Shown: piece by piece, positions 1 through 64,000 of the stretch
How the letters are laid out: every line of letters begins with the position of its first letter
Numbering within the stretch: the first letter of the stretch is position 1
NCBI GenBank assembly: GCA_964506645.1
Contig: CAZDML010000001.1
Span: forward strand, 12,072 to 76,071
DNA length: 64,000 nucleotides
Direction of reading: 5' to 3'
Source of the DNA: an uncultured Elusimicrobia bacterium
GTDB lineage: Bacteria; Elusimicrobiota; Elusimicrobia; 2-01-FULL-59-12
Made by a program: the position numbers and the translations under genes
The notes under the pieces: model-generated
What the model saw: only the letters and a program-made list of their open reading frames with translations
Told to the model about the DNA's origin: nothing
Database searches by the model: none

Positions 1-567
1 GTTCCGCTCATCCATTTTGCCTATCGATTCATCGGTTCCCAAGTCGAAGCAGAGGATGTCGCACAAGACGTGTTCATGCGCATTTATCGATACAAAGATC
101 GTTATGACGCAAGGCGCCCGTTCCGCTCATGGATTTTTTCGATTACGGCACGTTTATCGGCGAACAGGGCACGCGACCGCAAGACTCACCGCGAATCATC
201 ATTAGATGGTGATGAAGATGATTTAAATGCCTCTCTTACGTTGGCTGAGCCGGCCCACAATCAGCCGGAGAAACTTTATCAATCTCAAGTTCAGGCGGCC
301 GAAATTCTCCGAGCTATTCAAGAATTACCGGAAAATCAACGAACCGCCGTTCTTCTTTGCCGCTTCGAGGAAATGTCTTATGACGAGATTTCCACGGTGA
401 TGGGAGCCTCAGTTCAGGCTGTAAAATCACTCATTTTTCGTGGCACACAAACCCTGTTCAAACGATTAGGAAAGTTAGGCCCGCAACTTTCATCAGATTC
501 TCGTGTATTGGCAAGTGAAGGCGGCGCAGAAGCCGCTTCAAGTCAACCAAAGGAGCCAATGCCATGA
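1..567 (+). CDS. ECF-family RNA polymerase sigma factor, 5' end cut by window edge
   Basis: Frame 1 is open from base 1: ...LIHFAYRFIGSQVEAEDVAQDVFMRIYRY (sigma region 2) and NQRTAVLLCRFEEMSYDEISTVMGASVQAVKSLIFRG (region 4 HTH). The TGA stop overlaps the next ATG (ATGA). Confidence 0.8.
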   Translation, partial: VPLIHFAYRFIGSQVEAEDVAQDVFMRIYRYKDRYDARRPFRSWIFSITARLSANRARDRKTHRESSLDGDEDDLNASLTLAEPAHNQPEKLYQSQVQAAEILRAIQELPENQRTAVLLCRFEEMSYDEISTVMGASVQAVKSLIFRGTQTLFKRLGKLGPQLSSDSRVLASEGGAEAASSQPKEPMP

Positions 568-902
568 AACGTACCACAGCCTTAATCGTAGGAACATTGA
601 TAGCAGGGGTCGGGCTAATCACACCCACCGGATATGCACGCGCCGATATGGACCATAAACAAATGCAGGGAATGAGCAATGAGTATTGCACCAAACATTG
701 CCGCGCGATGGATATTCGCAAACAGCTCGATGCGCTGAAAACCGAAATCGAAGCGGACAAGAAAGCCGGTAAGTTTACAGGCGGAAAAGTGATTGAGACG
801 CAAAATAGAGCCAAGGCCTTGCGCGAGCATCTGGCAAAGCATGAGAAGGAATTCACCGACCTCGAAGCAGAGCTCGGTCGAGTGGAAGCTGACTTGAAAT
901 AG
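564..902 (+). CDS. small exported coiled-coil protein (hypothetical)
   Basis: N-terminal signal peptide MKRTTALIVGTLIAGVGLITPTGYA. K/E-rich coiled-coil C-terminus. Translationally coupled to the sigma gene (ATGA overlap). Confidence 0.5.
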   Translation: MKRTTALIVGTLIAGVGLITPTGYARADMDHKQMQGMSNEYCTKHCRAMDIRKQLDALKTEIEADKKAGKFTGGKVIETQNRAKALREHLAKHEKEFTDLEAELGRVEADLK

Positions 903-980
903 TCGGTCAGGGAATTTCGGCGGCGGGTGTACGGCACCTCCTTTTCACCCGCCGCCCCCCGATTTTGAAGGACAGCGATA

Positions 981-1430
981 ATGAAAATGAACTGCAATGA
1001 CATCCGATCAGAATTGCCCGGTTATCGGAACCTCAGAAGCGAGGATCCGAAACGCACCGCTGTGCAGTCACATTTGGATGGGTGTGAAGCGTGCCGCACG
1101 GAAGCGGCACGCTTAAGGACTTTGTGGAATACTTTGGGCGCAGATCTCGGAATCACTCCTTCGGCGGACTTCCGGGCCCGGTTTTGGGTAAGGGTTCGTC
1201 AGGAAGATGAAAAAGAAAGCCCGATCTTTGGATGGTTGACGTGGAAACGCTGGACGGCTGTCACCGCAGGGGCATTGGCTGCCTGGACCATCGGGGTTTC
1301 CGGGCCTGCTCTTTGGGCCCTAAAGGATCGCGAGACTCGATTAACGCATCCCGCGGTAACGATGATCAGTTCGCCGTTTGCTTCACAGTCGCTTGCGGAT
1401 ATTTACTTCAAAGGACCTGCTCATGAATAA
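981..1430 (+). CDS. zinc-finger anti-sigma factor (ZAS/RskA-like), one TM helix
   Basis: HLDGCEACRTEAARL matches the HxxxCxxC anti-sigma zinc motif. Central TM segment WTAVTAGALAAWTIGV. Sits directly after an ECF sigma gene. Confidence 0.7.
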   Translation: MKMNCNDIRSELPGYRNLRSEDPKRTAVQSHLDGCEACRTEAARLRTLWNTLGADLGITPSADFRARFWVRVRQEDEKESPIFGWLTWKRWTAVTAGALAAWTIGVSGPALWALKDRETRLTHPAVTMISSPFASQSLADIYFKGPAHE

Positions 1431-1941
1431 ACGTCGTTGGATATTCCTGATTTCATTCGTTGCCATTTTTGCGTTGGGGGCGGCCACTTCGTTTTTATTT
1501 GTCAGAGAATGTGCGATGAAGCCTACTGCATCAAAGGATGATCTTGGTACTTTCCATTCTTGGGCACACGCGATTGGGTTAACAAAGGATCAAGAAATCA
1601 AAATCGAGCCGCTCGAGAAATCGCTTAAACAAGATGTCGCTGCTATTCAAAAACGTCTCTCGGAAGAACGCATGTCTCTTTGTCGTTTCATGCACGAGGT
1701 GCCCATCGATCGGGCCCGCCTCGACCGACAGTTGGAGACTATTTGTGAATTGGAAAAAGAACAGCAAAAACGGGTTGTCAATCATCTTCTGACGATGAAA
1801 ACGGTCCTGACGCCGGAGCAAAATGACCGCTTTTACCAACAGATGATGACTCAGCTCTGCCCTCACTGCCGGGGACAGGGCGGTAAAGATCACAAAAACT
1901 GCGAATGGTGCTCCACAAAACACGGAGCCATCAAGAAATAG
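1423..1941 (+). CDS. periplasmic LTXXQ-motif protein (Spy/CpxP/ZraP-CnrX-like heavy-metal sensor/chaperone family)
   Basis: Start ATG at 1423 (MNKRRWIFLISFVAIFALGAA signal/anchor) overlaps the previous stop. Two LTxxQ motifs (LTKDQEIK, LTPEQNDRF). C-terminal CPHCRGQGGKDHKNCEWC cysteine cluster. Confidence 0.65.
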   Translation: MNKRRWIFLISFVAIFALGAATSFLFVRECAMKPTASKDDLGTFHSWAHAIGLTKDQEIKIEPLEKSLKQDVAAIQKRLSEERMSLCRFMHEVPIDRARLDRQLETICELEKEQQKRVVNHLLTMKTVLTPEQNDRFYQQMMTQLCPHCRGQGGKDHKNCEWCSTKHGAIKK

Positions 1942-1996
1942 TTATCGTCTCCCGCAACTTTTTAAGGGCAGCCGTGTATAGGCTTTTATTGGAGGA

Positions 1997-2500
1997 TTGA
2001 AAATGATTGAAATGAAACGTTATGGATTGTTATTGCCTGTCGCTTTAATTGCTTTGTCTGCCGGCTTACCCAGCGTTGCCGGCGCCCACGAAGCGAAATG
2101 CCCTTTTTGTGAATTGGATGTTGTCCAAAATACGCCTGATCAAGATAACGAAGTGGCGCTCCGCTATGGTCGTAAGAGAATTGAGTACCGGTGCGTCATG
2201 TGCGCCATCGCCGATGCCAAAACCTATGAGGGCAATATCACGATCTTGGCCCCCACTGAAATCAAAGGCAAACCTGCGCTCATCCATCGTGAAAACGGGT
2301 CCTGGCGTTCGGAACCGGACAACTTGGTCTTTATCGGCGAACGGGTGAAACATCGTCACTGTCAGATCGGCTATCGGGCATTTACGAGTCAGCCGGCAAT
2401 GGAATCGCATGTCAAAAAGAATAAGGTCATCCTAAAAGAAGGCAAAGCAATTACCCTCCCCGAGATGGTTAAGCTGGCCGAAAGTTACGCCAAGGAATAG
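1997..2500 (+). CDS. exported Cys/His-containing protein, hypothetical metal-binding
   Basis: Signal peptide MKRYGLLLPVALIALSAGLPSVAGA. CPFC...YRCVMC...KHRHC pattern. Homologous to the C-terminal ~130 aa of the next gene. Confidence 0.55.
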   Translation: MKMIEMKRYGLLLPVALIALSAGLPSVAGAHEAKCPFCELDVVQNTPDQDNEVALRYGRKRIEYRCVMCAIADAKTYEGNITILAPTEIKGKPALIHRENGSWRSEPDNLVFIGERVKHRHCQIGYRAFTSQPAMESHVKKNKVILKEGKAITLPEMVKLAESYAKE

Positions 2501-2502
2501 AT

Positions 2503-4071
2503 ATGAAGCGGGTGGGCCGACTTGGGATGGCGTGCGCCATCGTTGTTTTATCGCTAGGGACGTTGCCTGCTGAGGAAAAAATGACTCACATGCCGCCGGG
2601 CTCCGGGGTTAGCCGAACTCTGCCGCCATTACCCGAGAATCTTCCCGCATGGCTGACCAATCGCCGAAAAAATCACATCTTTTATAAGCAGGGCCGCTAC
2701 AACTTCGATATCTACAACATCCCTCGATTGGCCTACGACTTGAACGCCGTCGCGGTAGGCCATGCGATGGCCTACGAAGATCTGGTCACAGGGAAAGCTG
2801 CTACGCTCGACACTCGAACCTTTGATCGCATCAACTGGGTGCTGAAACATCCTCCGAAACTCATGCCCGATGAGGCGGCCATTTCGCCCACGTTTGGTCG
2901 CCTCTATGGGGTCTTGGAACAAGTCTTTGATTGGACGCACGTCCTTCATGCTCAAACTGTGGATGTCTTAGCCAGTACCCAGCTTACTCCCGAAGAAAAA
3001 GACCGAGAGATCGAAGCGTTGTGGACGTACTACGTGGAAAACGTACCGTATGCCGTCACGGGGCTGCCTATGAATATGGCTTTCCTGGATGGGCAGCCCT
3101 ACAGCATGGCGTTCCGCAAAAAATACCCCAAGGTGAATGGCCTCTTCTGGGGGTATCACTGGCTCCAGGGAGCCATGTACGACATGCTTTATGGCGCAAG
3201 CCGAGCGCAGCAGGAAAACGCTTATGAGGTGATGGGTGAACGCTATCACAGCATTGAGCTTTATCGAACAAATCGGCCCTTCATGCCCATGTTCGCTGAA
3301 ACAAGCCCCCAGTTTTCCCTGAAATATCCCCAACTCGCCAACGCCTTCGATAATCTGCACATGCTCCACGACATGGTCAACGACATTTTGGCATCGGATT
3401 GGATTTCAAATGATGATAAAGAGCGGCAAATCCGTCGCGCCATCTGGATCGTATCCGCTGAAGCCCACAAGGGCGAGAAACCGGGAGATGTGAAGGAAGA
3501 AAACGGCATGCACGATCATCGCTTTATGGCCGGGATGCCGGGCATGGGGCTCATGAAGCACGGAAATGAGGAAGTGATGTGGATGGACGGCATGGGGTGG
3601 ATGAGCATGGCCGATTGCCACCACTGCTCGATGGAGCTTCCTCAAGGGAAAGACGCTTGGAAAGCACCGACGGTCAGCGCGGACGGTTGGACAATGCGAG
3701 TTCGATGCCCTCTGTGTGCCAGAGATATGTCGGCTGAGACAAAAGGTCGGTCGATCCTTCATATCCCGACCGAAGATCCGCATAAGACTCTTTTGATCAT
3801 TTCCGACAAAGCGGGCAATCTGAAAACGGATAACGCGGCGGCCGTGTTTATTGAACAGGAAGGATCGCACCGCAAATGTCACCGCTGGTCGCAGGCGTTT
3901 AGTTCACGGGCAGTTTTTGATCGGTATGTGGCCGACCATCCCGAATTCAAAAACTGGAAAATCCTTTCATTCTCAGAATGGGCGGAGCAACACGGCAAGA
4001 AGCCCGACACCTACATAAAGCCGGTAGGTCCTCATGGGGTGGACAATCCTTATCAGATGGAGGCGATGTGA
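2503..4071 (+). CDS. exported protein with Met-rich segment and C-terminal CPxC/HRxC domain (hypothetical, Cu-binding candidate)
   Basis: Signal/lipobox-like N-terminus. MHDHRFMAGMPGMGLMKHGNEEVMWMDGMGWMSMADCHHC Met/His-rich stretch. C-terminal RCPLCARD...FIEQEGSHRKCHRW aligns with ORF 1997-2500. Confidence 0.6.
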   Translation: MKRVGRLGMACAIVVLSLGTLPAEEKMTHMPPGSGVSRTLPPLPENLPAWLTNRRKNHIFYKQGRYNFDIYNIPRLAYDLNAVAVGHAMAYEDLVTGKAATLDTRTFDRINWVLKHPPKLMPDEAAISPTFGRLYGVLEQVFDWTHVLHAQTVDVLASTQLTPEEKDREIEALWTYYVENVPYAVTGLPMNMAFLDGQPYSMAFRKKYPKVNGLFWGYHWLQGAMYDMLYGASRAQQENAYEVMGERYHSIELYRTNRPFMPMFAETSPQFSLKYPQLANAFDNLHMLHDMVNDILASDWISNDDKERQIRRAIWIVSAEAHKGEKPGDVKEENGMHDHRFMAGMPGMGLMKHGNEEVMWMDGMGWMSMADCHHCSMELPQGKDAWKAPTVSADGWTMRVRCPLCARDMSAETKGRSILHIPTEDPHKTLLIISDKAGNLKTDNAAAVFIEQEGSHRKCHRWSQAFSSRAVFDRYVADHPEFKNWKILSFSEWAEQHGKKPDTYIKPVGPHGVDNPYQMEAM

Positions 4072-4859
4072 TACAGCGCCTCAGCCGCTACTTTCTCGTT
4101 GCGTTTCTCGGCTTGGCAGTTCAGGCTGCTCATGCGGTTGATCACAACAATATCGATGCAGGGCGTCCCTTGAATTTTGATGATGCAGAAGCGATTGCTT
4201 ATCAGGAGCGTGCCGTAGAGTTCGGAGGGAAGTTCATTTCGCCTCATGAAAAATCGCCCGGAGCCGAAGGTGCACTCGAATTCCTGTACGGTTTTGCCAA
4301 AGATTCTCATGCCAGTCTCGATTTGGATCCTTCTTGGGGATCAAGAGCCGGCTCAGAAGAACGGCGTTTCGATGTCGGAAACGTTGCTGTCGGGCTCTTT
4401 CACAATTTCAATCGTGAAGTGCTGAATCTTCCTGCTTTTTCATTGCGTGGGGATGTATTTCTTCCAACGGGAAGAGATTCTTCGGGAACGGATGTGCGTC
4501 TGCGCGGAATTATGAGCAAAACGGTTCAACAGTATTCCAGGCTGCACCTCAACGTCGACAGTACCTTCGTGTCTGATCCGGATCCCGGAGAACGCAACGT
4601 CATTCCGGCATTGACTCTGGGGTGGTCCCGTCCTATCGGATATCCACGCGTTTTTACGAGAACGCTCGTGGCGGAAGCCGGTGTGCGCAGCGCCGAATCA
4701 AATGGGACGGGTCCGGTCGCTACCTTAGGCCTTGGTGTGCGTCAACAGATCACCGTTCGGTCTGTTCTGGATTTTGGTGTTCGCTCAGATGTCATTGGCG
4801 GCCGCTCAGCGCCGCGCAACGACGTTGAGGTGATCGCAGGATATTCCATCGGTTTTTGA
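4068..4859 (+). CDS. outer-membrane beta-barrel-like protein (hypothetical)
   Basis: GTG start at 4068 (GTGA overlap with upstream stop) gives the signal peptide MIQRLSRYFLVAFLGLAVQAAHA. Alternating amphipathic strands. C-terminal ...GYSIGF ends in Phe. Confidence 0.5.
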   Translation: MIQRLSRYFLVAFLGLAVQAAHAVDHNNIDAGRPLNFDDAEAIAYQERAVEFGGKFISPHEKSPGAEGALEFLYGFAKDSHASLDLDPSWGSRAGSEERRFDVGNVAVGLFHNFNREVLNLPAFSLRGDVFLPTGRDSSGTDVRLRGIMSKTVQQYSRLHLNVDSTFVSDPDPGERNVIPALTLGWSRPIGYPRVFTRTLVAEAGVRSAESNGTGPVATLGLGVRQQITVRSVLDFGVRSDVIGGRSAPRNDVEVIAGYSIGF

Positions 4860-4884
4860 ATATGGGCAAAAGGAGATTCTCTAA

Positions 4885-5937
4885 ATGAAACGGTTCGCAT
4901 TAATTCTGGTGATGTCTTTGAGTCTTTGGAGTACGGTGTGGGCTCATGGGGTTAAAGATCCGGTGTGTCGGATGGAGGTCGATACACATGCAACGGCGTA
5001 TGAGGGAGAGTTTCAGGGGCAGACGTATTATTTCTGCTCCTCAGCCTGTCAAAAGCGGTTCGAAACAACGCCTCAACAGTACGTGAAAACACTGGCTGAT
5101 TTATCGAAGAGCCCGAAAGCGTACGAAGTTCAAATCAAAACATCTAAAGAGCCTCTGGCTGGAAAGCCGGCCTCAATGACATTTACGGTGGTTTCGGGTA
5201 CTGAAAAAGCGCCGGTGAAAACATTCGAAGTGGTTCACGAACAACTCATGCACCTGGTTATGGTCAGTGAGGATCTGAACTGGTTTACTCATGAACACCC
5301 AACGCCAAAACCCGATGGAACGTTCGATTTCAGTGGGACTTTTCCTAATGGTGGGCGCTACTATTTATATACCGACTTCACCCCGGCCGACGGGGATAAC
5401 CAACTGATTCAATCTATATTGGACGTAAGCGGCAAGAGGAAACAAAAAGTTGATCTTGTCTCTGACTCTTCCTTTGAAAGGGCTGTTGACGGATATCGAG
5501 TCAATCTGGCTGTAGACCCGACGCCGCTTCAAGTTGAGAAAGCAGCAACGCTGACGTACTCGATTCGTGATTCGAAAGGAAACCCCATAACGGATATGGA
5601 ACCTTATCTCGGGGCGATGGGCCACCTGTTTGCCGTTCACCAAGGAGGCGCCGAAGTTGTTCATACGCATGCAACCTCGAAAACCTCATCTGAGGAGCAC
5701 GACCACTCCACGCATACGTCTGCACAAGTGAAAGAGCGAACCGGGCCCGATTTTTCATTCAAGCTCACCTTGCCGAAAGAGGGGCTCTATAAAATCTGGG
5801 CGCAATTCAGTCGTCAAGGCAAAACCCTGACCGTGCCTTTTGTTCTGGAAGCAAAACCTCTTTGGGAAAAAGCGTCTGCCAAAACAGGGTGCAACTGTGG
5901 ATGTAAGGACTGTCAGAAAAAGCATGCCGAAAATTGA
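4885..5937 (+). CDS. exported YHS/TRASH-domain protein
   Basis: Signal peptide, then VKDPVCRMEVDTHATAYEGEFQGQTYYFCSSACQKRFETTPQQY, a YHS (CxM...YYFCS..C) metal-binding domain. C-terminal CNCGCKDCQKKH. Confidence 0.65.
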   Translation: MKRFALILVMSLSLWSTVWAHGVKDPVCRMEVDTHATAYEGEFQGQTYYFCSSACQKRFETTPQQYVKTLADLSKSPKAYEVQIKTSKEPLAGKPASMTFTVVSGTEKAPVKTFEVVHEQLMHLVMVSEDLNWFTHEHPTPKPDGTFDFSGTFPNGGRYYLYTDFTPADGDNQLIQSILDVSGKRKQKVDLVSDSSFERAVDGYRVNLAVDPTPLQVEKAATLTYSIRDSKGNPITDMEPYLGAMGHLFAVHQGGAEVVHTHATSKTSSEEHDHSTHTSAQVKERTGPDFSFKLTLPKEGLYKIWAQFSRQGKTLTVPFVLEAKPLWEKASAKTGCNCGCKDCQKKHAEN

Positions 5938-6370
5938 CCTGATCGAAATCCACATGGCCTCAGCCCATTTTCCCATCGGGCTTCTTATGTCCAGCGCGCT
6001 TTTTGACGTGTTGGGCAGGTGGCTCAAGAAACCCGAGTTACGAATTACATCCTATTGGATTCATCTATTCGGCGTCGCCGCCGGTATGGGGACGTTGCTT
6101 TTGGGACTCATCGGAAATCCGTTCTTAGAGGATACGGGGTGGATTCCGCTCTTCTGGAAAGATTATGGGAATCCCATGACAGACAAGATGGCTCGCCATG
6201 CCTGGACAGGCCTCTTGAGTCTCTTAATCTTCGCTTTGTCGGCTTTATGGAGAGTACGAAAGCATGATGAGTTCACGAACGGACAAGCCGTTGTCTATTG
6301 GGCTGTGACATTTGTCTCCGTCGGACTCCTTGGACTTGCGGGATATCTGGGCGCCCATGTGATGGATTAA
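5924..6370 (+). CDS. small integral membrane protein (4 TM, DUF2231-like), hypothetical
   Basis: Start MPKIDLIEIHMASAHFPIGLL. Four hydrophobic helices. Overlaps the upstream gene by 14 nt. Confidence 0.5.
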   Translation: MPKIDLIEIHMASAHFPIGLLMSSALFDVLGRWLKKPELRITSYWIHLFGVAAGMGTLLLGLIGNPFLEDTGWIPLFWKDYGNPMTDKMARHAWTGLLSLLIFALSALWRVRKHDEFTNGQAVVYWAVTFVSVGLLGLAGYLGAHVMD

Positions 6371-6942
6371 TGCCAAAGAATAATCTGCCCCTAAAGCCCA
6401 TAGATGATCGTGTCGCTAAAGTCTTGCTGAAAAGCCGGGATCGGTTCGAGCGGTTTCTCACTCAACGCCTGAGAGACCCGGAGATCGCTCGGGATCTGCT
6501 CCAGGAAAGCCTGGTCCGCGCGATCACGAAGTCCCGGGGTCTACGGGATTCCGACCGCCTTGTCCCTTGGTTTTTCCAGATCCTCCGAAATGCCTTGATC
6601 GACTATTACCGAAATCACGCCGCACGAGTACGACGCGATGAAGCCTTTCTTCGCAGCCTGGAGGAGACTGAAACTCGGAAGGCAGCCGGTCGTCGAATGC
6701 AAGAAGCAGTTTGTTCCTGTATGTCCGGACTGTTGCCCTCCTTGAAACCCGAGTATGGAGATCTCATCCAGAAGGTGGATCTCGAAGAACGTTCTGTAAC
6801 CGAAGTGGCCAGGGCGATGGATCTTAAGCCCAACAACGTGATGGTGAAACTTCACCGAGCGCGCCAAGCCCTCAAGAAAAGCCTTGAGCGTGCCTGTGGG
6901 TCCTGCGCGGAGCACGGTTGCCTGAATTGTTTCTGCCGCTAG
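6370..6942 (+). CDS. ECF sigma factor with C-terminal cysteine-rich extension (CorE-like metal-responsive ECF)
   Basis: Region 2 (FERFLTQRLRDPEIARDLLQESLVRA...WFFQILRNALIDYYR) and region 4 (ERSVTEVARAMDLKPNNVMVKLHRARQAL). CSC in the linker (AVCSCMSG) and the tail CGSCAEHGCLNCFCR. Confidence 0.7.
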   Translation: MPKNNLPLKPIDDRVAKVLLKSRDRFERFLTQRLRDPEIARDLLQESLVRAITKSRGLRDSDRLVPWFFQILRNALIDYYRNHAARVRRDEAFLRSLEETETRKAAGRRMQEAVCSCMSGLLPSLKPEYGDLIQKVDLEERSVTEVARAMDLKPNNVMVKLHRARQALKKSLERACGSCAEHGCLNCFCR

Positions 6943-7017
6943 TGTAAGGTTTGATCGGTCTGCTTCGTCTCCTAGGGTGTAAGGGCGATGCCCTTCCGCT
7001 ATAAAAAGGAGATATTT

Positions 7018-9411
7018 ATGAGCGAATCGTGCTGCAGTGTCAAAGAAAAAGAGCAGTCTTGCTGCAAAGGAAACCAGTCTGTTATGGATCACTCGCATCA
7101 CACTTTAGTCAAGCCGACGGTCAAGGACCCGGTTTGTGGAATGGATGTCCACCCGGATGATGCTGGCGGCGGCAGCTATTCCTATAAGAACCAGACTTTT
7201 TACTTTTGCAGCCCGAGCTGCCGTGAGAAGTTCAAGAAGCACCCGGTAAAGTACGTTGCCGAGTCAAGGCCTTCGGCACCCGCAACCTCGGATGCCGCAA
7301 TCTATACCTGTCCCATGCATCCGGAGGTCCGCCGGCAGGGCCCCGGCTCCTGTCCGATCTGTGGGATGGCGCTTGAGCCGGTAATCGTTACGGCAGAAGA
7401 GCAGCCAAACCACGAGCTCATCGATATGACACGGCGCTTTTGGACAAGCGCGGCTTTGTCAGCTCCGTTGTTTGTAATGGCCATGGCTGAGATGTTTATG
7501 GGGCAGGGTTCCAGTCATTTTTTCTCCAGTACATGGGCGAGTTGGATTCAGGTTGCCTTGGCAACGCCGGTTGTGTTGTGGGGCGGCCGGCCGTTTTTTG
7601 TTCGCGGTTGGGCTTCCATCGTGAACCGCAGCCCGAACATGTTTACCTTGATTGCGTTGGGGACCGGAGCGGCCTACCTTTATAGTCTCATAGCCATCTT
7701 GTTTCCCGGGTTGTTTCCGGAATCATTTCGAGGGCATGGCGGTCGGATCGGGCTTTATTTTGAGGCTGCTGCCGTCATCACAACCCTGGTGTTATTGGGG
7801 CAGGTGCTCGAACTGCGCGCTCGGCAACAGACTTCTGGCGCGATCAAAGCGCTTCTCGGCTTATCTCCCAAGACGGCGCGTCGCGTAAACCCCGATGGGT
7901 CGGAAGAAGAAATTTCGTTAGAACAGGTTCACGTCGGTGATATCCTGAGAATCCGTCCCGGCGAAAAGATCCCGGTCGATGGCGTCGTAACAGAAGGTTC
8001 GAGCTCCGTTGATGAATCCATGATCAGCGGCGAGCCCATCCCCGTAGAGAAGAAGGCCGGGGACCGAGTGACGGGCGCAACGATGAATGGGACGGGCAGT
8101 CTCCTGATGCGAGCCGAACGCGTAGGTCAGGAAACGCTCCTGGCACAAATCGTCCAAATGGTCAGCCAGGCGCAGCGAAGCCGCGCGCCCATCCAGAGGC
8201 TCGTCGATGTTGTTTCTTCCTATTTTGTACTGGTTGTGCTCGCGGTGGCTGTTCTTACCTTCGTTGTCTGGGCTCTATGGGGTCCTGAGCCGAGGATGGC
8301 ACACGCCCTCGTTAATGCCGTGGCAGTCCTTATCATCGCCTGTCCTTGCGCTCTGGGCCTAGCCACTCCAATGTCGATCATGGTCGGTACCGGCAAGGGT
8401 GCCACCGCCGGTGTCTTGATCAAAAACGCCGAGGCGCTCGAGATCATGGCCAAGGTCGATACACTTGTGGTGGATAAGACCGGAACACTGACCGAGGGCA
8501 AGCCTCGCCTCACCACCATCGTTCCGCTCGAACCGTGGTCAGAAACCGATTTCTTGCGACTTGCGGCCAGCGTTGAACAAGCCAGTGAGCATCCGCTAGC
8601 CGCCGCGATTGTTCAAGGAGCACAGCAGAAAGAAATTGTTCTTTCCAAAGCGAGCCGTTTTGAATCGGTGACTGGAAAAGGAGTCCGAGGTGTCGTGGAA
8701 GGCAAGGTTGTGACCATGGGGAACGCCAAATTCGTCGGCGATTGGAGCGGCTCCGCTGAAACACTCCGGAATAAAGCTGAAGAATTCAGACGCGAAGGCC
8801 AAACGGTCATATTCGTAACAGTGGACGAAAAGCCGGCAGGAATTTTAGGCGTCTCTGATCCGATCAAGACAACGACGCCGGAAGCCATTCGGCAACTTCA
8901 CGCTGAAGGAATTCGCGTTGTCATGCTGACCGGCGACAATAAGACAACAGCCGAGGCGGTCGCAAAGAAGTTATCGATTGATGAGGTGGAGGCGGACGTC
9001 CTGCCCGATCAAAAAGGCGAAAAAGTGAAGAAGTTTCAAGCCGCCGGCCACATTGTGGCGATGGCGGGAGACGGCATCAACGACGCGCCGGCACTCGCAC
9101 AGGCGCAGGTAGGAATCGCCATGGGAACCGGGACAGACGTGGCCATGGAAAGCGCAGGCGTGACGCTCGTCAAAGGCGACCTTCGCGGCATCGCGAAGGC
9201 GCTACGTCTTAGCCGCGCCACCATGCGAAACATTCGGCAAAACCTGTTCTTCGCATTCATCTACAACGTCCTTGGCATTCCCATAGCGGCGGGTGTTCTC
9301 TACCCCTTCTTTGGCTTGCTTTTGAGTCCGATGATCGCCAGCGCCGCGATGAGTTTGAGTTCCGTTTCAGTGATTGCGAATGCTCTTCGACTTCGGAAAG
9401 TAGCGCTTTGA
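7018..9411 (+). CDS. copA: copper-translocating P1B-type ATPase with N-terminal YHS/TRASH metal-binding domain
   Basis: AAGGAG RBS 7 nt before ATG 7018. YHS ([10 protein letters not shown]...[12 protein letters not shown]), [27 protein letters not shown]...GIP..AG and M..SS Cu(I) signature motifs. Confidence 0.9.
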
Positions 9412-9467
9412 CGCATGGAATCACAAAAACCTTGCAGTCACGGGGAAGCGGTGGTATAAAGGTGAAG

Positions 9468-9725
9468 ATGCGTAAGTGGATTTTCCTTGCCTTGACTGTA
9501 TTCGTGCTTTCCGATGCTTGGGCTGATGCCAAAGAAGCGGGTTGCATGGATCATGCCTGCCCTCAAGCCTGTCATAGCGTCTGCCAGACGCATCTCACAG
9601 CTGATAAAGCCCCGGCTGTAGCTGTTGTTATGCCTCCTGTACACGGAATCGTCGTGGGTGACGTGCAAATGCCGCGACAGCTTTTCGTTAAATTCCTCTT
9701 CCGGCCTCCTAAAGCTTCCGTCTAA
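9468..9725 (+). CDS. small exported Cys/His-cluster protein (hypothetical metal-binding)
   Basis: MRKWIFLALTVFVLSDAWA signal, then CMDHACPQACHSVCQTH (4 Cys and 3 His in 17 aa). Confidence 0.45.
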   Translation: MRKWIFLALTVFVLSDAWADAKEAGCMDHACPQACHSVCQTHLTADKAPAVAVVMPPVHGIVVGDVQMPRQLFVKFLFRPPKASV

Positions 9726-9807
9726 CTTCCTTCAGCATTTAATACTCGCTGTTTAGGTCTTAGATAGTTTCTTGTCCCGCGAAAAGCGTGATGAGAAAGG
9801 AGAGTCC

Positions 9808-11058
9808 ATGAATCGATTTATTGCTTTGCTATTTCTGTTCGTTTTAAGCGCTCCCACTGTTCACGCGGAAAGCGCGACATATACATTGGCCGACCTTGTG
9901 GTGCGGGCAAAACGCAACGCTCCGCTGGTCGCCGCACAACAGTCTCGTGTCGAAGAAAAACGGCTTTCCGCTATTCAGGCGCGGACCTGGCCCGGTCTGT
10001 CTATAGACGTTGCCGGTGGGCAACGCAAACAAGGTGAGGAATCGGGGCCCCGATTCGAAGCCGCCATCCGGCAACTTTTGCCGCTTTTAGGAAAAGAACG
10101 ATTAGGCGGCGCCTTGCTCGGGCTGGAATCAGAGCTCTGGCAGCGGCGCGTGTCGCTTTCCGAGGCCGCGCTTACACAGCAGGTGATCCAGTTGGCCTAC
10201 GACTATACAACCGATAAGCGTAAGGCCGATTTCACACAGGACCGCCGCAAGCGTTTTGAGTTGCTGGAAGCTTACATGGCAGGACGGGTGTTCGCTTCGC
10301 CGCAACGTAAAACAGAGATTCGTATTGTTCGCAACCGTCTAAATAATCTGAAGGCGGATGCCATACAGACCGCGGCCGATAAGAAAGCCGCCTTCGAAGC
10401 TTTGCAGGTTTTCGTGCCATTGGATGCCCCCGGTGAACCTGCTATTGAAACGCCATGGCTAAAAGGAACGTCTCCACTCCTTGCGGAACCGTTACTGGCT
10501 AAGGCCAACGAGCGAAACGCCGATCTTCTTGCTCAGAAATCCGCAGTGGAAGCGTCTCAAATCGAACAAACTCTGGCCCGGAGAAACCGGTGGCCGGATC
10601 CTTCTTTGATTGTCTCCTACGATCAGGCCAAGGCGGCCGATACGGAAAAGAATTACGGACTTGGCCTTGGGCTAGCGCTTCCAGCTTGGAACGGAAATCG
10701 CGCCGCGATCAAGAGCTTGGAGATAAGGAAAACAGCGGAAGAACGGCTTCTCGCGTACCAGAAGCAGCAGGTCTCCGCTGAGCTGGCTAGGGCGCTGAAC
10801 GCCTATGAAGCCGCCAGGCAGAAGGTCCAGACATACTCCCCGAAAACCATCGAAGAGTTATCCGCCCAACTTCAAGAGACCGAAGCAGGATTTCGCAAAG
10901 GCCAGGTGGATCTATTGACGTTCCTCGAGTTGGATGGATCGGCGGCAGATTTATTTGCGCAGGTTGTTGATGCGCAGTTGGCGCTCGTCAGCGCTTTGAA
11001 CGAAATATGGCGTTTGAGTGGTGAGCAGAATGTGCTCGATCAGCTCGGATCTTATTAG
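9808..11058 (+). CDS. outer-membrane efflux factor (TolC/CzcC family)
   Basis: Signal peptide MNRFIALLFLFVLSAPTVHA. Two coiled-coil repeats. N-terminal LADLVVRAKRNAPLVAAQQSRVEE... is typical of OMF proteins. Sits 9 nt upstream of the RND gene. Confidence 0.8.
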   Translation: MNRFIALLFLFVLSAPTVHAESATYTLADLVVRAKRNAPLVAAQQSRVEEKRLSAIQARTWPGLSIDVAGGQRKQGEESGPRFEAAIRQLLPLLGKERLGGALLGLESELWQRRVSLSEAALTQQVIQLAYDYTTDKRKADFTQDRRKRFELLEAYMAGRVFASPQRKTEIRIVRNRLNNLKADAIQTAADKKAAFEALQVFVPLDAPGEPAIETPWLKGTSPLLAEPLLAKANERNADLLAQKSAVEASQIEQTLARRNRWPDPSLIVSYDQAKAADTEKNYGLGLGLALPAWNGNRAAIKSLEIRKTAEERLLAYQKQQVSAELARALNAYEAARQKVQTYSPKTIEELSAQLQETEAGFRKGQVDLLTFLELDGSAADLFAQVVDAQLALVSALNEIWRLSGEQNVLDQLGSY

Positions 11059-11067
11059 GAGACCTTT

Positions 11068-14000
11068 ATGAACCGATTAATGCAGTGGACGCTGAAAAAC
11101 CGACTCACCGTCATTCTCTTTTTCGCACTGGCCTCAGGCCTTGGCTTTTATTCCATGGGCCATCTCGCGATTGATGCAGTTCCCGAGATCACGCCGGTGC
11201 AGGTCATGGTCAATACGAAAACAGGGGCGCTGGATCCGGAGCAGATTGAAAAGACCGTTACGTTCCCGATTGAGACGGACATGAGCGGTATTGCGCATGT
11301 CAAAGAAGTTCGGTCGCTTTCTAAATACGGATTGTCCCAGGTCATTGTCATCTTCATGGACGGCACAGATATTTACTGGGCCAGACAGCAAATCTCTGAA
11401 CGGTTGCAAGGCATCCGCGGCGAAATCCCGGACGGTCTCACGCCAACACTCGCCCCGATTTCAACGGGCTTAAGCGAAATCGTCATGTATACCCTGCTTC
11501 CTAAGAAAGGGACTGACTTAGCGGCAAAACCCGAAAAAGATCGCTTACTCTATCTTCGGACGCTGCAGGATTTTGTCGTTGCCCCCTACCTCAAACGATC
11601 CGTGAAAAATGTCGCCGAAGTCGACACCACCGGCGGATTCAAGAAAGAAATCCATATCGAAATTCACCCCGAACGACTAGACGACTACGGTCTAAGCATG
11701 GAGCAAGTCGCAGAACGACTTGAAGGGCTTGGGGAGAACGTCGGCGGAGGCTACATTCAACCCAAGGGCCGTCAAATCATTGTCCGCGCGTCGGGCCGGT
11801 TGATGAACTTAGATGAAATACGCAACCTTCCGGTGAAGCTGGATGTCGGTGGGCGAGCGGTTCCGCTATCGCGGATCGCAGATGTGCGGGACGATTATAC
11901 GCCGCGCATGGGCGGCGCGACGGTCGATGGGGAAGAAGCGGTACTTGGAACGGTCTTGATGCTATCGGGCGCCAACTCTCGGGAAGTGTCGCTGGATGCC
12001 GAGGCCGCTTTAAAAGAGGCTCCTTTGCCCGAGGATGTGGAAATCCAGCTCCTTTATACGCGAAGTTTTCTCGTCAATGCGACGCTCAAAACGGTATCTA
12101 AGAGTCTCTTGGAAGGCGCGGCGCTTGTGATCGTGGTTCTGCTCCTGATTCTAGGGAACGTCCGCGCGGCGCTCCTGGTCTCTCTGGCCATTCCGCTTTC
12201 GATGCTATTCGGAGCGATCGGAATGAAGTGGTTCGGCCTCTCCGCCAGCCTCATGAGCCTCGGAGCTATCGACTTCGGCCTCTTGGTGGATGGCGCTGTC
12301 GTCATGATTGAGAACTCGCTTCGCCGCTTGGAAGAGCATCGCGGGGCACTAACGAAAGAAGCCAAGCTTGCGTTGATTTTGGATGCCGCTCAAGAAGTGG
12401 TCAAGCCGGTGACGTTGGGCTTGGCCATCATCATGCTGGTCTATGTTCCCATTCTTTCCTTAGAAGGTATCGAAGGAAAGCTATATCACCCCATGGCGAT
12501 GACCGTCATTATGGCGCTCGGCGCATCGCTCTTGGTCGCGGTGCTCTTAATGCCCGTAGTGGCCTATCTCTACCTTAAAGCTCCGTCGTCCGGCCATGTC
12601 CAGGAGACGCGATTCTTTCTGCTCTTGAAGAAGGTGTATACCCCGGTGTTGGATTGGGGCTTGCGCCACCGGGCGTTGACCGTCACGCCGACGGTGCTTT
12701 TGTTTATCGGCGCATTATGGGTATTTCACAGGATGGGGGCCGATTTTATGCCGCCTTTGGATGAAGGCGATTTAGTCGTCAATCTGACTCGGGCCTCCGA
12801 TATCGGTGTTGACGCATCGCTTGCCATGCAGCGAACGAGCGACCGCATTTTGGCCGAATTCCCGGAAGTGGAGCGAGTGTTTTCTCGGATCGGAACACCT
12901 GAGTCGGCGACGGATCCCATGGGAGTCCATTTATCCGATACCTTCGTGATGCTGAAAAAAGATCGATCCGCTTGGCCGGTTGCACCGGACGGCAAAAAAA
13001 GAACGAAAGCCGATCTTTATGAAGCGATGAAAAAGGCTCTCGAGGAAAAGACGCCGGAACAAGAGGTCAATGAGAATCAGCCGATCGAAATGCGCTTCAG
13101 CGAAATTCTCGAAGGCAGCCGTGCCGATGTGACGCTGCGAATTTACGGCAAGGACCTGGATACGTTGATCGGTCTTTTGAACCAGTCCATCGACGTTTTG
13201 AAAGAGATTCCTGGCGTTGATGAGGTGGAAATGGATGCTCTGACGGCATTGCGGAAAAGCCCGGTTCTGACCGCGCGGCCCAATTACGCGGCCATTGCAC
13301 GATACGGCCTCGACATTCACCGCGTGACCCGGCTCTTGGAAGTCGCCATGGGCGGTAAAGAAGTTGGCAGCTTTTATGAAGAGCAATGGCGTTTTCCAAT
13401 TGTGATGCGCGTCGAAGAGGAACATCGTGAAAACATCGACACGATTAAATCGCTCCCGGTAGGATTACCTGACGGTGGAACAATTCCATTGAAGGATGTG
13501 GTGGACTTCAAGCTGCAGGATGAGGTCACTACGATCGCGCATGATTATTCTCAACGCTATGCAGCGATTGCCATATTTCTAAAAGGGCGCGATATCAGCA
13601 GTTTTGTAAAGGACGCCCGCGAAGCCATTGATGCCAAGTTGAAAGTTCCGGATGGTTACCGAATCAGTTGGGGCGGCCAATTTAAAAATCTTGAACGTGC
13701 GAAGCGTCGACTAGCACTCATTGTGCCGGTCATTCTCATTGCCATCTTCTTGATTCTATGGAAAGCCTTCGGCGTCATGCGCCAGGCAGTTCTTGTCTTC
13801 ACGACAATTCCGCTGGCGATGACGGGCGGTATTTTTGCTTTGGCGCTGCGCGACATCCCAATGAGCGTATCGGCTTCTGTCGGTTTCATTGCCCTAATGG
13901 GTATCGCGATCTTAAATGGCATGGTGCTCGTCACATTCTTCAATCAACTACGGCAAAAGGGAATGGATGCCACCCAGTCAGCTCGTGAAGGAGCGCTTGT

Positions 14001-14220
14001 TCGTTTGAGGCCTGTGGCCATGACGGCGCTTGTCGCTAGCCTGGGGTTTGTGCCGATGGCGCTGAATACAGGTATCGGCGCCGAAGTCCAGCGGCCGCTC
14101 GCAACGGTCGTGATCGGAGGATTGATCACCTCGACTTTGCTGACGCTGGTCGTCCTTCCGGTGGTTTATCCGTGGCTCGGAAAGAAGTGGAAAGAGGAAG
14201 AAGAGGAGGTCGAGTTATGA
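11068..14220 (+). CDS. heavy-metal efflux RND inner-membrane pump (CzcA/CusA family)
   Basis: 1050 aa, 12-TM RND architecture. N-terminal MNRLMQWTLKNRLTVILFFALASGLGFY...AIDAVPEITPVQVMV aligns with CusA/CzcA. Confidence 0.9.
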   Translation: MNRLMQWTLKNRLTVILFFALASGLGFYSMGHLAIDAVPEITPVQVMVNTKTGALDPEQIEKTVTFPIETDMSGIAHVKEVRSLSKYGLSQVIVIFMDGTDIYWARQQISERLQGIRGEIPDGLTPTLAPISTGLSEIVMYTLLPKKGTDLAAKPEKDRLLYLRTLQDFVVAPYLKRSVKNVAEVDTTGGFKKEIHIEIHPERLDDYGLSMEQVAERLEGLGENVGGGYIQPKGRQIIVRASGRLMNLDEIRNLPVKLDVGGRAVPLSRIADVRDDYTPRMGGATVDGEEAVLGTVLMLSGANSREVSLDAEAALKEAPLPEDVEIQLLYTRSFLVNATLKTVSKSLLEGAALVIVVLLLILGNVRAALLVSLAIPLSMLFGAIGMKWFGLSASLMSLGAIDFGLLVDGAVVMIENSLRRLEEHRGALTKEAKLALILDAAQEVVKPVTLGLAIIMLVYVPILSLEGIEGKLYHPMAMTVIMALGASLLVAVLLMPVVAYLYLKAPSSGHVQETRFFLLLKKVYTPVLDWGLRHRALTVTPTVLLFIGALWVFHRMGADFMPPLDEGDLVVNLTRASDIGVDASLAMQRTSDRILAEFPEVERVFSRIGTPESATDPMGVHLSDTFVMLKKDRSAWPVAPDGKKRTKADLYEAMKKALEEKTPEQEVNENQPIEMRFSEILEGSRADVTLRIYGKDLDTLIGLLNQSIDVLKEIPGVDEVEMDALTALRKSPVLTARPNYAAIARYGLDIHRVTRLLEVAMGGKEVGSFYEEQWRFPIVMRVEEEHRENIDTIKSLPVGLPDGGTIPLKDVVDFKLQDEVTTIAHDYSQRYAAIAIFLKGRDISSFVKDAREAIDAKLKVPDGYRISWGGQFKNLERAKRRLALIVPVILIAIFLILWKAFGVMRQAVLVFTTIPLAMTGGIFALALRDIPMSVSASVGFIALMGIAILNGMVLVTFFNQLRQKGMDATQSAREGALVRLRPVAMTALVASLGFVPMALNTGIGAEVQRPLATVVIGGLITSTLLTLVVLPVVYPWLGKKWKEEEEEVEL

Positions 14221-14546
14221 AAGAGATCAAAGCGATCATTCAGCCCCAAGTGCTGGATCAGGTATTAGAGGCCCTCCACGCCGTGCCCGGCATCCCCGGC
14301 TGCACGGTATCCCGTGTTGAAGGCTATGCGCGGAGTTCCAACAAGGAAGGAGATGGACGTATGGCCACGTCAGCCGAGCGAGTGAAACTTGAGTTGGTCG
14401 TTCCAGATAAAATGGTCGAGAAAATAGTTGGGCTGATTCATGTCAATGCCAAAACGGGACACAAAGGAGACGGCAAGATTTTCATCATCGAAACAAAAGA
14501 TGCGCTGGCCATTCGCACCGGTGAGCGAGGCGAAAAGGCACTATAG
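14217..14546 (+). CDS. PII-like protein of the PII-NG group (GlnB fold, no T-loop Tyr)
   Basis: MKEIKAIIQPQVLDQVLEAL...GDGKIFIIETKDALAIRTGERG matches the PII fold. ATGA overlap with the RND stop. Confidence 0.75.
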   Translation: MKEIKAIIQPQVLDQVLEALHAVPGIPGCTVSRVEGYARSSNKEGDGRMATSAERVKLELVVPDKMVEKIVGLIHVNAKTGHKGDGKIFIIETKDALAIRTGERGEKAL

Positions 14547-14587
14547 AGCTTCTGGAAACGTGCCTCAGAAAAGGAGAGTTCTCGTTA

Positions 14588-15016
14588 ATGATCATAATAG
14601 TCGCGGTATCCTTTATCCTAGCTATGCCTGTATTCGCTGCTCCGAACTTGGCCAACAAATCGTCAATTTCACTGGAAGGCGAAATCGTAGATATAGCCTG
14701 CTTTACGGGGCATCGAGTACCGAGTTCGAAACATCCCAAGTGCACGAAGTCCTGTTTGATGGATGGAACTCCTATCGGACTTCTGGCGGGTGATGATTTA
14801 TATCTCTTGTTAGAAGATAGCGGAAATTCGAAGGCCTATCAGACTTTAAAGCAGGCCGCCACCGAACGAGTCAAAACCAGAGGTATCGCTTCGAGACGCG
14901 GCGGCTTGCGAACGTTGACGGTGCAGGAGGTGACCATCCTAAAGGAAGCCGTTTCAGGATGCACCGAACAGGTTGATCCTGTAGCGCCTGAGGCCGGATA
15001 TTGCGGCGGTTCGTGA
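14588..15016 (+). CDS. exported hypothetical protein with Cys pairs
   Basis: Signal peptide MIIIVAVSFILAMPVFAAP. CFTGHRVPSSKHPKCTKSC and C-terminal CGGS. Confidence 0.45.
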   Translation: MIIIVAVSFILAMPVFAAPNLANKSSISLEGEIVDIACFTGHRVPSSKHPKCTKSCLMDGTPIGLLAGDDLYLLLEDSGNSKAYQTLKQAATERVKTRGIASRRGGLRTLTVQEVTILKEAVSGCTEQVDPVAPEAGYCGGS

Positions 15017-15121
15017 GACAGGGATCATTTCCGAGCGCACCAATCTCCAAGTCCCATAAATGAATTGACCGCCGGGAAAATTCTGTTTACAGATGTTTGA
15101 ACAGTAGGTAAACTTATCTTA

Positions 15122-15538
15122 ATGTTCAGGTCTTCAAAATTGATCCTCTTCGTTATGTGTGCCTGGCTTGCTGGCTGGTCCGGCATTACCATCGGAGGAA
15201 TCCATGACGAGCAGCACCGGCTGAAGCATCAGGTTACCGCGGTTACCGATCACTCACACGGTGACCATCGAGGCTCTCATTCCCATGATCAGGGAGATCC
15301 GAAACATGTCCCGCTCCCATTTGATTCATTCGTTGGTCTCACGCCGGCGGTTTCATCGGTCAGTGGAGTTGCTCAGGGAATTTCGCACCCCGTGTCGGTT
15401 GAAATCATCTACGCGGGCGCTGAACTTCTCGTGCATACTAAATCAGTTTCATCCATAAGCCCGCAGGGCCCCCCTGTCCCTGTTGATGATTCCTGCTTTC
15501 CCTCCTTTTCCAACCTCGCCCCACCTCTCCTAGCGTAA
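15122..15538 (+). CDS. small His-rich exported/membrane protein (hypothetical metal-binding)
   Basis: Hydrophobic N-terminus, then HDEQHRLKHQVTAVTDHSHGDHRGSHSHDQGDPKH. Confidence 0.45.
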   Translation: MFRSSKLILFVMCAWLAGWSGITIGGIHDEQHRLKHQVTAVTDHSHGDHRGSHSHDQGDPKHVPLPFDSFVGLTPAVSSVSGVAQGISHPVSVEIIYAGAELLVHTKSVSSISPQGPPVPVDDSCFPSFSNLAPPLLA

Positions 15539-15605
15539 TCCAGCCGTTCCGACGTTTCGTTCGTAATCATCCAATTATTTATTAAGCGGTTTTTCAGGTG
15601 CTCTC

Positions 15606-18600
15606 ATGCTGAATGCAGTTATTCGATTTTCTCTACGTTATCGCGCCGCCGTCCTGCTGGCGGCGACGGGTCTCCTCATCTATGGTTTCGCTGTTTGGCG
15701 AAATCTGCCCGTTGACGTCTTCCCAGACCTTAATCGGCCAACGGTCACCGTTTTGACGGAAGCCCACGGTCTGGCACCGGAGGAAGTTGAGACTCTGGTC
15801 ACGCTACCGATTGAATCGGTCTTAAACGGCACGCCTGGCGTCATCCGCGTCCGTTCCTCGAGCGGAATCGGCATCTCGATCCTTTATGTCGAGTTTGAGT
15901 GGGGGACCGACATCTTTCGCAACCGCCAACTCGTGTCGGAACGTTTGCAGCTGGCCAAGGAGCGCCTGCCGGATGAAATGACGCCTGTAATGGGGCCGAT
16001 CACCTCTATCATGGGTGAAATCCAGTTTGTCGGCATGACCTCGCCCGAAGGAACCATCTCCCGCATGGATTTGCGTACGATCGCCGATTGGCAGCTGCGC
16101 CCACGACTGATGTCTATTCCCGGCATCAGCCAAGTCGTTGTCATGGGCGGAGAAGTGAAGCAATACCAAATTCTGATCAATAGCGACGCTTTGCAGCGGC
16201 GCGGGATTTCCCTGGACAACTTAAAGCACGCACTCTCGCACTTGAGCGAGAACACCACGGGCGGCTTTATCGATGTCGACGACAAAGAGCTGCTGATTCG
16301 GCCGCTCGGACGACTTGAGTCCGTGGAGGACATACGTAACGCTTCGGTGGGCATGCATCTTGGAAAACCTGTCCTCGTTAAGGAGGTTGCCGAAGTGCGG
16401 ATCAGCGCCAAAACCAAGCGCGGAGAGGCCAGCGTGAACGCGCGTCACGCGGTGGTGATGACGATTCAGAAACAACCGAACGCCGACACCATCAATCTGA
16501 CCCGGCGGATTGATGAGACGTTGGCAGAGATGCAGAAAACTCTGCCGGCAGGCGTCGAGATCCTGAGCGATCTCTTCAAACAATCTCGCTTCATCGAGGC
16601 CGCTAATCACAACGTGATCGCGGCGTTGCGGGACGGCGCGATTATCGTCAGCATTATCCTTTTCCTGTTTTTAGCGAACGTCCGAACCACCGCCATCACA
16701 CTGATTACGATTCCCTTGTCGCTCATGGTCACGGCGATCGTTTTTCACGCGATGGGATTAGGCATCAACACGATGACCCTCGGAGGGCTGGCGGTGGCCA
16801 TCGGCGAACTGGTGGACGATGCCATTGTGGATGTCGAGAATGTATTCCGCCGTCTGCGTGAGAACCGCCTCGCCGGATCGCCGAAAGGGATCTTGCGCGT
16901 GGTCTTTGAGGCATCCTCCGAAGTACGCAACTCCATCATTATTTCGACGCTCATCGTAGTCCTGGTATTTATTCCGCTCTTTTTCCTGAGCGGTATCGAA
17001 GGACGTCTTTTTGCTCCGCTGGGGGTCGCCTATCTGGTTGCGCTTAGCGCCTCACTCGTCATATCCCTGACTGTTACGCCGGCTCTATGCTCTCTGCTCC
17101 TCGGCAAATCGAAAACGATTGAACGAGAAGAAGAAAGCTGGCTTGTCCGCCGACTCAAAGTGCTCCACCGCCGAGGTCTGGCGATCACGCTGGACCATCC
17201 TTACTTTATTCTCGGTGGCTCTTTTGCACTCCTTGTAGGTTCGCTTTGCCTTTTGCCTCTCATGGGAAAGACCTTCCTGCCTCCCTTTAATGAAGGCACC
17301 GCGACTATTGGGATAGCAGCGCCTCCCGGGATTTCATTAGCCGCCTCCGATGAGCTGGGTCGGAAGGCCGAAGAGGCGATGCTGTCCATCCCAGAGGTGA
17401 AGTCCACCATTCGCCGCACGGGGCGAGCGGAGATGGACGAGCATGCCGAAGGGGTTCACTGGAGCGAAGTCGATGTGGACTTCAAACCTTCAGGACGCCC
17501 CCGCCGGGTTGTGCTTCAGGAACTGCGCGAGAAAATTGAAAAGGTCGGCGACGTATATGTGAACGTGGGGCAACCGATCAGCCATCGGTTGGACCATATG
17601 CTCTCGGGTGTTCGCGCTCAAGTGGCGATTAAAATCTTCGGTCCGGACCTCTCCGAGCTTCGTCGATTGGCCACCCAGACGGAAACGATTCTGAAAGGTA
17701 TTCGGGGCGTCGTTGATCTTGCAGTCGAACCGCTCGTTCTCATCCCACAGCTCAAAATCGCCATGGACCATGAAGCGGCGGCGCGGGTGGGCCTGCGTTC
17801 CGGTGCGCTGGCGGAAGACCTTGAGATGGCCCTCAACGGCGAGGCCGTCTCCCAGATTCTCGAAAAGCAACGAATCTTCGATTTGTTCATGCGCCTGGAT
17901 GATCGTTCCAGGCAATCGCCGGAAGCCATCGAGAAGGTCCTGGTTAAAACACTACCGAACGGGCAAGGCGTGCGAGTGGAAGATGTGGCCAACGTCTACC
18001 AAGGCACAGGACCCAACATGGTCAATCGCGAGGATCTGCAGCGCCGAATCGTCGTATCCGCCAACGCGCATGGCCGCGACCTTGGAAGCCTCGTGGATGA
18101 GATTCGATCCAAGCTGGATGCCGGTGTAAAGTTCCCCACGGGATATTTTGTGAACCTGGGGGGACAGTTTGAGAGTCGGCGGGAAGCATCCAGAAAATTG
18201 TTGCTCTTCGGATTTTTGTCGCTTGCGGCAATCGTACTGGTGCTATACATGCATTTCCGGTCACTCGTCCTCGTGCTCCAAATCATGTTGAACGTGCCGC
18301 TGGCTTTAATAGGCAGCATCGTGGCCATTTATCTCACTGAGCGTGAGCTCTCAGTCGCCACATTGATCGCTTTCATAACGCTATGCGGCATCAGCAGCCG
18401 CAACGGCATCATGATGATCAGCCATTACATCCATCTCATGGTAGAGGAAGACGAGTCTTTCAGCCGCGACATGGTGATACGCGGCTCGCTTGAACGTTTA
18501 GTGCCGGTTCTCATGACGGCGCTCACCGCTGCTTTGGCGCTGGTACCGCTCGTTCTATCCAAGGGGGAGCCGGGCAAAGAAATCCTCTATCCGGTGGCGG

Positions 18601-18746
18601 TCGTCATTATCGGCGGTTTATTTTCTTCGACGCTGCTCGATATCGCCGTGACGCCGGCGATCTTTTACCTTTTCGGACGCAAACCCGCAGAGCGCCTGGT
18701 CGCTTTGCGGAAAGAATCCAAAACAACACAAGGAGAATGGAAATGA
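15606..18746 (+). CDS. heavy-metal efflux RND inner-membrane pump, second copy (CusA/CzcA family)
   Basis: 1046 aa. MLNAVIRFSLRYRAAVLLAATGLLIYGFAVWRNLPVDVFPDLNRPTVTV... has the CusA-like signature. Confidence 0.9.
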   Translation: MLNAVIRFSLRYRAAVLLAATGLLIYGFAVWRNLPVDVFPDLNRPTVTVLTEAHGLAPEEVETLVTLPIESVLNGTPGVIRVRSSSGIGISILYVEFEWGTDIFRNRQLVSERLQLAKERLPDEMTPVMGPITSIMGEIQFVGMTSPEGTISRMDLRTIADWQLRPRLMSIPGISQVVVMGGEVKQYQILINSDALQRRGISLDNLKHALSHLSENTTGGFIDVDDKELLIRPLGRLESVEDIRNASVGMHLGKPVLVKEVAEVRISAKTKRGEASVNARHAVVMTIQKQPNADTINLTRRIDETLAEMQKTLPAGVEILSDLFKQSRFIEAANHNVIAALRDGAIIVSIILFLFLANVRTTAITLITIPLSLMVTAIVFHAMGLGINTMTLGGLAVAIGELVDDAIVDVENVFRRLRENRLAGSPKGILRVVFEASSEVRNSIIISTLIVVLVFIPLFFLSGIEGRLFAPLGVAYLVALSASLVISLTVTPALCSLLLGKSKTIEREEESWLVRRLKVLHRRGLAITLDHPYFILGGSFALLVGSLCLLPLMGKTFLPPFNEGTATIGIAAPPGISLAASDELGRKAEEAMLSIPEVKSTIRRTGRAEMDEHAEGVHWSEVDVDFKPSGRPRRVVLQELREKIEKVGDVYVNVGQPISHRLDHMLSGVRAQVAIKIFGPDLSELRRLATQTETILKGIRGVVDLAVEPLVLIPQLKIAMDHEAAARVGLRSGALAEDLEMALNGEAVSQILEKQRIFDLFMRLDDRSRQSPEAIEKVLVKTLPNGQGVRVEDVANVYQGTGPNMVNREDLQRRIVVSANAHGRDLGSLVDEIRSKLDAGVKFPTGYFVNLGGQFESRREASRKLLLFGFLSLAAIVLVLYMHFRSLVLVLQIMLNVPLALIGSIVAIYLTERELSVATLIAFITLCGISSRNGIMMISHYIHLMVEEDESFSRDMVIRGSLERLVPVLMTALTAALALVPLVLSKGEPGKEILYPVAVVIIGGLFSSTLLDIAVTPAIFYLFGRKPAERLVALRKESKTTQGEWK

Positions 18747-19189
18747 AACAGCTAATACTCATAGGAAGTCTCTTGCTGGCGACGCTCAGCTTTGCCCATG
18801 ACGAAGGGCACGGTCCAAAACTGACGGATTCGCCGAAGCAGGGCGGCGTCGTTGCGCCGGTCATCGACGCGAAAGAAGCGAAGCTCGGGGCTAAAGCCAC
18901 GTTGCTTTACAAAGCCGAACTCGTGCGTCTGGATGACGGCACCGTCCGGGTTTATCTCTACGATCAAGCGATGAATCCGTTGTCGCTTGAGGCCTTGAAT
19001 CCGACTGCTCAGGGAGTTCTTGAAACGTGGAAAAAGAAGACAGCCACGCGAAAACCATTTGAGCTCAAGAAGGAATCGGACGCATTTGTAGGACAAGCAC
19101 CGAAGGCGACCGCCAAACCCTTCAACATCGACGTCACGTTCCAGGAAAAGGGCCGAAAATTGTTGGCGGCTTTCGACAACCTTGACTAA
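18743..19189 (+). CDS. small periplasmic protein in the 'adaptor' position between RND and OMF (hypothetical)
   Basis: AAGGAG plus 7 nt to ATG 18743. Signal peptide MKQLILIGSLLLATLSFA. Starts HDEGHGPK. 148 aa, too short for a canonical membrane-fusion protein. Confidence 0.5.
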   Translation: MKQLILIGSLLLATLSFAHDEGHGPKLTDSPKQGGVVAPVIDAKEAKLGAKATLLYKAELVRLDDGTVRVYLYDQAMNPLSLEALNPTAQGVLETWKKKTATRKPFELKKESDAFVGQAPKATAKPFNIDVTFQEKGRKLLAAFDNLD

Positions 19190-20435
19190 ACAGCCCCTCA
19201 GCATCGTAGTCGCTCTGTTCTTAGGCGTCAGTACGGCGCTTCGGGCGGATGAGCTCAGGCTCACCGCTGAAAATCTGCCGCAGATGGTGAGGGAGCGACA
19301 TCCGGCGCTGAAAGCTTCAGAGCGCTTGGTGCAGGCCGCAAAAATGCGGACCGGCTTCTGGCGACGATCCATGAATCCGCATTTGAACGTGACGTTGGGC
19401 GGCGAACGCTATGAAACCGGTCCGTATGCCGCGGAGACGCAGCCCTATGCGTTGGGCGAGGCAGCCATCAACGTGTTTCGAGGCGGCAAGGATCGTCTGG
19501 AAGATGTCCAGCGGCAAGCCTACGTGAAAATCGCCGAAGCCGAACATGAAACGCTTTTCCGTGAAGAGCTGGAGAAGGTTCGCCGCTTCTACTGGCAGTT
19601 CGTCGCCGAGCAAGAGCGGATGGTCCACATTGATGCGCTGTTGGAACAGGGAAAGCGCATTCGCCAGGCCGCGGAGCGGCGTGTCGCCAAAGGACTGACA
19701 ACCGATACGGACGTCCTGGCGGTTGATCTCTACAACCAGCAACTGGAGGAAGAAAAGAAGAGCTCCCTCAATGAAATGAGACTGAGTCATATTGCGCTTC
19801 AAGCCCCATTGAACATCTCTTCGGGAACCGTGATAACAACAGAAGGTCGCATCCCACATGAGCGTGTTGAAAATGCCCAACGGAACAATGCGGATATCCC
19901 GTCGGTGGTTCGCCTTCAGGCGCAGCGGGAAATCAATGAAAGCCAGCGGGCCCAATGGTCGCGCTGGTGGGCTCCGGAACTTGATTTCTATGGTCAGTAC
20001 GGGCTTTACACAAGACGTGACCGAGATTTTTCGCAGCGGAGTGATCGGGTCGATTGGGCGGCGGGCTTGCGCGCCCGGTTTTCTCTCTTCGATGGAGGAA
20101 ATTCCCTACAGGAAGCCAAATCCTCCAAGCAGCAGGCGGCGGCGTACGGCGAACTCGCCGCTTATCGTGAACGCGCATTCGACGCGGATGTGGAAACAGC
20201 TCTTCAGAAGATGCGGAATCTGGACGATCTCATTCATGGATCTGAGATATTCCTCGAGCGCGGGGAAAAGCTCCTACGGCAAACCTTAAGCGAATACGAC
20301 CGCGGTGTGCGGGACTCCCAAGAGGTTCTGGCCGCCTTAGATCGGCTGGCCGTTTTCCAACGCCGGCATCTCGAACGCCGGTTGGAGTATCAGAACACCA
20401 AAACTCACTGGCAGGCACTTACAGGAGGGCAATAA
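19182..20435 (+). CDS. outer-membrane efflux factor (TolC family), second copy
   Basis: Signal peptide. Two-repeat coiled-coil organisation typical of OMF. Overlaps the upstream stop. Confidence 0.75.
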   Translation: MTKQPLSIVVALFLGVSTALRADELRLTAENLPQMVRERHPALKASERLVQAAKMRTGFWRRSMNPHLNVTLGGERYETGPYAAETQPYALGEAAINVFRGGKDRLEDVQRQAYVKIAEAEHETLFREELEKVRRFYWQFVAEQERMVHIDALLEQGKRIRQAAERRVAKGLTTDTDVLAVDLYNQQLEEEKKSSLNEMRLSHIALQAPLNISSGTVITTEGRIPHERVENAQRNNADIPSVVRLQAQREINESQRAQWSRWWAPELDFYGQYGLYTRRDRDFSQRSDRVDWAAGLRARFSLFDGGNSLQEAKSSKQQAAAYGELAAYRERAFDADVETALQKMRNLDDLIHGSEIFLERGEKLLRQTLSEYDRGVRDSQEVLAALDRLAVFQRRHLERRLEYQNTKTHWQALTGGQ

Positions 20436-20481
20436 TCATGTTGATGGTCATTAAAGTTGAAAGCGGGTGGGCGTGGCGAGC

Positions 20482-21843
20482 ATGAAGGCGATTATCCTCG
20501 CAGCAGGGAACGGAGAACGCTTTCGAAAAGTCGGCATACAGACGCCGAAACCCCTCCTGCGCCTCGGGGGATTGAGTCTGCTGGAACGGACCGTACGAAC
20601 GGCTGTGAAGGCCGGCGCGAGCGAGGTATTGATCGTCGTGGGATCCGAAGCGGAGACCATTCAATCTGCTCTAGCCCCGAGGCTCTCCGGACTCAATATC
20701 CGCTGGATCATTAACGACCAGTGGCGATCCGGCAACGGGACGTCGGTTCTGGCAGCGGCCCCCTTCCTGAATAGGGAACCCGCCCTCATCCTCATGGCGG
20801 ATCATCTTGTGTTCGCTCCGACGTTGCGCCGCTTATGGGAAGCGGCAGCCCGGATAGACACTTCCGTCATGGCAGTCGACTTCAAACTTTCGTTGTTGTC
20901 TGATCCGGACGATGCCACAAAGGTTCAGGTCGACCTTGATCACATCACAGCCGTCGACAAGGCACTCTCTCATTTCAACGCTTATGACACCGGGATGTCC
21001 GTCTGTACGGCAGTCTATTTCGACCGGCTGGCGGAAATCGCGCGACGACAGAAAGGCATTTGTTCGCACAGCGACGGGATGCGAAGCCTGGCGGCGTCTC
21101 GACTTTTAATGGCCTGGGATATTGGCTCGGACCGCTGGGAGGATGTCGATACTCCCGCTGCATACAAGGCTGCGGAAACGATTCTCATGAACTCCCTTAG
21201 AAAATCTACGGACGGGTTTATGTCGAAGCATCTCGAGCGTCGGCTCTCGGGATGGGTCACGCAGCGCTTGATTCATACGCCCGTGACGCCGAATCAAATG
21301 ACGCTGCTTGTCGTTGCCATCGGCTTGGGGGCGGCATGTCTTTTTTCACAGCCCGGGTATTGGGCGAAGGTCGCCGGAGCGCTTGTTTTCTGGTGTGCCT
21401 CCTTTCTAGACGGCTGTGATGGTGAGATTGCACGACTCAAATTCATGGAATCCCGCCTTGGAGGGTGGTTGGACCTCTGGGCCGACAACGTGGTCCATAT
21501 GGCGGTCTTTGCAGGTCTAGGTATCGGGCTTTGGCGCGACACCCAAAGCGTTCACTGGCTTTGGCTCGGGTTTATAGCGGCGCTGGGTGTACTGATGTCT
21601 GTCGGCTTTGTTTCCTGGAACACGCTACGAAAGAAAAAGGAGGGCGGACCTCTTTTTACCTCAGTCTCTAATAGGACGGATCGCCTAAGTCGGCTGGCGG
21701 ACGCGCTAAGTCGTCGTGATTTTATTTTCGGAACCATATTTCTTGCTTTCCTTGAATGGCTGCCCGAATTCCTATGGGCCGCAGCGATCGGCTCCCATGC
21801 CTACTGGATCGTCCTGATTGCTGTTGCGATGAGACCTCGATGA
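20482..21843 (+). CDS. bifunctional nucleotidyltransferase / CDP-alcohol phosphatidyltransferase (IPCT/DIPPS-like)
   Basis: N-terminal MKAIILAAGNGERF NTP-transferase fold. C-terminal multi-TM domain with DGCDGEIARLKFMESRLGGWLDLWAD, i.e. D-x2-D-G-x2-A-R-x8-G-x3-D-x3-D. Confidence 0.7.
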   Translation: MKAIILAAGNGERFRKVGIQTPKPLLRLGGLSLLERTVRTAVKAGASEVLIVVGSEAETIQSALAPRLSGLNIRWIINDQWRSGNGTSVLAAAPFLNREPALILMADHLVFAPTLRRLWEAAARIDTSVMAVDFKLSLLSDPDDATKVQVDLDHITAVDKALSHFNAYDTGMSVCTAVYFDRLAEIARRQKGICSHSDGMRSLAASRLLMAWDIGSDRWEDVDTPAAYKAAETILMNSLRKSTDGFMSKHLERRLSGWVTQRLIHTPVTPNQMTLLVVAIGLGAACLFSQPGYWAKVAGALVFWCASFLDGCDGEIARLKFMESRLGGWLDLWADNVVHMAVFAGLGIGLWRDTQSVHWLWLGFIAALGVLMSVGFVSWNTLRKKKEGGPLFTSVSNRTDRLSRLADALSRRDFIFGTIFLAFLEWLPEFLWAAAIGSHAYWIVLIAVAMRPR

Positions 21844-21859
21844 ATTTAATCCTAATCGC

Positions 21860-22789
21860 ATGGTCGAACCCGTTATGAGCGGGCACGGTTCCCATTCCGT
21901 TCTTTTAACCAGGGCCACTGCCAAGCGCAGCATTTCCATTGCCCTCGGGATTACGGTTGCATTCATGGGGGTCGAAATTGTCGCCGGGATTTGGACGGGA
22001 AGTCTAGCGCTCCTGGCGGATGCCGCACATATGGCGACGGATGCTGCGGCGTTAGCCTTTAGTTTGTTCGCGTTCTGGATCGGGGATCGTCCACCGACGC
22101 TCAAAAGCACTTTTGGGTACCGACGATTGGAAATCCTTGCGGCACTTATGAACGGATTAGTGTTGTGGGTTACCGTCGGTTTCATCGCCCATGAAGCGTA
22201 TGCACGATTCCGGAATCCAACGACTATTCTTGCCGGACCGATGTTTTGGGTAGCCCTCGCCGGACTTGCGGCGAACATCGGCAGTGCTCTCGTGCTTCGG
22301 TCTTCCCAACGGATGAACTTGAATACGCGAGGGGCGTACTTGAACGTCATGGGAGATATGTGGGGATCCATCGGCGTCATTGTCGCCGCGGTCATGATTT
22401 ACAAAACGGGTTGGCGATGGGTGGACCCCGTGGCCTCCGTACTGGTATGCCTGGTTGTGCTCCATGGCTCTTGGATATTGATTAAAGACTCGATGACGAT
22501 TCTGATGGAAGCGGTGCCTGCGCATCTGGATACGAGCCAAATTCGCAAAGCATTGGAATCTTTGGATGACGTCAAAGGAGTCCACGATCTGCATATCTGG
22601 ACCGTGACGTCCGGTTATGACGTTCTAAGCGGGCATTTGATGGTAAATCAGATTGAAAGAAGCCCGGATATCTTAAAGCAGGCGCAAGATCTTCTACACG
22701 ACCGATTCGCGCTTCATCATGTCACACTGCAAATAGAAAAGTCGGATGGTCGCGTAAAGATTCCCGACGAAGGGGGCTGTCATGGGTGA
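21860..22789 (+). CDS. cation diffusion facilitator (CDF) metal exporter, CzcD-like
   Basis: Six-TM domain (SLALLADAAHMATD..., HxxxD metal sites) plus a C-terminal cytoplasmic domain (HDLHIWTVTSGYDVLSGHLMV). Confidence 0.85.
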   Translation: MVEPVMSGHGSHSVLLTRATAKRSISIALGITVAFMGVEIVAGIWTGSLALLADAAHMATDAAALAFSLFAFWIGDRPPTLKSTFGYRRLEILAALMNGLVLWVTVGFIAHEAYARFRNPTTILAGPMFWVALAGLAANIGSALVLRSSQRMNLNTRGAYLNVMGDMWGSIGVIVAAVMIYKTGWRWVDPVASVLVCLVVLHGSWILIKDSMTILMEAVPAHLDTSQIRKALESLDDVKGVHDLHIWTVTSGYDVLSGHLMVNQIERSPDILKQAQDLLHDRFALHHVTLQIEKSDGRVKIPDEGGCHG

Positions 22790-23396
22790 TTCAGCTCATT
22801 GGGACAACATTTATCGGGAAAGGTCTCCTCAAGGCGTGAGCTGGTACCAGGATCACCCCACGCTGTCCCTGCGACTCATTCAGGAGTCCGCGTCGGATCG
22901 AGCCGCCAACATTATTGATATCGGTGGCGGAGCATCGACCCTTATTGACCATCTTGTAACCACCTATGCCCATGTTGCTGTGGTCGATATTTCCGCACAG
23001 GCTTTAGAAGCAAGCAGAAAGCGGTTAGGTCCGAAAGCGGATCACGTGACCTGGTTTTGCGGTGATTTATTCGAAGTCATTCTGCCGGTAGGCCTTTATG
23101 ACGTCTGGCATGACCGCGCATTGTTTCATTTCTTGACGAGCCCCGAGGATCGTCGGAAGTACGTGAACGTAATGACCGAGGCTCTTAAGCCAGGCGGCAC
23201 TGTGATCATTGCCACGTTTGCTTTGGACGGTCCTTCGAAATGCAGCGGTTTGGACGTTATTCGTTATTCTCCCGAAACGCTTGCAAAGGAATTGGGACTC
23301 GGCTTCAGGCTTGCACAAACGCTTGATGAAGATCACAATACTCCAGCGGGCGCATGCCAACACTTTGTTTATTGCAGATTTCAGAAGAATCGGTAA
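22782..23396 (+). CDS. class I SAM-dependent methyltransferase (TehB/TPMT-like candidate)
   Basis: IIDIGGGASTLIDHLV glycine-rich SAM motif I. About 200 aa. Overlaps the CDF stop. Confidence 0.55.
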   Translation: MGDSAHWDNIYRERSPQGVSWYQDHPTLSLRLIQESASDRAANIIDIGGGASTLIDHLVTTYAHVAVVDISAQALEASRKRLGPKADHVTWFCGDLFEVILPVGLYDVWHDRALFHFLTSPEDRRKYVNVMTEALKPGGTVIIATFALDGPSKCSGLDVIRYSPETLAKELGLGFRLAQTLDEDHNTPAGACQHFVYCRFQKNR

Positions 23397-23414
23397 GGGG
23401 GCCGGGAAAGTATT

Positions 23415-24089
23415 ATGCGTATTCTTATCGTAGAGGATGATAAAAAGATCGCTTCGTTCGTCATGAAGGGACTGAAGCAGGCCGGATGTGTAGTCGACGT
23501 CGCCCCTGACGGCGATACGGGGCTCGATCTTGCCACAGCAGAGACCTATGACGCGGCTGTCTTGGATGTCATGCTTCCTAAACGTGATGGACTTTCAGTT
23601 TTGGAAGACATGCGAAAACAAAACGTGAAAACACCGGTCATCATTCTTAGCGCAAAACGCTCTGTGGATGATCGTATTAAAGGATTGCAGGCAGGAGGCG
23701 ACGACTACCTCACGAAGCCATTCTCGTTTTCAGAGCTTTTAGCACGCATTCAGGCTCTCGTGCGGCGAGCCAACCGGACGAGCGAGTCCACGATGTTGCA
23801 GCTCGCTGATTTGAAAATGGATCTTGTCAAACACCAAGCAGAGCGCGGTGGAAAATCGATTGAACTGCACAATCGAGAGTGGTCACTTTTGGAGCTCTTT
23901 ATGCGTCACCCGGGGCGGATGATGTCAAAAACGATGATCCTTGAAAATGTTTGGGATTACGATTTCGATCCTCAAACGAACGTGGTGGATGTGTTGGTAT
24001 GTCGGCTGCGTAATAAGATCGACAAAAACTACGCAAAAAAGCTTTTGCACACGACACGAGGAATGGGCTATGCCCTTAAAGACGTTTAA
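23415..24089 (+). CDS. OmpR-family response regulator of the heavy-metal (CusR/CopR/CzcR) subfamily
   Basis: MRILIVEDD...[10 protein letters not shown]...[19 protein letters not shown]...TTRGMGYAL closely parallels CusR. Confidence 0.85.
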
Positions 24090-25458
24090 ACAAGCGTTTC
24101 AAAAACTAAGCGTTCGATTGACGTTATGGTATTCCTCCATCTTCATCATTTCCTCCATCGGCCTTGTCGGCCTCGTCTACATTCTCTTTTCATCTTCGCT
24201 GCTGTCCCAGGATAAGAGTTTCATTGAAGAAGAGTTCCAAGAATACCTTGTGGGATATCAGAATAGCGGCCTGGAAGGCGTCAAGCATGTTTTGGCCGAA
24301 GATAGGGCGTATGAACAAAATTCATTTCTTGTGCGCGTGGCTGATTCCGACAACCGAACCCTTTTTGTTTCGCTCCCTGAAACTCGCGATACCATCGATC
24401 TGGCGCCTCTACAAAAAGCCATGTCGACCGAGCGTGCTTGGATCAAACTGCATGGCGAGGAAGACACCCCGCTTTTTCTTGTGGCCTCCAAGCGTTTACC
24501 GGACGGCCATATCCTGCAGGTGGGGCGGAGCATTCGAACACAGGAACATTTGCTGGACCGTTTTCAGGACATATTGGCTGGAGTTTTGGGGCCGCTGATT
24601 GTTGTCGGCCTGGGCGTGGGGTTTTTTCTGACCCGGCGATCCCTCGTTCCTTTACGGCATTTGGGTGAAACGGTTCGTTCGATCCTGGCGACAGGGCATT
24701 CCGGACAACGGGTTCCGATGGCCGCCACTCAGGACGAGTTGAACGAGATCAATCGATTGTTCAATCAGATGTTGGATCGAAATGAATTCCTGATTCGTGC
24801 CATGAAAGAGTCTCTCGATAATGTGGCGCACGACCTGCGTACGCCGCTCACGGGTTTGCGCGGCGCGGCCGAAGTAGCCCTGATCGATACCCCCCAAGAC
24901 ACTCCTGCACAAGAAGCGCTGAGCGAATGTATTGATCAATCCGACCAAGTCTTAAAACTCTTGAATACGTTGATGGATATTTCGGAGGCGGAAAGCGGCT
25001 CCATGAAGTTGAACAAAGAGCCTGTTCGCATCCTGGATCTCTTTGAAAACGTGGTCGCGCTTTACGACATCGTGGCGGAGGAGAAAGGCGTCCAACTCAA
25101 CATCACTGCCGCCCATGATCTATTCATCCAGGCCGACCCCCAGCGTCTAAGACAGACACTTGGCAATTTAGTGGACAACGCCGTTAAATATACCTCGCGG
25201 GGCGGTGCCGTAAAGTTAACAGCAACTTTCGAATCTTCTGAAACCACGATTACCGTTTCAGACAACGGCATCGGAATTGCCCCTGAACATTTACCGCGCA
25301 TTTGGGACCGCCTCTATCGGGCGGACACTAGTCGTTCTGAAAAAGGGCTTGGACTCGGCTTGTCCATGGTCAAAGCCATCGTCGAAGCCCACGGAGGGCG
25401 GGTTCAGGTCGTCAGCACGCCCGGTCAAGGCTCTCGTTTCTCTGTCCATCTTCCCTAG
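24070..25458 (+). CDS. sensor histidine kinase (CusS-like, two TM helices and a periplasmic domain)
   Basis: Start ATG 24070 overlaps the RR stop. H-box [12 protein letters not shown]1 and G2 boxes (DNGIGI, GLGLGLS). Confidence 0.85.
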
Positions 25459-25518
25459 ATTACACAGCCGTAATCTTTATGAAAGGTTCGTGAAAGCCGA
25501 TCCCGGTAGTCTTATGCC

Positions 25519-26631
25519 GTGGATGCTTTGCGAATTTTACTAACCACGGAAAGTTCCGGTTGGAGCGGGGGCGCAGCCCAAACCGTCCTCCTGGCACAAG
25601 AACTCATCAAACGCGGTCACTCTATATGGATTGGATGCCGATCTTCGAGCGACGTCTATAAACGTGCTCAACAGTTGCAGATCCCCTTATTCCCCATTCG
25701 CATTCGCGGTGATGCAGACCTGATCGCTGTTGCACGCTTGGTTCGATTTATCGTTTCCAATAAAATCAATGTGCTTCATGCACAACATCCCAAAGCCCAT
25801 GCGACAGGGCTCTTGGCCGCCCTGTTAACCCCCAGGCGTCTTGCGTTTTTCGTGACACGACGCGTTTCCTTTCCGATGAAGGATAATCCGTTTAGTCATT
25901 GGAAGTACACCTCCTCTCGAATCGATGCATTAATCGCCGTATCGGAAGGAATAAAAGACGTCCTCGTCCAAGAGGGTGTTGATCTCCATAAAATTCGGGT
26001 CATTTATAGCGCCGTCGACCCGACCTCGTTTCGTCCCTCGGCAATGCCGCAGCTTGTTGCGTTGAGAAAAATGCTGGGAATCAAAGCGGATGTTCCTGTT
26101 CTTATCAAAATCGCAAATTATTCGGACTGGAAAGGCCAGGCGGTGTTTTTAGAAGCTGCCGCCATCTTGCTGGCAAACGGCTGTAAAGTTCACTTTATTC
26201 TGGCGGGAAGAGGCAATGACGGTCCTGAAATCGCTCAACAGTTGAATAGACTGGGAATCAAAAACGACGTCATCGCCATGGGATTTAGAACAGACGTCCC
26301 CAATCTGTTGTCGCTGGCCGACGCGAGCATCAATTCAGCCGTTGAAGGGGAAGGGCTGTCGGGCGCCTTGCGGGAATCTCTTTTCTTGGGTGTGCCGGTA
26401 ATTGCAGCGGATGTCTCCGGAAATCGAGAATTGGTGGAGGACGGCATCACCGGACGGCTCGTGCCCCCAAAAAATCCTAAAGCCTTGGCTCGCGCGATGC
26501 GCTGGGTTATCGAAAACAAGTCTGAGGCTAAACTGCTGGCCGAACAAGGACGAACCAAAGTACGGGCTCAGATGCTCATTGAGAATACGACCACCCAGAT
26601 CGAATCGTTGTACCGGCAGTTCCTTCCTTAA
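25519..26631 (+). CDS. glycosyltransferase family 4 (GT-B)
   Basis: GTG start. C-terminal GT1 domain motifs (EGEGLSGALRESLFLGVPVIAADVSGNRELVEDGITGRLV). Confidence 0.7.
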   Translation: MDALRILLTTESSGWSGGAAQTVLLAQELIKRGHSIWIGCRSSSDVYKRAQQLQIPLFPIRIRGDADLIAVARLVRFIVSNKINVLHAQHPKAHATGLLAALLTPRRLAFFVTRRVSFPMKDNPFSHWKYTSSRIDALIAVSEGIKDVLVQEGVDLHKIRVIYSAVDPTSFRPSAMPQLVALRKMLGIKADVPVLIKIANYSDWKGQAVFLEAAAILLANGCKVHFILAGRGNDGPEIAQQLNRLGIKNDVIAMGFRTDVPNLLSLADASINSAVEGEGLSGALRESLFLGVPVIAADVSGNRELVEDGITGRLVPPKNPKALARAMRWVIENKSEAKLLAEQGRTKVRAQMLIENTTTQIESLYRQFLP

Positions 26632-26721
26632 GCTGTTCTTCTCTTCCTTTCCATTCTGTAATTTTCACGAAAGATTCCTGCAAGCCACCGGCGCTACCGT
26701 ATAGGAGTCACAAAAAAATAA

Positions 26722-27123
26722 ATGAAAAGGAGCTCGATCATGGAAAGAAAACAAATGCGTTACGTCATTGGGTTGCCGGTGTTTTTGGGGGCGACGTTGG
26801 CCTGGACGGGCCCGCTCTTTGCTGAACGTGAACAAAAGGAGCCGGAAATTCGAGGGTCGATCTCGGTCGGCAAAGCCAAAGAGCGGGACTATCCACAACT
26901 GGCCAAGATCACACAGGAACAGGCCTCCCGAATTGCCCTTGAGCGGCATCCCGGCCAACTCCTGAAGACAGAGCTGGAAAACGAAGACGGAACATTGGTT
27001 TACAACGTGGAAGTGGTAGCGCCGGACAAAAAAATGTCCGAAATCAAGGTCGATGCAGGCAATGGGCGAGTTTTAGCCCAGCGCATCGACGATGAAGAGG
27101 AAGACGAAGAGAAGGATGACTGA
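26722..27123 (+). CDS. exported PepSY-domain protein
   Basis: Signal peptide. ...TQEQASRIALERHPGQLLKTELENEDGTLVYNVEVVAPDKKMSEIKVDAGNGRVL matches the PepSY fold. Acidic tail. Confidence 0.6.
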   Translation: MKRSSIMERKQMRYVIGLPVFLGATLAWTGPLFAEREQKEPEIRGSISVGKAKERDYPQLAKITQEQASRIALERHPGQLLKTELENEDGTLVYNVEVVAPDKKMSEIKVDAGNGRVLAQRIDDEEEDEEKDD

Positions 27124-27254
27124 ATCCGCAAAAGGGACGTGCGACCCATGCGGAGGGACGACCCGAGGTGTCCCTCCGCTGGATTACTGTCTGGATTACA
27201 CGCGTGTAATGTTCACGCAAGCCTGGCGTAAGACCATCCCGTTATCCTTACCTC

Positions 27255-29186
27255 ATGAGAAATTCACATCGCTTGCGTATTGCATTGGGGGTCGCCGTCT
27301 TTATGCTTGCCGTATTTACAGCGCAGCGGTTTGCTCTCTTGATCGGCAATTGGTCGGGCCTGCCTCATTCGTGGAACAGTATTTTAAGCACTCTTCAAAC
27401 CGGCTTTCATATGGACCTGGCGGTGGTCAGTGTCCTGACCCTTCCGTGGCTTGTGTTCTTGAGCCTCCCCGTCAAATCTCACGGTCGCTCGGTGGGACTC
27501 ACAATCGCACTCTTCGTGTGGATGTTTGGATTTGTCTTCCTCAATATATGCGATGCCTTCTTTTTCGAAGAATTTAATTCCCGCTTCAACTACATTGCGA
27601 TCGACTACCTATTTTTAAATACCGCCGAAGTCCTGAACAACATTTATCAAAGTTATCCAGTGGTCCCGATTCTGCTTGGCGTCGGCGTCGCCATCGGCGG
27701 TGCCCTCTGGTTGATCCGTCGCAAGATCCAACCCACGGCATCCACCATGCCGAGTGTAAAAAAACGCCTGGCATGGCTTTTGGCGGGCGGCATGGTAAAC
27801 CTCTTTCTTGTATCGGGCGTTGATATCCGTACCGTCAACGCCAATCCGAATCGGATGCTGGGGGAAATAGGCGCAAACGGGTTTTACACGCTTTTCTACG
27901 CCCTTAAAACGAATCATCTCGTTTATGACCGGTATTACCTCACCATGCCGGACCAGGAAGCCTTTGAGCGTTCTAAACGTTTGGTCTATCAACCGGGGGA
28001 TCAAGCGTTCGGATCCCACGGGAATCCGCTTTTGCGACACGTATCTCCCCGAAATGGACTCGGGCGCAAAAACGTCATCGTTGTTCTTGAAGAGAGTTTT
28101 GGATCGGCATTCGTGGGAACATTGCGGCATCCCCATGAAGCTGTGACCCCTGCGTTTGATCGCATAAGCCAACGTGGGCTGCTGTTTACACGCATCTATG
28201 CGACCGGAACACGCACAGTCAGAGGGCTTGAGGCGGTGCTTGCCTCTTTCCCTCCTATTCCTGGAGCATCGATCATTAAGCGGGAGGGCTTCGGACATGT
28301 TTCAACGCTGGCCGGAACGTTAAAGGGGCGCGGATATAACACCACCTTCATTTATGGAGGGCGGGGCCTTTTCGACAACATGAAAGAGTTCATGGTGGCC
28401 AACGGCTTTGACCGTTTTGTTGAACAGAAAGATTATTCCCATCCCGCCTTTACGACTGCCTGGGGTGTTAGTGACGAAGATATTTTCAACAAAGTTCTCG
28501 AAGAATCAGACGGCCTCTCGGCGCAAGGAAAACCATTCTTTCTCACGGTCTTGACCGTATCCAATCACAAACCCTACACCTATCCCAAAGGCCGTATTGA
28601 TTTAGACCCTGATAGGCGCCGACGTCCCCATGCCGTCAAATACGCCGATTGGGCCCTGGGGAATTTCCTGGAACAGGCGAAATCGCATCCGTTTTTCAAG
28701 GATACGGTTTTCGTCGTCTTGGGTGATCATGGGGCGCGAGTGTACGGCGCCGATTTCATCCCGCTTCCCTCTTATGAAATTCCTCTTCTCATATACGCCC
28801 CGCATTTGCTGCCGAAGCCCCAACGGATCGATGTGTTGGGTTCATCCATGGACGTCGCGCCGACGATCTTGGGTTTGCTCGGTTTGGGTTATGACTCCAC
28901 GTTTTTCGGGCGTGATTTATTGCATTCGAATACGCGACCCGCTTTCGCGCTATTGCAGCATGACCGTGATATCGCGCGTCTGCAAGGCGACAGACTCATT
29001 CTCTTGTCGACCGGGGATCAATTGCATGCATTCCGACATGAACCCGATACGTCCAGTTTCACTCGCATGCCTTTAGCGGCGAAAGAAGACGGTGCACGGG
29101 ACACTATTGCGCTCTACCAAACGGCTTATCGTCTTTTTGAAAGGGGCTTGTACCGTACTCCGGATCAAAAGGGAACGATCCGGTGA
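27255..29186 (+). CDS. LTA-synthase/phosphoethanolamine-transferase family protein (sulfatase/alkaline-phosphatase superfamily, 5 TM plus periplasmic domain)
   Basis: N-terminal five TM helices, then VVLEESFGSAFVG...VLGDHGAR sulfatase core. Confidence 0.75.
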   Translation: MRNSHRLRIALGVAVFMLAVFTAQRFALLIGNWSGLPHSWNSILSTLQTGFHMDLAVVSVLTLPWLVFLSLPVKSHGRSVGLTIALFVWMFGFVFLNICDAFFFEEFNSRFNYIAIDYLFLNTAEVLNNIYQSYPVVPILLGVGVAIGGALWLIRRKIQPTASTMPSVKKRLAWLLAGGMVNLFLVSGVDIRTVNANPNRMLGEIGANGFYTLFYALKTNHLVYDRYYLTMPDQEAFERSKRLVYQPGDQAFGSHGNPLLRHVSPRNGLGRKNVIVVLEESFGSAFVGTLRHPHEAVTPAFDRISQRGLLFTRIYATGTRTVRGLEAVLASFPPIPGASIIKREGFGHVSTLAGTLKGRGYNTTFIYGGRGLFDNMKEFMVANGFDRFVEQKDYSHPAFTTAWGVSDEDIFNKVLEESDGLSAQGKPFFLTVLTVSNHKPYTYPKGRIDLDPDRRRRPHAVKYADWALGNFLEQAKSHPFFKDTVFVVLGDHGARVYGADFIPLPSYEIPLLIYAPHLLPKPQRIDVLGSSMDVAPTILGLLGLGYDSTFFGRDLLHSNTRPAFALLQHDRDIARLQGDRLILLSTGDQLHAFRHEPDTSSFTRMPLAAKEDGARDTIALYQTAYRLFERGLYRTPDQKGTIR

Positions 29187-30016
29187 AGCGTGCCCTTCTA
29201 TGGATCGGCGGCGTGTTCATGCTAAGCGGGGTGGCCATCGCCTCCGAGGATGCGCCCAGCGTCAAAGAGATTGTTTCCAATGTCTGGCACGACCAAAGGG
29301 CGATTGTGACCTCCCCGTTACGCATGGATACAAAAGACAAATGGCTATGGGGAGCAACGGGCGCATCCCTCTTGGCATTGATGCCGACCTATAACAGCCA
29401 GCAATCCTTGGATGAGCGCTTGCTTCAAGGGATCGAACGAGAAAATCAAATGTATGGGACTTTTTTTAAACGATTGACGTATTTAGGGGATGGGAGGGTT
29501 TTGTTCGGCGCGTCATTAACAACCTACGGAATCAGCGCATTGGGCGATTACGAGGGGGCACAGCGTTTTTCGGCTCATTGGACAGAAGCATTAATAGACA
29601 CGGCTCTTTGGGCGACGGTCATCAAAATATTGACAGGCCGTAATCGTCCACAAGACGGAGAACCGGACAGCGAATTTCATGGACCTGTAGGCTATTTCCG
29701 GAACCAAGGGGTTAACTCCTCCTTCCCCTCGGGCCACACCGCCATGGCATTTGCCACGGCGGCCGTTTTCACGCGCGAATCAGATAATAACCCCTGGGTA
29801 GGCGTACCGGCGTATCTTGTCGCCGGTGGCGTCGGGTTTTCCCGAATGTACGTTGAAAAACATTGGCTCAGCGACGTAATATTCGGCGCAGCTCTGGGTC
29901 ACAGCATCGGCATGTTGGTGGAAAATCGCAGGCATCGCTCCCGCGAAACGGCCCTCCATCTGGAGCCCGTCCTGGATCCAGAGCAACCGGGACTGGTCCT
30001 TGTTTATCGATGGTAA
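29183..30016 (+). CDS. PAP2-family phosphatase (lipid phosphatase)
   Basis: KILTGRNRP (KxxxxxxRP), PSGH, SRMYVEKHWLSD (SRxxxxxHxxxD). Confidence 0.8.
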   Translation: MKRALLWIGGVFMLSGVAIASEDAPSVKEIVSNVWHDQRAIVTSPLRMDTKDKWLWGATGASLLALMPTYNSQQSLDERLLQGIERENQMYGTFFKRLTYLGDGRVLFGASLTTYGISALGDYEGAQRFSAHWTEALIDTALWATVIKILTGRNRPQDGEPDSEFHGPVGYFRNQGVNSSFPSGHTAMAFATAAVFTRESDNNPWVGVPAYLVAGGVGFSRMYVEKHWLSDVIFGAALGHSIGMLVENRRHRSRETALHLEPVLDPEQPGLVLVYRW

Positions 30017-31013
30017 AGTGGCAACCGTTTTTGACCGACACGGGCGATCCTATCTACTCTTGCTCCCGATTCTCTTAAGCCTCTATGGGCGTTCTTTTGC
30101 GGAGCCGCCCGCAAAAGAGACTCCACCGCAAAAGCCTCTCGATCTGCAAACACGGGGAGGCTATCTCTATGGACGACCTGGTCCCATTGATTTCATCACA
30201 CACATCCCCTCCAATCAGGTGCTTTTTTTCAAAGACACTTTCCGCAGGCAAAACACAGTACCGATTCTCATAGTTGTCGGCAGTACGGCTCTATTGATCT
30301 GGAAAGACCAGGAAATTGTTGATGAAGCTCAACGGTTTGGAAGCCGAAACGGGATTTCGCAGAACTCCGATCAATCCAGTCGTCACGGCATCCAGATCGG
30401 ATCTCAGAAACTGGAGATCGGCCTGCCGTCGAATACGGGCGAGGCGATGTACTTTCTAGGAGACGGCTGGCTGCACTTTGGAATAGCGGCGGGATTTCTC
30501 GGAACCGGACTGATCGCCAGGGACAACCGCGCTCTCCAAACGTCCAGTCAGATCGTCGAAGCGATTTTTTCCAGCGGATTAATAGTTCAAGTCGTCAAAC
30601 ATGTAACGGGTCGAGAGAGCCCCTTTACAACCGATACCCCGGGCGGCGTATGGCGATTTTTTCCCAATCAGTTTGATTACCACCAAAATGTGGCGCGATA
30701 TGACGCGATGCCGTCGGGGCATTTGGCGGCCGCCACGGCGACGAGCACCGTCATCATTTTGAATTATCCGGAATACCCCGTTTTAAAACCCATCTGTTAT
30801 GGTCTTCTCGGCGCACTGAGTTATCAAATGTTGAACAACGGCGTGCACTGGGCCGGCGACTATCCGCTCGCGATTGCCCTGGGGTATTCTTTCGGAAAGA
30901 TCGCTGTGAATCGCGGCCGGACCAAAAAACAAAATGAAGATGAAGTAGCCGTCTACTGGGAGCCTCGAATTATTGCCGGTGGAGGGGGTTTGCAACTTAC
31001 TTATCGGTTTTAG
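30000..31013 (+). CDS. PAP2-family phosphatase, second paralog
   Basis: VKHVTGRESP, MPSGH, HWAGD motifs. Alternative GTG start at 30021 gives a cleaner signal peptide. Confidence 0.7.
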   Translation: MFIDGKVATVFDRHGRSYLLLLPILLSLYGRSFAEPPAKETPPQKPLDLQTRGGYLYGRPGPIDFITHIPSNQVLFFKDTFRRQNTVPILIVVGSTALLIWKDQEIVDEAQRFGSRNGISQNSDQSSRHGIQIGSQKLEIGLPSNTGEAMYFLGDGWLHFGIAAGFLGTGLIARDNRALQTSSQIVEAIFSSGLIVQVVKHVTGRESPFTTDTPGGVWRFFPNQFDYHQNVARYDAMPSGHLAAATATSTVIILNYPEYPVLKPICYGLLGALSYQMLNNGVHWAGDYPLAIALGYSFGKIAVNRGRTKKQNEDEVAVYWEPRIIAGGGGLQLTYRF

Positions 31014-31101
31014 CACTGAATCTAATGCAATTAAGAGATTGACCACCAGGCAATAAGGTTTAAGTAATCGCCTGAAACTGAGATAAAAGGAATTTTTCTA
31101 T

Positions 31102-31842
31102 ATGAATAAAGTCGCAGCCATCACGATTTACTTTTGGATTATGAAGGTATGTGCCACGACTTTAGGGGAAACCGCAGGAGACCTCCTATCGATGACCCTC
31201 CATATCGGGTACGCCTACAGTTCCCTCATTTTGATTGGAGTATTCTTGGTTGCGCTCTGCCTTCAACTCTATTCGAAGAAATATCATCCTGCTTTGTATT
31301 GGACAGTGATTCTTGCGACCAGTACAGCGGGTACGACCATGTCTGATTTGATGGACCGCACTTTAGGACTTGGTTATGCCAAAGGGGCACTCATACTAGT
31401 TGGCACCCTGGTAGTCATTCTCGGGCTATGGCGCATCAGCGAAAAAACCTTATCTGTCAGCAATATTACGACCCGTAAATCGGAACTCTTCTATTGGACC
31501 GCGATCCTCTTCTCAAACACATTGGGGACCGCTGTTGGAGACTTTTTGGCTGATAGCTCTGGCCTTGGATTTCTGGGCGGTGCCGCCCTCATCGCCAGTC
31601 TGCTGCTATTGGTCATAGGAGCTTATTATTTCAGCCGGTTGGACCGCGTTTTGTTATTTTGGGTCGCTTTTGTACTGACGCGTCCTTTTGGTGCAACTTT
31701 CGGCGATCTATTAACCAAACCAACTCAACAAGGCGGTCTCAACTTCGGGACTATAGGATCGTCGGCGATTCTGGCCGGGCTACTCGTTATGTTAGTAATA
31801 CACACGAGTTTTAAAGAAAAAAACAAACAGATCGGGATATGA
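31102..31842 (+). CDS. integral membrane protein with four internal repeats (COG4705-like), hypothetical
   Basis: Repeated TM-pair units containing GETAGDLLSM / GTTMSDLMDR / GTAVGDFLAD / GATFGDLLTK. Confidence 0.5.
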   Translation: MNKVAAITIYFWIMKVCATTLGETAGDLLSMTLHIGYAYSSLILIGVFLVALCLQLYSKKYHPALYWTVILATSTAGTTMSDLMDRTLGLGYAKGALILVGTLVVILGLWRISEKTLSVSNITTRKSELFYWTAILFSNTLGTAVGDFLADSSGLGFLGGAALIASLLLLVIGAYYFSRLDRVLLFWVAFVLTRPFGATFGDLLTKPTQQGGLNFGTIGSSAILAGLLVMLVIHTSFKEKNKQIGI

Positions 31843-31899
31843 CAAATTAATCGCTTGCGGTTGGTGAAAGAGCGTCGATATGGTTAAATTCTGCTATTG

Positions 31900-31958
31900 A
31901 TGGCGATGGGGTTCGCCGAAACCGCCGGGAAGCCCTTTCCGGCTGATAACTCCTACCA
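31900..31958 (+). ncRNA. fluoride riboswitch (crcB RNA motif), cis-regulatory leader of crcB
   Basis: tGGCGATGGGGTTCGCCgaaACCGCCgggaagccctttccGGCTGATAACTCCTAC matches the conserved fluoride aptamer (GGCGAUGG.GUUCGCC...ACCGCC...CUGAUGAnUCCUAC). Downstream GGTAGGAG (the SD) can pair with CTCCTACC. Confidence 0.85.
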
Positions 31959-31979
31959 ATCCACCATGGTAGGAGACTT

Positions 31980-32354
31980 ATGTCCAATTACATGCATCTT
32001 GCAGTCGGAACTCTCGCCGGCGGATTTTGCCGCTACTGGTTGGCGGGAGCTGTCTACAGCCTTTTTGGAGTCCAGTTTCCTCACGGAACGCTGGCCGTGA
32101 ACCTGTCCGGCTGTTTTGCTGTCGGACTATTGAACGCTTTAGCTGAGGCAAAGTTGCTTCTTGGTCCGGAAGCCCGCATTCTTCTTATGACCGGCTTCTG
32201 CGGGGCCTTCACGACGTTCTCCGCGTTTATGCTCGAGACCTCGAATCTCATCAAAGACGGAGAAGCGATCCGGGCATCGGTGAACGTCGCTGGAAGTTTG
32301 ATCGGCGGTTTTATCCTCTTCCGGCTCGGCGAGTGGTTGGCAGGTTCAATTTAG
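31980..32354 (+). CDS. crcB: fluoride ion channel CrcB/Fluc
   Basis: 124 aa, four TM helices. GFCGAFTTFSAF and N-terminal GGFCRYW motifs. Directly downstream of the fluoride riboswitch. Confidence 0.9.
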   Translation: MSNYMHLAVGTLAGGFCRYWLAGAVYSLFGVQFPHGTLAVNLSGCFAVGLLNALAEAKLLLGPEARILLMTGFCGAFTTFSAFMLETSNLIKDGEAIRASVNVAGSLIGGFILFRLGEWLAGSI

Positions 32355-32362
32355 AGCGAGGC

Positions 32363-32965
32363 ATGACTATGCGAAATCCAATGGAAAAATCAGACCCACA
32401 TCGAACTATTCAGGTCGTAGCTCTCCTGAACTTAGCCTACTTCGGTGTCGAGTTTGCAGTCGCAAAGGCTATCGGGTCGGTTTCTCTTTTTGCCGACAGC
32501 ATTGATTTTTTGGAAGACGCCTCGGTGAACTTCCTCATTCTGCTGGCTTTGGGGTGGAGCGTGAGTCGGCGGGCGAAAGTCGGCATGCTCTTGGCGGGCA
32601 TTCTTCTGGTTCCAGGTCTATCCGCTTTATGGACTGCATGGCAGAAATTCAATAATCCTATGGCGCCAGAGGCGATCAGTCTTTCGGTAACGGGCATGGG
32701 AGCTCTGCTCGTAAACTTCACCTGTGCACTCCTGCTTTCCCGGCACAGGCATCACGGCGGAAGCCTGATGCGCGCCGCGTTTCTTTCGGCCCGAAACGAC
32801 GTCTGGGCGAATGTTGCCATCATTGGGGCGGGACTCGTAACGGCAGCGACCTTATCCGCCTGGCCGGACCTGCTTGTGGGACTTGGGATCGCGATCATGA
32901 ATGCGGGCGCCGCAAAGGAAGTATGGCAGGCCGCTCGTGATGAGCATCGCGCAGCTGCTGTTTAA
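32363..32965 (+). CDS. cation-efflux (CDF-type) transmembrane-domain-only protein
   Basis: Six-TM cation_efflux-like domain (FADSIDFLEDASVNFLILLA...) with no C-terminal cytoplasmic domain. Starts 9 nt after crcB. Confidence 0.55.
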   Translation: MTMRNPMEKSDPHRTIQVVALLNLAYFGVEFAVAKAIGSVSLFADSIDFLEDASVNFLILLALGWSVSRRAKVGMLLAGILLVPGLSALWTAWQKFNNPMAPEAISLSVTGMGALLVNFTCALLLSRHRHHGGSLMRAAFLSARNDVWANVAIIGAGLVTAATLSAWPDLLVGLGIAIMNAGAAKEVWQAARDEHRAAAV

Positions 32966-32999
32966 TCTGAGTCCCAGAATCGGAGAAAGGAAACACTCT

Positions 33000-33227
33000 A
33001 TGACGCCAACCGACGAGATGGCAAGGCTAAGAACCGAGCTTGCCAATGAAAGGACATTGTTAGCCTATGTTCGCACGGGGCTGGCTGTCGTTGCGGCGGG
33101 GGTATCATTAATCGCCTTTTTTGATTTGCTCGCACCACGAATTGTTGGATGGGCGCTCTCCACTGCGGGTATAGCGACGTTCCTCATTGGCGTGGTGCGA
33201 TTCAAAAGTATACGCCGACGCCTGTAA
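33000..33227 (+). CDS. DUF202/YidH-like small membrane protein
   Basis: ELANERTLLAYVRTGLAVVAAGVSL motif characteristic of DUF202. Two TM helices. Confidence 0.55.
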   Translation: MTPTDEMARLRTELANERTLLAYVRTGLAVVAAGVSLIAFFDLLAPRIVGWALSTAGIATFLIGVVRFKSIRRRL

Positions 33228-33228
33228 C

Positions 33229-34113
33229 TTAAAAATTAGGATGCGCGGATTGAAGTGCCTCTCGGATTTCTTCGGGTGCGATGCGCGTATAAATTTGTGT
33301 GGTGGCAATCTGGCGATGCCCTAAATTCTCCTGAATGGTGCGGAGACCTACTCCTCGGGCGGTCAGAATCGCGCCAAAAGCGTGACGAATACCGTGTGGA
33401 TGGACCCTTCCTACAATCCCGGCTTCTTTCGCCAGCTTTCTCAATTGCCACCAAAACGCGCCGCGACTCCAAGGACAACCGTTTGAAGTGAGGAAAATAT
33501 GGTGCGCATTGTTAGGGAATCTCTGATTGCGCACTTTAAGGTAAGAAGCAAGAGCCGTCTTGGTCTTTTCCCCAACGGGCACAATCCTATCGCGATCGTT
33601 CTTTGGGCGTCGGACACGAATCCATCCCTCTGTGAAGTTAATGTCGTCCAATTGTAAGCCGGTCAGCTCGCTGGCACGTAAGCCGGTGGCGAACGCGAGC
33701 TGGAGTGCAGCAACAAGGCGAATTCGGTGGAATTTGCAGCCGGTTGGGATGCTAAGTAAGTGCTCGATCTCTTCGAGGTTTAAAGGCTGTGGTAGACGAT
33801 GACTAAATTTTGGGAGTTTGAGATCGACAGGCCCTCCCACCGCACGGCCGCTGGCCACCAAGAACCGATGGAAAAGACGAATGGATACCGACGCTAGAAA
33901 GAGGGTGCTGGCCTTCAGTCCAGCCCGTTTCTTTTCTTCAAGGTAGGCAACGACGTCGTCACGCGTGGCGTTGAGAAGGTCGACGCTTCGCGTGTCCAGA
34001 AATCGCATATACCCCTGCAGCTGGTAGCGATATGTCGGCCAACACGCCAGTCCCCGCTCGATTTCAATGTGCTTGCGAAAGGCTTCGAGATGATCAGCGG
34101 GTGCGCTTGGCAT
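33229..34113 (-). CDS. tyrosine site-specific recombinase, XerC/XerD-like integrase
   Basis: 294 aa. Catalytic residues in the R...HxxR...Y arrangement (GLRASEL, HPHGIRHAFG, GHRQIATTQIYTRI). Confidence 0.85.
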   Translation of the reverse strand: MPSAPADHLEAFRKHIEIERGLACWPTYRYQLQGYMRFLDTRSVDLLNATRDDVVAYLEEKKRAGLKASTLFLASVSIRLFHRFLVASGRAVGGPVDLKLPKFSHRLPQPLNLEEIEHLLSIPTGCKFHRIRLVAALQLAFATGLRASELTGLQLDDINFTEGWIRVRRPKNDRDRIVPVGEKTKTALASYLKVRNQRFPNNAHHIFLTSNGCPWSRGAFWWQLRKLAKEAGIVGRVHPHGIRHAFGAILTARGVGLRTIQENLGHRQIATTQIYTRIAPEEIREALQSAHPNF

Positions 34114-34582
34114 GCTCGATCACGCGGATTCGCTTTTGAGTGTCCCGTTCCACGGAATATCCTTTTCGTTTGAATGACCATAGCCGTGCTCGGCAGTTGG
34201 CCTCGAGATCTTTGCCGTTAGCCTGGGGCCCAGCCTTCTTTTTGAGTTCGGCGGCGATCTCCTTGATCGTGTGGCCACCGGCGACCAAGAAAGGGTCAAT
34301 AATGGCGGCCAATGAACCGTCGCGGACTTTCTTCCCACTCTTGCCGTCCTTTTTGGCCTTGCCATTTGCTTTGAGCAGCAGTTTTGCGTCCCGATTGACT
34401 TTTTCTTCGGTATACGCCTGGAGCGGATAAGTCCGCTCAACCGTGTTTTCATTTCCGGTCGTTTCGGCGCGGAGAACTACTTTGTCACCATCGCGCCGCA
34501 CTACGACAACCGGAATTCCGGATTTCGTCAGGTATTTTTCGTTCAGCTTGGCTTCACTTGCGTTCATTCTTGCCCCTTTCAT
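34094..34582 (-). CDS. basic hypothetical protein co-oriented with and overlapping the integrase gene
   Basis: Lys-rich. No recognisable motif. 20-nt overlap with the integrase start. Start could be the ATG at 34582 or 34567. Confidence 0.4.
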   Translation of the reverse strand: MKGARMNASEAKLNEKYLTKSGIPVVVVRRDGDKVVLRAETTGNENTVERTYPLQAYTEEKVNRDAKLLLKANGKAKKDGKSGKKVRDGSLAAIIDPFLVAGGHTIKEIAAELKKKAGPQANGKDLEANCRARLWSFKRKGYSVERDTQKRIRVIEHAKRTR

Positions 34583-34840
34583 GATGTTTTGATCCCCTTG
34601 ATATTCGCCACGCCATATCACAGCCCCCGCAATCTTCAATCGGAAATAGCGCCACGTTGCACCGTTCGGCCTAATTCGGCCAACTCAGGCCAAGCGGCAG
34701 GACACAGGACTACCTTCTGAAGGGCGTTGCCAGCAAGCGATTTCTGACGAGCATGGGGAGGTGAAATGCGTCGTGAGGGACTTCGAAAATGGGAATTGCT
34801 AAAATGACTTCTGTTGCCGGCAAGCCTTTAGGAGTCGCTT

Positions 34841-35539
34841 ATCTGCGGACGTTATTCCATCGCGCTCGAACCTGTGGAGTTAGCCGAAGTCTTGGAATGT
34901 GCCCCTCCTGACTTCGCTTTCTCGCCACGCTTTAATGTCGCGCCATCACAAGCCGTTCCTGTCGTCATTAACGAAAACAATAAGCGACGTCTGTGTTTAA
35001 TGCACTGGGGTCTCGTGCCCAGTTGGGCCAAGGATCCATCCATCGGGAACAAGATGATCAACGCCCGCGCTGAGACGATAACGCAAAAGCCGAGTTTCCG
35101 TAGACCGTTTGAGCGCCAGCGTTGCCTTGTCCCTGTGGACGGTTTCTATGAATGGCAGAAAGTCGCGGGCGCGCGAGTCAAAATCCCCACGCGCATCGTA
35201 ATGAAGGATAGGTGCTTATTCGCACTTGCAGGGATCTGGGATATATGGAAAAAGCCAGATGGCGGTGAACTTCGTTCATTCGCGATCATCACGACCGCCG
35301 CCAACGATTTGATGAAGGCGATCCACGACCGAATGCCCGTGATTCTGGCGAAACAGGATTGGGATACATGGTTGGACCCGAAATGTATAGATATCCCCAA
35401 GCTAACGGGGCTTCTCAGGTCATACCCTTCCGATGAGATGGAAACCTATGAAGTCTCGACTGCCGTCAATTCGCCTCGCAATGATGTGCGGGAATGTTTT
35501 GTCTTGTTGACAAGTGGACGTCGCGAAATTTCAACTTAA
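34841..35539 (+). CDS. SOS-response-associated peptidase (SRAP/YedK, DUF159) whose conserved Cys2 codon is preceded by ATC rather than ATG
   Basis: In frame, GGAG plus 6 nt, then ATC-TGC-GGA-CGT (I-C-G-R), followed by YSIALEPVELAE...RFNVAPSQAVPVV. This is the SRAP N-terminus MCGRF...YN(V/I)APTQ. The only canonical start (GTG 34874) lies after the catalytic Cys. Confidence 0.6.
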   Translation: MCGRYSIALEPVELAEVLECAPPDFAFSPRFNVAPSQAVPVVINENNKRRLCLMHWGLVPSWAKDPSIGNKMINARAETITQKPSFRRPFERQRCLVPVDGFYEWQKVAGARVKIPTRIVMKDRCLFALAGIWDIWKKPDGGELRSFAIITTAANDLMKAIHDRMPVILAKQDWDTWLDPKCIDIPKLTGLLRSYPSDEMETYEVSTAVNSPRNDVRECFVLLTSGRREIST

Positions 35540-35596
35540 TTCACGATTGAGCAGAAAAGCCTTTATGAACAAATCAAAAAGCGGTATCGTTTCTCT

Positions 35597-36559
35597 ATGG
35601 CAACTTCGGAACAAATTAAATCGCTGATCCGCTCTCACTGGAGCGAGGATCAAGAGCAATTTTTCACAACCGCGTTACAGGTTGCTGCTCACGAAGCTGA
35701 GCGGGGACACGGGGCCTTGGCTCTCGAAATTAGGGGCATCATCGACCAAGCCCGTAATACAAAAGCTCCTCGCATGCTCACAGATGTTCTTCCAGAGCTC
35801 CAGGGCTTGGTCAACACAGAGGAATCCAAGACGCCGATTTCTGCTCTCGTTCTTCCCGATGCGCTTCTTAAGCGTATTCGCCGGATACTCCATGAGTATG
35901 TGCAGAGCCACAAACTGAAGCAGCATGCTTTAGCTCCTCGCAGCAAAATCTTGCTGACAGGCCCTCCGGGCACTGGGAAAACAATGACTGCTCGTGTTTT
36001 TGCGCACGAGTTGCACTTACCTTTGCATACCGTCCAGGTGGACCGGTTGGTGACGAAATACATGGGCGAAACAAGCGCCAAACTCCGACAGATATTCGAT
36101 CTCATTGGCCGCCAGAAGGGGGTTTATCTGTTTGATGAGTTCGATGCGATCGGCGGCGGCCGGTCACTGGATAACGACGTGGGGGAGATGCGCAGGGTGC
36201 TCAACGCTTTGCTGCAATTTATCGAACGAGACACTTTCGATAGCATGGTGGTGGCTGCTACCAATAGCCCAGAGCTTCTTGATCGCGCCTTGTTCCGGCG
36301 TTTTGACGACGTCTTGATTTATGCACTTCCTGAACAAAATGACCGTAGACGATTAATCGAAAACGCATTGACCAGCTTCCTGCCCGAAACCTTTGATTGG
36401 AAGGGCATAGTTTCAGCAAGCAAGGCGTTGAGTAGTGGAGAGATATACCAAGCATGCTGCGATTCACTGAAAGACGCTATTCTGCGCGATCAAACGTATG
36501 TTTCGTCGGAAAGCCTGAAGCTATCAATTAGCGAACGTCAGAATACCCATAGTCGTTAA
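35597..36559 (+). CDS. AAA+ ATPase (IetA-like)
   Basis: Walker A LLTGPPGTGKT. Walker B VYLFDEFD. Sensor and arginine finger region. 320 aa. Confidence 0.8.
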   Translation: MATSEQIKSLIRSHWSEDQEQFFTTALQVAAHEAERGHGALALEIRGIIDQARNTKAPRMLTDVLPELQGLVNTEESKTPISALVLPDALLKRIRRILHEYVQSHKLKQHALAPRSKILLTGPPGTGKTMTARVFAHELHLPLHTVQVDRLVTKYMGETSAKLRQIFDLIGRQKGVYLFDEFDAIGGGRSLDNDVGEMRRVLNALLQFIERDTFDSMVVAATNSPELLDRALFRRFDDVLIYALPEQNDRRRLIENALTSFLPETFDWKGIVSASKALSSGEIYQACCDSLKDAILRDQTYVSSESLKLSISERQNTHSR

Positions 36560-36565
36560 TCAGGT

Positions 36566-39055
36566 ATGGCTAGCGACCATTTCCGAAACATTTTTCTCAA
36601 GGAAAAGCACGAGTCTCAAAGATTTAAAAGTAATCGGTCCTTCAGCAAACCTCCACCACTTTCCCCCGTTGAGCGAATAAGCCATGCGAGAAAATTGATC
36701 GCTCAATTTGACGCCATCTGGGAGCAATCAAAAGCGAAGAAGGCTGTTTCGATAACGGGTCGTGACGGCATATACATCGAATTCATCAGTTTCCCCGGGT
36801 ACGAATTGAAAATTCAGAGCCTGGAAAATATTAAGAGTCGAATACGTCTGCTAAACGTCCGCACCATCGATAAAGACGGTAAGTCACAAACATTGGCTAC
36901 CGTATTCGTCCCTGCAGGCAAAGAGAAGCTTTTTCTAAAGACATTCCAAGACTATGCTACTAAAGAAAATTCGAAAACCGGTACTCCCAGACACAAATCT
37001 CTTGTTGAGAGTATTAATGATTTTCACATTGCTGCCCTCTCTGGCCTTTGGACTGACAAGAAGGTTTCTCCTCCAGGAGAGCATCCTGCTTGGGTAGAGG
37101 CCTGGTTGGCCACTGACAGTAAAAAACTTGTCGATGAATTTCGGGAAACGCTTAAAGAATTAAAAATTGTTGAACACGAAGATCGACCGGAGATTCACTT
37201 CCCTGAACGGACAGTGGTCTTAATTTTTGCCGACCAGAAACAATTATTGTTGCTGATCGAATCGACCGGTTTGTTGGCTGAACTGAGACCTGCCCAGGCA
37301 ACGGCAGCATTTGTGCTTAAACTCTCGAACCAAGTTCAGGCGACAGTTGCTCAATCGATTCTCAAGAGGGCCACTATTGCCAAGAATTCAAACGTTTCAG
37401 TGTGCATCCTTGATCATGGAGTCAATCGGGGACATCCGATGTTGTCTCCCGTTCTGCCGGACGATGATTTGCTTACAGTCAATGAGAAATGGGGAAGCAA
37501 TGACACCGACGGCCATGGAACCTTGATGGCTGGCACTGCCGCCTATGGCGATATCCTTAAGATTATGAATACCAGCGAGCCGATTCAGATTCCTCATGGG
37601 ATTGAATCAGCCAAGATTCTGCCGCCTGGGAAATCCCAAAACGAGAGAAATCTTTGGGGTCATATGACAAAGCAAGGAATTTCGAGGGCCGAGATTCATG
37701 CCCCTCTTAGGCAACGCATTGTTTGCATGGCGGTTACAGCAACTGAGACAAGCGATCGTGGGACTCCGTCATCCTGGTCCGGCGCCATCGATCAACTTGC
37801 AGCGGGTGTAGATGATGAAACGAAAAAGCGGCTTTTGCTAATCAGCGCGGGCAACGCAAGTGACAAGGAGTACGCAAACTATCCGGAGAGCAATAAAACC
37901 AGCGATGTCGAAGACCCGGGCCAAGCATGGAATGCGCTGACGGTTGGTGCCTACACAGAAAAGACGAAAATTGCTCAGTCTGACTGGAAGGATTATGCCC
38001 CATTGGCAAGTGCAGGTCAGCTATCGCCTTTCAGCACAACCTCTGTTGCTTGGGATCCGTCGAGGTGGCCGATTAAGCCAGAAATTGTATGTGAGGGCGG
38101 GAATGTTGCCCGAGGTCCAAATGGAGGGACGATCGAGGCCGATGAGCTCCAATTGATCTCCACATCTCACGATACAACCATTTCGCACTTTGCAAAGTTT
38201 AACGCGACAAGTGCCGCCACTGCGCTGGCGGCTCGAATGGCGGCAATCATACAAGCCGAATATCAGGAAGCCTGGCCGGAAACGATCCGTGGGCTGATGG
38301 TGCATTCTTCGCAGTGGACCGAGGCCATGGAAAAACAATTTAAGGGGGCCGACAATAAAACCTCGTACAAAACGCTCCTTAGAGCGTGCGGGTACGGAGT
38401 TCCTAACTTAGAACGAGCGATTTATTGTTTAAAAAACAGACTGACCCTTGTTAGTCAGGCTCAAATTCAACCATTCATTAAAGAAGGCAATGACTATCGC
38501 AGCAATGAGATGCACTTATATCCGCTGCCTTGGCCGAAAGATGTGCTCCGTTCACTTGGTGAAACCAAGGTGGAGATGCGAATTACGCTTTCATATTTTG
38601 TCGAGCCAGGCCCTGGGGAGATCGGATGGGAAAATCGATACAGATACGCTTCACACGGCCTTCGTTTTAAAATAAACGCTCCAGAAGAAAATAGACAGCA
38701 ATTTGTAGCGCGAATTAACCGTGAAGCACGCGAATCTGATGACGGACATCCGGGAACGGCATCGCCCAACGAGCATTGGGTTCTTGGGCAACAACAGCGT
38801 GATATAGGGTCTATACATTCAGATATTTGGAAAGGAAATGCGGTACAGCTGTCCGCATCAAATTTTATTGCAGTCCACCCAAGCATCGGATGGTGGCGCG
38901 AGCGTCGTAATTTGGAGTGTTGGAACAAGAAAAGCCGTTATTCTTTGATCGTGTCTATTCATTCGCCTCGAGAAGACGTTGATATCTATACGCCCGTGGC
39001 AACCCAAGTTGGGATCAAGACCCCCGTACCTGTTCCTGTGCTAATCGGGTGGTAG
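36566..39055 (+). CDS. S8-family subtilisin-like serine peptidase (IetS-like)
   Basis: D (VCILDHGV), H (DGHGTLMAGTAAYG) and S (NATSAATALAA) triad in S8 order. 829 aa with long N- and C-terminal extensions. No signal peptide. Confidence 0.8.
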   Translation: MASDHFRNIFLKEKHESQRFKSNRSFSKPPPLSPVERISHARKLIAQFDAIWEQSKAKKAVSITGRDGIYIEFISFPGYELKIQSLENIKSRIRLLNVRTIDKDGKSQTLATVFVPAGKEKLFLKTFQDYATKENSKTGTPRHKSLVESINDFHIAALSGLWTDKKVSPPGEHPAWVEAWLATDSKKLVDEFRETLKELKIVEHEDRPEIHFPERTVVLIFADQKQLLLLIESTGLLAELRPAQATAAFVLKLSNQVQATVAQSILKRATIAKNSNVSVCILDHGVNRGHPMLSPVLPDDDLLTVNEKWGSNDTDGHGTLMAGTAAYGDILKIMNTSEPIQIPHGIESAKILPPGKSQNERNLWGHMTKQGISRAEIHAPLRQRIVCMAVTATETSDRGTPSSWSGAIDQLAAGVDDETKKRLLLISAGNASDKEYANYPESNKTSDVEDPGQAWNALTVGAYTEKTKIAQSDWKDYAPLASAGQLSPFSTTSVAWDPSRWPIKPEIVCEGGNVARGPNGGTIEADELQLISTSHDTTISHFAKFNATSAATALAARMAAIIQAEYQEAWPETIRGLMVHSSQWTEAMEKQFKGADNKTSYKTLLRACGYGVPNLERAIYCLKNRLTLVSQAQIQPFIKEGNDYRSNEMHLYPLPWPKDVLRSLGETKVEMRITLSYFVEPGPGEIGWENRYRYASHGLRFKINAPEENRQQFVARINREARESDDGHPGTASPNEHWVLGQQQRDIGSIHSDIWKGNAVQLSASNFIAVHPSIGWWRERRNLECWNKKSRYSLIVSIHSPREDVDIYTPVATQVGIKTPVPVPVLIGW

Positions 39056-39079
39056 ATGCCCGAGTTAGATGGACACCTG

Positions 39080-39586
39080 TTAACGGTGCCGCGAAATGAC
39101 TGCTTTGGGACCACACATGAGCCCTTCAAACGCTTTAATCTGGTCGAAGGGATCACGTAGTCGGGATAGCCGGTTCCAATCACGGTCACTGATGACCGGG
39201 TTGTGGACAGTAGGTTCCAGGGCTCGGATGTAGGCTTGGATGCGGGGTGCGAGGTTCAGAAGGTTTAGAATCTGGCTGACGCGCGTGGGGTCGACCCTCA
39301 TGTGCTTGGCCAGGGCAAACCGGGTAAGGCCGGGCGTCGTGGCCAAGGTTTTTTGAAGGTCGTAAGCTTTGGCGAGAAGCGTTTGGATCGCTGGTGGCTT
39401 GGGAATCGGCTCTTTGGAGGCGCGGATGGTTTGGTGCAATTCAAAGGCTTTTCGGCGCACCAAGCGTACGCGGCCGCGGGATTCGAAAATTGGGCCGAAA
39501 TCAAATTTGTCCCATAAACACAACGCGTTCCGGGCATTCGGGGTACTTTGACGAGAGTCGGACGCGGGGAGTTCTTTCCTCACCAC
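39080..39586 (-). CDS. ParB-like HTH protein fragment (possible remnant/pseudogene)
   Basis: LTRFALAKHMRVDPTRVSQILNLLNLAPRIQAYI resembles the ParB HTH (..VANLLRLLKLPEEVQ). Lacks the N-terminal ParB/Srx domain. Only a GTG start, which abuts the divergent downstream gene. Confidence 0.3.
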   Translation of the reverse strand: MVRKELPASDSRQSTPNARNALCLWDKFDFGPIFESRGRVRLVRRKAFELHQTIRASKEPIPKPPAIQTLLAKAYDLQKTLATTPGLTRFALAKHMRVDPTRVSQILNLLNLAPRIQAYIRALEPTVHNPVISDRDWNRLSRLRDPFDQIKAFEGLMCGPKAVISRHR

Positions 39587-41419
39587 ATGATGAATCGCTC
39601 TCCTCTGGTAAAGAAACTGTCATTCCAATGGGGCTTACTCTTGTGTGTAGCGGCGGTGCTTTGGGCTGTGGTTTCTCCTCGTTTCCCAGTTGGACATTTT
39701 GAGGACGACGCCCGAGATATTCTGGCTGCGCAATCTCTCCTTCAGGGTCGTTACGCGAATCTGCAAAATCCCGCTCAACCCCTTTTAAACTTTCCTTTGC
39801 CTGGCTTTCCGCTCTTTTTATCCCCCTTTGTCTTCCTGGTTCAAGGGCGTTGGGAGTGGCTTAAAATTCTTCCCGGGGCACTCTCCCTCCTCATGCTTGT
39901 GATGATGTATCGTTTGGCACGTTCCGTGCTGACGCCAGAGCAAGCGATGCTCGCAACCGGTCTTATGGCCATCAATCCCTTGACGGTGTATCTTGCTTCA
40001 TGTGTTATTGTCTATTCGCTTTTTGGTGTTGTCCTCTTTGCCAGTTTTCTCAGGCTGCAACACTATTTGCGATCCCCAACTCAGAAGGCGCAGTGGCTCC
40101 TGGGATTCTGGCTGGCCATCGCCTGTTTAATTCGCCCCGAGGGAAAGATTCTTGGATTGGCGATTGGAGTGGCAGTGGCACGCGAGCGGCCTAAGAAAGA
40201 GCTTTGGCGCATACTGACACCGGCCATGGTGATTTTATTGGGATGGGGCGCTCGGAATTATTTTTTGACACAGGAAATATCTGGATATAGTGCGTATTGG
40301 ATTGAAAATGCACACACGCTTATCCGGGACCCTTTTTTTATGGTTTTAAATTTGGGCCGCGAAGCCCACACGTTTATGATGGAAACGTTTTGTGCGTTAT
40401 TGCCATCCTCTAGATTAGAAAAGATGGTCGGATGGATTCTCGCGCTGAGTGCGCTGGGTTTTGTGATGAAAGGTATACGTGAGTATCTTCCGGGGTGGAA
40501 GAAGGGACTGCCGCTGGCTGTGCTCATTTTTTGTGGGGTGTTTTATGGGATGCACGGTGTTTGGTTGGCACTGAGCCCGCATTATTTTTACTGGTTGTTG
40601 CCCTGGCTCTATCTGGCCTTGGTCAAGGGGATGGATCCCCGTTACACTTCGTTAAAAGCCCGCTGGTACGGACGGGGGGTCATCGTTTTTCTTTTGATGA
40701 TCTATGGCATTCAATATGGGCGTGCTATCCAGCAGACCTATGGGACCCCGCACCGGACATGGCTTACAGATGCTTTCCAAACGACCTTGCGGAAAGAAAG
40801 AACAGTCGGTTCCGTGTATGTGTTAGCTCCTTCGGCCGCCAATCTGACGCTTCAGACGGGAATGCCTTCACTTTCACGGATTCCTGCTCGTGATGTGGAC
40901 TTCTTTCGGTATCGATTGCATCGTGAGGGAATCACACATGTGATGATCGCGCCGGCTGAATATATGTATTTGCGGTCACGGCGTGGGGATGATCCGGAAG
41001 TGCTGTGGTCGCAAATCGCTGCTTGGATCCAGGAATTACCGTCGGATTTCATACCGATTTATGCCGATCCCAATGCCCCTGTTAAGCTCTATCGGGTTCG
41101 CGTCCCCCCCGTTTTTGTGAGGGCGTATGAAACGTATGAAAAAGCATTGGAAGCGCCACAGCTGGAGACAGTTTTGGACGGTTTAGAGGCGGCGCTCGCC
41201 ATCGATGATCAATTTCCTGAAGCGCTGAACGCCTACGGCGCCACCTGTTATTTATTAAATAGAAAGAATGCCCAAGCCGAAGCGCGACTGCGAGAGGCCG
41301 TTCGCCTGCGTCCAGGATACCGTTTGGCCTGGTTAAATCTCTCGCGCATTTTAGAGCGCAAAGGCGATAAACAAGGTGCGTCACATGCGCGTGCGCAGGC
41401 GCTCTCGAATCCCAAGTAG
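39587..41419 (+). CDS. GT-C fold membrane glycosyltransferase (PMT/ArnT-like, GT39/83) with C-terminal TPR repeats
   Basis: About 11 TM helices. First-loop acidic motif HFEDDARD. C-terminal TPR-like segment (ALNAYGATCYLLNRKNAQAEARLREAVRLRPGYRLAWLNLSRIL). Confidence 0.65.
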   Translation: MMNRSPLVKKLSFQWGLLLCVAAVLWAVVSPRFPVGHFEDDARDILAAQSLLQGRYANLQNPAQPLLNFPLPGFPLFLSPFVFLVQGRWEWLKILPGALSLLMLVMMYRLARSVLTPEQAMLATGLMAINPLTVYLASCVIVYSLFGVVLFASFLRLQHYLRSPTQKAQWLLGFWLAIACLIRPEGKILGLAIGVAVARERPKKELWRILTPAMVILLGWGARNYFLTQEISGYSAYWIENAHTLIRDPFFMVLNLGREAHTFMMETFCALLPSSRLEKMVGWILALSALGFVMKGIREYLPGWKKGLPLAVLIFCGVFYGMHGVWLALSPHYFYWLLPWLYLALVKGMDPRYTSLKARWYGRGVIVFLLMIYGIQYGRAIQQTYGTPHRTWLTDAFQTTLRKERTVGSVYVLAPSAANLTLQTGMPSLSRIPARDVDFFRYRLHREGITHVMIAPAEYMYLRSRRGDDPEVLWSQIAAWIQELPSDFIPIYADPNAPVKLYRVRVPPVFVRAYETYEKALEAPQLETVLDGLEAALAIDDQFPEALNAYGATCYLLNRKNAQAEARLREAVRLRPGYRLAWLNLSRILERKGDKQGASHARAQALSNPK

Positions 41420-41438
41420 AGTAAAATGAGTAAACTCC

Positions 41439-42164
41439 ATGATCTTCATTATCCTCCCCGCCTTTAATGAAGCCAAAGCACTGCAAGCACTGATCCCTGC
41501 CATCGGACAGGAACTGGCCGCGCAGCCGTACAAAATCGTCCTTGTGGATGACGGGTCGTCCGATGCCACACCTCAGGTCGCAGCCGAACTTTCAAAAAAA
41601 CAACCCATCGAAGTCCTGCGTCACCAACCGAACCAGGGATACGGCGCAGCCATCCGCACAGGAGCGCTCTGGGTGATCAAAAATGGCAAGCCGGAAGACG
41701 TTGCGCTGACCCTTGATGCCGACAATACGCATCTGCCAACCTTCTTTCCGGTGCTTACCCGGAAGTTGGGAGAGGGATTTGATGTGGTTACCGCTTCTGT
41801 GTCGCTCCCAGGTGGCCGACTGGAAGGGGTCCCTCCTCTACGGCGACTGATGAGCGCCGTGGTGAACCGGTTGTTCGGTTCAGTCTGTGCGATCCCCGGC
41901 ATCAGCACGTACACCAACGGCTTCCGTGCCTTCCGCGTACGCGCTTTACAGCGTGCTCATGCCAAATATGGCGATCGTTTGATGGAAGATACGGGTTTTC
42001 CAGGAGGGGTCGAGCTCTTTTTGAAGGTGATCAAAGCTGGGGGGCGTCCCGCCGAGGCCCCTTTTACGCTTTATTACCAGAACCGGGGGGGGGATAGTAA
42101 GATTCGCTTCATCCAAACCATCCGGCGCTACCTCCTCCTCCTCTCCCGTTTTCGCCAATTTTAG
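41439..42164 (+). CDS. GT2 polyprenyl-phosphate glycosyltransferase (Dpm1/Ppm1-like)
   Basis: MIFIILPAFNE...VLVDDGSSD...D.D GT-A motifs. 241 aa. Confidence 0.7.
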   Translation: MIFIILPAFNEAKALQALIPAIGQELAAQPYKIVLVDDGSSDATPQVAAELSKKQPIEVLRHQPNQGYGAAIRTGALWVIKNGKPEDVALTLDADNTHLPTFFPVLTRKLGEGFDVVTASVSLPGGRLEGVPPLRRLMSAVVNRLFGSVCAIPGISTYTNGFRAFRVRALQRAHAKYGDRLMEDTGFPGGVELFLKVIKAGGRPAEAPFTLYYQNRGGDSKIRFIQTIRRYLLLLSRFRQF

Positions 42165-42243
42165 GGTTGCGGATCCCCCCTCCGATCGAATACAATAGTG
42201 GCCTAGATTTCGACCTGAACCTGCCTTTTCCATTCAAATACTC

Positions 42244-42885
42244 ATGAAGCGGTTTGGTCTCACAGTCGAGGTGTTAGGGTTGTTCGGCACCTTGATTTTT
42301 TATGTATCGCCGGCGATGGCGGAAATGCCTGAGATCTCAGGCAGCAGCGCCTCGTCCGCCGTCTCGGCCGTTGCCTCCGATAGCGCAACGGTCGTTGAAC
42401 CTTTTCTGTGGCCATTGTCCCCGATGATTGGGGGAAAAAAGACGATGGTGTTGTCCGGTTTTGGAAAGCGCCAAGTGCCACAAAACCTCTGGCCACTACC
42501 GACAGCCAAAGGCCCCGTCTTTACCGGGGTGGAAGATCATAAAGCAGTCGATTTTATCGCCGCCGAAAGCGCAGTCGTACGGGCGTCCCGGGCAGGAAAA
42601 GTTCTTTTTATTGGGTTTTCCAAAGAGTACGTGAGTCGTAAGGATAAAAATGATAAGTGGCGGGCGGTGATTATCCGTCACGCCGATGGCATGAGCACGC
42701 GGTACGTGCACTTAAATGCGGTGCACGTAGCGCCCGGTCAACAGGTCACTGCAGGGCAGGTGATTGGACGTGTGGCATCGTCCGATGAATGGACCGACCC
42801 GGTGTTTCATTTTGAGATTCGAGATGCAAAGGGAGTGGCGCTAAATCCTATGGATCTTTTACAAGTCGAAGGAGCACATCCGTAA
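42244..42885 (+). CDS. M23-family peptidase domain protein, possibly degenerate active site
   Basis: HKAVDF (HxxxD) is present, but the HxH motif reads FHFE. Signal peptide. Confidence 0.65.
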   Translation: MKRFGLTVEVLGLFGTLIFYVSPAMAEMPEISGSSASSAVSAVASDSATVVEPFLWPLSPMIGGKKTMVLSGFGKRQVPQNLWPLPTAKGPVFTGVEDHKAVDFIAAESAVVRASRAGKVLFIGFSKEYVSRKDKNDKWRAVIIRHADGMSTRYVHLNAVHVAPGQQVTAGQVIGRVASSDEWTDPVFHFEIRDAKGVALNPMDLLQVEGAHP

Positions 42886-44238
42886 ATGGCCAAGCGTCCC
42901 ATTTCGGTTTTGATTTTAGCGGCAGGCGCAGGAACGCGCATGAAGTCGGCCACGCCGAAAGTGCTGCACAAGGTGGTTGGCCGTCGTTTAATTGAACATG
43001 TCATTGCGGCTGTTCAAGCGCTTAAGCCCGCCCGCACTGGGGTCGTGATTGGCGTGGAGCGCGAAAAAGTAAAAGCCGCGCTCATCGCTTCCGGTCTTAA
43101 ACTTGATTTTATTGTGCAGGATCAGCCCAAAGGCAGCGGTCATGCCGTGATCAAAGCCAAAAGCTGGTTGACGCGAAAGAAAGGCACGCTACTGGTTGTC
43201 TACGGAGATACACCGCTGCTGACCGCGGCCACGCTGCAGAACTTGATCCGGGCGCATCAGAGCGCGGGACATGCAGCGACGTTTCTGGCGATGGATGTGG
43301 CCAACCCGTCCGGGTATGGCCGGATGGTGGTGGACGGCCAAGGGCTTCTGGAGAGGATCGTCGAGCATCGCGATGCCAGTCCTGAAGAGCTGAACATTTC
43401 GCTGGTCAATTCCGGAGTGGCCTGCTGGGACATTGCGTCGCTTCTGCACGTGCTGCCAAAGTTGAAACCCAACAATGCGAAGCACGAATACTATTTGACG
43501 GATTGTGTCGCGCTTCTGCGCGCACGCGGACAACAGGTCGGCGTCATGACGGTGGCCGACGAGTCAGAAACCTGGGGCGTTAACAACCGCATCGATCTGG
43601 CGCAAGCCGAAGCCGTATGGCGCAAACGGATCCTGGAGCATTGGATGCGTGAAGGTGTGACGATGGCCGACCCGGCTACGACCTATATCGATTTGAATTC
43701 CCGGTTGGCGCCGGATGTCCGGCTGGGCCCGGGCGTGATCATTGAAAAATCCATTTTGGAACCCGGCTGTGATATTTTCGCCTATTCGATTTTAGAAGGG
43801 GCGGTCGTGAAAACGGGCGCCAAGATCGGTCCCTGCGCGCGGCTGCGGCCGGGAGCGGTGATCGAGACGGATGCGCACATCGGTAATTTTGTCGAAGTGA
43901 AGAAAAGCCGGATCGGCCGCGGCAGCAAAGCCAACCACCTGACGTATATTGGGGATTCGGTGATCGGTCAGGGCGTGAACGTCGGTGCCGGAACCATTAC
44001 CTGCAACTACGACGGCTATACCAAGTCGCAAACGATTATTGAGGACGGTGTATTTGTCGGTTCCAATACGAATTTAGTCGCACCGGTGCGCGTGAAGAAG
44101 CGCGCCATTATCGGTGCCGGGTCGACCATCACGAAAGATGTGGAAGCGGGATCGCTGGCGGTGGCGCGGTCTCCGCAAGTGCTGCGCAAGGGCTGGGCCG
44201 ATGCGTGGCGCAAGAACAAAAGCCGCCGGAAGAACTAA
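42886..44238 (+). CDS. glmU: bifunctional UDP-N-acetylglucosamine pyrophosphorylase / glucosamine-1-phosphate N-acetyltransferase
   Basis: N-terminal [12 protein letters not shown]-terminal left-handed beta-helix hexapeptide repeats. 450 aa. Confidence 0.9.
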
Positions 44239-44249
44239 GAGGAACGTTC

Positions 44250-45182
44250 ATGACTGCGTTAAAAGTATTTTCGGGCAATGCCAACCGCGGACTTGCGGAA
44301 GAAATTTGCCAGGCGCTGAATGTGCCGCTGGGAAAAGCCGATGTGGGCCACTTCTCGGACGGTGAGCTTCAAGTTCGAATTTTAGAAAACGTCCGCGGCC
44401 ATGATACGTTTATCGTGCAGCCGACATGTCCGCCGGTCAACGACCATTTGATGGAATTGCTCATCATGGTTGATGCGCTGGCACGTGCTTCCGCCCGGCG
44501 TATTACCGCTGTAATCCCGTATTATGGCTACGGCCGCCAGGATCGCAAAGCGGAGCCACGTGTACCCATCTCGGCCAAACTGGTTGCCAATTTGGTGACA
44601 GCCGCCGGCTGCGACCGCGTGCTCGCGATGGATTTGCATGTCGGACAGATTCAGGGTTTCTTTGATATTCCAGTGGACCACTTGTATGCGATGCCGGTGT
44701 TCCTCGAATACATACGGCAGAAGAATTTGAAAGACGTGGTCATTGTTTCACCGGATGCCGGCGGCGTGGAGCGCGCCCGCGCCTTTGCCAAACGGCTCGA
44801 TGCGGATCTGGCGATTGTCGACAAACGCCGCCCGCGCGCCAACGTGGCGGACGTGATGAACGTGATTGGTGAAGTCGAAGGCAAAACAGCTATTTTGTTG
44901 GATGACATGGTAGATACGGCAGGCACACTCTGCAAGGATGCGGAAGCGCTCAAGAGGTTCGGCGCCAAACGGATTTTTGCAGCCACATCTCACGGTGTGC
45001 TGTCCGGCCCGGCCATGGAACGGCTCGAGCAGTCGCCGATTGAAGAGCTGATGATCAGCAATTCCATCCCGCTCAACGGGAAGAAGTCGTCAAAGGTTAG
45101 GGTCTTATCGGTGGCGCCGCTGCTCGCGGAAGCGATCAAGCGAATCCACGAAGACCAGTCGGTCAGTCAATTGTTCGTTTAA
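44250..45182 (+). CDS. prs: ribose-phosphate pyrophosphokinase
   Basis: [20 protein letters not shown]..., PRPP-binding loop DDMVDTAGT. Confidence 0.9.
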
Positions 45183-45197
45183 ACTCAGGAGGCAGTT

Positions 45198-45947
45198 ATG
45201 GCTACAAAGGAAATCGTACTCGAAGCAGAAAAAAGAGAAATCGGCACTCGCGGCGCAATCAACATACTGCGTCAACAGGGGCGCGTTCCCGCCGTGGCAT
45301 ACGGTGATAAAGAAGGTCCCCAGCCGGTGACCTTGGATGGCAAGCGCCTTCAGACCCTGATCCAGGTGGAACATGGCCGCAACGCCCTGATCACCTTGAA
45401 AGTGGGCGGCACCAGCCACCCCGTGCTGATCAAAGAACTTCAACGCGACATGATTACCCGTCAGATCATTCACGTCGACCTGCAGCGCGTGTCGCTCAAA
45501 CAGAAGATCGAAGCGCTCGTCCCCGTTCACGTCAAAGGCGAAGCGCCGGGCGTCAAATTGGGCGGTGGTATTATGGAACACATCACCCGCGAAATTCGCG
45601 TGCGATGTCTCCCAACGGCCATTCCGGAGTCAATCGATGTCGACGTCACCAACCTGCAGATCAATCAATCGATCAAAGCCAAAGACCTGTCCATTCCTGA
45701 GGGTGTGGAACTTCACCACATGGATCCAAACAGCGTGATCGTCAACATCGTCACGCCGAAAGAAGAAGAAGTGGCAACCCCCGCAGCCGGAGTTGCGGCT
45801 GCTGCTACGACGGCGGAGCCCGAAGTCATTAAGAAGGGCAAAGTCGAAGAAGGTGAAGAAGGGGCTGCTGCTGGAGCCAAACCCGCTGCGGGCGCGAAGC
45901 CAGCTGCTGGCGCTGCTCCTGCCGCCAAAGCCGAAGGCAAGAAGTAA
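45198..45947 (+). CDS. rplY: 50S ribosomal protein L25 / general stress protein Ctc, with Ala/Pro/Lys-rich C-terminal tail
   Basis: L25/Ctc beta-barrel N-terminal domain. Follows prs as in the conserved glmU-prs-ctc-pth arrangement. Confidence 0.85.
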   Translation: MATKEIVLEAEKREIGTRGAINILRQQGRVPAVAYGDKEGPQPVTLDGKRLQTLIQVEHGRNALITLKVGGTSHPVLIKELQRDMITRQIIHVDLQRVSLKQKIEALVPVHVKGEAPGVKLGGGIMEHITREIRVRCLPTAIPESIDVDVTNLQINQSIKAKDLSIPEGVELHHMDPNSVIVNIVTPKEEEVATPAAGVAAAATTAEPEVIKKGKVEEGEEGAAAGAKPAAGAKPAAGAAPAAKAEGKK

Positions 45948-45964
45948 GTCTCTCGCATTCCCGA

Positions 45965-46015
45965 GCCGATGTGGTTTTTCCGACGACGGAATACCACATC
46001 GGCTTTTTATTTTAT
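45965..46015 (+). terminator. rho-independent terminator after rplY
   Basis: Perfect 11-bp stem GCCGATGTGGT...ACCACATCGGC followed by TTTTTATTTT. Confidence 0.8.
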
Positions 46016-46026
46016 AGGGTATCCGC

Positions 46027-46548
46027 ATGATTAAGCTGGTGGTCGGTTTAGGCAATCCTGGAAAAAATTACACGCACACGCGCCATAACGTCGGGTTTCT
46101 CGTGCTGAACCGGCTGGAACAAGGGGAGGCGCCTGACGTCGTGCTGTTTCGACCGGATAGTTTTATGAACCAATCGGGCGGGCCTGTCAGCCAGATCGCC
46201 CGCAAGAAAGGCATCCAGCCGTCTGAAATCCTTGTCGTATGTGATGATTTTTCGATTCCCCTGGGAACCCTGCGCCTACGCTTTAAAGGGTCATCCGGCG
46301 GGCATAATGGGCTGGACTCCATTTTGAATGCCTTTGGAACGCAGGACATTCCGCGCTTACGCGTGGGCATTGGACCGGTTCCCGAGGGCCAGGATCCCGC
46401 TAATTTCGTTTTGGCTTCCTTTGCCTCCCGAGAAAAACCTATACTCGATGACGCTGTGGCGCTTGCGGCTGATGCGGTACGCACCACGGTCACGCAAGGA
46501 TTTGAAACAGCCATGAATAAGTTCAACAAGAAAGGGGAAAGCGCGTGA
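46027..46548 (+). CDS. pth: peptidyl-tRNA hydrolase
   Basis: MIKLVVGLGNPGKNYTHTRHNVGF is the canonical Pth N-terminus. Confidence 0.9.
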   Translation: MIKLVVGLGNPGKNYTHTRHNVGFLVLNRLEQGEAPDVVLFRPDSFMNQSGGPVSQIARKKGIQPSEILVVCDDFSIPLGTLRLRFKGSSGGHNGLDSILNAFGTQDIPRLRVGIGPVPEGQDPANFVLASFASREKPILDDAVALAADAVRTTVTQGFETAMNKFNKKGESA

Positions 46549-47042
46549 AAGTTCGCGATGTCATGAGAACGCAGGTTGTTTCTATCGCTCAAAACAATAC
46601 GTTGAGCGATGTCGTCCGGACGTTTGTCGATAATCATGTGCAGATGGCGCCGGTCGTGGACGCCGCCATGCGCGTGGTCGGGCTGATTACTGTGCAGGAT
46701 TTGGCCGATATTTTTCTGCCGCGCTATTTCGATTTGCTGCGCGATTTTGCCGCCCTGCAGGACAAGGGACAGCTGGCCTCTCTTTTTGATACAGCGTTTA
46801 TGAACTTCGACCGTTCTCAGGACAATCTCATTCTGGCTGCGGACATCATGAAAACCCACATCGATTGGGTGCACGATGAAGATTCCCTACTGCAAGCCGC
46901 TTCCCGGCTGCAGACGCAGCGCCAGTCGCGGCTGCCTGTGATCGATCGGGATAAAAAATTGGTGGGATTGCTCTCGGATTATGAAGTGATTCTCTCTCTC
47001 TTAAGTGGTAAACCGGCCGGCCGCGTGGCCGCACGGTCTTAG
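46545..47042 (+). CDS. CBS-domain pair protein
   Basis: Two CBS motifs (VRDVMRTQVVSIAQ..., LAADIMKTHIDWV...). Confidence 0.7.
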   Translation: MKVRDVMRTQVVSIAQNNTLSDVVRTFVDNHVQMAPVVDAAMRVVGLITVQDLADIFLPRYFDLLRDFAALQDKGQLASLFDTAFMNFDRSQDNLILAADIMKTHIDWVHDEDSLLQAASRLQTQRQSRLPVIDRDKKLVGLLSDYEVILSLLSGKPAGRVAARS

Positions 47043-47054
47043 GCGCCCTTCCCG

Positions 47055-47339
47055 TTAGTCTCGAATCGAAAACCCCTCACAAGCCTTGTCCGGAACGTCC
47101 CAATCACTGCGAAGATCGTCCACACGCGAGAGCGGCGGGCCTTTTTTAAGCTCCTCCAGCCACGAGAGCAGGGTTTCTTTTCCTCCCGATGCCCAGGTTT
47201 CTACCGTTCCATCCTGCCGATTGCGGACCCATCCGGAGAGTCCCAGCGTCTGAGCGCGCGCGAGCACAAAATAGCGGAAACCGACCCCTTGAACCCGGCC
47301 CGAAACGATTACATGCACAGCGGTTCTCTTTTTAGACAT
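47055..47339 (-). CDS. acyP: acylphosphatase
   Basis: VSGRVQGVGFR and GWVRNRQDGTVE signature motifs. 94 aa. Confidence 0.85.
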   Translation of the reverse strand: MSKKRTAVHVIVSGRVQGVGFRYFVLARAQTLGLSGWVRNRQDGTVETWASGGKETLLSWLEELKKGPPLSRVDDLRSDWDVPDKACEGFSIRD

Positions 47340-47383
47340 ATCGATATTTTAACCGTTTCTTATCAGAGAGAGAGGTTTATACA

Positions 47384-48076
47384 ATGAGCCCAATGGCAAA
47401 ATTGCGTGTCTTAGTCGTGGATGATGAGAAAGACATTGTCCGTCTGGTTCGCTATAACCTTGAAAAGGAAGGTTATGAGGTGCTCTCGGCTACAGATGGC
47501 GAAGCGGGGCTGGCGAGCGCCCGTCGTGAAAAACCAGACTTGATCATTCTCGATCTCATGCTTCCGAAAATGGATGGATTCCATGTTTGCCGTACTCTGC
47601 GTGAGGAATCGTCAGTGCCAATTCTCATGCTCACGGCCCGCAAGGAAGAAGTGGATCGGGTGTTGGGTCTCGAGCTGGGCGCCGACGATTATCTCATTAA
47701 ACCGTTTAGTGTCCGTGAACTGGCAGCACGCGTGAAGACGATTCTTCGGCGGGCGCATGCGGCACCAGATACGTCCGGAGAACGACGCTACGGAGATCTC
47801 CAGATCGACCTTGACCGGTACACGGTAACTTTAAAAGAAAAACCGATCACACTGGGATCCAAAGAATTTGAATTCTTGAAAGCCCTTTTGCAGGCCAAGG
47901 GCAAGGCGCTGACGCGTGATCAGCTCTTGGAGCGGGTCTGGGGTCTGGACCAATCCATGAACATTGACACGCGCACCATCGATCAGCATATTGCTCGTTT
48001 GCGGGAAAAACTGGGAACGGAAGCCAAGCGTATTGTCACTGTGAAAAATGTGGGATACCGGTTTGACACAAAGTAA
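47384..48076 (+). CDS. phoB: phosphate regulon response regulator (PhoB/OmpR family)
   Basis: Receiver plus winged helix. Adjacent to a PAS-HK and upstream of Pho boxes and pstSCAB-phoU. Confidence 0.8.
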   Translation: MSPMAKLRVLVVDDEKDIVRLVRYNLEKEGYEVLSATDGEAGLASARREKPDLIILDLMLPKMDGFHVCRTLREESSVPILMLTARKEEVDRVLGLELGADDYLIKPFSVRELAARVKTILRRAHAAPDTSGERRYGDLQIDLDRYTVTLKEKPITLGSKEFEFLKALLQAKGKALTRDQLLERVWGLDQSMNIDTRTIDQHIARLREKLGTEAKRIVTVKNVGYRFDTK

Positions 48077-48082
48077 TCGACT

Positions 48083-49264
48083 ATGACTGTTTGGCTCTTC
48101 AGTGCAGGGGCCGGCCTCATTGCCCTTTTTTTAATCTACCGCGAATTTCGAAAATATCTTTCCCGCACGGCACAAATGAAACATGCGTTGTCAGATATTT
48201 CCATGCGCATGGAACTTCAAATCCAGGAACTTTCGCGGGAACGCGCGCAATTATCGGCGATTCTGACGGCTTTGGTAGAAAGTGTTGTTGCCCTCGATCA
48301 TGAAGGAAAAATTCTCTTTGTCAATCCTGCCGCGGAAAAGCTATTCGGAGTCGTTGGGCCCAAAACGAAGGGCCGCCCGTTCCTCGAAGTGCTTCGCCAG
48401 TCACCACTCGGACAGCTCTTACAGAAAACATTAACGGAACAAACAGCGAATGCTCAGGAAATTACACTTTTTTCACCGGAGGAGCGAACACTGGTGGTCC
48501 AGGCGCTACCGGTGTCGTATGGAGAAGGACAAACCGGCGTCTTAGCTGCACTGCATGACATTACTGAGCTGCGGCGTCTAGAGAAGATACGTCAAGAATT
48601 TGTTGCCAATGTATCGCATGAATTGCGCACACCGCTCACATCCATTCAAGGTTTTGTGGAAACCTTGCTCGGGGGTGCGTTGGAAGATCCGAAGCATAAT
48701 CGTGAGTTTCTCGAGACCATCAGTGAACATACGGCACGTCTGACACATCTCATTGAGGATATCTTGGACTTGTCTGCTATCGAAGCCAAGCGGGTGGAGT
48801 ATCATCTGGAGCCCGTCAGCACAAAAGAGGTCGTGGATCGCCTGATGAAGGGCCTGGCACCCACGGCGAAGAGCAGAGGGGTATTTCTAGTCAATGAGAT
48901 TAAGGAGAATACGCCCAAGGTACGTGCCGATAAGGAAAAGCTGGCTCAAATCTTTATGAATTTATTGGATAACGGAATTAAATTTAATAAACCTCAGGGT
49001 CGGGTTGAAGTCTCGGCTGAAGCCCTTGGTGCGATGCTCCAAATCACGGTCAGAGATACGGGTCTTGGGGTTCCGGAGGCCGATTTACCGCGCGTGTTCG
49101 AGCGGTTTTATCGCGTTGATAAGGCGCGTTCGCGCGAAATGGGTGGTACGGGCCTTGGCCTGTCCATCGTGAAGCATTTGGTAGAAGCTCACCAAGGTAC
49201 CGTTCGTGTTGAAAGCCAGGTCGATACCGGATCGGCCTTCATCCTCACTCTTCCTCTCGCTTAA
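48083..49264 (+). CDS. phoR: phosphate regulon sensor histidine kinase (PhoR-like, TM-PAS-HisKA-HATPase)
   Basis: H-box VSHELRTPLTSI. PAS domain. DNGIKF and GGTGLGLSI motifs. Confidence 0.8.
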   Translation: MTVWLFSAGAGLIALFLIYREFRKYLSRTAQMKHALSDISMRMELQIQELSRERAQLSAILTALVESVVALDHEGKILFVNPAAEKLFGVVGPKTKGRPFLEVLRQSPLGQLLQKTLTEQTANAQEITLFSPEERTLVVQALPVSYGEGQTGVLAALHDITELRRLEKIRQEFVANVSHELRTPLTSIQGFVETLLGGALEDPKHNREFLETISEHTARLTHLIEDILDLSAIEAKRVEYHLEPVSTKEVVDRLMKGLAPTAKSRGVFLVNEIKENTPKVRADKEKLAQIFMNLLDNGIKFNKPQGRVEVSAEALGAMLQITVRDTGLGVPEADLPRVFERFYRVDKARSREMGGTGLGLSIVKHLVEAHQGTVRVESQVDTGSAFILTLPLA

Positions 49265-49285
49265 GCGGTTTCTCTCTCTTCCACA

Positions 49286-49303
49286 CTGTCATTTCATTGT
49301 CAT
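49286..49303 (+). promoter_or_regulatory. Pho box (PhoB binding site) upstream of the small ORF and porin gene
   Basis: CTGTCAT-ttca-TTGTCAT: two 7-nt direct repeats at 11-bp spacing, matching the Pho-box consensus CTGTCAT-A(A/T)A(T/A)-CTGTCA(C/T). Confidence 0.7.
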
Positions 49304-49392
49304 ACAGGATTTACCCAGCCGATATGGGCATTCTGCGCCCACTCCTCTACAATTCAGTCAATTAAAACGACAACACAGAGGAGGTCACTGGT

Positions 49393-49563
49393 ATGGTGAT
49401 CAAAATGAAAGAAGAGTATGTGGCCGCAGGATTAAGGCAGCAAATCGAAAGCATGAAGCATCTGATGCAGGAACTTGAGAAAGAAACACTCACGCCGGAT
49501 GCCTTAGGATGGCGAATTCGTGCTATTGAGCTGCAGCTGCGAAACTTACGGGAAGCCGCTTAA
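49393..49563 (+). CDS. unlisted 56-aa coiled-coil small protein (hypothetical), probably Pho-regulated
   Basis: GAGGAGG plus 7 nt to ATG. MVIKMKEEYVAAGLRQQIESMKHLMQELEKETLTPDALGWRIRAIELQLRNLREAA. Shorter than the ORF-track cutoff. Confidence 0.45.
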   Translation: MVIKMKEEYVAAGLRQQIESMKHLMQELEKETLTPDALGWRIRAIELQLRNLREAA

Positions 49564-49699
49564 CCCGGCAACCCCACTCACTTTTAAAATGCAAAAAACA
49601 AAGGGGAAACAGATGGAAGACTGGTTTTGCGGGCGGTGCCCTTTCCCCCTTTTCGTGGGTGCTGTCCCGCATTCTTATAAACAAAAGGAGGAAGTGGAT

Positions 49700-50917
49700 A
49701 TGAAGTGGATGATGCAAGGGATGAAAAGAATGAAAACGATGTTGGTTCTGGCCGTGTTGACCGTGTCGTTCCTGTCTGTGGCTCGCGCCGCAGAAACCGA
49801 TGTACAGACGTCCAAGACGACCGATAAGTTGGTGTTCAATGGGGATATGCGCGTGCGTCACGAGTCTTTTTTCAACAAGACCCGTGGCTCCGTCGATCGT
49901 CATCGTGAACGCTATCGTCTTCGTTTTGGTGCGACCGCCAATATCCAGGATTTCCTGGTCGGATTGAAGCTGGCCACCGGTACGGGCGAGCAAGTTTCAA
50001 CCAACCAGACGTTCGGAAATGCGTTTGGCGAAAAAGGTATTTATGTGGATCAGGCGTATATTCAGTGGAAAGCGCACGAGTATGCCAAATTGACCGGCGG
50101 CCGTATGCCGAATCCATTCTGGAGGACCTATGCCTCGGACATCGTCTGGGACAATGACATTAATCCAGAAGGGTATGCGCAGCAAGTCGAAGTGCCGGTA
50201 GGGGACACACTCTCCTTCTTTGGTAACTTCGCTCAGTTGCCCATTAATGAAATCAGCGGTTCCTCCAAAGATCCCTGGGTTTTCGGGAATCAAATCGGAG
50301 GCAGTGTTCGTTTGGGTGAAGATGCCAAAATCAAAATGGGCATCAGCTATTACGGCTTTATTAATGAACGCGCGAACGTCCTGCATTCTACGGCAGCGGC
50401 GGATTCCACGGTCATCCAGGAAGCCAATACCCGTGTGGCGGGCAGCGCCCAACTAGCGTCAGCCTTTAAGATCTTGCACTACACTATGGAAGCGACTTTC
50501 CATGCGCTGAGTGTGCCAGTGTCCCTGCAGGGTGACTACGTGAAGAACGCGGCGAAATCGAGCGGCTTGGAAGCGGTGCGCAATCAGCGCAGCGGGTACC
50601 AGGTCGGTGCCGTTCTCGGCAAAGCAAAAGCCGCGGGAACCTGGGAATTTGCCTACTTCAAAAAGTATTTGGAAGCCAATGCAACCATTTCCGATTGGGC
50701 CGATTCTGACTTTGGAAACGGCGGAACCAACCGGGAAGGACACATCCTGTGGCTTGCTTATGCACCGCGGGATTACGTGACGATCTCTGCGAAGTACTTC
50801 CTGACCAAAAAGCTGAACGAATTCATTAGCAGCTCCGCGCCGTACTCGGCAAGCGCGACGACCCCGGCTTACAGCGACATCAATCGCTTCCAGCTGGATC
50901 TTGTCGTGAAGTTCTAA
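49700..50917 (+). CDS. outer-membrane porin (phosphate-selective OprO/P-like candidate)
   Basis: AAAGGAGG RBS before ATG 49700. Signal peptide MKWMMQGMKRMKTMLVLAVLTVSFLSVARA. Beta-strand periodicity. C-terminal ...LVVKF. Sits between two Pho boxes. Confidence 0.6.
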   Translation: MKWMMQGMKRMKTMLVLAVLTVSFLSVARAAETDVQTSKTTDKLVFNGDMRVRHESFFNKTRGSVDRHRERYRLRFGATANIQDFLVGLKLATGTGEQVSTNQTFGNAFGEKGIYVDQAYIQWKAHEYAKLTGGRMPNPFWRTYASDIVWDNDINPEGYAQQVEVPVGDTLSFFGNFAQLPINEISGSSKDPWVFGNQIGGSVRLGEDAKIKMGISYYGFINERANVLHSTAAADSTVIQEANTRVAGSAQLASAFKILHYTMEATFHALSVPVSLQGDYVKNAAKSSGLEAVRNQRSGYQVGAVLGKAKAAGTWEFAYFKKYLEANATISDWADSDFGNGGTNREGHILWLAYAPRDYVTISAKYFLTKKLNEFISSSAPYSASATTPAYSDINRFQLDLVVKF

Positions 50918-50920
50918 TAC

Positions 50921-50949
50921 ATGTCACACAGATGTCATATGGATGTCAC
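50921..50949 (+). promoter_or_regulatory. Pho box (three tandem half-sites) upstream of pstS
   Basis: ATGTCAC-acag-ATGTCAT-atgg-ATGTCAC: three 7-nt repeats with an 11-bp period. Confidence 0.8.
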
Positions 50950-50998
50950 ACGAAAAGTAATCACAGGCAGTATAATTCAATCAATACGAGGAGGATAT

Positions 50999-51838
50999 AT
51001 GAAAAAATTTTTAGCGGGTTTCTTTTTCATCGCGTTAATGGTTTTAGGGTCTTCGGTGTGGGCTGCGAATAAAGTCCTGACCATTAAGGGATCTGACACC
51101 ATGGTGATTTTGGGCCAACGGTGGGCAGAAGAATACATGAAAACGCACCCCGGCACAGTGATTCAGGTCACCGGTGGAGGATCGGGCACAGGGATTGCGG
51201 CCCTCATTAATGGCGCGACAGATATCGCTGCCGCATCACGTCCGATGCAGCCTAAAGAAAAGGCGGCCGTACAAACAAAACAAGGGAAGTCCGTAGAAGA
51301 AATTCCTGTCGCGTTGGATGGATTGGCCATTTACGTCGATCAAGCCAATCCGTTAAATACGATCAGCCTGGATCAGGTGAAAAAGATTTATCTCGGTCAG
51401 GTGACTCGCTGGGAAGATCTGGGCGTCCCGCTGGGGCCGATTATTGCCTATGGGCGCGAAAACAATTCTGGTACGTACGCCTACTTCAAAGAACACGTAT
51501 TGGGCAATGAAGATTTTGCTCCTCAAGTATTAAGCCTTCCCGGGACCGCAGCTGTCATTAATGCTGTGAGTAAGGATCGTAAAGCCATTGGATACGGTGG
51601 CATTGCGTATGTTAAAGGCGCTAAAACGCTCAAAGTGAAAAAGGACGAGAAAGGTCTTGGGTATGAACCTTCATTGGCCCATGTCGAAAGTGGAAAATAT
51701 CCCATTTCTCGGTCTCTGTATTTTTATACGGCAGGGAAACCCCAGGGGGATGTGAAAGCATTTCTGGAGTGGACCTTAGGCAAAGAAGGCCAAAAAATCT
51801 GTCAGCAGGTAGGCTATTACCCGCTGCGAAAAAAATAA
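50999..51838 (+). CDS. pstS: phosphate ABC transporter substrate-binding protein
   Basis: Signal peptide. PstS-family fold motifs (GSDTMV..., TGGGSGTG, SRPM). Confidence 0.85.
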   Translation: MKKFLAGFFFIALMVLGSSVWAANKVLTIKGSDTMVILGQRWAEEYMKTHPGTVIQVTGGGSGTGIAALINGATDIAAASRPMQPKEKAAVQTKQGKSVEEIPVALDGLAIYVDQANPLNTISLDQVKKIYLGQVTRWEDLGVPLGPIIAYGRENNSGTYAYFKEHVLGNEDFAPQVLSLPGTAAVINAVSKDRKAIGYGGIAYVKGAKTLKVKKDEKGLGYEPSLAHVESGKYPISRSLYFYTAGKPQGDVKAFLEWTLGKEGQKICQQVGYYPLRKK

Positions 51839-51842
51839 CGTT

Positions 51843-52772
51843 TTGAAAAAACGCTTTCAAACATCGACGGTCGAATCGTTCGTAGAAGCGCTCATTTATG
51901 TGAGCGCTTTTACGGCTATTATTAGCCTTTTTCTGATCTTTGTTTTTATAGGTAAGGAAGCATTGCCTATTTTTACATCAGCGGAAGTTCAGACAGAAGC
52001 CAACCTCTCCAATCTGTTTTTTCCACAGGAGGGAAAGTTTTCCTGGCAGCCCATATCGTCTATTCCAAAGTATTCCCTGTTTCCTTTGCTCGTGGGGACT
52101 CTGAAGGTGACGTTTGTTGCGCTTCTCTTTGCCATTCCTTTGGCATTAGGCGCTGCTTTGTTTACGTCCGAATTCGCGCCCAATTGGTTAAAGGAAGTGG
52201 TGAAGCCCGTCATTGAGCTTCTGGCTGGAATCCCTTCTGTGGTCCTTGGGTTTTTCGCGCTTATGGTGATGGCCAGCTATGTTCAGGAATTATTTGGCGT
52301 AGTTTACCGTTTAAACGCCATTAACGCAGGTATTGCATTGGGCCTGGCAGTCATACCCATCGTGTATACCGTGGCCGATGATGCGTTGAATGCTGTCCCT
52401 CGAAGCTATCGCGAAGCGTCCATCGCAATGGGCGCGTCCGGTTGGCAAACAGCCTGGCGAGTGGTTGTGCCCGCGGCACTTCCAGGAATATTGGCAGCCT
52501 GTATTCTGGGCTTTGGTCGTGCCATCGGCGAAACGATGATTATTCTCATGTCTTCTGGGAATGCGCCTATTTATGACTGGGCGTTGGATAAGCCGGTCCG
52601 TAGTCTCTCGGCCACTGTCGCAGCGGAGCTGGGGGAAGTGGTCGTTGGGAGTCCTCACTACCATGTCCTCTTTTTCATTGGGACAGCGCTTTTTATTCTT
52701 ACCTTTGTTCTGAATATGTTGGGCCATTGGTTTGTGAACCGGCTGCAGCGAAAATCCATGGGGACGGTATGA
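51843..52772 (+). CDS. pstC: phosphate ABC transporter permease
   Basis: Six-TM ABC permease. Second in the pst operon order. Confidence 0.85.
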   Translation: MKKRFQTSTVESFVEALIYVSAFTAIISLFLIFVFIGKEALPIFTSAEVQTEANLSNLFFPQEGKFSWQPISSIPKYSLFPLLVGTLKVTFVALLFAIPLALGAALFTSEFAPNWLKEVVKPVIELLAGIPSVVLGFFALMVMASYVQELFGVVYRLNAINAGIALGLAVIPIVYTVADDALNAVPRSYREASIAMGASGWQTAWRVVVPAALPGILAACILGFGRAIGETMIILMSSGNAPIYDWALDKPVRSLSATVAAELGEVVVGSPHYHVLFFIGTALFILTFVLNMLGHWFVNRLQRKSMGTV

Positions 52773-53659
52773 TCGGGGCCTTTTTCATCGGACTGACCGG
52801 ACTCTGTTGTATGACCATCATTCTGATCGTCGGGGCCATCCTCGGCGACATTATTTACCACGGCTGGGGGGCGCTGAGTCTTCAGTTCCTGTTGGCGGCT
52901 CCTTCACAAGGCATGACGGAGGGAGGCATTTTCCCCGCAATTTTCGGCACCTTCTTTCTCGTTATTCTCATGACGGTTGTGGTTATCCCCTTGGGCGTCA
53001 TGACCGCTATCTACCTGCATGAGTATGCACCTAAGAAATCGCGGATGGTTCAGGCTGTTCGCTTGGCTATTCAAAATCTTGCCGGCGTCCCAGCGATCGT
53101 TTTTGGATTATTTGGATTGGGATTCTTTATTCATTTTGTCGGACGAGGCATTGATCAGTTTTTTTATGGGGGGCTTCTGGTCATGGGCCAACCGGCCATT
53201 CTCTGGGCCGCGTTGACGATGGCGCTCTTGACGTTACCCACCGTGGTTGTGGCGACGGAGGAGGCTTTGCGCGCGATTCCTCATTCGTATCGTGAAGTAG
53301 CCTATTCCTTAGGTGCGACACGGTTGCAGATGATCCGTACCATTGTGCTTCCGCAAGCGGTGGGAGGCATTCTTACAGGAGGGATTCTCGCGATTAGCCG
53401 CGGAGCGGGAGAAGTGGCACCCATTCTCTTTACGGGAGCGGCCTATTACCTTCCCTATTTGCCAAAGAAACTCAACGATCAATTTATGGAAATGGGGTAT
53501 CACATTTATGTGATGGCCACCCAATCTCCAGATGTCGAAGCAACCAAGCCTATCCTGTATGCCACAGTTTTTGTTCTCTTGGCGTTGACCTTTACCTTGA
53601 ATTTTACGGCGGTTTGGATTCGCTCAAAGATTCGTCGAAAATTGAGAAAAGCACGATGA
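52769..53659 (+). CDS. pstA: phosphate ABC transporter permease
   Basis: Six-TM ABC permease with EAA-like loop. ATGA overlap with pstC. Confidence 0.85.
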   Translation: MIGAFFIGLTGLCCMTIILIVGAILGDIIYHGWGALSLQFLLAAPSQGMTEGGIFPAIFGTFFLVILMTVVVIPLGVMTAIYLHEYAPKKSRMVQAVRLAIQNLAGVPAIVFGLFGLGFFIHFVGRGIDQFFYGGLLVMGQPAILWAALTMALLTLPTVVVATEEALRAIPHSYREVAYSLGATRLQMIRTIVLPQAVGGILTGGILAISRGAGEVAPILFTGAAYYLPYLPKKLNDQFMEMGYHIYVMATQSPDVEATKPILYATVFVLLALTFTLNFTAVWIRSKIRRKLRKAR

Positions 53660-54414
53660 CCACAAAGTGTCTCGACATCCAAAATTTAGAGATTCGTGCC
53701 GGAGCTCAGCAGATTCTGGAGCCGATCACCTTGCAGATCCGTCCTGGAGAAATTCTTTCGGTGATTGGGCCCGCAGGCAGTGGTAAAACAACTTTTTTAC
53801 GTGCGCTCAATCGTCTTTTGGATTTTGACAAGGAGCTCACCGTCAGCGGAACAGTATCGTTGGCGGGACAGCCTATTATGGGGCTGGATGTGGATGTGCC
53901 CGCCGTTCGCCGACGCGTGGGGATTGTTTTTTCAACCCCGACACCGCTTCCCATGTCTATCTACGAAAACCTCACGTTTGGCCCTCGACTGTCCGGTATT
54001 TCAGATACGGCCACTTTAAAGGCCCTCGCGGAAAAGTGTTTAAGGGCAGCAGACCTTTGGGTGGAAGTCAAAGACCGTCTTGAAATGGCCGCCACGAATC
54101 TATCCGGTGGGCAGCAACAACGTTTGTGTCTGGCGCGAACGTTGATGATGGGTCCCGATGTCTTGCTTTTGGATGAACCGTGCTCCGGTCTCGATCCCAT
54201 TTCTACCGCAAAGATAGAAGAAGCCTTATCTGAATTAAAAAAAGAGATGGCGATCGTTTTGGTGACCAATAATGTAAAGCAGGCGGCTCGGGTATCTGAT
54301 AAGACCGCATTTTTGTATTTGGGACATCTCGTGGAATACGGACCTACACAGCAATTATTTACGAATCCAAAAGAAAAACGGACGGAAGAATACATTACTG
54401 GGAGATTTGGATAA
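53656..54414 (+). CDS. pstB: phosphate ABC transporter ATP-binding protein (copy 1)
   Basis: Walker [18 protein letters not shown] signature. Walker B LLLDEP. Confidence 0.9.
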
Positions 54415-55220
54415 TGGTTGAAGTGCTAGAGCCATCCATCGCCATCGCAAAACCCGTTAATGCGGTTCCTACTAAACTGGAATCGCAAAATCTGAATCTC
54501 TATTACGGGTCTTTTCAGGCATTAAAAAGTGTGTCTATGCGTGTGCCCTCCAATGCGATCACGGCGATGATTGGCCCTTCAGGATGCGGAAAATCGACAC
54601 TGCTCCGTGTTTTTAATCGAATGAACGATTTAGTTGCAGGGGTTCGCATTGAAGGAGAAGTGCGCTTAGATGGGAAGAGTATCTATAACACAAGCATTTC
54701 GCTGACGTCGCTTCGTAAGCGGGTGGGGATGGTCTTTCAACGGCCCAATCCTTTTCCCTTGCCGATTTTTGAAAATGTCGCTTATGGTCCGCGGATTCAT
54801 CGATTGGTCTCTTCGAAAGATCTTCCCGATCTTGTTAAAACCAGCCTTGTCCAAACGGGATTATGGGATCAAGTCAAAGACCGATTGCAGGAATCCGCCA
54901 TGACCTTATCTCCGGAGCAGCAGCAACGGCTTTGTATTTCCCGTCTTTTAGCGACACATCCGGAAGTGTTGTTAATGGATGAACCCTGCTCGGCTCTAGA
55001 TCCGATAGCGACTGCCAAAATCGAAGAGTTAATGCTTTCTCTAAAAGAGCATTACACGATCGCCATCGTAACACACAATATGCAACAAGCGGCCAGAATT
55101 TCTGATTACACAGGGTTCATGTTACTGGGTGATTTGGTGGAGTTTGGAACGACGCAAAACATTTTTACAACACCAAAAGACAAACGAACAGAAGATTACA
55201 TCACCGGCCGTTTCGGATAG
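54414..55220 (+). CDS. pstB: phosphate ABC transporter ATP-binding protein (copy 2)
   Basis: Walker [24 protein letters not shown]. Tandem paralog of the preceding gene. Confidence 0.9.
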
Positions 55221-55228
55221 GAGACGCT

Positions 55229-55909
55229 ATGGAACGACACTTTGACCAAGATTTACAGCAACTCAAAGAGAGACTACTTTATATGGGGAGTCTTACGGAA
55301 ACGATGATTCATGTCGCCGTTAAGGCGCTTGTGGACCGCAATGTGTCGATTCTTCAGGAAGTGTTTCGTCATGAAAAAGAAGTCAATCAACTCCAGATTG
55401 AAATTGATGATCGTTGTATCAAAATGATCGCCCTACACCAGCCGACGGCCGGTGATCTTCGGTTTATTACAGCCGCAATGAAGATTAACTCCGACTTAGA
55501 ACGCATTGGTGATCAAACAGTCAATATCTCTGAAACCACTGAATATTTACTCAAAGAGCCACAGCTCAAGCCCCTGATTGATGTGCCACGCATGGCCCAG
55601 ATTGGAACAAAGATGCTTAAAGACGCGCTTGATTCTTTTGTAAACCGCGATGAAAACTTGGCGCGATCGGTCCTCGTTCGTGATGACCAGGTCGATGAGC
55701 TAAAAAGCCAGGTGTTTCGCGAACTTCTCACCTATATGATTTCTGATCCTTCCACCATTAAACGAGGGCTCGACATTATTCTCATCTCTCGCAATCTGGA
55801 GCGGATTGCGGATCACGCGACGAATATCGCCGAAGATGTGATTTATATGATCCTAGGTAAAGATATCCGCCATCATGCCGAGGAGCAGCAGCAAGAATCT
55901 CCCCGCTGA
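55229..55909 (+). CDS. phoU: phosphate signalling complex protein PhoU
   Basis: Two PhoU repeats (ERIGDQTVNI / ERIADHATNIAED). Confidence 0.85.
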   Translation: MERHFDQDLQQLKERLLYMGSLTETMIHVAVKALVDRNVSILQEVFRHEKEVNQLQIEIDDRCIKMIALHQPTAGDLRFITAAMKINSDLERIGDQTVNISETTEYLLKEPQLKPLIDVPRMAQIGTKMLKDALDSFVNRDENLARSVLVRDDQVDELKSQVFRELLTYMISDPSTIKRGLDIILISRNLERIADHATNIAEDVIYMILGKDIRHHAEEQQQESPR

Positions 55910-55958
55910 CTACGAGGGGATTGTGTCTCGGATAGGGAGTATCTAGAATTCTATCGAG

Positions 55959-56000
55959 CTGGGCGGCGTCCAAGAAAAGGGGAGCCGCTCAGTTTTTTTA
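55959..56000 (+). terminator. rho-independent terminator after phoU
   Basis: CTGGGCGGC...GCCGCTCAG (9-bp stem, one mismatch) followed by TTTTTTTA. Confidence 0.6.
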
Positions 56001-56120
56001 TTGCAAGCTCCAATCACCAAGCACCAAATTCCAAATAATCCCCAATAACCACTATTCAAAACATGTTTGAAGCGTTGGATGTTTTGTGATTATTTGGAGC
56101 TTGAAATTTGGTTATTGGTG
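56000..56120. repeat. imperfect palindromic repeat region between convergent phoU and sixA, with a related copy at 63940-63980
   Basis: The central palindrome TTCAAAACATGTTTGAA is flanked by arms sharing CAAGCTCCAA / AAGCACCAA / CCAAATAATC / CCAATAACCA words in inverted orientation. The window end has CAAGCTCCAAATTCCAATATCAAAAC. Confidence 0.45.
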
Positions 56121-56121
56121 C

Positions 56122-56622
56122 TTATTGCAGCAGGACTTTTGGAGGAACAAGCCATTCGAGTGTCGCGCAGCGTCCCGCTTGAGGTTTGCGAACCGAGAGC
56201 TTGCACAGCCCGCCTTTCTTCAGCGTCACCGAAATCGCATCGGTATTTCCTGCCACCCACAAGCTAATCAGCTGGCTTAGAAACGGCTCATGTCCGACCA
56301 CAAGAACTGAGCGCCAGTAACAACCCTGGCGCCCCAGTGCGTGAGCAAACGATTTCGGAGACGCCTCAGAAGCCAGTGTCTGTCTTAAGGAGAGTTTCTT
56401 TTCGAGCTTCAGGGACTTGGCGACGATTTCTGCTGTTTGCTTGGCGCGAAGGTAGGGGCTTGTGAGGATGCGGTCGAAGTCGACGTCAGCTCGCTTCAAA
56501 AATTTGGCTATTTTTTTAATTTTCTTCCGGCCTTCTTCGGTTAACGGACGCTGCCAATCGGGTTTGGGTGCCCATTCCGAGGCTTCCCCAGCCAAACCAT
56601 GCCGCAAAATATAAATTTCCAT
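56122..56622 (-). CDS. sixA: phosphohistidine phosphatase SixA (histidine phosphatase superfamily)
   Basis: MEIYILRHG (RHG catalytic motif) and VGHEP. About 166 aa. Confidence 0.75.
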   Translation of the reverse strand: MEIYILRHGLAGEASEWAPKPDWQRPLTEEGRKKIKKIAKFLKRADVDFDRILTSPYLRAKQTAEIVAKSLKLEKKLSLRQTLASEASPKSFAHALGRQGCYWRSVLVVGHEPFLSQLISLWVAGNTDAISVTLKKGGLCKLSVRKPQAGRCATLEWLVPPKVLLQ

Positions 56623-57542
56623 CAGTCCTCCTTCCACCAGTGCAGGCCCTTTGCCCGGTAGGCCTGCAACATCCCTTCGCGAATCCCAGCCCGTGTGACT
56701 TTCATGCGGGAAAGTCCGTAAAAGTGAAGAATCTGGCTCATAATCAATAAGCCTGCCGGCATCACGCTCACCCGTTCAGGACGCATGCCCCGTTTCTTGG
56801 CAATTTTTTTGGAGGAATGATGAAGTAGGATCGCCGCTGCATCATCGAGATCCGCATCTGTAAGGATGCCATCACGTTTCCCATGGACGAGCTTGGCCAG
56901 GAAGTGAGCGCTGCCGCCCACGGCCATTGCAGCGCGCGGCTGCGGTACGCGCGGGGCTTTCCAGAGCGCCTTTTGAATGGGAACGACCAATTGAAACCAT
57001 TCCAGAGGTTGCGGGGGATCGTGGCGAAGTCGTGCGGAGAGAATCCCGCTGCCGATGGGGAGGGACGCCCAGGAGACGGGCCGTCGGTGAGTGGCCAGAG
57101 TAATTTCGGTCGATCCGCCGCCGCAATCAATGAGGAGTTCGGAATGCGTGGGGTGCAGGTACGGCCACGCGCCCAGAAATCCCAGTTGGGCCTCCCGTTT
57201 GGGTGTTAAGAGGTAGATCGGATGGCCAAGGCCTCGGGCTAAATCGGCAAGAATCTTTTTTCCCCCGGGTGCCCGGCGCATCACTTCGGTGGCCCCAATA
57301 AGAATTTTTTGCGCACCGGCCTCGCGTGCTATTTTGATTTGGCGGCACAGTGTTTTTCGAAGGTGATGGATGACGTGCGACGAAAGTCGGCCTTGACGTG
57401 CCAGATGTTTCCCTAAAGACGCAAAATCGGTGTGGTGATCGATAAACTGACAGCGGCCGTTGGCCAAAGGCCGGGCAACCAACAAGTGAATGGTGTTAGA
57501 GCCGATATCGATAGCGGCGAGCGGCGATGAACGTGAGGTCAT
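56622..57542 (-). CDS. Ppx/GppA-family phosphatase (short form, no HD domain)
   Basis: LAAIDIGSNTIHLLVA, the ASKHA fold N-terminus of exopolyphosphatase/pppGpp phosphohydrolase. 306 aa. Confidence 0.8.
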   Translation of the reverse strand: MTSRSSPLAAIDIGSNTIHLLVARPLANGRCQFIDHHTDFASLGKHLARQGRLSSHVIHHLRKTLCRQIKIAREAGAQKILIGATEVMRRAPGGKKILADLARGLGHPIYLLTPKREAQLGFLGAWPYLHPTHSELLIDCGGGSTEITLATHRRPVSWASLPIGSGILSARLRHDPPQPLEWFQLVVPIQKALWKAPRVPQPRAAMAVGGSAHFLAKLVHGKRDGILTDADLDDAAAILLHHSSKKIAKKRGMRPERVSVMPAGLLIMSQILHFYGLSRMKVTRAGIREGMLQAYRAKGLHWWKED

Positions 57543-59593
57543 TCGGTGGGAACTTTTGGTTTTTGTGGCGTCAGCTCTTTTGGAACGATCTTACGGATGG
57601 TGGCAGCGTCTGCCTGTGCACGTTCGCAGAGTGCTTCTTGCACGCGGAACTTGCGGCGGCCTTCAGCCTCCACGCGTTTATAGCTTCCGTCTGGCTGCAG
57701 GCGCCAGGCTTTGACATTGTCTCGGAAATAGAAGTGCAACACATCGATCAGTTCTTTCTTGTTCTTCACATCCTCAATAGGAAAAAGAAGCTCAACGCGG
57801 CGGTCCAGGTTGCGCGGCATACAATCGGCGCTAGACAGATAAACTTCTGGTTCCCCGCCGTTGGCAAAGTAGAAAATACGGCTGTGCTCGAGAAATTGGT
57901 CGACAATACTGATGACTTCGATGGTCTCACTCATGTTTTTCAAACCCGGCCGTAGGCCGCAGATTCCGCGGACGTTCAGTTTAATGTGAACCCCAGCCTG
58001 GGACGCCGCATACAGTGCTTCGATCATTTCCGAATCAATGAGCGAATTCATTTTCATCAGAATCTGGCCGGGATGTTCGGGGGTGCTGCGCAGGGTTTCG
58101 CGGCGGATCAGCCGAAGAAGTTTCTGGCGCAGCCCGAAGGGCGCTACTTCGATTTTAGACCAGGCCGCGGGCTGCGAATACCCCGTGATCATGTTAAAGA
58201 AGGCGGCTAAGTCATTGGCATAGTCTTCTTCACTGGTAAAAAATCCGACGTCCGAATAAATACGCGAAGTCTTTTCGTTGTAATTGCCGGTAGCCAGATG
58301 TACGTAACGTTTCATGCCTTCGGCTTCGCGGCGGATGACGAGACAGGCCTTGGCGTGTGTCTTTAGGCCCGCGACGCCGTACAGGACGGTCGCCCCCGCC
58401 ATGGAGAGACGTTTGGCCCAACCGATATTGTTTTCTTCATCGAAGCGGGCTTTCAGTTCTACCAGCACGGTGACACGCTTGCCTTTTTCAGCCGCCCGTT
58501 CCAGTGCCCGCACGATGGGCGAGTCCTTATCGGTCCGGTAGAGCGTTTGCTTGATCACCACCACATCGGGGTCGTCCGCTGCGGCGTTCAGAAAGCGGAC
58601 AACGGCATCAAACGACTGGTAGGGGGTGAACATCAACACGTTTTTGCTCTTGAGAACGGTCCAGATGTCTTCCTGCCGCTCAAATTCTGGAACCGGCAGC
58701 GAATCCCAGGCCGGCCGTTTTAATTCTTCAAAGCCAGGCTGGAATGCAATCTGTGAGATGCCCTTCAGATCAAAGAAACCGTCCTGACGGTAGAGGTCGG
58801 CATCGATGACGTTCAGATGTTTCTGGAGGAAGCGCATCATGTCAGGGCTGGCGACAATTTCCATGCGCATTACGTCGCCTTCGCGGCGTTGTCGCAGAGC
58901 CTCGCTCATGATTTTCATGAAATCTTCGTCTTTCTCTTCATCCAGCGTCATTTCGGCGCCGCGCGTCAGGCGGAAAAAGCCCTTTTCCAGAATTTCATAT
59001 CCCGTAAACAGCTCCTGCGCATAGGTCGCAATCACATCCTCGAGTAGGACAAAGGGGTGGCCCTTCTCTGTAGGAAGAAAAATGATGCGTGAGAGATTGG
59101 AGGGAATTTCCACTACCGCCGTCTTCTTGAGCGCACGTTGAAAGGGCGGCGCAATCATCACAGACATAAACAGCCGTAATCCTGCGAGCATCGGAGCGGG
59201 GCGGTCTTCTTCCAGGGCGATTGGAGTCAGCAGCGGCAGAATATCTTTTTGAAAGAGAGTGCGCAGAAAATCCATTTGCGCGGGTGAACAGGTCTCCATG
59301 GGCATGCGTCCGATACCGGCGGCCGCCATTTCGGGGGCGAGGACTTCGCGGAAGTGGCGGTTTTGCTCGTCCATGAGCCGGAAGGCGCGCTGCCGGATGG
59401 TGTCGAGCATGGGGTCTTCATCGGCAAGACTGGCGATGCGGACCATGAAGAACTCATCCATGTTGGAACTGACAATGCCAGTGAACTTCAGACGCTCCAA
59501 CAGCGGATTGGTTGGATCCATCGCCTCCGCTAGAACGCGGGTATTGAATTCGAGAATAGAGAGTTCGCGGTTGAGGAACAGGTCTTTGCTCAT
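57539..59593 (-). CDS. ppk1: polyphosphate kinase 1
   Basis: 684 aa. N-terminal LFLNRELSILEFNTRVLAEA. Two PLD-like HKD regions. Confidence 0.9.
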   Translation of the reverse strand: MSKDLFLNRELSILEFNTRVLAEAMDPTNPLLERLKFTGIVSSNMDEFFMVRIASLADEDPMLDTIRQRAFRLMDEQNRHFREVLAPEMAAAGIGRMPMETCSPAQMDFLRTLFQKDILPLLTPIALEEDRPAPMLAGLRLFMSVMIAPPFQRALKKTAVVEIPSNLSRIIFLPTEKGHPFVLLEDVIATYAQELFTGYEILEKGFFRLTRGAEMTLDEEKDEDFMKIMSEALRQRREGDVMRMEIVASPDMMRFLQKHLNVIDADLYRQDGFFDLKGISQIAFQPGFEELKRPAWDSLPVPEFERQEDIWTVLKSKNVLMFTPYQSFDAVVRFLNAAADDPDVVVIKQTLYRTDKDSPIVRALERAAEKGKRVTVLVELKARFDEENNIGWAKRLSMAGATVLYGVAGLKTHAKACLVIRREAEGMKRYVHLATGNYNEKTSRIYSDVGFFTSEEDYANDLAAFFNMITGYSQPAAWSKIEVAPFGLRQKLLRLIRRETLRSTPEHPGQILMKMNSLIDSEMIEALYAASQAGVHIKLNVRGICGLRPGLKNMSETIEVISIVDQFLEHSRIFYFANGGEPEVYLSSADCMPRNLDRRVELLFPIEDVKNKKELIDVLHFYFRDNVKAWRLQPDGSYKRVEAEGRRKFRVQEALCERAQADAATIRKIVPKELTPQKPKVPTE

Positions 59594-59594
59594 A

Positions 59595-61169
59595 TCAGTT
59601 CTTCGGGGCAGTCCCTTGTTTCAGCGCGAGGGTGGCGCCCAGTACATCGACAAACATATCGGTCTTCTTCGCCAGCGCTTCACGTTCGATCGAAATATCT
59701 TCGAGGGCCTCCGGCACCCAGAGCGTGTAGGCGCTGCCGTTTTTGGTCAAGGTGAAGTCGCGCATGCGCTGCTGGTGGCTCTTCTCCAGGGCCTCGGCCA
59801 CGCGCAGAATCGCCGCTAGCTTCGAGACAATCGCCCGGTCGGTGCGTGGCAGCGACATGTAGGGCACGTGCGTCGGCTTGGGCGCCGAGCGGCGGTGGTA
59901 ACGCACGACGTTGGAGACAATATCTTTCTCGGCTTTGCGGAGTCCAAAAATTTCAGCGGCGTTCACGAGATAGCTGGAATGTTTGTGATGGCTGGCCGGT
60001 GAAATAAACATTCCGATGTCATGCAGGAGGCCAGATACTTCCAGAAGCATGCGTTCGCGCGGTCCCAGGCCGTGGTCGTCCTTCAAAAGATCAAAGAGTT
60101 TCGTGCAGATGTGCGCCACCGCCAGCGCGTGGGTCTCGTCATAGTGGTATTTCTTGCCGAGATTCTTGGATGAATTAATGATCTGGCGTGAAAGATCAGT
60201 GCGTTTATAGCCGGACACGAGCTGGCCGACTTCCAGGAGCAGTGCATCTCGAATGCTGACCATCGGCACAACGACCTGTTCAGCGCGAATTTCAGAAAGA
60301 AAATTGGTGTAGATGAGTAAAGACGGGTAGACCGTCTCCGCATCCGTATAAGTCAGGCCGTATTGGTCAGCGATTTGTTCCACGGTCATCTTGGCCAGCG
60401 ATTTGGTGAACTCCTGCAGGTCCTTCGCAGGCAGCATATCGACATGAGGATCCCGCTTGTCGCTGAGCTGCTTGGAGACGAAGCGGACATGCGCGCCCAG
60501 GGCAATAAAGGTATCGATATTTTCCAGAGGGAATTCGCGACTGAATTCGGCCGCGACCATGTGAATGTGGCGTTTCAAAATGCGCTGCAGGGAAGCGGCA
60601 TCGGTTTTGCCGGCCACGGCCTGGTCGGGCAGGCGGATGGGGCCGACCGGGAGGGTCCGCGTCAGGGCGACCTGGCCTTTGGACGTGACAATCACTTCGG
60701 TACTGCCCGTGCCGACTTCCATGATGAGGCAGTTCTTCTGGTTAAAATCGAGTTTGTCTTTGAGCGCTTCTTCCACGGCAATGAGTTCGAGGCGGTTTTC
60801 TTCGGCGCCTTCTAAAACTTCTACATCGATGCCGGTGCGTACAAACACCTGATCAATAAAGTTGTCGCGGTTGGCTGCTTCGCGGATGGCGCTGGTGGCG
60901 ATGGCGTGGATTTTCTTCACACCGTAGCTGTCCAGAATAGTTCGGTAATTGCTCAGGATTTCAATACCGTCCCGGATGGCGGCGGGGCTTAAGCGGCCGT
61001 TGGTAAAGACGTCTTTGCCGAAGCGGACCGACTTCTGCAACGTCTCCAGCGGACGAATGGAGAGTTTCGCGCCAATCTCAGCGACCACCATACGGATGGC
61101 ACTGGATCCGATGTCGATCACGGCGACGATCTCTTTGGTGTCTTTGGCGGTGGCGGTTTCAGGCGACAC
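59595..61169 (-). CDS. ppx: exopolyphosphatase (Ppx/GppA N-terminal domains plus C-terminal HD domain)
   Basis: IVAVIDIGSSAIRMVVAEI at the N-terminus. C-terminal HD motif (LLHDIG). 524 aa. Confidence 0.85.
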   Translation of the reverse strand: MSPETATAKDTKEIVAVIDIGSSAIRMVVAEIGAKLSIRPLETLQKSVRFGKDVFTNGRLSPAAIRDGIEILSNYRTILDSYGVKKIHAIATSAIREAANRDNFIDQVFVRTGIDVEVLEGAEENRLELIAVEEALKDKLDFNQKNCLIMEVGTGSTEVIVTSKGQVALTRTLPVGPIRLPDQAVAGKTDAASLQRILKRHIHMVAAEFSREFPLENIDTFIALGAHVRFVSKQLSDKRDPHVDMLPAKDLQEFTKSLAKMTVEQIADQYGLTYTDAETVYPSLLIYTNFLSEIRAEQVVVPMVSIRDALLLEVGQLVSGYKRTDLSRQIINSSKNLGKKYHYDETHALAVAHICTKLFDLLKDDHGLGPRERMLLEVSGLLHDIGMFISPASHHKHSSYLVNAAEIFGLRKAEKDIVSNVVRYHRRSAPKPTHVPYMSLPRTDRAIVSKLAAILRVAEALEKSHQQRMRDFTLTKNGSAYTLWVPEALEDISIEREALAKKTDMFVDVLGATLALKQGTAPKN

Positions 61170-61171
61170 GA

Positions 61172-62158
61172 TCAGCTCCCATGCCCAAAGCGGTCGGCGG
61201 CGCGTTTGGCGGATCCCATAGCGACCGAGTAGTCGCCGAGTTTGGCCGGTACGATCTTCACACGGGCCGCCAAGGGACCCATCGCGCGCTCACGCATGGA
61301 TCGTTCGGCTTCTTTCACAATCAGCGTCGGCAGAGCTTCCACCACGCCGCCGCCCAGAACGATCATTTCTGGATTTAAGAGGTTTACCATGTTGGCGCAG
61401 ACCAGGCCCACGAGCTGCGCTTTGCGGCGGATGAGCTCAGCAATCGCTCGGTCGCCGCCGCGGATAGCTTTGGCCAGCGCGCCACTTTTAATATTGGCGA
61501 TATCGGTGCCGGACTCCTGGAAAAGATGAACGGCTTTCTGCCGGGAGGCCAAAAGGGCCGCTTCGGCCGCAATCGCGGGTCGCCCGACCAGCGCTTCAAA
61601 GCATCCGCGCTGACCGCAGCCGCATATCGGGCCGTAGGGGTCGAGCAACAAATGACCGATTTCGCCGGCGCCGCCGCTCGTGCCAACATACAGCTTGCCG
61701 TCTAAGATCATGGCGCCGCCAATGCCCGTGCCGATGAAAATGCCTAAAACGTTTTGGGATCCCTTGGCGGCACCAAACTGCTGTTCGCCGTAGAGTCCCA
61801 TTTTCACATCATTGCCCAAGACGACCGGGATATGAGTGCGAGTGCTTAAATTGCGGGCGAGCGGGAGGGCTTTTAAAAAGGGTATATTCGGCGAGGTGAT
61901 GACGACCCCCCGCTTCTCGTCCACGATGCCTGGGCAGCCCAGGCCGATGCCGATCACTTCCGAGCGCGAGGCTTTGGCTTCATCGAGAACGTATTCAATG
62001 GAGTCGCGCAGGGTTTCAAAAAAGTGGCCCGCGCCTTTCTGGGGACGGGTTTTGGTTTTGACTTCGGCTAACCGTTGGAAACGGCGGTTCAGAAGCGTGA
62101 CCAAGAGCTTGGTGCCGCCTAGATCAATACCAATAACATACTTCTTCTCTTTAGACAT
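61172..62158 (-). CDS. ROK-family sugar kinase (glucokinase; polyphosphate-glucokinase candidate from context)
   Basis: IGIDLGGTKLLV ATP motif. ROK signature and Cys cluster CGCGQRGCFE. Confidence 0.75.
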   Translation of the reverse strand: MSKEKKYVIGIDLGGTKLLVTLLNRRFQRLAEVKTKTRPQKGAGHFFETLRDSIEYVLDEAKASRSEVIGIGLGCPGIVDEKRGVVITSPNIPFLKALPLARNLSTRTHIPVVLGNDVKMGLYGEQQFGAAKGSQNVLGIFIGTGIGGAMILDGKLYVGTSGGAGEIGHLLLDPYGPICGCGQRGCFEALVGRPAIAAEAALLASRQKAVHLFQESGTDIANIKSGALAKAIRGGDRAIAELIRRKAQLVGLVCANMVNLLNPEMIVLGGGVVEALPTLIVKEAERSMRERAMGPLAARVKIVPAKLGDYSVAMGSAKRAADRFGHGS

Positions 62159-62268
62159 ATTGTTTTAAGGGAGCTTTTCAGAGTTGTCGCCCCGGCGGAT
62201 TGTAAGCCGGGGCCCACGAGGCTGGATTGATTTATGGATTCCGGCTTACTACGTGCCGGAATGACAGA

Positions 62269-62538
62269 CTATTCGTCATCCTCGTCGTCATCGTCCTCGT
62301 CATCGTCCTCATCGTCGTCTTCATCTTCTTCGGGGTCGTAGTCCGCCATTTCGCAGGCAAACTCCTTCGCATCGGGTCCCCAGTATAAGCAGGTGGTGGG
62401 TTTACCGGGTTCATCGAGGAAGGCTTTGACACCCCAGACTTTGCCGTCGGCTGAGGAACGAATTTCAAAATCGTCTTCCGATCCTTTACGGACCAGTTTC
62501 AGGGTGTCGTAAAAAGAGGCCAGTTCTTTTGCGTCCAT
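62269..62538 (-). CDS. small protein with poly-acidic C-terminal tail (hypothetical)
   Basis: 89 aa, ending EEDEDDDEDDDEDDDDEDDE, encoded by a GAT/GAC/GAG codon repeat. Confidence 0.45.
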   Translation of the reverse strand: MDAKELASFYDTLKLVRKGSEDDFEIRSSADGKVWGVKAFLDEPGKPTTCLYWGPDAKEFACEMADYDPEEDEDDDEDDDEDDDDEDDE

Positions 62539-62571
62539 GGGTACTATTTTACGAAATAAACAGGGGGGTAT

Positions 62572-63888
62572 TTAGGCGGCTAAGCGAGCTGTTTTGGGAC
62601 TCTTTTGGGTGTCCGGGTGATGGACGGTCAGGGTCGGTTTCTGCACGGTGGTTGTCGTGGTCCGCATCTGCATGATCATTCGGGCGATGGAGTTCACAAA
62701 CAGGCTGATAAAGACAATAAATGCGGCATGGATCGAAGCCTGCCCCCACCCGATACTGCCTTCCAGGCCTCGAGACCAGTAAATCGCTAAGAGAGCTCCC
62801 GCCGACACGGCGCTCGTAACCATGGTTTTTTTCCAATCGGCATACAACGCGGTTGCCACGGGGGTCAGAACGAAGAGCAACCACATCGGGCCCCAGAAGG
62901 TTCCTAAAAGGTAGACCAAATAGACATTAGCCGCAAAGTTGATGGCAATCCGTGATGCCCCGATCTTGTTGGCCCAGTCTTGATGGTTCTTCGAAAGGTA
63001 GGCCGAGACTTCGTTGAAAATGCCCAACCCGATCACAAGGCCGATGGCCATCTTCTTGGCCCAAGCTTCGGCATATCCCAAATAGAGAGCGGCGACCACC
63101 AGCGACAACGCAAACGGCGTGAAGAAGAGGTCGACCACGCGGATGAACTCGGCCTTTAAAGGAAGTGGAATATAGCGGGTGATATCCTGGAACGTCATGC
63201 CGATCCCGATGGGAACCCCCTGCGGATTTTTGATGACGAGCGTGCCGTAACCGAGAGTCAATTTTTCGCCGTCGCCGCGCCGGGTTTGTAGTTCTTGGCG
63301 GTTCACGACCTGCAGGCTCTGTGTCGTCGACAAAAGCACTTTGACCAGCGGTGCATAGCCTGCGAAGGCTTCGTCACAGGGGGTGCCGGTTTCGACAGGA
63401 CCTTTCAAACCTAAAATGCGTTCGGCCGTTTGGTTCACGGCGCGGATCTTTCCTTTTAGATCGATAAAGATCAGTCCGCCCGGCAGGTTCTTCATTGCCA
63501 CATCCAAAAATTCGTGCGCGTCCATGAGTGGGATAAAACGGGTGATGTCCTGGAAGGTGAAACCAACACCGATCGGCGTCCCACGGTCGTCTTTAAGGAT
63601 GAGCGTCCCGTAGCCCAGGACGATAGTTTCACCAGTGGGTTTCTGTGTGACCAGTTCCTCACGGTTGACGGGATGGAGTTCCTTACAGGTGTGCATCAAA
63701 ATTTGAGCAATGCGGGAATGCTGAGTCAGCGCTTTTTGACAGTCGTCGCCTGTTTCCCAGGGCACGGAAAGACCGAGCAGGGTCTCTGCTGTTTTGTTGA
63801 TGGCCTGGATTTTGCCTTTGAGGTCGACCAATATGAGGCCGCCGGGCAGGTTTTTAACGGCCACATCGAGAAAGGAACGGGTTTCCAT
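62572..63888 (-). CDS. tandem PAS-like domains fused to a C-terminal multi-TM domain (sensor-like, no recognisable output domain)
   Basis: Two about 120-aa repeats (FLDVAVKNLPGGLILVDLKGKIQAINKTAETLLGL / FLDVAMKNLPGGLIFIDLKGKIRAVNQTAERILGL) followed by at least five hydrophobic helices. Confidence 0.6.
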   Translation of the reverse strand: METRSFLDVAVKNLPGGLILVDLKGKIQAINKTAETLLGLSVPWETGDDCQKALTQHSRIAQILMHTCKELHPVNREELVTQKPTGETIVLGYGTLILKDDRGTPIGVGFTFQDITRFIPLMDAHEFLDVAMKNLPGGLIFIDLKGKIRAVNQTAERILGLKGPVETGTPCDEAFAGYAPLVKVLLSTTQSLQVVNRQELQTRRGDGEKLTLGYGTLVIKNPQGVPIGIGMTFQDITRYIPLPLKAEFIRVVDLFFTPFALSLVVAALYLGYAEAWAKKMAIGLVIGLGIFNEVSAYLSKNHQDWANKIGASRIAINFAANVYLVYLLGTFWGPMWLLFVLTPVATALYADWKKTMVTSAVSAGALLAIYWSRGLEGSIGWGQASIHAAFIVFISLFVNSIARMIMQMRTTTTTVQKPTLTVHHPDTQKSPKTARLAA

Positions 63889-64000
63889 GACCGGGCGAGT
63901 CTACCCCTTAAAAATGGGGTTTTCAAGACCCAACTTAAAAGCAAACGACAAGCTCCAAATTCCAATATCAAAACTAAACAAAACAGATCTATTTTTAGAT

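Follow-up and report, generated by a model that had tools for sequence, protein, structure and literature searches.

A CorE-like ECF sigma factor with a Cys-rich tail and a predicted sigma-dependent copA promoter directly behind its own stop codon

The closest described counterparts of the regulator analyzed here are CorE and CorE2 of M. xanthus. Tests by overexpression and deletion revealed no anti-sigma factor for these proteins, and a sigma factor deprived of its tail becomes inactive instead of active (PMC3107203, PMC4937300). A linker CxC motif was essential in both CorE and CorE2, as judged by mutagenesis (PMC4937300). According to the literature, this motif is missing from most members of ECF238 that did not belong to the former ECF44. 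Cys189 is the main activation residue of CorE, and an equivalent is present in only some members of the family. CorE2 carries a Cys at the position that sets metal specificity, and a single swap exchanges the responses to Cd and Cu (PMC4937300). In the CorE2 system, corE2 is not itself metal induced, the two genes that follow it directly form the Cd-induced operon (PMC4937300), and signaling is influenced by a coexpressed lipoprotein.

We analyzed a 64-kb stretch of DNA (referred to as the window) that contains a 190-aa ECF sigma factor of this type. It probably comes from an Elusimicrobiota-like lineage, as indicated by PPK, which is 58 to 63% identical to proteins of Elusimicrobiota MAGs. 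The features discussed below are compiled in Table 1. Sigma regions 2 and 4, which an earlier note on this DNA had called intact, both scored above their Pfam cutoffs, and neither a sigma-3 nor a sigma-1 domain was detected by Pfam. The characterized relative nearest to it is the CorE cluster P0083 of M. xanthus, with 46% identity across 95% of the query (E value, 1e-44). Among NCBIfam models, the best match was SigZ (TIGR02959/NF007215; 82 to 86 bits), and the equivalog itself was rejected, TIGR02959 scoring 82.5 bits (cutoff, 168.65) and NF007215 scoring 86.4 bits (cutoff, 212). By sequence, the protein is an ordinary but genuine member of the CorE family, ECF44, now within ECF238; this placement rests on CorE homology and on SigZ, also ECF238, being the best NCBIfam match. 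All of the sequence features that define CorE-like (ECF44) sigma factors in the literature were found, every CorE signature residue included, in line with the CorE-like architecture proposed in the earlier note. That note had named one outcome that would speak against it, a group with a separate anti-sigma factor and without a conserved Cys-rich domain; the sigma factor did not fall into such a group.

Table 1. Positions of the features in the window (residue numbers refer to the 190-aa sigma factor)
Feature	Position	Strand	Basis or remark
Canonical ECF sigma	1-567		Same metal island, ~5 kb upstream of the sigma gene at 6370-6942
ZAS anti-sigma	981-1430		Same island; belongs with the sigma at 1-567
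DUF2231 membrane protein gene	5924-6370	+	PF09990
CorE-like ECF sigma factor gene, 190 aa	6370-6942	+	ORF list, Pfam, CorE homology
Sigma-2 domain, residues 24-84	6439-6621	+	Pfam PF04542 (Sigma70_r2), 36 bits, cutoff 24, E 6e-9
Linker CxC, C115-S116-C117 (CorE C120/C122)	6712-6720	+	Alignment; 119/119 homologs
Sigma-4.2 region, residues 121-168	6730-6873	+	Pfam PF08281 (Sigma70_r4_2), 32.4 bits, cutoff 25.7, E 7e-8
Cys-rich tail, residues 176-190 (C176-G-S-C179-A180-E-H182-G-C184-L-N-C187-F-C189-R)	6895-6939	+	Alignment to P0083
Predicted sigma-dependent copA promoter	6943-6972	+	Unique exact match; conserved in relatives
copA ribosome-binding site AAGGAG	7006-7011	+	Sequence reading
copA, Cu(I)/Ag(I) exporter of the P1B-1 ATPase type	7018-9411	+	Pfam, NCBIfam, motifs in translation
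Small secreted Cys/His-rich protein, 85 aa	9468-9725	+	ORF and sequence

Both Cys motifs reported earlier, the CSC in the linker and the C-terminal extension (CGSCAEHGCLNCFCR), were confirmed and proved to be conserved. At C115, C117, C176, C179, H182, C184, C187, and C189, no variation occurs among 119 homologs of 39 to 91% overall identity, which argues that the pattern did not arise by chance. The alignment with CorE runs at a constant offset, pairing C120, C122, C181, C184, A185, C189, C192, and C194 with C115, C117, C176, C179, A180, C184, C187, and C189; numbering in P0083 is shifted by +7 throughout. The four universally conserved Cys residues of CorE (181, 184, 192, and 194; numbering of PMC3107203) are thus all retained, and the Cys189 equivalent is present as C184. 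The specificity position, residue 180, is Ala as in the copper-responsive CorE and not the Cys of CorE2. Only Ala, Thr, or Ser was found there in the 119 homologs and in 86 genome loci, Cys in none; the pattern used for the genome scan fetched A/T/S-type proteins only, and residue 180 is therefore not correlatable with transporter type. The Cys tail was of low confidence in an AlphaFold2 model built with the 119-sequence alignment. A profile search of the PDB returned generic ECF sigmas only (SigL, SigH, SigE, and SigW), none of which covers the tail, and no CorE-like structure.

The earlier note had placed the sigma gene directly 5' of a YHS-domain CopA. Order and identity held, since the product contains YHS (42.1 bits; cutoff, 30.3), HMBD (51.6 bits), E1-E2_ATPase, and Hydrolase domains by Pfam and, with 616 bits, exceeded the cutoff of 397 set for TIGR01511 (copper-translocating P-type ATPase), whereas the start was moved from ATG 6988 to ATG 7018. 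The latter is more likely judging from the ribosome-binding site in front of it and from the MSESCC N terminus, which is conserved in the related loci L084 and L001. ATG 6988 is part of a small hairpin's loop and follows the predicted transcription start by only ~12 nt. The protein has an N-terminal CC..CC/His-rich stretch in addition to YHS and HMBD, and its N terminus differs from that of E. coli-type CopA; a score of 682 bits against a cutoff of 1316 for the E. coli-type CopA equivalog (NF007952), which was rejected, fits this difference. The translation shows the transmembrane motifs CPC, NX6YNX4P, and MX2SSX5N, a combination that we take to be the P1B-1 Cu(I)-type set of the P1B classification. 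The 85-aa protein encoded downstream (CMDHACPQACHSVCQTH) matched no Pfam family, and its gene is probably cotranscribed with copA. No terminator was found between the sigma gene and copA, which suggests that copA is also read through from upstream.

A new result of this analysis is a predicted ECF-type promoter, TGTAAGG-N16-CGTC, that abuts the sigma stop codon. Its -35 element, TGTAAGG (6943 to 6949), begins immediately 3' of the TAG, inside the 75-bp spacer between the sigma gene and copA, and is separated by 16 nt from the -10 element, CGTCTCC (6966 to 6972), so that transcription is predicted to start at approximately 6975 to 6978. The core sequence (6943 to 6969) has a single exact match in the 64 kb. 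When up to two mismatches were allowed, the 12 extra copies in the window equaled the 12 expected; a one-mismatch minus-strand site at 9436 to 9410 is within chance expectation, and CGTCTCC at 1946 to 1952, upstream of the sigma operon, was rejected as a CorE-type promoter, having no TGTAAG-like -35 element at 15 to 17 nt. In contrast to the remaining spacer, which diverges, the promoter is kept as a footprint in L084, L001, and L085, whose sigma factors are 92, 69, and 66% identical, respectively.

The same signal recurs well beyond these close relatives. Sites with at most one mismatch numbered 79 in the related loci versus 35.6 in shuffled sequences and were clustered beside sigma genes. 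A relaxed motif occurred less than 200 bp downstream of the sigma stop codon in 44 of the 85 related loci, from many phyla, whereas ~0.3 would be expected by chance. It tracks the sigma gene even where copA is not the next gene, as in the Nitrospira locus L014. A search of L024, the locus that most resembles M. xanthus corE, did not find the motif, and it is not equated here with the promoters used in experiments on CorE. In 41 of the 85 loci, a CopA homolog is encoded no more than 6 kb from the sigma gene, 30 times downstream on the same strand and 6 times divergently. The switch in front of copA that the earlier note had suggested thereby gains two independent supports, the recurrent gene order and the family-specific ECF-type promoter predicted in the spacer.

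The sigma relatives belong to Nitrospirota, Myxococcota, Bdellovibrionota, Planctomycetota, Verrucomicrobiota, Gemmatimonadota, Methylomirabilota, and the Elusimicrobiota-like lineage. On balance, we lean toward the view that CorE-like sigmas of many phyla have a common promoter grammar, cTGTAAG(G/A)-N15/16-cCGTCT with GGGTGAA often coming next, and a common layout, in which the sigma gene is not autoregulated and its target promoter is no more than tens of bases away from the stop codon of that gene. If this holds, sequence could be enough to read off directly which regulon a family member controls. It would also implicate in copper handling uncharacterized proteins such as the 522-aa/293-aa pair (window 2503 to 4859), which in five Nitrospira loci is located downstream of the motif.

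Taken as a whole, the locus probably encodes a self-sensing CorE-type sigma factor that drives copA from a promoter behind its own stop codon. The sigma gene would be transcribed at the end of the upstream operon, and, since its own promoter motif is absent upstream of that operon, the protein is probably made constitutively and independently of metal. C115 and C117 of the linker and C176, C179, H182, C184, C187, and C189 of the tail would jointly coordinate the metal, most likely copper. The metal-bound sigma factor alone would then be competent to bring RNA polymerase to TGTAAGG-N16-CGTCTCC, with no anti-sigma factor needed for the switch. Transcription from this promoter would cover copA and probably also the gene of the small Cys/His-rich periplasmic protein, and it may extend into the downstream OEP-RND genes. 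Its induction would raise Cu(I) export above the level provided by basal read-through. We infer both the identity of the metal and metal-dependent activation from sequence, and one-component sensing by analogy with the genetics of CorE and CorE2.

The same architecture could instead serve to sense Cd/Zn in the manner of CorE2, or to sense Ag or a different thiophilic metal. Specificity varies among CorE-like tails and can be switched by one residue (PMC4937300), the metal island also contains a CDF transporter (21860 to 22789) and two RND pumps, and F188 is unique to the window protein among the 119 homologs, 107 of which have Ser or Thr there. We nevertheless regard another metal as unlikely, because position 180 is Ala like CorE and not Cys like CorE2, the pump encoded behind the predicted promoter is of the P1B-1 Cu(I)/Ag(I) type and not a Zn/Cd P1B-2 ATPase or CDF transporter, and the relatives with Ala, Thr, or Ser at this position all adjoin CopA homologs. 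A thiol-redox sensor of oxidative or disulfide stress resembling ZAS domains, with the Cys/His cluster forming structural zinc or disulfides and copper acting indirectly, seems less probable again. A Zn site could be built from the seven invariant Cys residues and the one His, reviews remark on the likeness to ZAS motifs (PMC6851896), and CorE activity depends on the redox state of copper (PMC3107203), but the consistent linkage to CopA and other copper genes in 41 of the 85 loci favors a metal-specific over a general redox function.

Genes are closely packed from 1997 to 6942, the sigma gene being the last of this upstream operon. The TAA of the preceding DUF2231 gene overlaps the sigma ATG by 1 nt, and the two are translationally coupled. 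A DUF2231 gene is likewise present in L086, whose sigma factor is identical; L084 has an unrelated membrane protein instead, and no DUF2231 homolog was found in the 85 related loci. According to Pfam, neither adjacent ORF, DUF2231 or CopA, contains an anti-sigma domain, and DUF2231 was rejected as a conserved partner or anti-sigma factor on both grounds. The least probable alternative, a conventional ECF sigma factor held by the coupled DUF2231 protein or an unlinked anti-sigma factor with a merely structural Cys tail, draws on this overlap, which is usual for sigma/anti-sigma pairs, and on the ZAS protein of the island, but the former lacks both the domain and the conservation, the latter follows its own sigma gene, and the CorE and CorE2 tests point the other way. 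Self-sensing remains the preferred reading of the locus. The DUF2231 protein may be accessory to signaling; given the lipoprotein effect in the CorE2 system, "one-component" may be too simple a term. Because a canonical ECF/anti-sigma pair is located in the same island, copA may also receive more than one input.

Biologically, the locus only extends a known type of regulator to another lineage. It does offer a minimal example of a self-sensing sigma factor, with a tail of ~15 residues, a predicted promoter, and a single obvious output gene in one 3-kb piece. This makes it a convenient system for studying metal coordination by CxC and tail, metal specificity, and structure in the CorE-like family, and it could be used as a compact copper biosensor part.

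Compared with SigZ of Bacillus subtilis (ECF238 subgroup 9), for which an anti-sigma factor is not known, the alignment of the window sigma factor extends into the Cys tail. However, only two C-terminal Cys residues are reported for SigZ in the literature, and the window protein is far below the equivalog cutoffs. CorE (MXAN_3426), the founding member of ECF44, likewise consists of sigma-2 and sigma-4.2 only. The linker CxC and the tail pattern CxxC-A-x-H-G-C-x-x-C-x-C are common to both proteins, as are an Ala where specificity is set and the equivalent of Cys189. CorE is also associated with a P1B copper ATPase, has copA and copB in its regulon, and, like the sigma factor analyzed here, has no linked anti-sigma factor. 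The tail of the window protein is minimal and ends one residue past the last Cys, whereas the CorE domain spans 38 residues and contains a sixth Cys (C206). Partial autoregulation has been reported for CorE, while the predicted promoter of the window abuts the stop codon, with none upstream and no sign of autoregulation. The hosts differ as well, Myxococcota for CorE and an Elusimicrobiota-like lineage for the window. CorE2 (MXAN_5263, ECF238s15) belongs to the same family and shares the CxC motif and Cys-rich tail, but it has Cys (C174) at the specificity position, responds to Cd/Zn, and targets a CDF transporter instead of a P1B-1 ATPase. Its layout matches that of the window: a membrane protein or lipoprotein gene is coexpressed upstream, the sigma gene is distal in a metal-independent operon, and the sigma-dependent, metal-induced unit is the efflux gene immediately downstream.

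The sigma factor contained a Sigma70_r2 domain (residues 24 to 84) and a Sigma70_r4_2 domain (residues 121 to 168), both above the Pfam cutoff, and no further Pfam domain. A C115-S-C117 motif lies between the two, and the protein ends in C176-G-S-C179-A-E-H182-G-C184-L-N-C187-F-C189-R190. This bore out the earlier note, which had read regions 2 and 4, a CSC linker, and a Cys-rich tail. In an alignment of 119 sequences, C115, C117, C176, C179, H182, C184, C187, and C189 were invariant, and position 180 was occupied by Ala (67 sequences), Thr (38), or Ser (14). F188 (6931-6933), between the last two cysteines, was unique among these homologs; Ser or Thr is present in 107 of them, and P0001, a homolog 92% identical to the window sigma factor, has Ser.

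A search of 5.8 billion proteins returned 664 matches with an E value of 1e-5 or less. The nearest were metagenomic, with 92%, 69%, and 66% identity, and many Myxococcus proteins were among the named matches. One cluster of 18 proteins (P0083), whose named members are all from Myxococcus species, mostly M. xanthus, was 46% identical to the window sigma factor across 95% of the query. Its Cys residues 113, 115, 174, 177, 182, 185, and 187 correspond to C120, C122, C181, C184, C189, C192, and C194 of CorE at a constant offset of +7. The same offset relates its Ala178 to A185, and its length of 204 plus 7 gives 211 residues, consistent with the published 38-residue CorE Cys-rich domain. Because of this offset, the fitting length, and the Myxococcus membership, we took the cluster to be CorE. 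The Cys region of CorE aligned with the window sigma factor without gaps.

The window sigma factor carries the CxC motif and the four cysteines common to all CorE-like proteins. It also has the equivalent of Cys189, the main activation residue of CorE, which is missing from about half of the members first described. A single position discriminates copper-responsive CorE (Ala185) from Cd/Zn-responsive CorE2 (Cys174), and swapping the residue exchanges metal specificity (PMC4937300, PMC6851896). The window sigma factor has the CorE-like Ala here, and with these residues the regulator type proposed from the sequence proved correct. Its top NCBIfam match was SigZ, with a score far under the equivalog cutoff; SigZ is also assigned to ECF238 (PMC7826278). 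No solved structure of a CorE-like protein was found by a PDB profile search. Relatives occurred in more than 531 GTDB species; those among the matches listed belong to Nitrospirota, Myxococcota, Bdellovibrionota, Planctomycetota, Verrucomicrobiota, Gemmatimonadota, Methylomirabilota, Acidobacteriota, and others.

Features of the window around the sigma factor gene and elsewhere
Feature	Position	Strand	Remark
Canonical ECF sigma factor	1-567		no Cys tail; cut by window edge
zf-HC2 (ZAS-type) membrane anti-sigma factor	981-1430		after ECF sigma factor
Metal_resist/LTXXQ periplasmic protein	1423-1941		after zf-HC2 anti-sigma factor
167-aa CxxC protein	1997-2500	+	first of close-packed genes
522-aa protein	2503-4071	+	no Pfam family
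293-aa protein	4068-4859	+	no Pfam family
DUF2231 protein	5924-6370	+	TAA shares 1 base with sigma ATG
CorE-type sigma factor	6370-6942	+	190-aa product
85-aa secreted protein	9468-9725		directly after copA; signal peptide; Cys/His-rich, motif CMDHACPQACHSVCQTH; no Pfam family
OEP + RND (AcrB-family), first pair	9808-14546
P-II family protein	14214-14546		after first OEP + RND pair
OEP + RND (AcrB-family), second pair	15606-20435
Polyphosphate kinase	57539-59593	-

The sigma TAG is followed by a 75-bp spacer and the P-type ATPase gene copA, in which YHS, HMBD, E1-E2_ATPase, and HAD domains were recognized. The protein scored 616 bits against TIGR01511 (copper-translocating P-type ATPase; cutoff, 397). 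A YHS-domain CopA right behind the sigma factor had been predicted; the YHS/HMBD ATPase stood, but its start was moved by 30 nt from ATG 6988 to ATG 7018, which has an RBS (AAGGAG, 7006-7011) and yields an N terminus, MSESCC, shared with L084 and L001, two close relatives. The translation shows CPC, N-x6-YN-x4-P, and M-x2-SS-x5-N, motifs that in the P1B classification mark P1B-1 pumps for Cu(I)/Ag(I). A response to a different metal, Cd/Zn or Ag, is possible but disfavored, given the Ala at the specificity position and the Cu(I)-type pump. The predicted copA leader contains a perfect small hairpin, AAGGGC-GAT-GCCCTT (6981-6995), with ATG 6988 in its loop; it is also present in L084 and absent from L001 and L085.

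Linkage was assessed in 85 related loci (80 genomic and 5 metagenomic contigs). In 41 of them, a CopA homolog with an alignment of 300 aa or more lay within 6 kb of the sigma gene (30 downstream on the same strand, 6 divergent), a lower bound because many contigs end short. That copper genes lie close to members of this family had been reported before (PMC3107203, Fig. 9B).

When the spacers between the sigma gene and copA were aligned for the window, L084, L001, and L085, a single conserved block emerged, TGTAAGGTT-(N)-CGTCTCCTA, which begins at the first base past the sigma stop codon; the remaining spacer diverges. The block resembles an ECF promoter in its AAC-like -35 element, its CGT -10 element, and the 16 to 17 nt separating AAG from CGT. 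The 64-kb window contains a single GTAAGG-N15-18-CGTC (6944-6969); with a leading T and a 16-nt spacer, this is the only site without mismatch, and sites with one or two mismatches appear at chance frequency. One such copy, TGCAAGG-N16-CGTC (9436-9410, minus strand), runs antisense into the copA 3' end; it is within chance expectation and has TGCAA where TGTAA is nearly always preserved.

The related loci held 79 sites with at most one mismatch (shuffle mean, 35.6), clustered beside the sigma gene. The relaxed motif TGTAA-N2-N15/16-CGT[CT] was found on the same strand within 200 bp past the sigma stop in 44 of the 85 loci, compared with about 0.3 expected by our estimate. In the Nitrospira locus L014 it follows the sigma gene although the next gene is not copA; downstream of it are a 196-aa ORF and genes homologous to those for the 522-aa and 293-aa proteins. 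Judged by such persistence, the motif tracks the sigma factor rather than the pump. Several Myxococcus and Corallococcus loci have the motif immediately upstream of copA, 1 to 2 kb away from the sigma gene. It was not found in L024, the locus nearest M. xanthus corE, and we define it from sequence without equating it with the published CorE box. Many sites have GGGTGAA 5 to 6 nt past CGTCT, which may span the transcription start. In the window, this third conserved element, GGGTGAA(G/A)G (6975-6985), has matching positions in L001, L085, L015, L056, L081, and others and may be a start-site region or a second operator.

The sigma gene is the last of the close-packed plus-strand genes at 1997-6942, encoding the 167-aa, 522-aa, 293-aa, 350-aa YHS, and DUF2231 proteins and the sigma factor. 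In five Nitrospira loci (L014, 6686-9029; L022; L036; L039; L066), homologs of the 522-aa and 293-aa proteins come immediately after the CorE-type promoter. The 522-aa protein has a C-terminal CxxC...CxxC domain, with which the 167-aa protein shares homology (E value, 7e-7). All three are candidate copper-regulon proteins. In front of the 167-aa gene, a gap of 55 bp contains CGTCTCC (1946-1952), the same as the copA -10 block, with no TGTAAG-like -35 element 15 to 17 nt away; it may be the promoter of the other ECF sigma factor, at 1-567.

Control by a hidden anti-sigma factor is possible but disfavored. Neither gene adjoining the sigma gene encodes an anti-sigma domain in Pfam. A DUF2231 gene adjoins an identical sigma gene on L086; L084, whose sigma factor is 92% identical, has an unrelated membrane protein in the upstream slot, and tblastn detected no DUF2231 homolog in the 85 loci. 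From these comparisons, DUF2231 is not a conserved partner. The ECF sigma factor at the window edge and its zf-HC2 anti-sigma factor are a separate regulatory pair within the same metal island, which therefore carries two different ECF systems. No membrane-fusion protein was recognizable among the neighboring ORFs tested around the two OEP + RND pairs; the arrangement in L003 is similar (OEP, RND, and an NTP-transferase/CDP-alcohol-transferase gene).

As no motif was found upstream of the sigma gene or its operon, and no terminator between it and copA, the sigma factor, as the last product of the upstream operon, is probably produced whether or not metal is present, with copA receiving basal read-through. 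Rising copper would be bound by the CxC motif and tail, and the copper-bound sigma factor would become competent to fire the promoter abutting its own stop codon. Output would comprise copA, probably the 85-aa protein gene, and possibly the OEP-RND genes beyond. We propose by analogy with CorE and CorE2 genetics that the sigma factor binds metal, that this metal is copper, and that no anti-sigma factor is needed; Ala180, the Cu(I)-type pump, and the absence of any conserved partner gene support this proposal. A thiol-redox sensor with structural Zn is possible but disfavored.

The CorE-like regulator type has been described since 2011 and reviewed repeatedly. Three points go beyond earlier reports: the probable host lineage, the minimal Cys tail, and a promoter motif shared across the family and placed just past the sigma stop codon; the motif was not found described in the literature searched and is possibly present in the ECF Hub. 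The host is tentatively Elusimicrobiota-like, since the top named relatives of its polyphosphate kinase are Elusimicrobiota MAG proteins (58 to 63% identity). The layout proposed here is the same as that of CorE2, for which it was established by experiment: the four-gene operon with corE2 is not metal induced, and the unit that Cd induces through CorE2 is made up of the next two genes downstream (PMC4937300).

Follow-up and report, generated by a model that had tools for sequence, protein, structure and literature searches.

The 64 kb stretch of DNA analysed here (the window) carries a compact cluster, system 1, in which a CzcC/TolC-family outer membrane factor (OMF1) directly precedes a CzcA-type HME-RND inner-membrane pump (pump 1), itself followed by a PII-family protein (Table 1). 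Every gene of this system is intact; ribosome-binding sites are present and the starts are coupled. OMF1 opens at ATG 9808 (the mechanical ORF opens at TTG 9772) and stops at 11058, pump 1 extends from ATG 11068 to a TGA ending at 14220, and the 9 nt separating them (11059–11067) contain a GGAG ribosome-binding site. The original prediction had given this 9-nt spacing, inferring that no space remains for an adaptor gene between OMF1 and pump 1, and had described an ATGA coupling of pump 1 to the PII gene. The spacing is exact, the inference holds, and all coordinates were verified base for base, including the PII start ATG 14217, which overlaps the pump 1 stop; the PII gene ends at 14546. Upstream of OMF1, the 85-aa protein starts at ATG 9468 (mechanical ORF, TTG 9408) and has a ribosome-binding site and a signal-peptide-like N-terminus. 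A promoter and terminator scan of 6.9–22 kb of the window gave no signal exceeding shuffle expectation.

Table 1. Genes of the two HME-RND systems in the window
Feature	Position	Strand	Remarks
Small secreted Cys-rich protein	9468..9725	+	85 aa; CzcI-like position upstream of OMF1
OMF1, CzcC/TolC family outer membrane factor	9808..11058	+	416 aa; signal peptide; PF02321
Pump 1, CzcA-type HME-RND inner-membrane pump	11068..14220	+	1050 aa; TIGR00914
PII-family protein	14217..14546	+	109 aa; PF00543; ATGA overlap with pump 1
Secreted Cys-rich OB-fold protein (predicted)	14588..15016	+	142 aa; AF2 model and Foldseek
Small His-rich membrane or secreted protein	15122..15538	+	138 aa; first gene of system 2
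Pump 2, HME-RND	15606..18746	+	1046 aa; TIGR00914 at 777 bits
Secreted beta-sandwich protein (predicted)	18737..19189	+	150 aa; AF2 model
OMF2, outer membrane factor	19182..20435	+	417 aa; PF02321 6.8e-28; TolC-family NCBIfam

Pump 1 matches TIGR00914 (CusA/CzcA) over its full length with 1089 bits (cut-off 701). Its nearest solved structure is ZneA (1.4e-170 over residues 3–1038), and the CusA structure is also close (1e-151 over residues 7–1036); homology to the solved HME-RND pumps, with their 12 TM helices and two large periplasmic loops, runs end to end. The TM4 motif, AIDFGLLVDGAVVMIEN, meets the charged motif of divalent-cation pumps, which Nies is said to have given in 2003 as DFG-DGA-VEN, and the CusA methionine triad is absent. 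Porter and docking domains are complete and unreduced, and alignment with CzcA pumps that depend on an adaptor shows no indel longer than 3 aa. The pump is the CzcA/CusA-family HME-RND protein originally proposed, nested among canonical tripartite systems; it does not belong to a non-tripartite RND family. OMF1 matches PF02321 (Pfam, E 3e-18). Used alone as a query it gave no PDB match, and a profile built from OMF1 and its orthologues matched VceC (4e-11 over residues 26–375), TolC, SilC and CusC nearly full-length, and also OprJ. Compared with OMFs from adaptor-containing systems, OMF1 has no clade-specific indels.

Adaptors were sought across the 64 kb of the source genome and within 5–10 kb on each side of the pump gene in relatives. 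None of the 30 window proteins scanned carries a HlyD-type Pfam domain. In-house CzcB/CusB-type profiles, which recover the pump-adjacent adaptor in ~60 control loci, detected no adaptor among the window ORFs of 60 aa or more, and switching the filters off did not change this. A weak profile match at 42244–42885 was rejected as a peptidase M23. An adaptor hidden in a frameshifted region or in an adjacent small ORF would have overturned the original prediction; there is no frameshifted remnant of one, and the 85-, 142- and 150-aa ORFs, when tested, all failed to qualify as adaptors. No MFP/PAP homologue was found anywhere in the 64 kb window, despite its two pumps. Measured against a tripartite RND system, the window encodes the cognate OMF with the pump and lacks a cis adaptor.

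The second of these pumps belongs to another adaptor-less HME-RND system (15122–20435), located 1 kb downstream and previously missed. Pump 2 also passes the TIGR00914 cut-off (777 bits against 701). Its TM4 motif, AIGELVDDAIVDVEN, departs from the divalent-cation motif, and a methionine triad is not present. OMF2 lies downstream of the pump, with the 150-aa gene in between. The 138-aa protein matches no Pfam or NCBIfam family; at the same position, loci L087, L088 and L091 encode compositionally similar proteins for which homology is not detectable. An exact-sequence look-up of P0121, which has the same sequence as pump 2, returned no record. The nearest locus relatives of pump 2, from Verrucomicrobia, have full adaptors of 391–530 aa, and the system 2 layout is kept in three other genomes (Bdellovibrio, Oligoflexia and another Elusimicrobiota). 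As far as sequence comparison can tell, system 2 is phylogenetically separate from system 1 and became adaptor-less independently.

The small secreted proteins flanking the pumps were considered individually. The 85-aa protein, which ends in an F-x-R-PP motif, has homologues at the same position in L089 (3e-55), L090 from Lindowbacteria (2e-10) and L001 (3e-5), and matches nothing in Pfam, NCBIfam or the adaptor profiles. For the 142-aa protein, the AF2 model has a mean pLDDT of 70, rising to 86–92 in its core blocks (residues 61–120), and every top Foldseek match is an OB fold, periplasmic YgiW among them. Only 13 homologues were found, and L001 and L089 carry the gene downstream of their pumps, too. 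The OB-fold model, together with adaptor-profile similarity at noise level only, led to its rejection as a cryptic adaptor. The 150-aa gene shares 10 nt with pump 2 and 8 nt with OMF2. Its product belongs to a family of 121 representative clusters in which H21 and H25 are nearly invariant, and the predicted mature N-terminus opens with His (HDEGHGPK). The AF2 model (pLDDT 92) has no relative in the PDB, the best match being Ig/FN3-like (E 5.6e-3, TM ≤0.42); this protein was likewise rejected as a cryptic adaptor (profile E = 5.9, noise; Ig-like sandwich model). Judged by composition and predicted fold, and without metal-binding data, the Cys/His-rich small proteins look like metal chaperones of the CusF/CopC kind, not bridges. 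The 142-aa and 150-aa proteins share with CusF a small size and a place within an efflux operon; both are secreted and contain many metal-ligand residues, but neither is related to CusF or CopC in sequence or closely in structure.

The observed absence of an adaptor is conserved across phyla. In all 17 of the closest pump 1 relatives examined the OMF gene abuts the pump gene and no adaptor is encoded in cis. For the 15 pump entries in which both gene ends were scored, the window's among them, the OMF stop lies anywhere from 25 nt within the pump gene to 19 nt ahead of its start. These relatives come from Elusimicrobiota, Nitrospirae, Lindowbacteria, Leptospira and other Spirochaetes, representing at least four phyla. 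The loci examined (L001–L013, L026, L089 and L090) comprise 15 distinct loci, with L001/L002 and L003/L004 each carrying the same sequences; most come from metagenome-assembled genomes, and one cultured Leptospira isolate is among the sources. The precomputed Pfam annotation of the relatives' contigs does not list the HlyD family. Loci L026, L011, L013 and L012 are self-contained two-gene operons of OMF and pump with opposite-strand flanking genes, and there is therefore no conserved third partner in cis. Because both the system 1 and system 2 layouts recur in other phyla, the loss of the adaptor appears real and evolved, and on this comparative evidence its absence is a conserved feature of the clade, not an accident of one genome. 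We found no literature on adaptor-less RND–OMF systems; the search was partial, and a prior description is not excluded.

A simple distance tree of the pumps (neighbour-joining) places the adaptor-less clade as sister to a Verrucomicrobial clade, with the pair nested among full-adaptor pumps. In the sister clade the cis adaptors measure just 150–318 aa and align with the CzcB/CusB profile only at CusB residues ~1–117 and 243–403, which correspond to the beta-barrel and membrane-proximal domains. The adaptors of L022 and L050 consist of the membrane-proximal domain alone, and one subclade has lost the adaptor wholly; CzcA pumps further away in the tree are accompanied by full adaptors. The short adaptors are still found (E 1e-10 to 8e-30) by a profile for which only full-length adaptors, 56 in number, were used. 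Lacking hairpin and lipoyl domains, these short adaptors cannot reach the OMF, implying that direct RND–OMF contact preceded the final loss. The reduced adaptors escape recognition by Pfam, and standard censuses of efflux pumps therefore overlook such systems.

The PII protein matches PF00543 (Pfam, E 1e-20). The absence of the T-loop tyrosine noted in the original prediction was confirmed: the Y-[KR]-G-[AS]-[AE]-Y motif is missing, and the T-loop is ~4 residues shorter than that of GlnB, with no Tyr51 equivalent. The B-loop, TGHKGDGKIF(I), is kept, as is the C-terminal RTGE; with its final I, the B-loop fits the PS00638-type pattern. The PII-NG group was reportedly defined by Sant'Anna and colleagues in 2009 by the lack of both canonical PROSITE PII signatures, of which the window protein lacks the T-loop signature and has that of the B-loop. 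Bradyrhizobium-type pump-linked PIIs miss both. Because the B-loop signature is kept, the window PII is, by its primary structure, more GlnB-like than these, a point that had gone unnoticed; its identity is 45% to E. coli GlnB and ~31% to the Bradyrhizobium-type proteins. Its scores against the GlnB/GlnK equivalogs fall far below threshold (73.8 bits where 202 are required, and 62.5 where 181 are), and an exact-sequence look-up found no record of the window PII gene.

In all eight loci having a PII gene, it directly abuts the pump gene, on either side and with or without an adaptor. Since this adjacency holds whatever the adaptor status, gene order points to the pump as the putative partner of PII. 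Genetic linkage of PII-NG to heavy-metal RND pumps, also mentioned in the original prediction, is already published: a later summary attributes the linkage of PII to czc genes to Sant'Anna et al. 2009 (PMC7726332). The PII-NG of czc operons (Geobacter GSU2134-2137) is likewise a PII fold beside a CzcA-type pump without the T-loop uridylylation motif, but is encoded upstream of the pump, whereas the window PII lies downstream (PMC7726332). GlnK–AmtB and SbtB–SbtA, in which PII trimers plug trimeric transporters of the same operon, offer a model for the window PII, with the differences that its partner would be an RND antiporter, that its T-loop is shorter and different, and that no interaction has been demonstrated.

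We propose that 9.4–15.0 kb of the window may be a divalent-cation (Zn/Co/Cd-type) efflux operon, its metal specificity being inferred, in the order Cys-rich periplasmic protein, OMF, CzcA-type pump, PII and periplasmic OB-fold protein. In the lineage of pump 1 the adaptor would have shed its OMF-reaching domains (alpha-hairpin and lipoyl) first and have been lost as a whole afterwards. Most likely, the docking domain of the RND trimer would now contact the OMF trimer at its periplasmic end, with no hexameric adaptor sleeve between them. Contact between PII and pump is likewise inferred: a PII trimer would most likely bind the pump trimer from the cytoplasmic side and might gate or tune efflux in response to adenylate status, by analogy with GlnK and AmtB. 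We give the reading of system 1 as a two-component RND–OMF pump with inferred direct docking nearly, but not quite, an even chance; the adaptor gene could still lie in another part of the genome. More tentative, and in our estimate somewhat short of even, is the joint reading of an adaptor-free RND–OMF machine that arose at least twice within HME-RND by stepwise adaptor loss (a full adaptor reduced to its beta-barrel and membrane-proximal domains, next to the membrane-proximal domain alone, and finally to nothing), with a PII trimer as cytoplasmic regulator.

Some evidence counts against direct docking. A search for a new docking surface in the form of clade-specific insertions in pump or OMF yielded only a three-residue RKS at pump residues 729–731, and conservation of the docking domain in the adaptor-less clade is not higher than in other groups; direct docking is weakened by both results. 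A comparison of TM, porter and docking subdomain conservation among adaptor-less, reduced-adaptor and full-adaptor groups, using subdomain boundaries taken from CusA, revealed no informative shift. To our knowledge, every experimentally studied HME-RND system needs its adaptor (CzcB, CusB), which also speaks against direct docking.

Adaptor independence is inferred as well, and a normal tripartite pump might instead borrow an adaptor from elsewhere in the genome, as AcrD of E. coli borrows AcrA. RND genes without their own adaptor gene have this well-known precedent, and whole genomes were outside the scope of our search. AcrD, however, has no adjacent OMF gene either and uses AcrA and TolC in trans, whereas in the window and in all the close relatives, across phyla, the OMF stays in cis, tightly coupled, and the adaptor alone is missing. 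HME adaptors are, as a matter of general knowledge, normally system-specific, and two pumps share a 64 kb window with zero adaptors. The sister-clade cis adaptors specifically lack the OMF-contacting domains, which is hard to square with a full adaptor acting in trans. Leptospira genomes do contain a few acrA genes, or lineages, alongside at least 14 acrB loci (PMC4956267), in keeping with borrowing; on balance we regard a borrowed adaptor as unlikely, though well short of dismissible.

The bridging role could also fall to a non-homologous periplasmic protein, the candidates being the 85- and 142-aa proteins and, for system 2, the 150-aa protein. Small secreted proteins are conserved beside the pumps in the nearest relatives, and translational coupling links the 150-aa gene with pump 2 on one side and OMF2 on the other. 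For system 1, the operons of OMF and pump only leave no universal accessory; the predicted OB fold and Ig/FN3-like sandwich resemble metal chaperones and not bridging proteins, and no similarity to adaptor-domain profiles was found, making such a substitute quite improbable. We consider it very improbable that the pump acts alone, bringing metal out of the cytoplasm or inner membrane into the periplasm beside an independent or vestigial OMF: the RND families HpnN, MmpL and SecDF are generally known to work without an OMF, but pump 1 is a bona fide CzcA with complete porter and docking domains, and its tight gene coupling to the OMF across phyla argues for joint selection. The window does come from a metagenome-type assembly, and an assembly error, deletion or pseudogenised operon confined to the source genome could in principle mimic adaptor loss. 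The comparative data effectively refute this explanation, since many samples, assembled independently, and the cultured Leptospira isolate show the identical layout; the intact genes, with their ribosome-binding sites and coupled starts, also speak against it.

The direct-docking reading bears on a question debated for two decades, in which adaptor-bridging models stand against deep-interpenetration models of RND–OMF contact. As far as we know, the periplasmic adaptor is regarded as the obligatory third component of every RND–OMF efflux pump, and hairpin-less BesA is the single awkward case in that debate. CzcCBA of Cupriavidus metallidurans and ZneCAB share with system 1 the CzcA-type TM4 motif and a CzcC/TolC-family OMF partner, and the small periplasmic protein ahead of OMF1 matches CzcI of CzcCBA in position; the window differs in having no CzcB/ZneB adaptor gene, an OMF gene abutting the pump gene and a PII gene coupled to it. 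The published extreme of adaptor reduction is BesABC of Borrelia burgdorferi, a spirochaete, as are some members of the adaptor-less clade; direct RND–OMF contact has been argued for this system with its hairpin-less BesA (PMC3807786, PMC4446572). BesA retains lipoyl, beta-barrel and membrane-proximal domains, whereas the sister clade also lacks the lipoyl domain and the window clade the entire adaptor; BesB is a multidrug-type RND, whereas the window pumps are HME.

If the proposal is true, direct RND–OMF docking would suffice for transenvelope efflux. The multi-phylum adaptor-less CzcA clade offers natural material to settle whether RND docks on OMF directly, because intermediates with pump-proximal domains only survive in its sister clade. 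The strict adjacency of PII and pump genes narrows the search for the target of pump-linked PII to the RND pump, and system 1 has a cultured host in Leptospira yanagawae, system 2 in Bdellovibrio sp. GT3.

The original prediction, that a heavy-metal RND (HME-RND) pump is encoded here with an outer membrane factor (OMF) but without the periplasmic, HlyD-type adaptor, is confirmed, and its interpretation is supported. System 1 comprises OMF1, pump 1 and an ATGA-coupled PII gene at the positions first proposed; the 9 nt between the OMF1 stop and the pump 1 start hold the ribosome-binding site. Pump 1 scored 1089 bits against the CusA/CzcA family model TIGR00914 (cut-off, 701), consistent with the predicted CzcA/CusA-like identity and not with a non-tripartite RND family, which would have refuted the prediction. 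OMF1, predicted to be CzcC-like, matches PF02321, and a profile of OMF1 and its orthologues matched the solved OMFs VceC, TolC, SilC, OprJ and CusC across nearly the full length. A Pfam scan of 30 window proteins, all those of 2.5-25.5 kb, identified no HlyD-type family. CzcB/CusB-type profiles, built from adaptors of the fetched loci and controlled by detection of the pump-adjacent adaptor in ~60 loci, likewise returned nothing for any ORF of >=60 aa in the 64-kb window, even with HMMER filters off (all E > 0.05). By profiles and folds, no small neighbouring or frameshifted ORF encodes an adaptor, the other outcome that would have overturned the prediction.

Several candidates were rejected individually. 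The only weak profile match, at 42244-42885, is a peptidase M23; the 142-aa protein downstream of PII adopts an OB fold by AF2 and Foldseek; the 150-aa protein of system 2 is a beta-sandwich (pLDDT 92); and the 85-aa protein is small, secreted and Cys-rich.

Gene contexts of related pumps were obtained by exact look-up and by fetching 80 genome loci with pump alignment. Most of the nearest homologues of pump 1 come from Elusimicrobiota (66-98% identity); more distant ones belong to Nitrospirae, Rokubacteria, Lindowbacteria and Spirochaetes. In the scored loci of closest relatives, the OMF ends between 25 nt inside and 19 nt before the pump start, and no adaptor-profile match occurs anywhere in the locus. 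The adaptor-less layout is a real feature, conserved in several phyla with evolutionary intermediates preserved. No description of it was found in the part of the literature searched, a 2026 review (PMC13328181) does not mention an adaptor-free system, and specialists would find the layout surprising.

Coordinates of the two systems and classes of related loci
Feature	Locus	Position (strand)	Details
85-aa secreted Cys-rich protein	window	9468-9725 (+)	upstream of OMF1
OMF1	window	9808-11058 (+)	ATG 9808, 416 aa; mechanical ORF from TTG 9772
Pump 1	window	11068-14220 (+)	1050 aa, TGA stop; GGAG ribosome-binding site before start
PII gene	window	14217-14546 (+)	109 aa; ATG overlaps pump 1 stop as ATGA
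OB-fold protein	window	14588-15016	142 aa
His-rich ORF	window	15122-15538 (+)	138 aa; first gene of system 2
Pump 2	window	15606-18746 (+)	TIGR00914 777 bits
150-aa protein	window	18737-19189	beta-sandwich
OMF2	window	19182-20435 (+)	last gene of system 2, after 150-aa gene
Adaptor-less closest relatives, Elusimicrobiota	L001-4, L006, L007, L089
Adaptor-less closest relatives, other	L005; L090; L012		Nitrospirae; Lindowbacteria; MAG labelled Proteobacteria
Adaptor-less closest relatives, Leptospira and other Spirochaetes	L008-11, L013, L026		including cultured L. yanagawae ATCC 700523
Verrucomicrobial relatives			14 pumps with 150-318-aa protein between OMF and pump
Verrucomicrobial, without short protein	L024, L029, L030, L039, L055		OMF again abuts pump
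Reduced adaptors	L014-L025, L045	e.g. L014 9195-9992, L022 9531-9986	230-318 aa beta-barrel + membrane-proximal, or ~150 aa membrane-proximal alone
More distant CzcA pumps (~40-44% identity)			Bradyrhizobium, Pirellula, Myxococcota, others; OMF, full adaptor (310-614 aa), pump
Bradyrhizobium-like PIIs	L040; L054; L062	1583-1954; 9640-10005; 9621-10001	between adaptor and pump

Profile comparison shows that the short proteins of the Verrucomicrobial loci are homologous to adaptors. All of them were recovered (E 1e-10 to 8e-30) by a profile made solely from 56 full-length adaptors belonging to other phyla, and they align in two blocks that correspond to CusB residues ~1-117 and 243-403. We take these blocks to be the N-terminus, beta-barrel and membrane-proximal domain, on the CusB domain boundaries of Su et al. 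(2009). The lipoyl and alpha-helical domains, which reach the OMF (CusB ~118-242), are missing, and the ~150-aa versions in L022 and L050 retain the membrane-proximal block only. Pfam does not recognise the reduced adaptors, so that standard annotation would label them hypothetical. Neighbour-joining of 97 pumps placed the Verrucomicrobial clade, which has an adaptor-less subclade beside its reduced-adaptor pumps, in one group with the adaptor-less clade, and this group is nested among full-adaptor pumps. On this simple distance tree, the simplest history would be that a common ancestor lost the domains reaching the OMF and that the rest of the adaptor then disappeared on at least two occasions.

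System 2 begins ~1 kb downstream with a different gene order (small ORF, pump 2, 150-aa gene, OMF2, versus OMF before pump in system 1), and Pfam and NCBIfam scans of the window genes detected no adaptor gene there either. This four-gene arrangement is shared by Bdellovibrio sp. GT3 (L087), the complete Elusimicrobiota genome CP096137 (L088) and an Oligoflexia MAG (L091); the precomputed Pfam annotation of these loci lists no HlyD family. Among fetched loci, pump 2 is nearest to Verrucomicrobial second pumps that keep full adaptors of 391-530 aa, so its adaptor loss is separate from that in system 1. Between OMF2 and a CDF transporter, gene 20467-21843 encodes an NTP-transferase and CDP-alcohol phosphatidyltransferase fusion of bifunctional IPCT/DIPPS-type architecture. 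In the 98%-identical relative L089 (11362-12700), PII is followed by a 165-aa gene, the OB-fold gene and, almost directly, a CDF-methyltransferase pair, with an integrase ~4 kb beyond; system 2 and gene 20467-21843 therefore look inserted in the window, within 15100-21850, or deleted in L089.

With slightly less than even confidence, and on evolutionary grounds with function inferred, we propose that the RND trimer would dock straight onto the OMF trimer to make a pump of two components. Without its hairpin and lipoyl domains, an adaptor has no means of bridging to the OMF. The intermediates therefore already imply that pump and channel touch directly, and loss of the adaptor remnant would complete the transition. 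The published extreme so far, Borrelia BesA, lacks the hairpin only, whereas the reduced adaptors here lack both; a 2015 adaptor review called BesA the biggest challenge to tip-to-tip models (PMC4446572). Relative to adaptor-dependent pumps and OMFs, neither protein carries a clade-specific indel of >3 residues, the sole one being three extra residues, RKS, at pump positions 729-731 within a TALRKSP motif that does not vary, and region-wise comparison revealed no raised conservation in the docking subdomains. A direct sequence signature of a new interface is thus lacking, which is the main weakness of direct docking.

The main rival, an adaptor supplied in trans, is considered less probable than direct docking, from a search that covered the window and fetched loci, not whole genomes. 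In Leptospira genomes, at least 14 acrB loci are accompanied by only a few acrA genes (PMC4956267); however, widespread adaptor-independence would predict the same imbalance. Less likely still is that one of the small periplasmic proteins serves as an adaptor of an unrelated and unrecognised type; in L026, L011, L013 and L012, the OMF and pump genes form isolated two-gene operons between opposite-strand genes, indicating that no conserved third partner is encoded alongside. Also less likely are a pump working uncoupled from the OMF and an assembly artefact, the latter excluded by the comparative data. Direct RND-OMF docking, an old question, becomes experimentally approachable in cultured organisms, while the functional claim is still inference. 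In three further loci (L074 9998-14287, L075 9998-14344 and L079 9998-14338; two of the three genomes labelled Bacteroidota), pump and OMF share a single uninterrupted frame of 1429-1448 aa with a signal-peptide-like segment at the junction and an adaptor gene downstream, which looks like an RND-OMF fusion.

The PII protein matches PF00543 at 1e-20, far under the GlnB and GlnK equivalog cut-offs. Its T-loop is ~4 residues shorter than in solved GlnB proteins and, as predicted, has no tyrosine at the Tyr51 position, while the B-loop TGHKGDGKIF and C-terminal RTGE are retained. It is 45% identical to E. coli GlnB and ~31% to the Bradyrhizobium type. By the PROSITE PII patterns, two pump-linked lineages were distinguished, a GlnB-like downstream type with the B-loop signature (window, L006, L069, L076, L089) and the Bradyrhizobium type with neither signature. 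In all eight loci that have a pump-linked PII, the two genes are immediate neighbours, adaptor present or not; since PII has no other constant neighbour, the pump is the likely target, in the absence of interaction data. By analogy with GlnK-AmtB and SbtB-SbtA, and without supporting data, a PII trimer might bind to the cytoplasmic side of the RND trimer, with binding dependent on nucleotide. The predicted PII-pump linkage is already known: Sant'Anna et al. 2009 described a distinct PII group linked to czc genes, a finding that PMC7726332 summarises for Geobacter GSU2134-2137. In L012 (13221-13664), a CBS-pair protein directly follows the adaptor-less pump where the window has PII, hinting that a small adenylate-sensing module is a recurring solution at this position.

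Pump 1 carries the CzcA-type TM4 motif AIDFGLLVDGAVVMIEN, lacks the CusA methionine triad and has ZneA as its closest solved relative, making divalent-cation (Zn/Co/Cd-type) specificity likely from sequence, without transport data. Pump 2, with TM4 motif AIGELVDDAIVDVEN, also lacks the triad and carries His at the counterparts of CusA residues 617 and 672. Both lie in a metal-resistance island with a YHS protein, an ECF sigma factor, a P1B-ATPase bearing N-terminal YHS and HMBD domains, a CDF transporter and a two-component system. Directly upstream of the pump operon, 4885-9411 encodes a 350-aa YHS-domain protein, a DUF2231 membrane protein, the ECF sigma factor and the P1B-ATPase.

The secreted, Cys-rich OB-fold protein has core blocks of AF2 pLDDT 86-92 (residues 61-120), all its top Foldseek matches are OB folds, including periplasmic YgiW, and only 13 homologues were found in 5.8 billion proteins. 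In L001 and L089, too, its gene is located downstream of an adaptor-less pump. One homologue, P0363, opens with MKEIKAVIQPF, which resembles the N-terminus of a PII and gives the impression of a fused remnant of one. The secreted 150-aa protein has no PDB relative better than E 5.6e-3 and TM 0.42; its family comprises 121 representative clusters with a conserved C-terminal FDNLD. H21 and H25 are nearly invariant, and the predicted mature N-terminus, HDEGHGPK, begins with His and may recall N-terminal His metal sites, which is only a lead; the protein is possibly a periplasmic metal chaperone. The first small genes of the two systems have little or no detectable sequence homology to each other. 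They share a pattern, seen also in L001 (6313-6609), L090 (3410-3670) and L087 (5464-5910), of a signal or TM segment, a region rich in Cys or His, and an F-x-(R/H)-PP-like motif at the C-terminus, and their position is reminiscent of CzcI.

Follow-up and report, generated by a model that had tools for sequence, protein, structure and literature searches.

Organization of the locus

The window, by which we mean the whole 64,000-nucleotide stretch of DNA analysed, contains the core of a conserved module of four metal-efflux genes: a CutF-like leader ORF, an HME-RND permease (RND2), a 148-residue secreted protein (sm148) and an OMF. The first-pass annotation had described the last three as overlapping genes, and all three were found in the order RND, small protein, OMF on the + strand. 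The module has the following features:

15122–15538, + strand: leader ORF, 138 aa, candidate CutF-like nascent-chain metal sensor, 68 nt upstream of RND2
15606–18746, + strand: HME-type RND permease RND2, 1046 aa (ORF and profile matches)
16797–16841, + strand: RND2 TM4 proton-relay motif AIGELVDDAIVDVEN, residues 398–412
17430–17474, + strand: RND2 periplasmic motif E609-M-D-E-H613-A-E-G-V-H618-W-S-E621-V-D623, near-invariant in 59 orthologues
17574–17609, + strand: RND2 periplasmic motif P-I-S-H660-R-L-D-H664-M-L-S-G
18743–19189, + strand: sm148 ORF
18743–18796, + strand: predicted sm148 signal peptide MKQLILIGSLLLATLSFA, read directly in the sequence, with an A-x-A signal peptidase I site before His
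18797–18817, + strand: mature N-terminus of sm148, H-D-E-G-H-G-P, a probable amino-terminal metal site and superfamily hallmark
19172–19186, + strand: C-terminal tail of sm148, F-D-N-L-D, a candidate docking element
19182–20435, + strand: OMF, 417 aa, TTG start, signal peptide MTKQPLSIVVALFLGVSTALRA, no lipobox Cys (Pfam OEP)

The ATG at 18743 is the best start for sm148: a GGAG lies 8 nt upstream, the codon overlaps the RND2 stop as ATGA, and the homologues begin with MK. At its other end, the sm148 ORF is overlapped by 8 nt by the OMF reading frame. The OMF matches Pfam OEP in two repeats (E = 6.8e-28) and is too divergent in sequence for phmmer to find an OMF match in the PDB.

The leader has a hydrophobic N-terminal segment, a His-rich middle and the C-terminus ...SNLAPPLLA. 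It has no significant Pfam match, DUF2946 included, and we found no significant stem-loop over the RND2 ribosome-binding site (z = -0.66). Of 55 testable loci, at least 43 have a homologue identified by position (108–175 aa) 5′ of the RND gene. The centres of these homologues are rich in His and Cys, and their C-termini read ...S[IL]FRPPI[AS] or ...APP. They qualify as CutF-like under the rules of bioRxiv 10.1101/2022.11.11.516240. The window also encodes CopA, CDF, YHS and a two-component system, and elsewhere the module is found next to BbFPN-type ferroportin, CopA, CDF or CsoR/RcnR-type repressors. Its neighbouring regulators vary among two-component systems, an ECF sigma factor and CsoR/RcnR-type repressors.

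The RND2 permease

RND2 matches Pfam ACR_tran (E = 3.5e-259) and NCBIfam TIGR00914, ‘CusA/CzcA family heavy metal efflux RND transporter’ with 776.8 bits, above the cut-off of 701.45. The nearest solved structures are ZneA (4k0e, 2.2e-138) and CusA (1.5e-135), with multidrug pumps far behind. Identities of 55–75% to the orthologues of 58 other loci define a tight subfamily; identity to RND1, the other HME-RND permease of the window, is only about 33%. The TM4 motif of RND2, essentially invariant in 59 orthologues, also differs from that of RND1 (GAIDFGLLVDGAVVMIEN), which is of the DFG-DGA-(V/I)EN type.

Four residues of the two periplasmic motifs, H613, E621, H660 and H664, are invariant across the 59 orthologues. 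They align with D602, E610, D654 and D658 of ZneA, which we take to be the acidic residues of its proximal site; the alignment itself confirms only D and E at those positions in the 4k0e chain. The positions of the CusA Met triad are occupied by G569, W619 and H664, with W619 aligning to CusA M623 and H664 to M672. Judged by its sequence, RND2 is a genuine metal pump with a candidate His/Glu metal cluster at the positions of the ZneA proximal site.

Sequence, fold and family of sm148

Cleavage of sm148 is predicted before HDEGHG. Among 40 homologues, A18 is near-invariant and H19, G22, H23, G24 and P25 are invariant, and the flexible tail that they begin has the invariant core H-D-E-G-H-G-P...K-Q-G-G. 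The mature form (130 aa, 14.2 kDa, pI 8.8) has no Cys, one Met and two His, both within the N-terminal H-D-E-G-H-G-P. At the opposite end, F144, N146, L147 and D148 are invariant in the same 40 homologues.

AlphaFold2 predicts a single Ig/FN3-like eight-strand β-sandwich (residues 36–147; pLDDT 87.8) and a helix at residues 5–15, within the signal peptide; the H-D-E-G-H-G-P stretch is disordered in the model (pLDDT 50–71). The 50 PDB matches listed by Foldseek for this model are FN3/Ig-like only and include neither an MFP domain nor CusF, the two comparisons that the first-pass annotation had proposed. Among the weak Foldseek matches is CrdA (9ll4, TM 0.40/0.51), a copper-resistance protein of the H. 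pylori periplasm whose structure was solved with Ag. With hhalign, sm148 and 120 CusB-like MFPs aligned over 27 columns only, corresponding to the signal peptide and the His tail. We also found no Pfam or NCBIfam match for sm148. The idea of a protein that is adaptor-like in structure or descent thus finds no support in Pfam, NCBIfam, hhalign or the AlphaFold2/Foldseek comparison, and we rejected a shrunken MFP: neither MFP domains nor CusF match sm148 in sequence, profile or fold.

sm148 represents a previously undescribed, uncharacterized protein family. Clustering at 90% identity leaves at least 412 homologues, each of them hypothetical and without a Pfam domain; at 50% identity there are 158 representatives, nearly all of 54–190 aa. 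A profile search of 1.84 billion representatives returned almost exclusively small stand-alone proteins. Pattern matching finds an H-x-x-G-H-G-P-type motif in 76 of 124 full-length representatives, distant ones included, and a divergent marine subfamily carries an inserted His-rich loop, HTKHHSKVESHHHDDGHKDHH. Distant relatives are paired not with an RND but with a haemophore-like DUF6607 protein, and this pairing makes a ligand-binding module a better fit for sm148 than a structural bridge. The FDNLD tail is specific to the RND-linked subfamily and missing in the DUF6607-linked one.

Conservation of the module

The arrangement is shared by about 80 uncultured bacterial species and by one that is cultured, and the phylum-level groups represented number at least five (Bdellovibrionota, Elusimicrobiota, Margulisbacteria, UBP8 and Myxococcota). 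Of 77 testable species-level loci, 75 have an RND gene immediately 5′ of sm148, and an OMF gene follows it directly in at least 63 of 73. The RND and sm148 genes overlap by 1–4 nt (start/stop) in the window, as they do in each of the five loci whose genes are called, and the order leader–RND–small protein–OMF is likewise kept in the divergent marine subfamily. Distances between sm148 sequences track those between the RNDs (partial correlation 0.57, given the OMF); the corresponding value for the OMF, given the RND, is 0.18. The earlier proposal of a minimal periplasmic partner is borne out to the extent that the protein is real, predicted to be secreted and coupled to the RND across orthologous loci.

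Individual loci depart from this pattern. Two identical contigs (L053 and L058) carry sm148 without an adjacent RND2, and the OMF gene is not adjacent in L006.

Absence of an MFP gene

Pfam MFP families gave no match among the 40 larger window ORFs scanned, and a search of all window ORFs of at least 100 aa with an HMM of 120 CusB-like MFPs (--max) found no MFP in the 64 kb. The second pump, as had been noted, has no co-encoded MFP, and the same holds for the operon upstream, whose features are:

9468–9725, + strand: leader ORF, 85 aa, with signal peptide, Cys/His-rich, C-terminus ...LFRPPKASV
9772–14546, + strand: first operon, MFP-less (OMF, RND1, P-II-like)
9772/9808–11058, + strand: OMF, followed by a 9-nt gap to RND1
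11068–14220, + strand: HME-RND permease RND1
14217–14546, + strand: P-II-like gene, ATGA overlap with the RND1 stop

A hairpin (z = -1.98) lies directly 5′ of the GGAGAG Shine–Dalgarno sequence of this OMF gene. The pair of an RND1-like gene and a P-II gene recurs in L058.

In the neighbourhoods of 86 loci plus the window (about 1.3 Mb), only two MFP genes were found, both in other operons outside the module; in L056, a CusB-like MFP gene and the module are 6 kb apart. MFP absence characterizes the RND clade as a whole, which brings a ‘minimal periplasmic partner’ nearer to the truth than an ‘annotation gap’. The small gene had been placed in the ‘adaptor position’, which is loosely worded, the order being RND–small protein–OMF. 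In classical czc and cus operons, the MFP gene lies between the OMF and RND genes.

A proposed role for sm148

We favour, with middling confidence, the reading that sm148 is a dedicated periplasmic metal-binding subunit that feeds a distinct, adaptor-less clade of HME-RND pumps. The protein would be exported and cleaved, His becoming its first residue, and the amino-terminal His motif would capture a borderline divalent metal. Ligand chemistry and neighbouring genes suggest Ni, Co, Zn, Cu(II) or perhaps Fe(II). Metal binding is inferred from the HxxGHGP motif, which is located in the low-confidence, disordered part of the model. The β-sandwich and the FDNLD tail may dock on the RND, the metal would pass to the invariant His and Glu residues clustered in the periplasmic cleft of this permease, and the RND would expel it through the OMF, driven by the proton gradient. 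sm148 would then combine the roles of CusF and of the metal-binding N-terminal tail of CusB. Like metal binding and hand-over, MFP-independent coupling is something we infer: the whole pump clade most probably works without a canonical MFP.

A structural role is the first of two alternatives that we consider unlikely: copies of the 14-kDa sandwich would form a collar between RND and OMF that replaces the MFP in coupling and sealing, metal binding by the tail being secondary. Such a collar would fit a module that is MFP-less in all of about 75 loci, an sm148 gene set between those of RND and OMF with overlapping frames, and an invariant FDNLD tail confined to the RND-linked subfamily. Reduction has a precedent in BesA, which lacks the hairpin (PMC8277102), and a local parallel in a 279-aa MFP in L006. 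Moreover, OMF-x-RND operons of L071, L028 and L035 carry proteins of 128–170 aa in the MFP slot, and the termini of these proteins align with the two ends of the MFP membrane-proximal domain. However, sm148 resembles no MFP domain in sequence, profile or fold, and the contacts that the lipoyl and hairpin domains of an MFP make with the OMF are beyond the reach of one domain measuring about 4 nm. The protein also varies together with the RND but scarcely with the OMF, its superfamily pairs with the non-pump protein DUF6607 as well, and the OMF gene is non-adjacent in L006 and in 10 of 73 loci.

Equally doubtful is an ordinary tripartite pump, with an MFP encoded in trans and possibly common to both window pumps, and with sm148 as only a CusF-like chaperone. 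Canonical CusB-like MFPs do occur in Bdellovibrionota genomes, the one in L056 close to the module, and RND components encoded elsewhere are known, such as an unlinked OMF; as a rule, though, MFP and RND are co-transcribed (PMC10872679). The scarcity of MFP genes in the flanks also speaks against this reading. The MFP-less composition is constant across at least five phylum-level groups at RND identities of 55–75%, which makes a shared adaptor elsewhere less likely; the module seems to move as a self-sufficient unit, and dependence on a host-specific adaptor would be hard to reconcile with such mobility.

Small periplasmic metal-binding proteins of HME determinants frequently have regulatory roles, and the regulators beside the module vary, but that sm148 modulates the pump or signals periplasmic metal in the manner of CzcE, CnrX or RcnB, without handling substrate, is highly improbable: strict translational coupling and co-variation with the RND point to a stoichiometric partner, the RND is already preceded by a dedicated sensor-like leader ORF, and sm148 has no membrane anchor or signalling domain.

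Comparison with known systems

The leader ORF upstream of RND2 has a counterpart in the czc operon, where CzcI belongs to the CutF-like superfamily (bioRxiv 10.1101/2022.11.11.516240). Like CutF, CruR, CopL and CzcI (DUF2946-type), the leader at 15122–15538 is small and exported, has a metal-ligand-rich centre and a proline motif in its last 15 residues, and lies on the same strand directly 5′ of metal-homeostasis genes. Unlike theirs, its centre is His-rich rather than CxxxC, the DUF2946 match is not significant, and no significant stem-loop masks the RND2 ribosome-binding site.

Once the signal peptide is removed, CopC/PcoC and YcnI begin with a metal-binding His. sm148 resembles these proteins and H. 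pylori CrdA in being a small secreted β-sandwich, but it has no Pfam match to the CopC, YcnI or CrdA families, its His motif lies in a disordered tail off the sandwich, and it is dedicated to an RND pump.

BesABC of Borrelia and other reduced adaptors show that RND/OMF pumps can work without the adaptor α-hairpin, implying a different mode of RND–OMF coupling (PMC8277102, PMC3807786). BesA retains the lipoyl, β-barrel and membrane-proximal domains; in the module described here no MFP domain is detectable. An MFP-less module calls into question the rule of an obligate adaptor in such pumps.

RND2 is about equally near to CusA and ZneA. As in ZneCAB and CzcCBA, it has a putative periplasmic proximal metal site at matching positions. 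It differs from ZneA in having His at three of the four acidic site residues compared (H613, H660, H664), E621 being kept, and from both systems in its TM4 motif, AIGELVDDAIVDVEN instead of DFG-DGA-VEN, and in belonging to an MFP-less module with an extra 148-aa partner. The site also departs from the three-Met site of CusA, with G569, W619 and H664 in its place.

The module shares with the Cu(I)/Ag(I) system CusCFBA of E. coli an HME-RND, an OMF and a small secreted, here putative, metal-binding protein in one operon. The chaperone CusF is thought to feed the Cus pump from the periplasm (PMC8277102). The module differs from CusCFBA in having no CusB-type MFP and in its gene order, RND–small protein–OMF. 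Unlike CusF, an OB-fold with Met/Trp ligands, sm148 is predicted to be an eight-strand Ig/FN3-like sandwich with an N-terminal His motif.

Two pump operons without a membrane-fusion protein

The second pump is encoded by three overlapping genes preceded by a short leader ORF:

15122-15538, + strand: leader ORF, 138 aa, with a hydrophobic N-terminus, a His-rich centre and the end ...SNLAPPLLA; the RND2 start lies 68 nt downstream
15606-18746, + strand: RND2, a 1046-aa RND permease (Pfam ACR_tran, E 3.5e-259)
18743-19189, + strand: sm148, a secreted protein of 148 aa; ATG 18743 is the most plausible start
19182-20435, + strand: OMF2, an outer-membrane factor of 417 aa with a TTG start and two OEP repeats (Pfam, E 6.8e-28)

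The start of sm148 is supported by a GGAG 8 nt 5′ of it, by the ATGA that it shares with the stop codon of the RND gene and by the homologues, which start MK.... The TTG of OMF2 (19182) sits 8 nt ahead of the sm148 stop codon, and the translation carries its own signal peptide. Together with the two OEP repeats and a length within ~400-500 aa, this identifies OMF2 as an outer-membrane factor (TC 1.B.17), if a very divergent one: phmmer matched it to no outer-membrane factor in the PDB. The first operon reads as follows:

9408/9468-9725, + strand: leader ORF, small, exported and Cys/His-rich, with the end ...LFRPPKASV
9772/9808-11058, + strand: outer-membrane factor, separated by 9 nt from the RND1 gene
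11068-14220, + strand: RND1, permease
14217-14546, + strand: P-II-like protein (Pfam P-II, E 1e-20; weak DUF3240), overlapping the RND1 stop as ATGA

An RND1-like gene paired with P-II recurs in L058 (L numbers denote fetched loci that carry sm148 relatives in other genomes).

The first-pass annotation had described overlapping RND, sm148 and OMF genes at 15606-20435 with no membrane-fusion protein (MFP), and Pfam, TIGR00914 and an MFP HMM bear this out. It had also noted the lack of an MFP in the first operon, which indeed consists of the OMF, RND1 and P-II-like genes. Pfam MFP families had no match in the 40 larger window ORFs scanned, and no MFP emerged when an HMM of 120 CusB-like MFPs was run without filters on all window ORFs of at least 100 aa. 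The canonical tripartite arrangement, an MFP co-transcribed with the RND permease, was found neither in the operon nor in the 64-kb window nor in the orthologous modules (module: leader-RND-sm148-OMF). In ~1.3 Mb of DNA flanking sm148 loci there were only two MFP genes: a 386-aa CusB-like gene 6 kb from the module in L056, and one of 279 aa in L006, where it belongs to another operon, OMF-MFP-RND, on the other strand. The ~430-aa proteins 3′ of the OMF in several loci are ferroportin-like MFS transporters, not MFPs; ~220-aa lipoproteins and 109-119-aa membrane proteins encoded downstream gave no Pfam match and no MFP signal.

One further secreted protein lies between the two pump operons:

14588-15016, + strand: ORF of 142 aa whose product has a signal peptide and several Cys and His residues (…IACFTGHRVPSSKHPKCTKSC…)

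It has no Pfam or NCBIfam match and no relatives among the fetched loci. We considered it as an MFP, as one of the mini-proteins that occupy the MFP position in other genomes, and as an sm148 relative, and rejected it as unrelated to all three.

Both operons are surrounded by a metal island with a YHS protein, a CopA-type ATPase, an ECF sigma factor, a CDF transporter and a two-component system. The following genes probably belong to it:

1997-2500, 2503-4071 and 3978-4859, + strand: three secreted proteins upstream of CopA, without Pfam matches
4885-5937, + strand: secreted YHS protein, 350 aa, with an N-terminal YHS domain and then ~280 residues without a Pfam match

Between OMF2 and the CDF transporter, an odd neighbour for metal genes (20467-21843, + strand) encodes a bifunctional NTP-transferase/CDP-alcohol phosphatidyltransferase; in NCBIfam it comes closest to di-myo-inositol-phosphate-phosphate synthase, with 200 bits where the cut-off is 580. 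Farther downstream, past the metal-resistance cluster and a run of glycosyltransferase, sulfatase and PAP2 genes, lies a tyrosine recombinase (33229-34113, − strand; Phage_integrase, E 4e-38). Possibly a mobile island ends here; no clear break shows in the composition.

A module conserved across phyla

At least 412 homologues of sm148 were found (90%-identity clusters), all of ~148 aa, all labelled 'hypothetical' and none with a Pfam domain. When 1.84 billion representatives were searched with the profile and no filters, 158 clusters came back, nearly all of 54-190 aa, a size range that marks sm148 as a stand-alone family of small proteins with no link to longer ones. Scanning one genome per GTDB species gave 105 sm148 loci, 80 of which were examined. 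These belong to the Bacteriovoracaceae, Bdellovibrionaceae, Pseudobdellovibrionaceae and Oligoflexia, and also to the Elusimicrobiota, Marinamargulisbacteria, UBP8, Myxococcota and one Armatimonadota bin. An RND gene ends directly at the sm148 gene in 75 of 77 testable loci, and an OMF gene follows 3′ in at least 63 of 73. For at least 43 of 55 loci, the RND gene is preceded by a small His/Cys-rich ORF with a proline-motif end. Gene calls of public assemblies give the same order, with an RND/sm148 overlap of 1-4 nt. The module is present in a cultured strain, Bdellovibrio sp. GT3 (GCA_037996765.1), as well as in CP096137.1, both being complete or near-complete genomes, and the order leader-RND-small-OMF is retained even in a very divergent marine subfamily (profile E ~7e-15).

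Exceptions were few. The order is OMF-RND-small in L060, and the OMF lies a few kilobases off in some loci (L006). The identical contigs L053 and L058 carry an orphan sm148 copy 9 kb from the RND1-like–P-II pair. These two contigs are binned to different phyla (Armatimonadota MAG262 and Elusimicrobiota bins.479) and are identical in sequence around the orphan copy, which suggests a binning error or a very recent transfer. A 432-aa 'fusion' of sm148 in both proved to be an ORF-extension artefact in GC-rich DNA; the real start is MMTRLAV....

Orthologues of RND2 across phyla are 55-75% identical to the window copy, compared with ~33% for the window's own RND1. RND2 and sm148 thus form a tight unit, one that was evidently passed between lineages.

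sm148 is a small, predicted β-sandwich with a conserved histidine motif

An alignment of 40 homologues places the end of the signal peptide at A-x-A. The mature protein then begins H-D-E-G-H-G-P-K-L-T-D-x-x-K-Q-G-G, with invariant core residues, and ends in an equally invariant A-F-D-N-L-D. Mature sm148 (130 aa, 14.2 kDa, pI 8.8) contains no cysteine, a single methionine and two histidines, both in the N-terminal motif. In the AlphaFold2 model (mean pLDDT 87.8, pTM 0.78), the signal helix and a disordered stretch (residues 16-35) precede a single compact domain of eight strands and one short helix (residues 36-147).

The first-pass annotation had proposed comparing this structure with MFP domains and CusF; neither appears among the Foldseek matches listed, which are weak hits to FN3/Ig-like sandwiches in the PDB (best E 5e-3). 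Rank 35 is taken by Helicobacter pylori CrdA, a copper-resistance protein of the periplasm whose structure was determined with silver. None of the MFP families (HlyD_D23, CusB/CzcB barrel-sandwich, β-barrel, C-terminal membrane-proximal) matched sm148 in Pfam or NCBIfam at E ≤1, and hhalign against the 120 CusB-like MFPs paired only 27 columns, those of the signal peptide and the His tail, at a probability of 39%; by sequence, sm148 does not qualify as a periplasmic adaptor (TC 8.A.1). A PDB profile search with the family alignment yielded only a chance match to iota-carbonic anhydrase (E 0.27). The earlier suggestion of a minimal periplasmic partner thus holds as far as partnership goes, given the near-constant pairing with RND; no evidence marks it as an adaptor by structure or descent.

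Nor is sm148 a CusF-type metallochaperone: it has no Pfam CusF_Ec match, and its model is a sandwich, not an OB-fold. Whereas CusF is a small OB-fold with a Met/His/Trp Cu(I) site, sm148 has one methionine, and both of its histidines lie in the tail. The His-brace copper proteins (CopC/PcoC, YcnI) are secreted β-sandwiches that begin, once mature, with a ligand His. In sm148 the modelled fold is a β-sandwich, the predicted A-x-A|H cleavage site is conserved and H19 is invariant; it has no family match to these proteins, and both cleavage before H19 and metal binding are predictions.

The entire superfamily, down to its most distant members, is marked by an N-terminus of the H-x-x-G-H-G-P type, and the marine subfamily has an additional His-rich loop, HTKHHSKVESHHHDDGHKDHH. 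Taken together, the invariance of the motif, the location of the histidines, the superfamily-wide hallmark, the marine loop and the sandwich fold point to a metal-binding module that would use its free amino group together with His1, His5 and nearby carboxylates as ligands. From coordination chemistry, such a set would suit borderline divalent ions better than Cu(I) or Ag(I).

The distant relatives start AHxSGHGP..., lack the FDNLD tail and have no adjoining pumps; their genes instead overlap the 3′ end of DUF6607 genes, with which they are translationally coupled (L089:7028-8492, L090:4726-6116, also L091 and L092). For DUF6607, the PDB has a match in a solved 'haemophore' (8xjc, E 1.5e-25), so that the fold also occurs in a setting independent of pumps. 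The His-tailed sandwich thus works with different partners, the FDNLD tail being specific to the RND-linked branch. Such modularity speaks for ligand binding and hand-over rather than a purely architectural role. A mirror-tree analysis of 49 loci agrees weakly: sm148 distances correlate with those of RND (r 0.79; partial r 0.57 given OMF) and hardly with those of OMF (partial r 0.18 given RND), shared phylogeny confounding these correlations.

RND2 has a predicted histidine-based cleft site

RND2 scores 776.8 bits against the NCBIfam model TIGR00914, 'CusA/CzcA family heavy metal efflux RND transporter' (cut-off 701.45), and far under the cut-offs of all multidrug RND models of NCBIfam. It is a full-length HME-RND permease (TC 2.A.6.1). 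The nearest solved structures are ZneA (2.2e-138) and CusA (1.5e-135), with multidrug pumps following only from 1e-87.

The TM4 motif, AIGELVDDAIVDVEN, has the acidic residues and the (V/I)EN expected of this family and is a variant, identical neither to DFG-DGA-VEN nor to Cus-type motifs. Its form A-I-G-E-L-V-D-D-A-I-V-D-V-E-N is (near-)invariant across 59 orthologues, and so are two periplasmic motifs, E-M-D-E-H-A-E-G-V-H-W-x-E-x-D and P-I-S-H-R-L-D-H. By alignment, H613, E621, H660 and H664 of RND2 correspond to D602, E610, D654 and D658 of ZneA, which we take to be ligands of its proximal Zn site. All four are invariant in the 59 orthologues and form a cluster of potential metal ligands at the substrate cleft. 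ZneA has both proximal and distal periplasmic sites (PMC8277102). The three-methionine site of CusA (M573/M623/M672) is absent from RND2, where the aligned residues are G569, W619 and H664; this sets it apart from the Cu(I)/Ag(I)-transporting Cus-type (HME4) subfamily. The histidines at ZneA-aligned positions, the non-methionine residues at the CusA positions and the conserved motifs together indicate that RND2 represents a separate HME subfamily with a predicted His-based cleft site, neither Cus-type nor classical Czc-type.

Leader ORFs of both pumps

CutF-like proteins are nascent exported metal sensors whose C-terminal stalling-like motif governs translation of downstream metal-homeostasis genes; CzcI, encoded upstream of czcCBA, is a relative (bioRxiv 10.1101/2022.11.11.516240). 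The leader at 15122-15538 has the features of such leader peptides and is a CutF-like candidate. Its positional homologues end in FRPPI or APP motifs, mostly ...S[IL]FRPPI[AS]. The first-operon leader fits the same description; its shorter form, 9468-9725, is an ORF that gene callers easily miss. Membership of Pfam DUF2946 is unsupported (2 of 37 members match, E 0.19), and the 15122-15538 leader, with its His-rich centre, lacks the CxxxC copper motif. A CutF-type stem-loop masking the RND2 ribosome-binding site is likewise unsupported (intergenic fold z −0.66); in the first operon a hairpin of modest strength is predicted (z −1.98).

Neighbouring genes suggest two-step metal export

In ~11 loci, a gene for a ferroportin of the BbFPN type, named after the structurally characterised Bdellovibrio protein, lies directly 3′ of the OMF gene; the L051 protein matches BbFPN (5aym) at E 1.7e-101. 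Such genes adjoin the module at the following positions:

L051:11749-13062: BbFPN-like
L021:11706-12977: BbFPN-like, as in ~9 other loci
L088:4742-6043: BbFPN-like

In Bdellovibrio sp. GT3, a BbFPN homologue is encoded divergently beside the module, together with two CsoR/RcnR-family repressors. This suggests that the physiological partner of BbFPN is this pump; the literature searched held nothing relevant on BbFPN operon context. Other neighbours of the module are CopA-type ATPases and CDF transporters. These neighbouring transporters export Fe, Co, Ni, Zn or Cu across the inner membrane into the periplasm, an arrangement that fits a two-step route, in which a ferroportin, CDF transporter or P-type ATPase would move the metal into the periplasm and the module would clear it to the outside.

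Two further gene types recur 3′ of the OMF. A ~220-270-aa lipoprotein with a coiled-coil-like N-terminal region follows in L010:10344-12313, L018:7809-10115, L019:7914-10209, L059:6391-8470 and L083:11688-12326; next comes a second, divergent OMF-like protein (434-550 aa) in four of these five (L010, L018, L019, L059) and a 110-aa ORF in L083. Pfam gave no significant match for these lipoproteins, the OMF-like proteins or the 110-aa ORF. Also frequent is a membrane protein of 109-119 aa with several membrane passes (L006:10545-10895, L049:11711-12061, L031:4928-5257 and ~10 others); the L006 protein carries the precomputed Pfam assignment PF28289 BV97_02767.

Proposed role of sm148

In the reading with the best support, to which we give about an even chance, sm148 is the periplasmic subunit dedicated to metal binding in an HME-RND clade without a canonical adaptor. 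It would then do the work both of CusF and of the N-terminal tail with which CusB binds metal; PMC8277102 summarises that pathway.

sm148 could instead be a minimal structural adaptor, since reduced adaptors do occur in these lineages, for instance the 279-aa MFP of L006 and proteins of 128-170 aa encoded between OMF and RND1-like genes in Bdellovibrionota:

L071:15914-16426, − strand: MFP-slot mini-protein
L028:13684-14076, + strand: MFP-slot mini-protein
L035:14518-14904, + strand: MFP-slot mini-protein

The N-terminal 'fkiS..k.lGvk' and C-terminal 'GDEV...Ga..LR.aE.D' of these mini-proteins align with the ends of the MFP membrane-proximal domain, the middle ~220 MFP residues being missing (hhalign probability 13%, a weak alignment); they may be mini-adaptors reduced to that domain. 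For sm148 itself no evidence points to an adaptor by structure or descent, and we consider a minimal adaptor unlikely. We are equally disinclined to think that an MFP is supplied in trans: the composition of the module is constant across phyla, and MFP and RND genes are co-transcribed as a rule (PMC10872679). That sm148 serves as a regulator or sensor seems to us quite improbable.

Beyond the metal-binding role that we favour for sm148, a broader picture can be put forward tentatively: a widespread clade of RND/OMF metal exporters without any MFP, in which the soluble 14-kDa His-motif sandwich either clamps RND and OMF together or shuttles metal from the cleft to the OMF. The shuttle version, if true, would mean a relay in place of a sealed conduit. 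Together with the MFP-slot mini-proteins, the picture would make the adaptor evolutionarily dispensable in some diderm lineages.

Comparison with known efflux systems

Periplasmic adaptors are regarded as obligatory in RND tripartite pumps and are targets of efflux inhibitors. A conserved, horizontally mobile HME-RND module that has a new dedicated periplasmic protein and no adaptor would either show that an RND permease of the inner membrane can be linked to an outer-membrane channel in a novel way or define a new class of periplasmic metallochaperone, the latter bringing its own RND subfamily with a His-based cleft site and a DD-type TM4 motif. The literature searched contains no description of MFP-less HME-RND operons, of the sm148 family or of its HDEGHG motif. 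With the present analysis, ~400 'hypothetical' proteins and the leader ORFs of both pumps gain names and proposed roles. The question is directly testable, given a four-gene module, at least one cultured strain and an adjoining BbFPN gene in several genomes. Compared with known systems, this is RND/OMF metal efflux that departs from the established pattern in three respects: it has no adaptor, a new dedicated periplasmic partner and a new type of cleft site.
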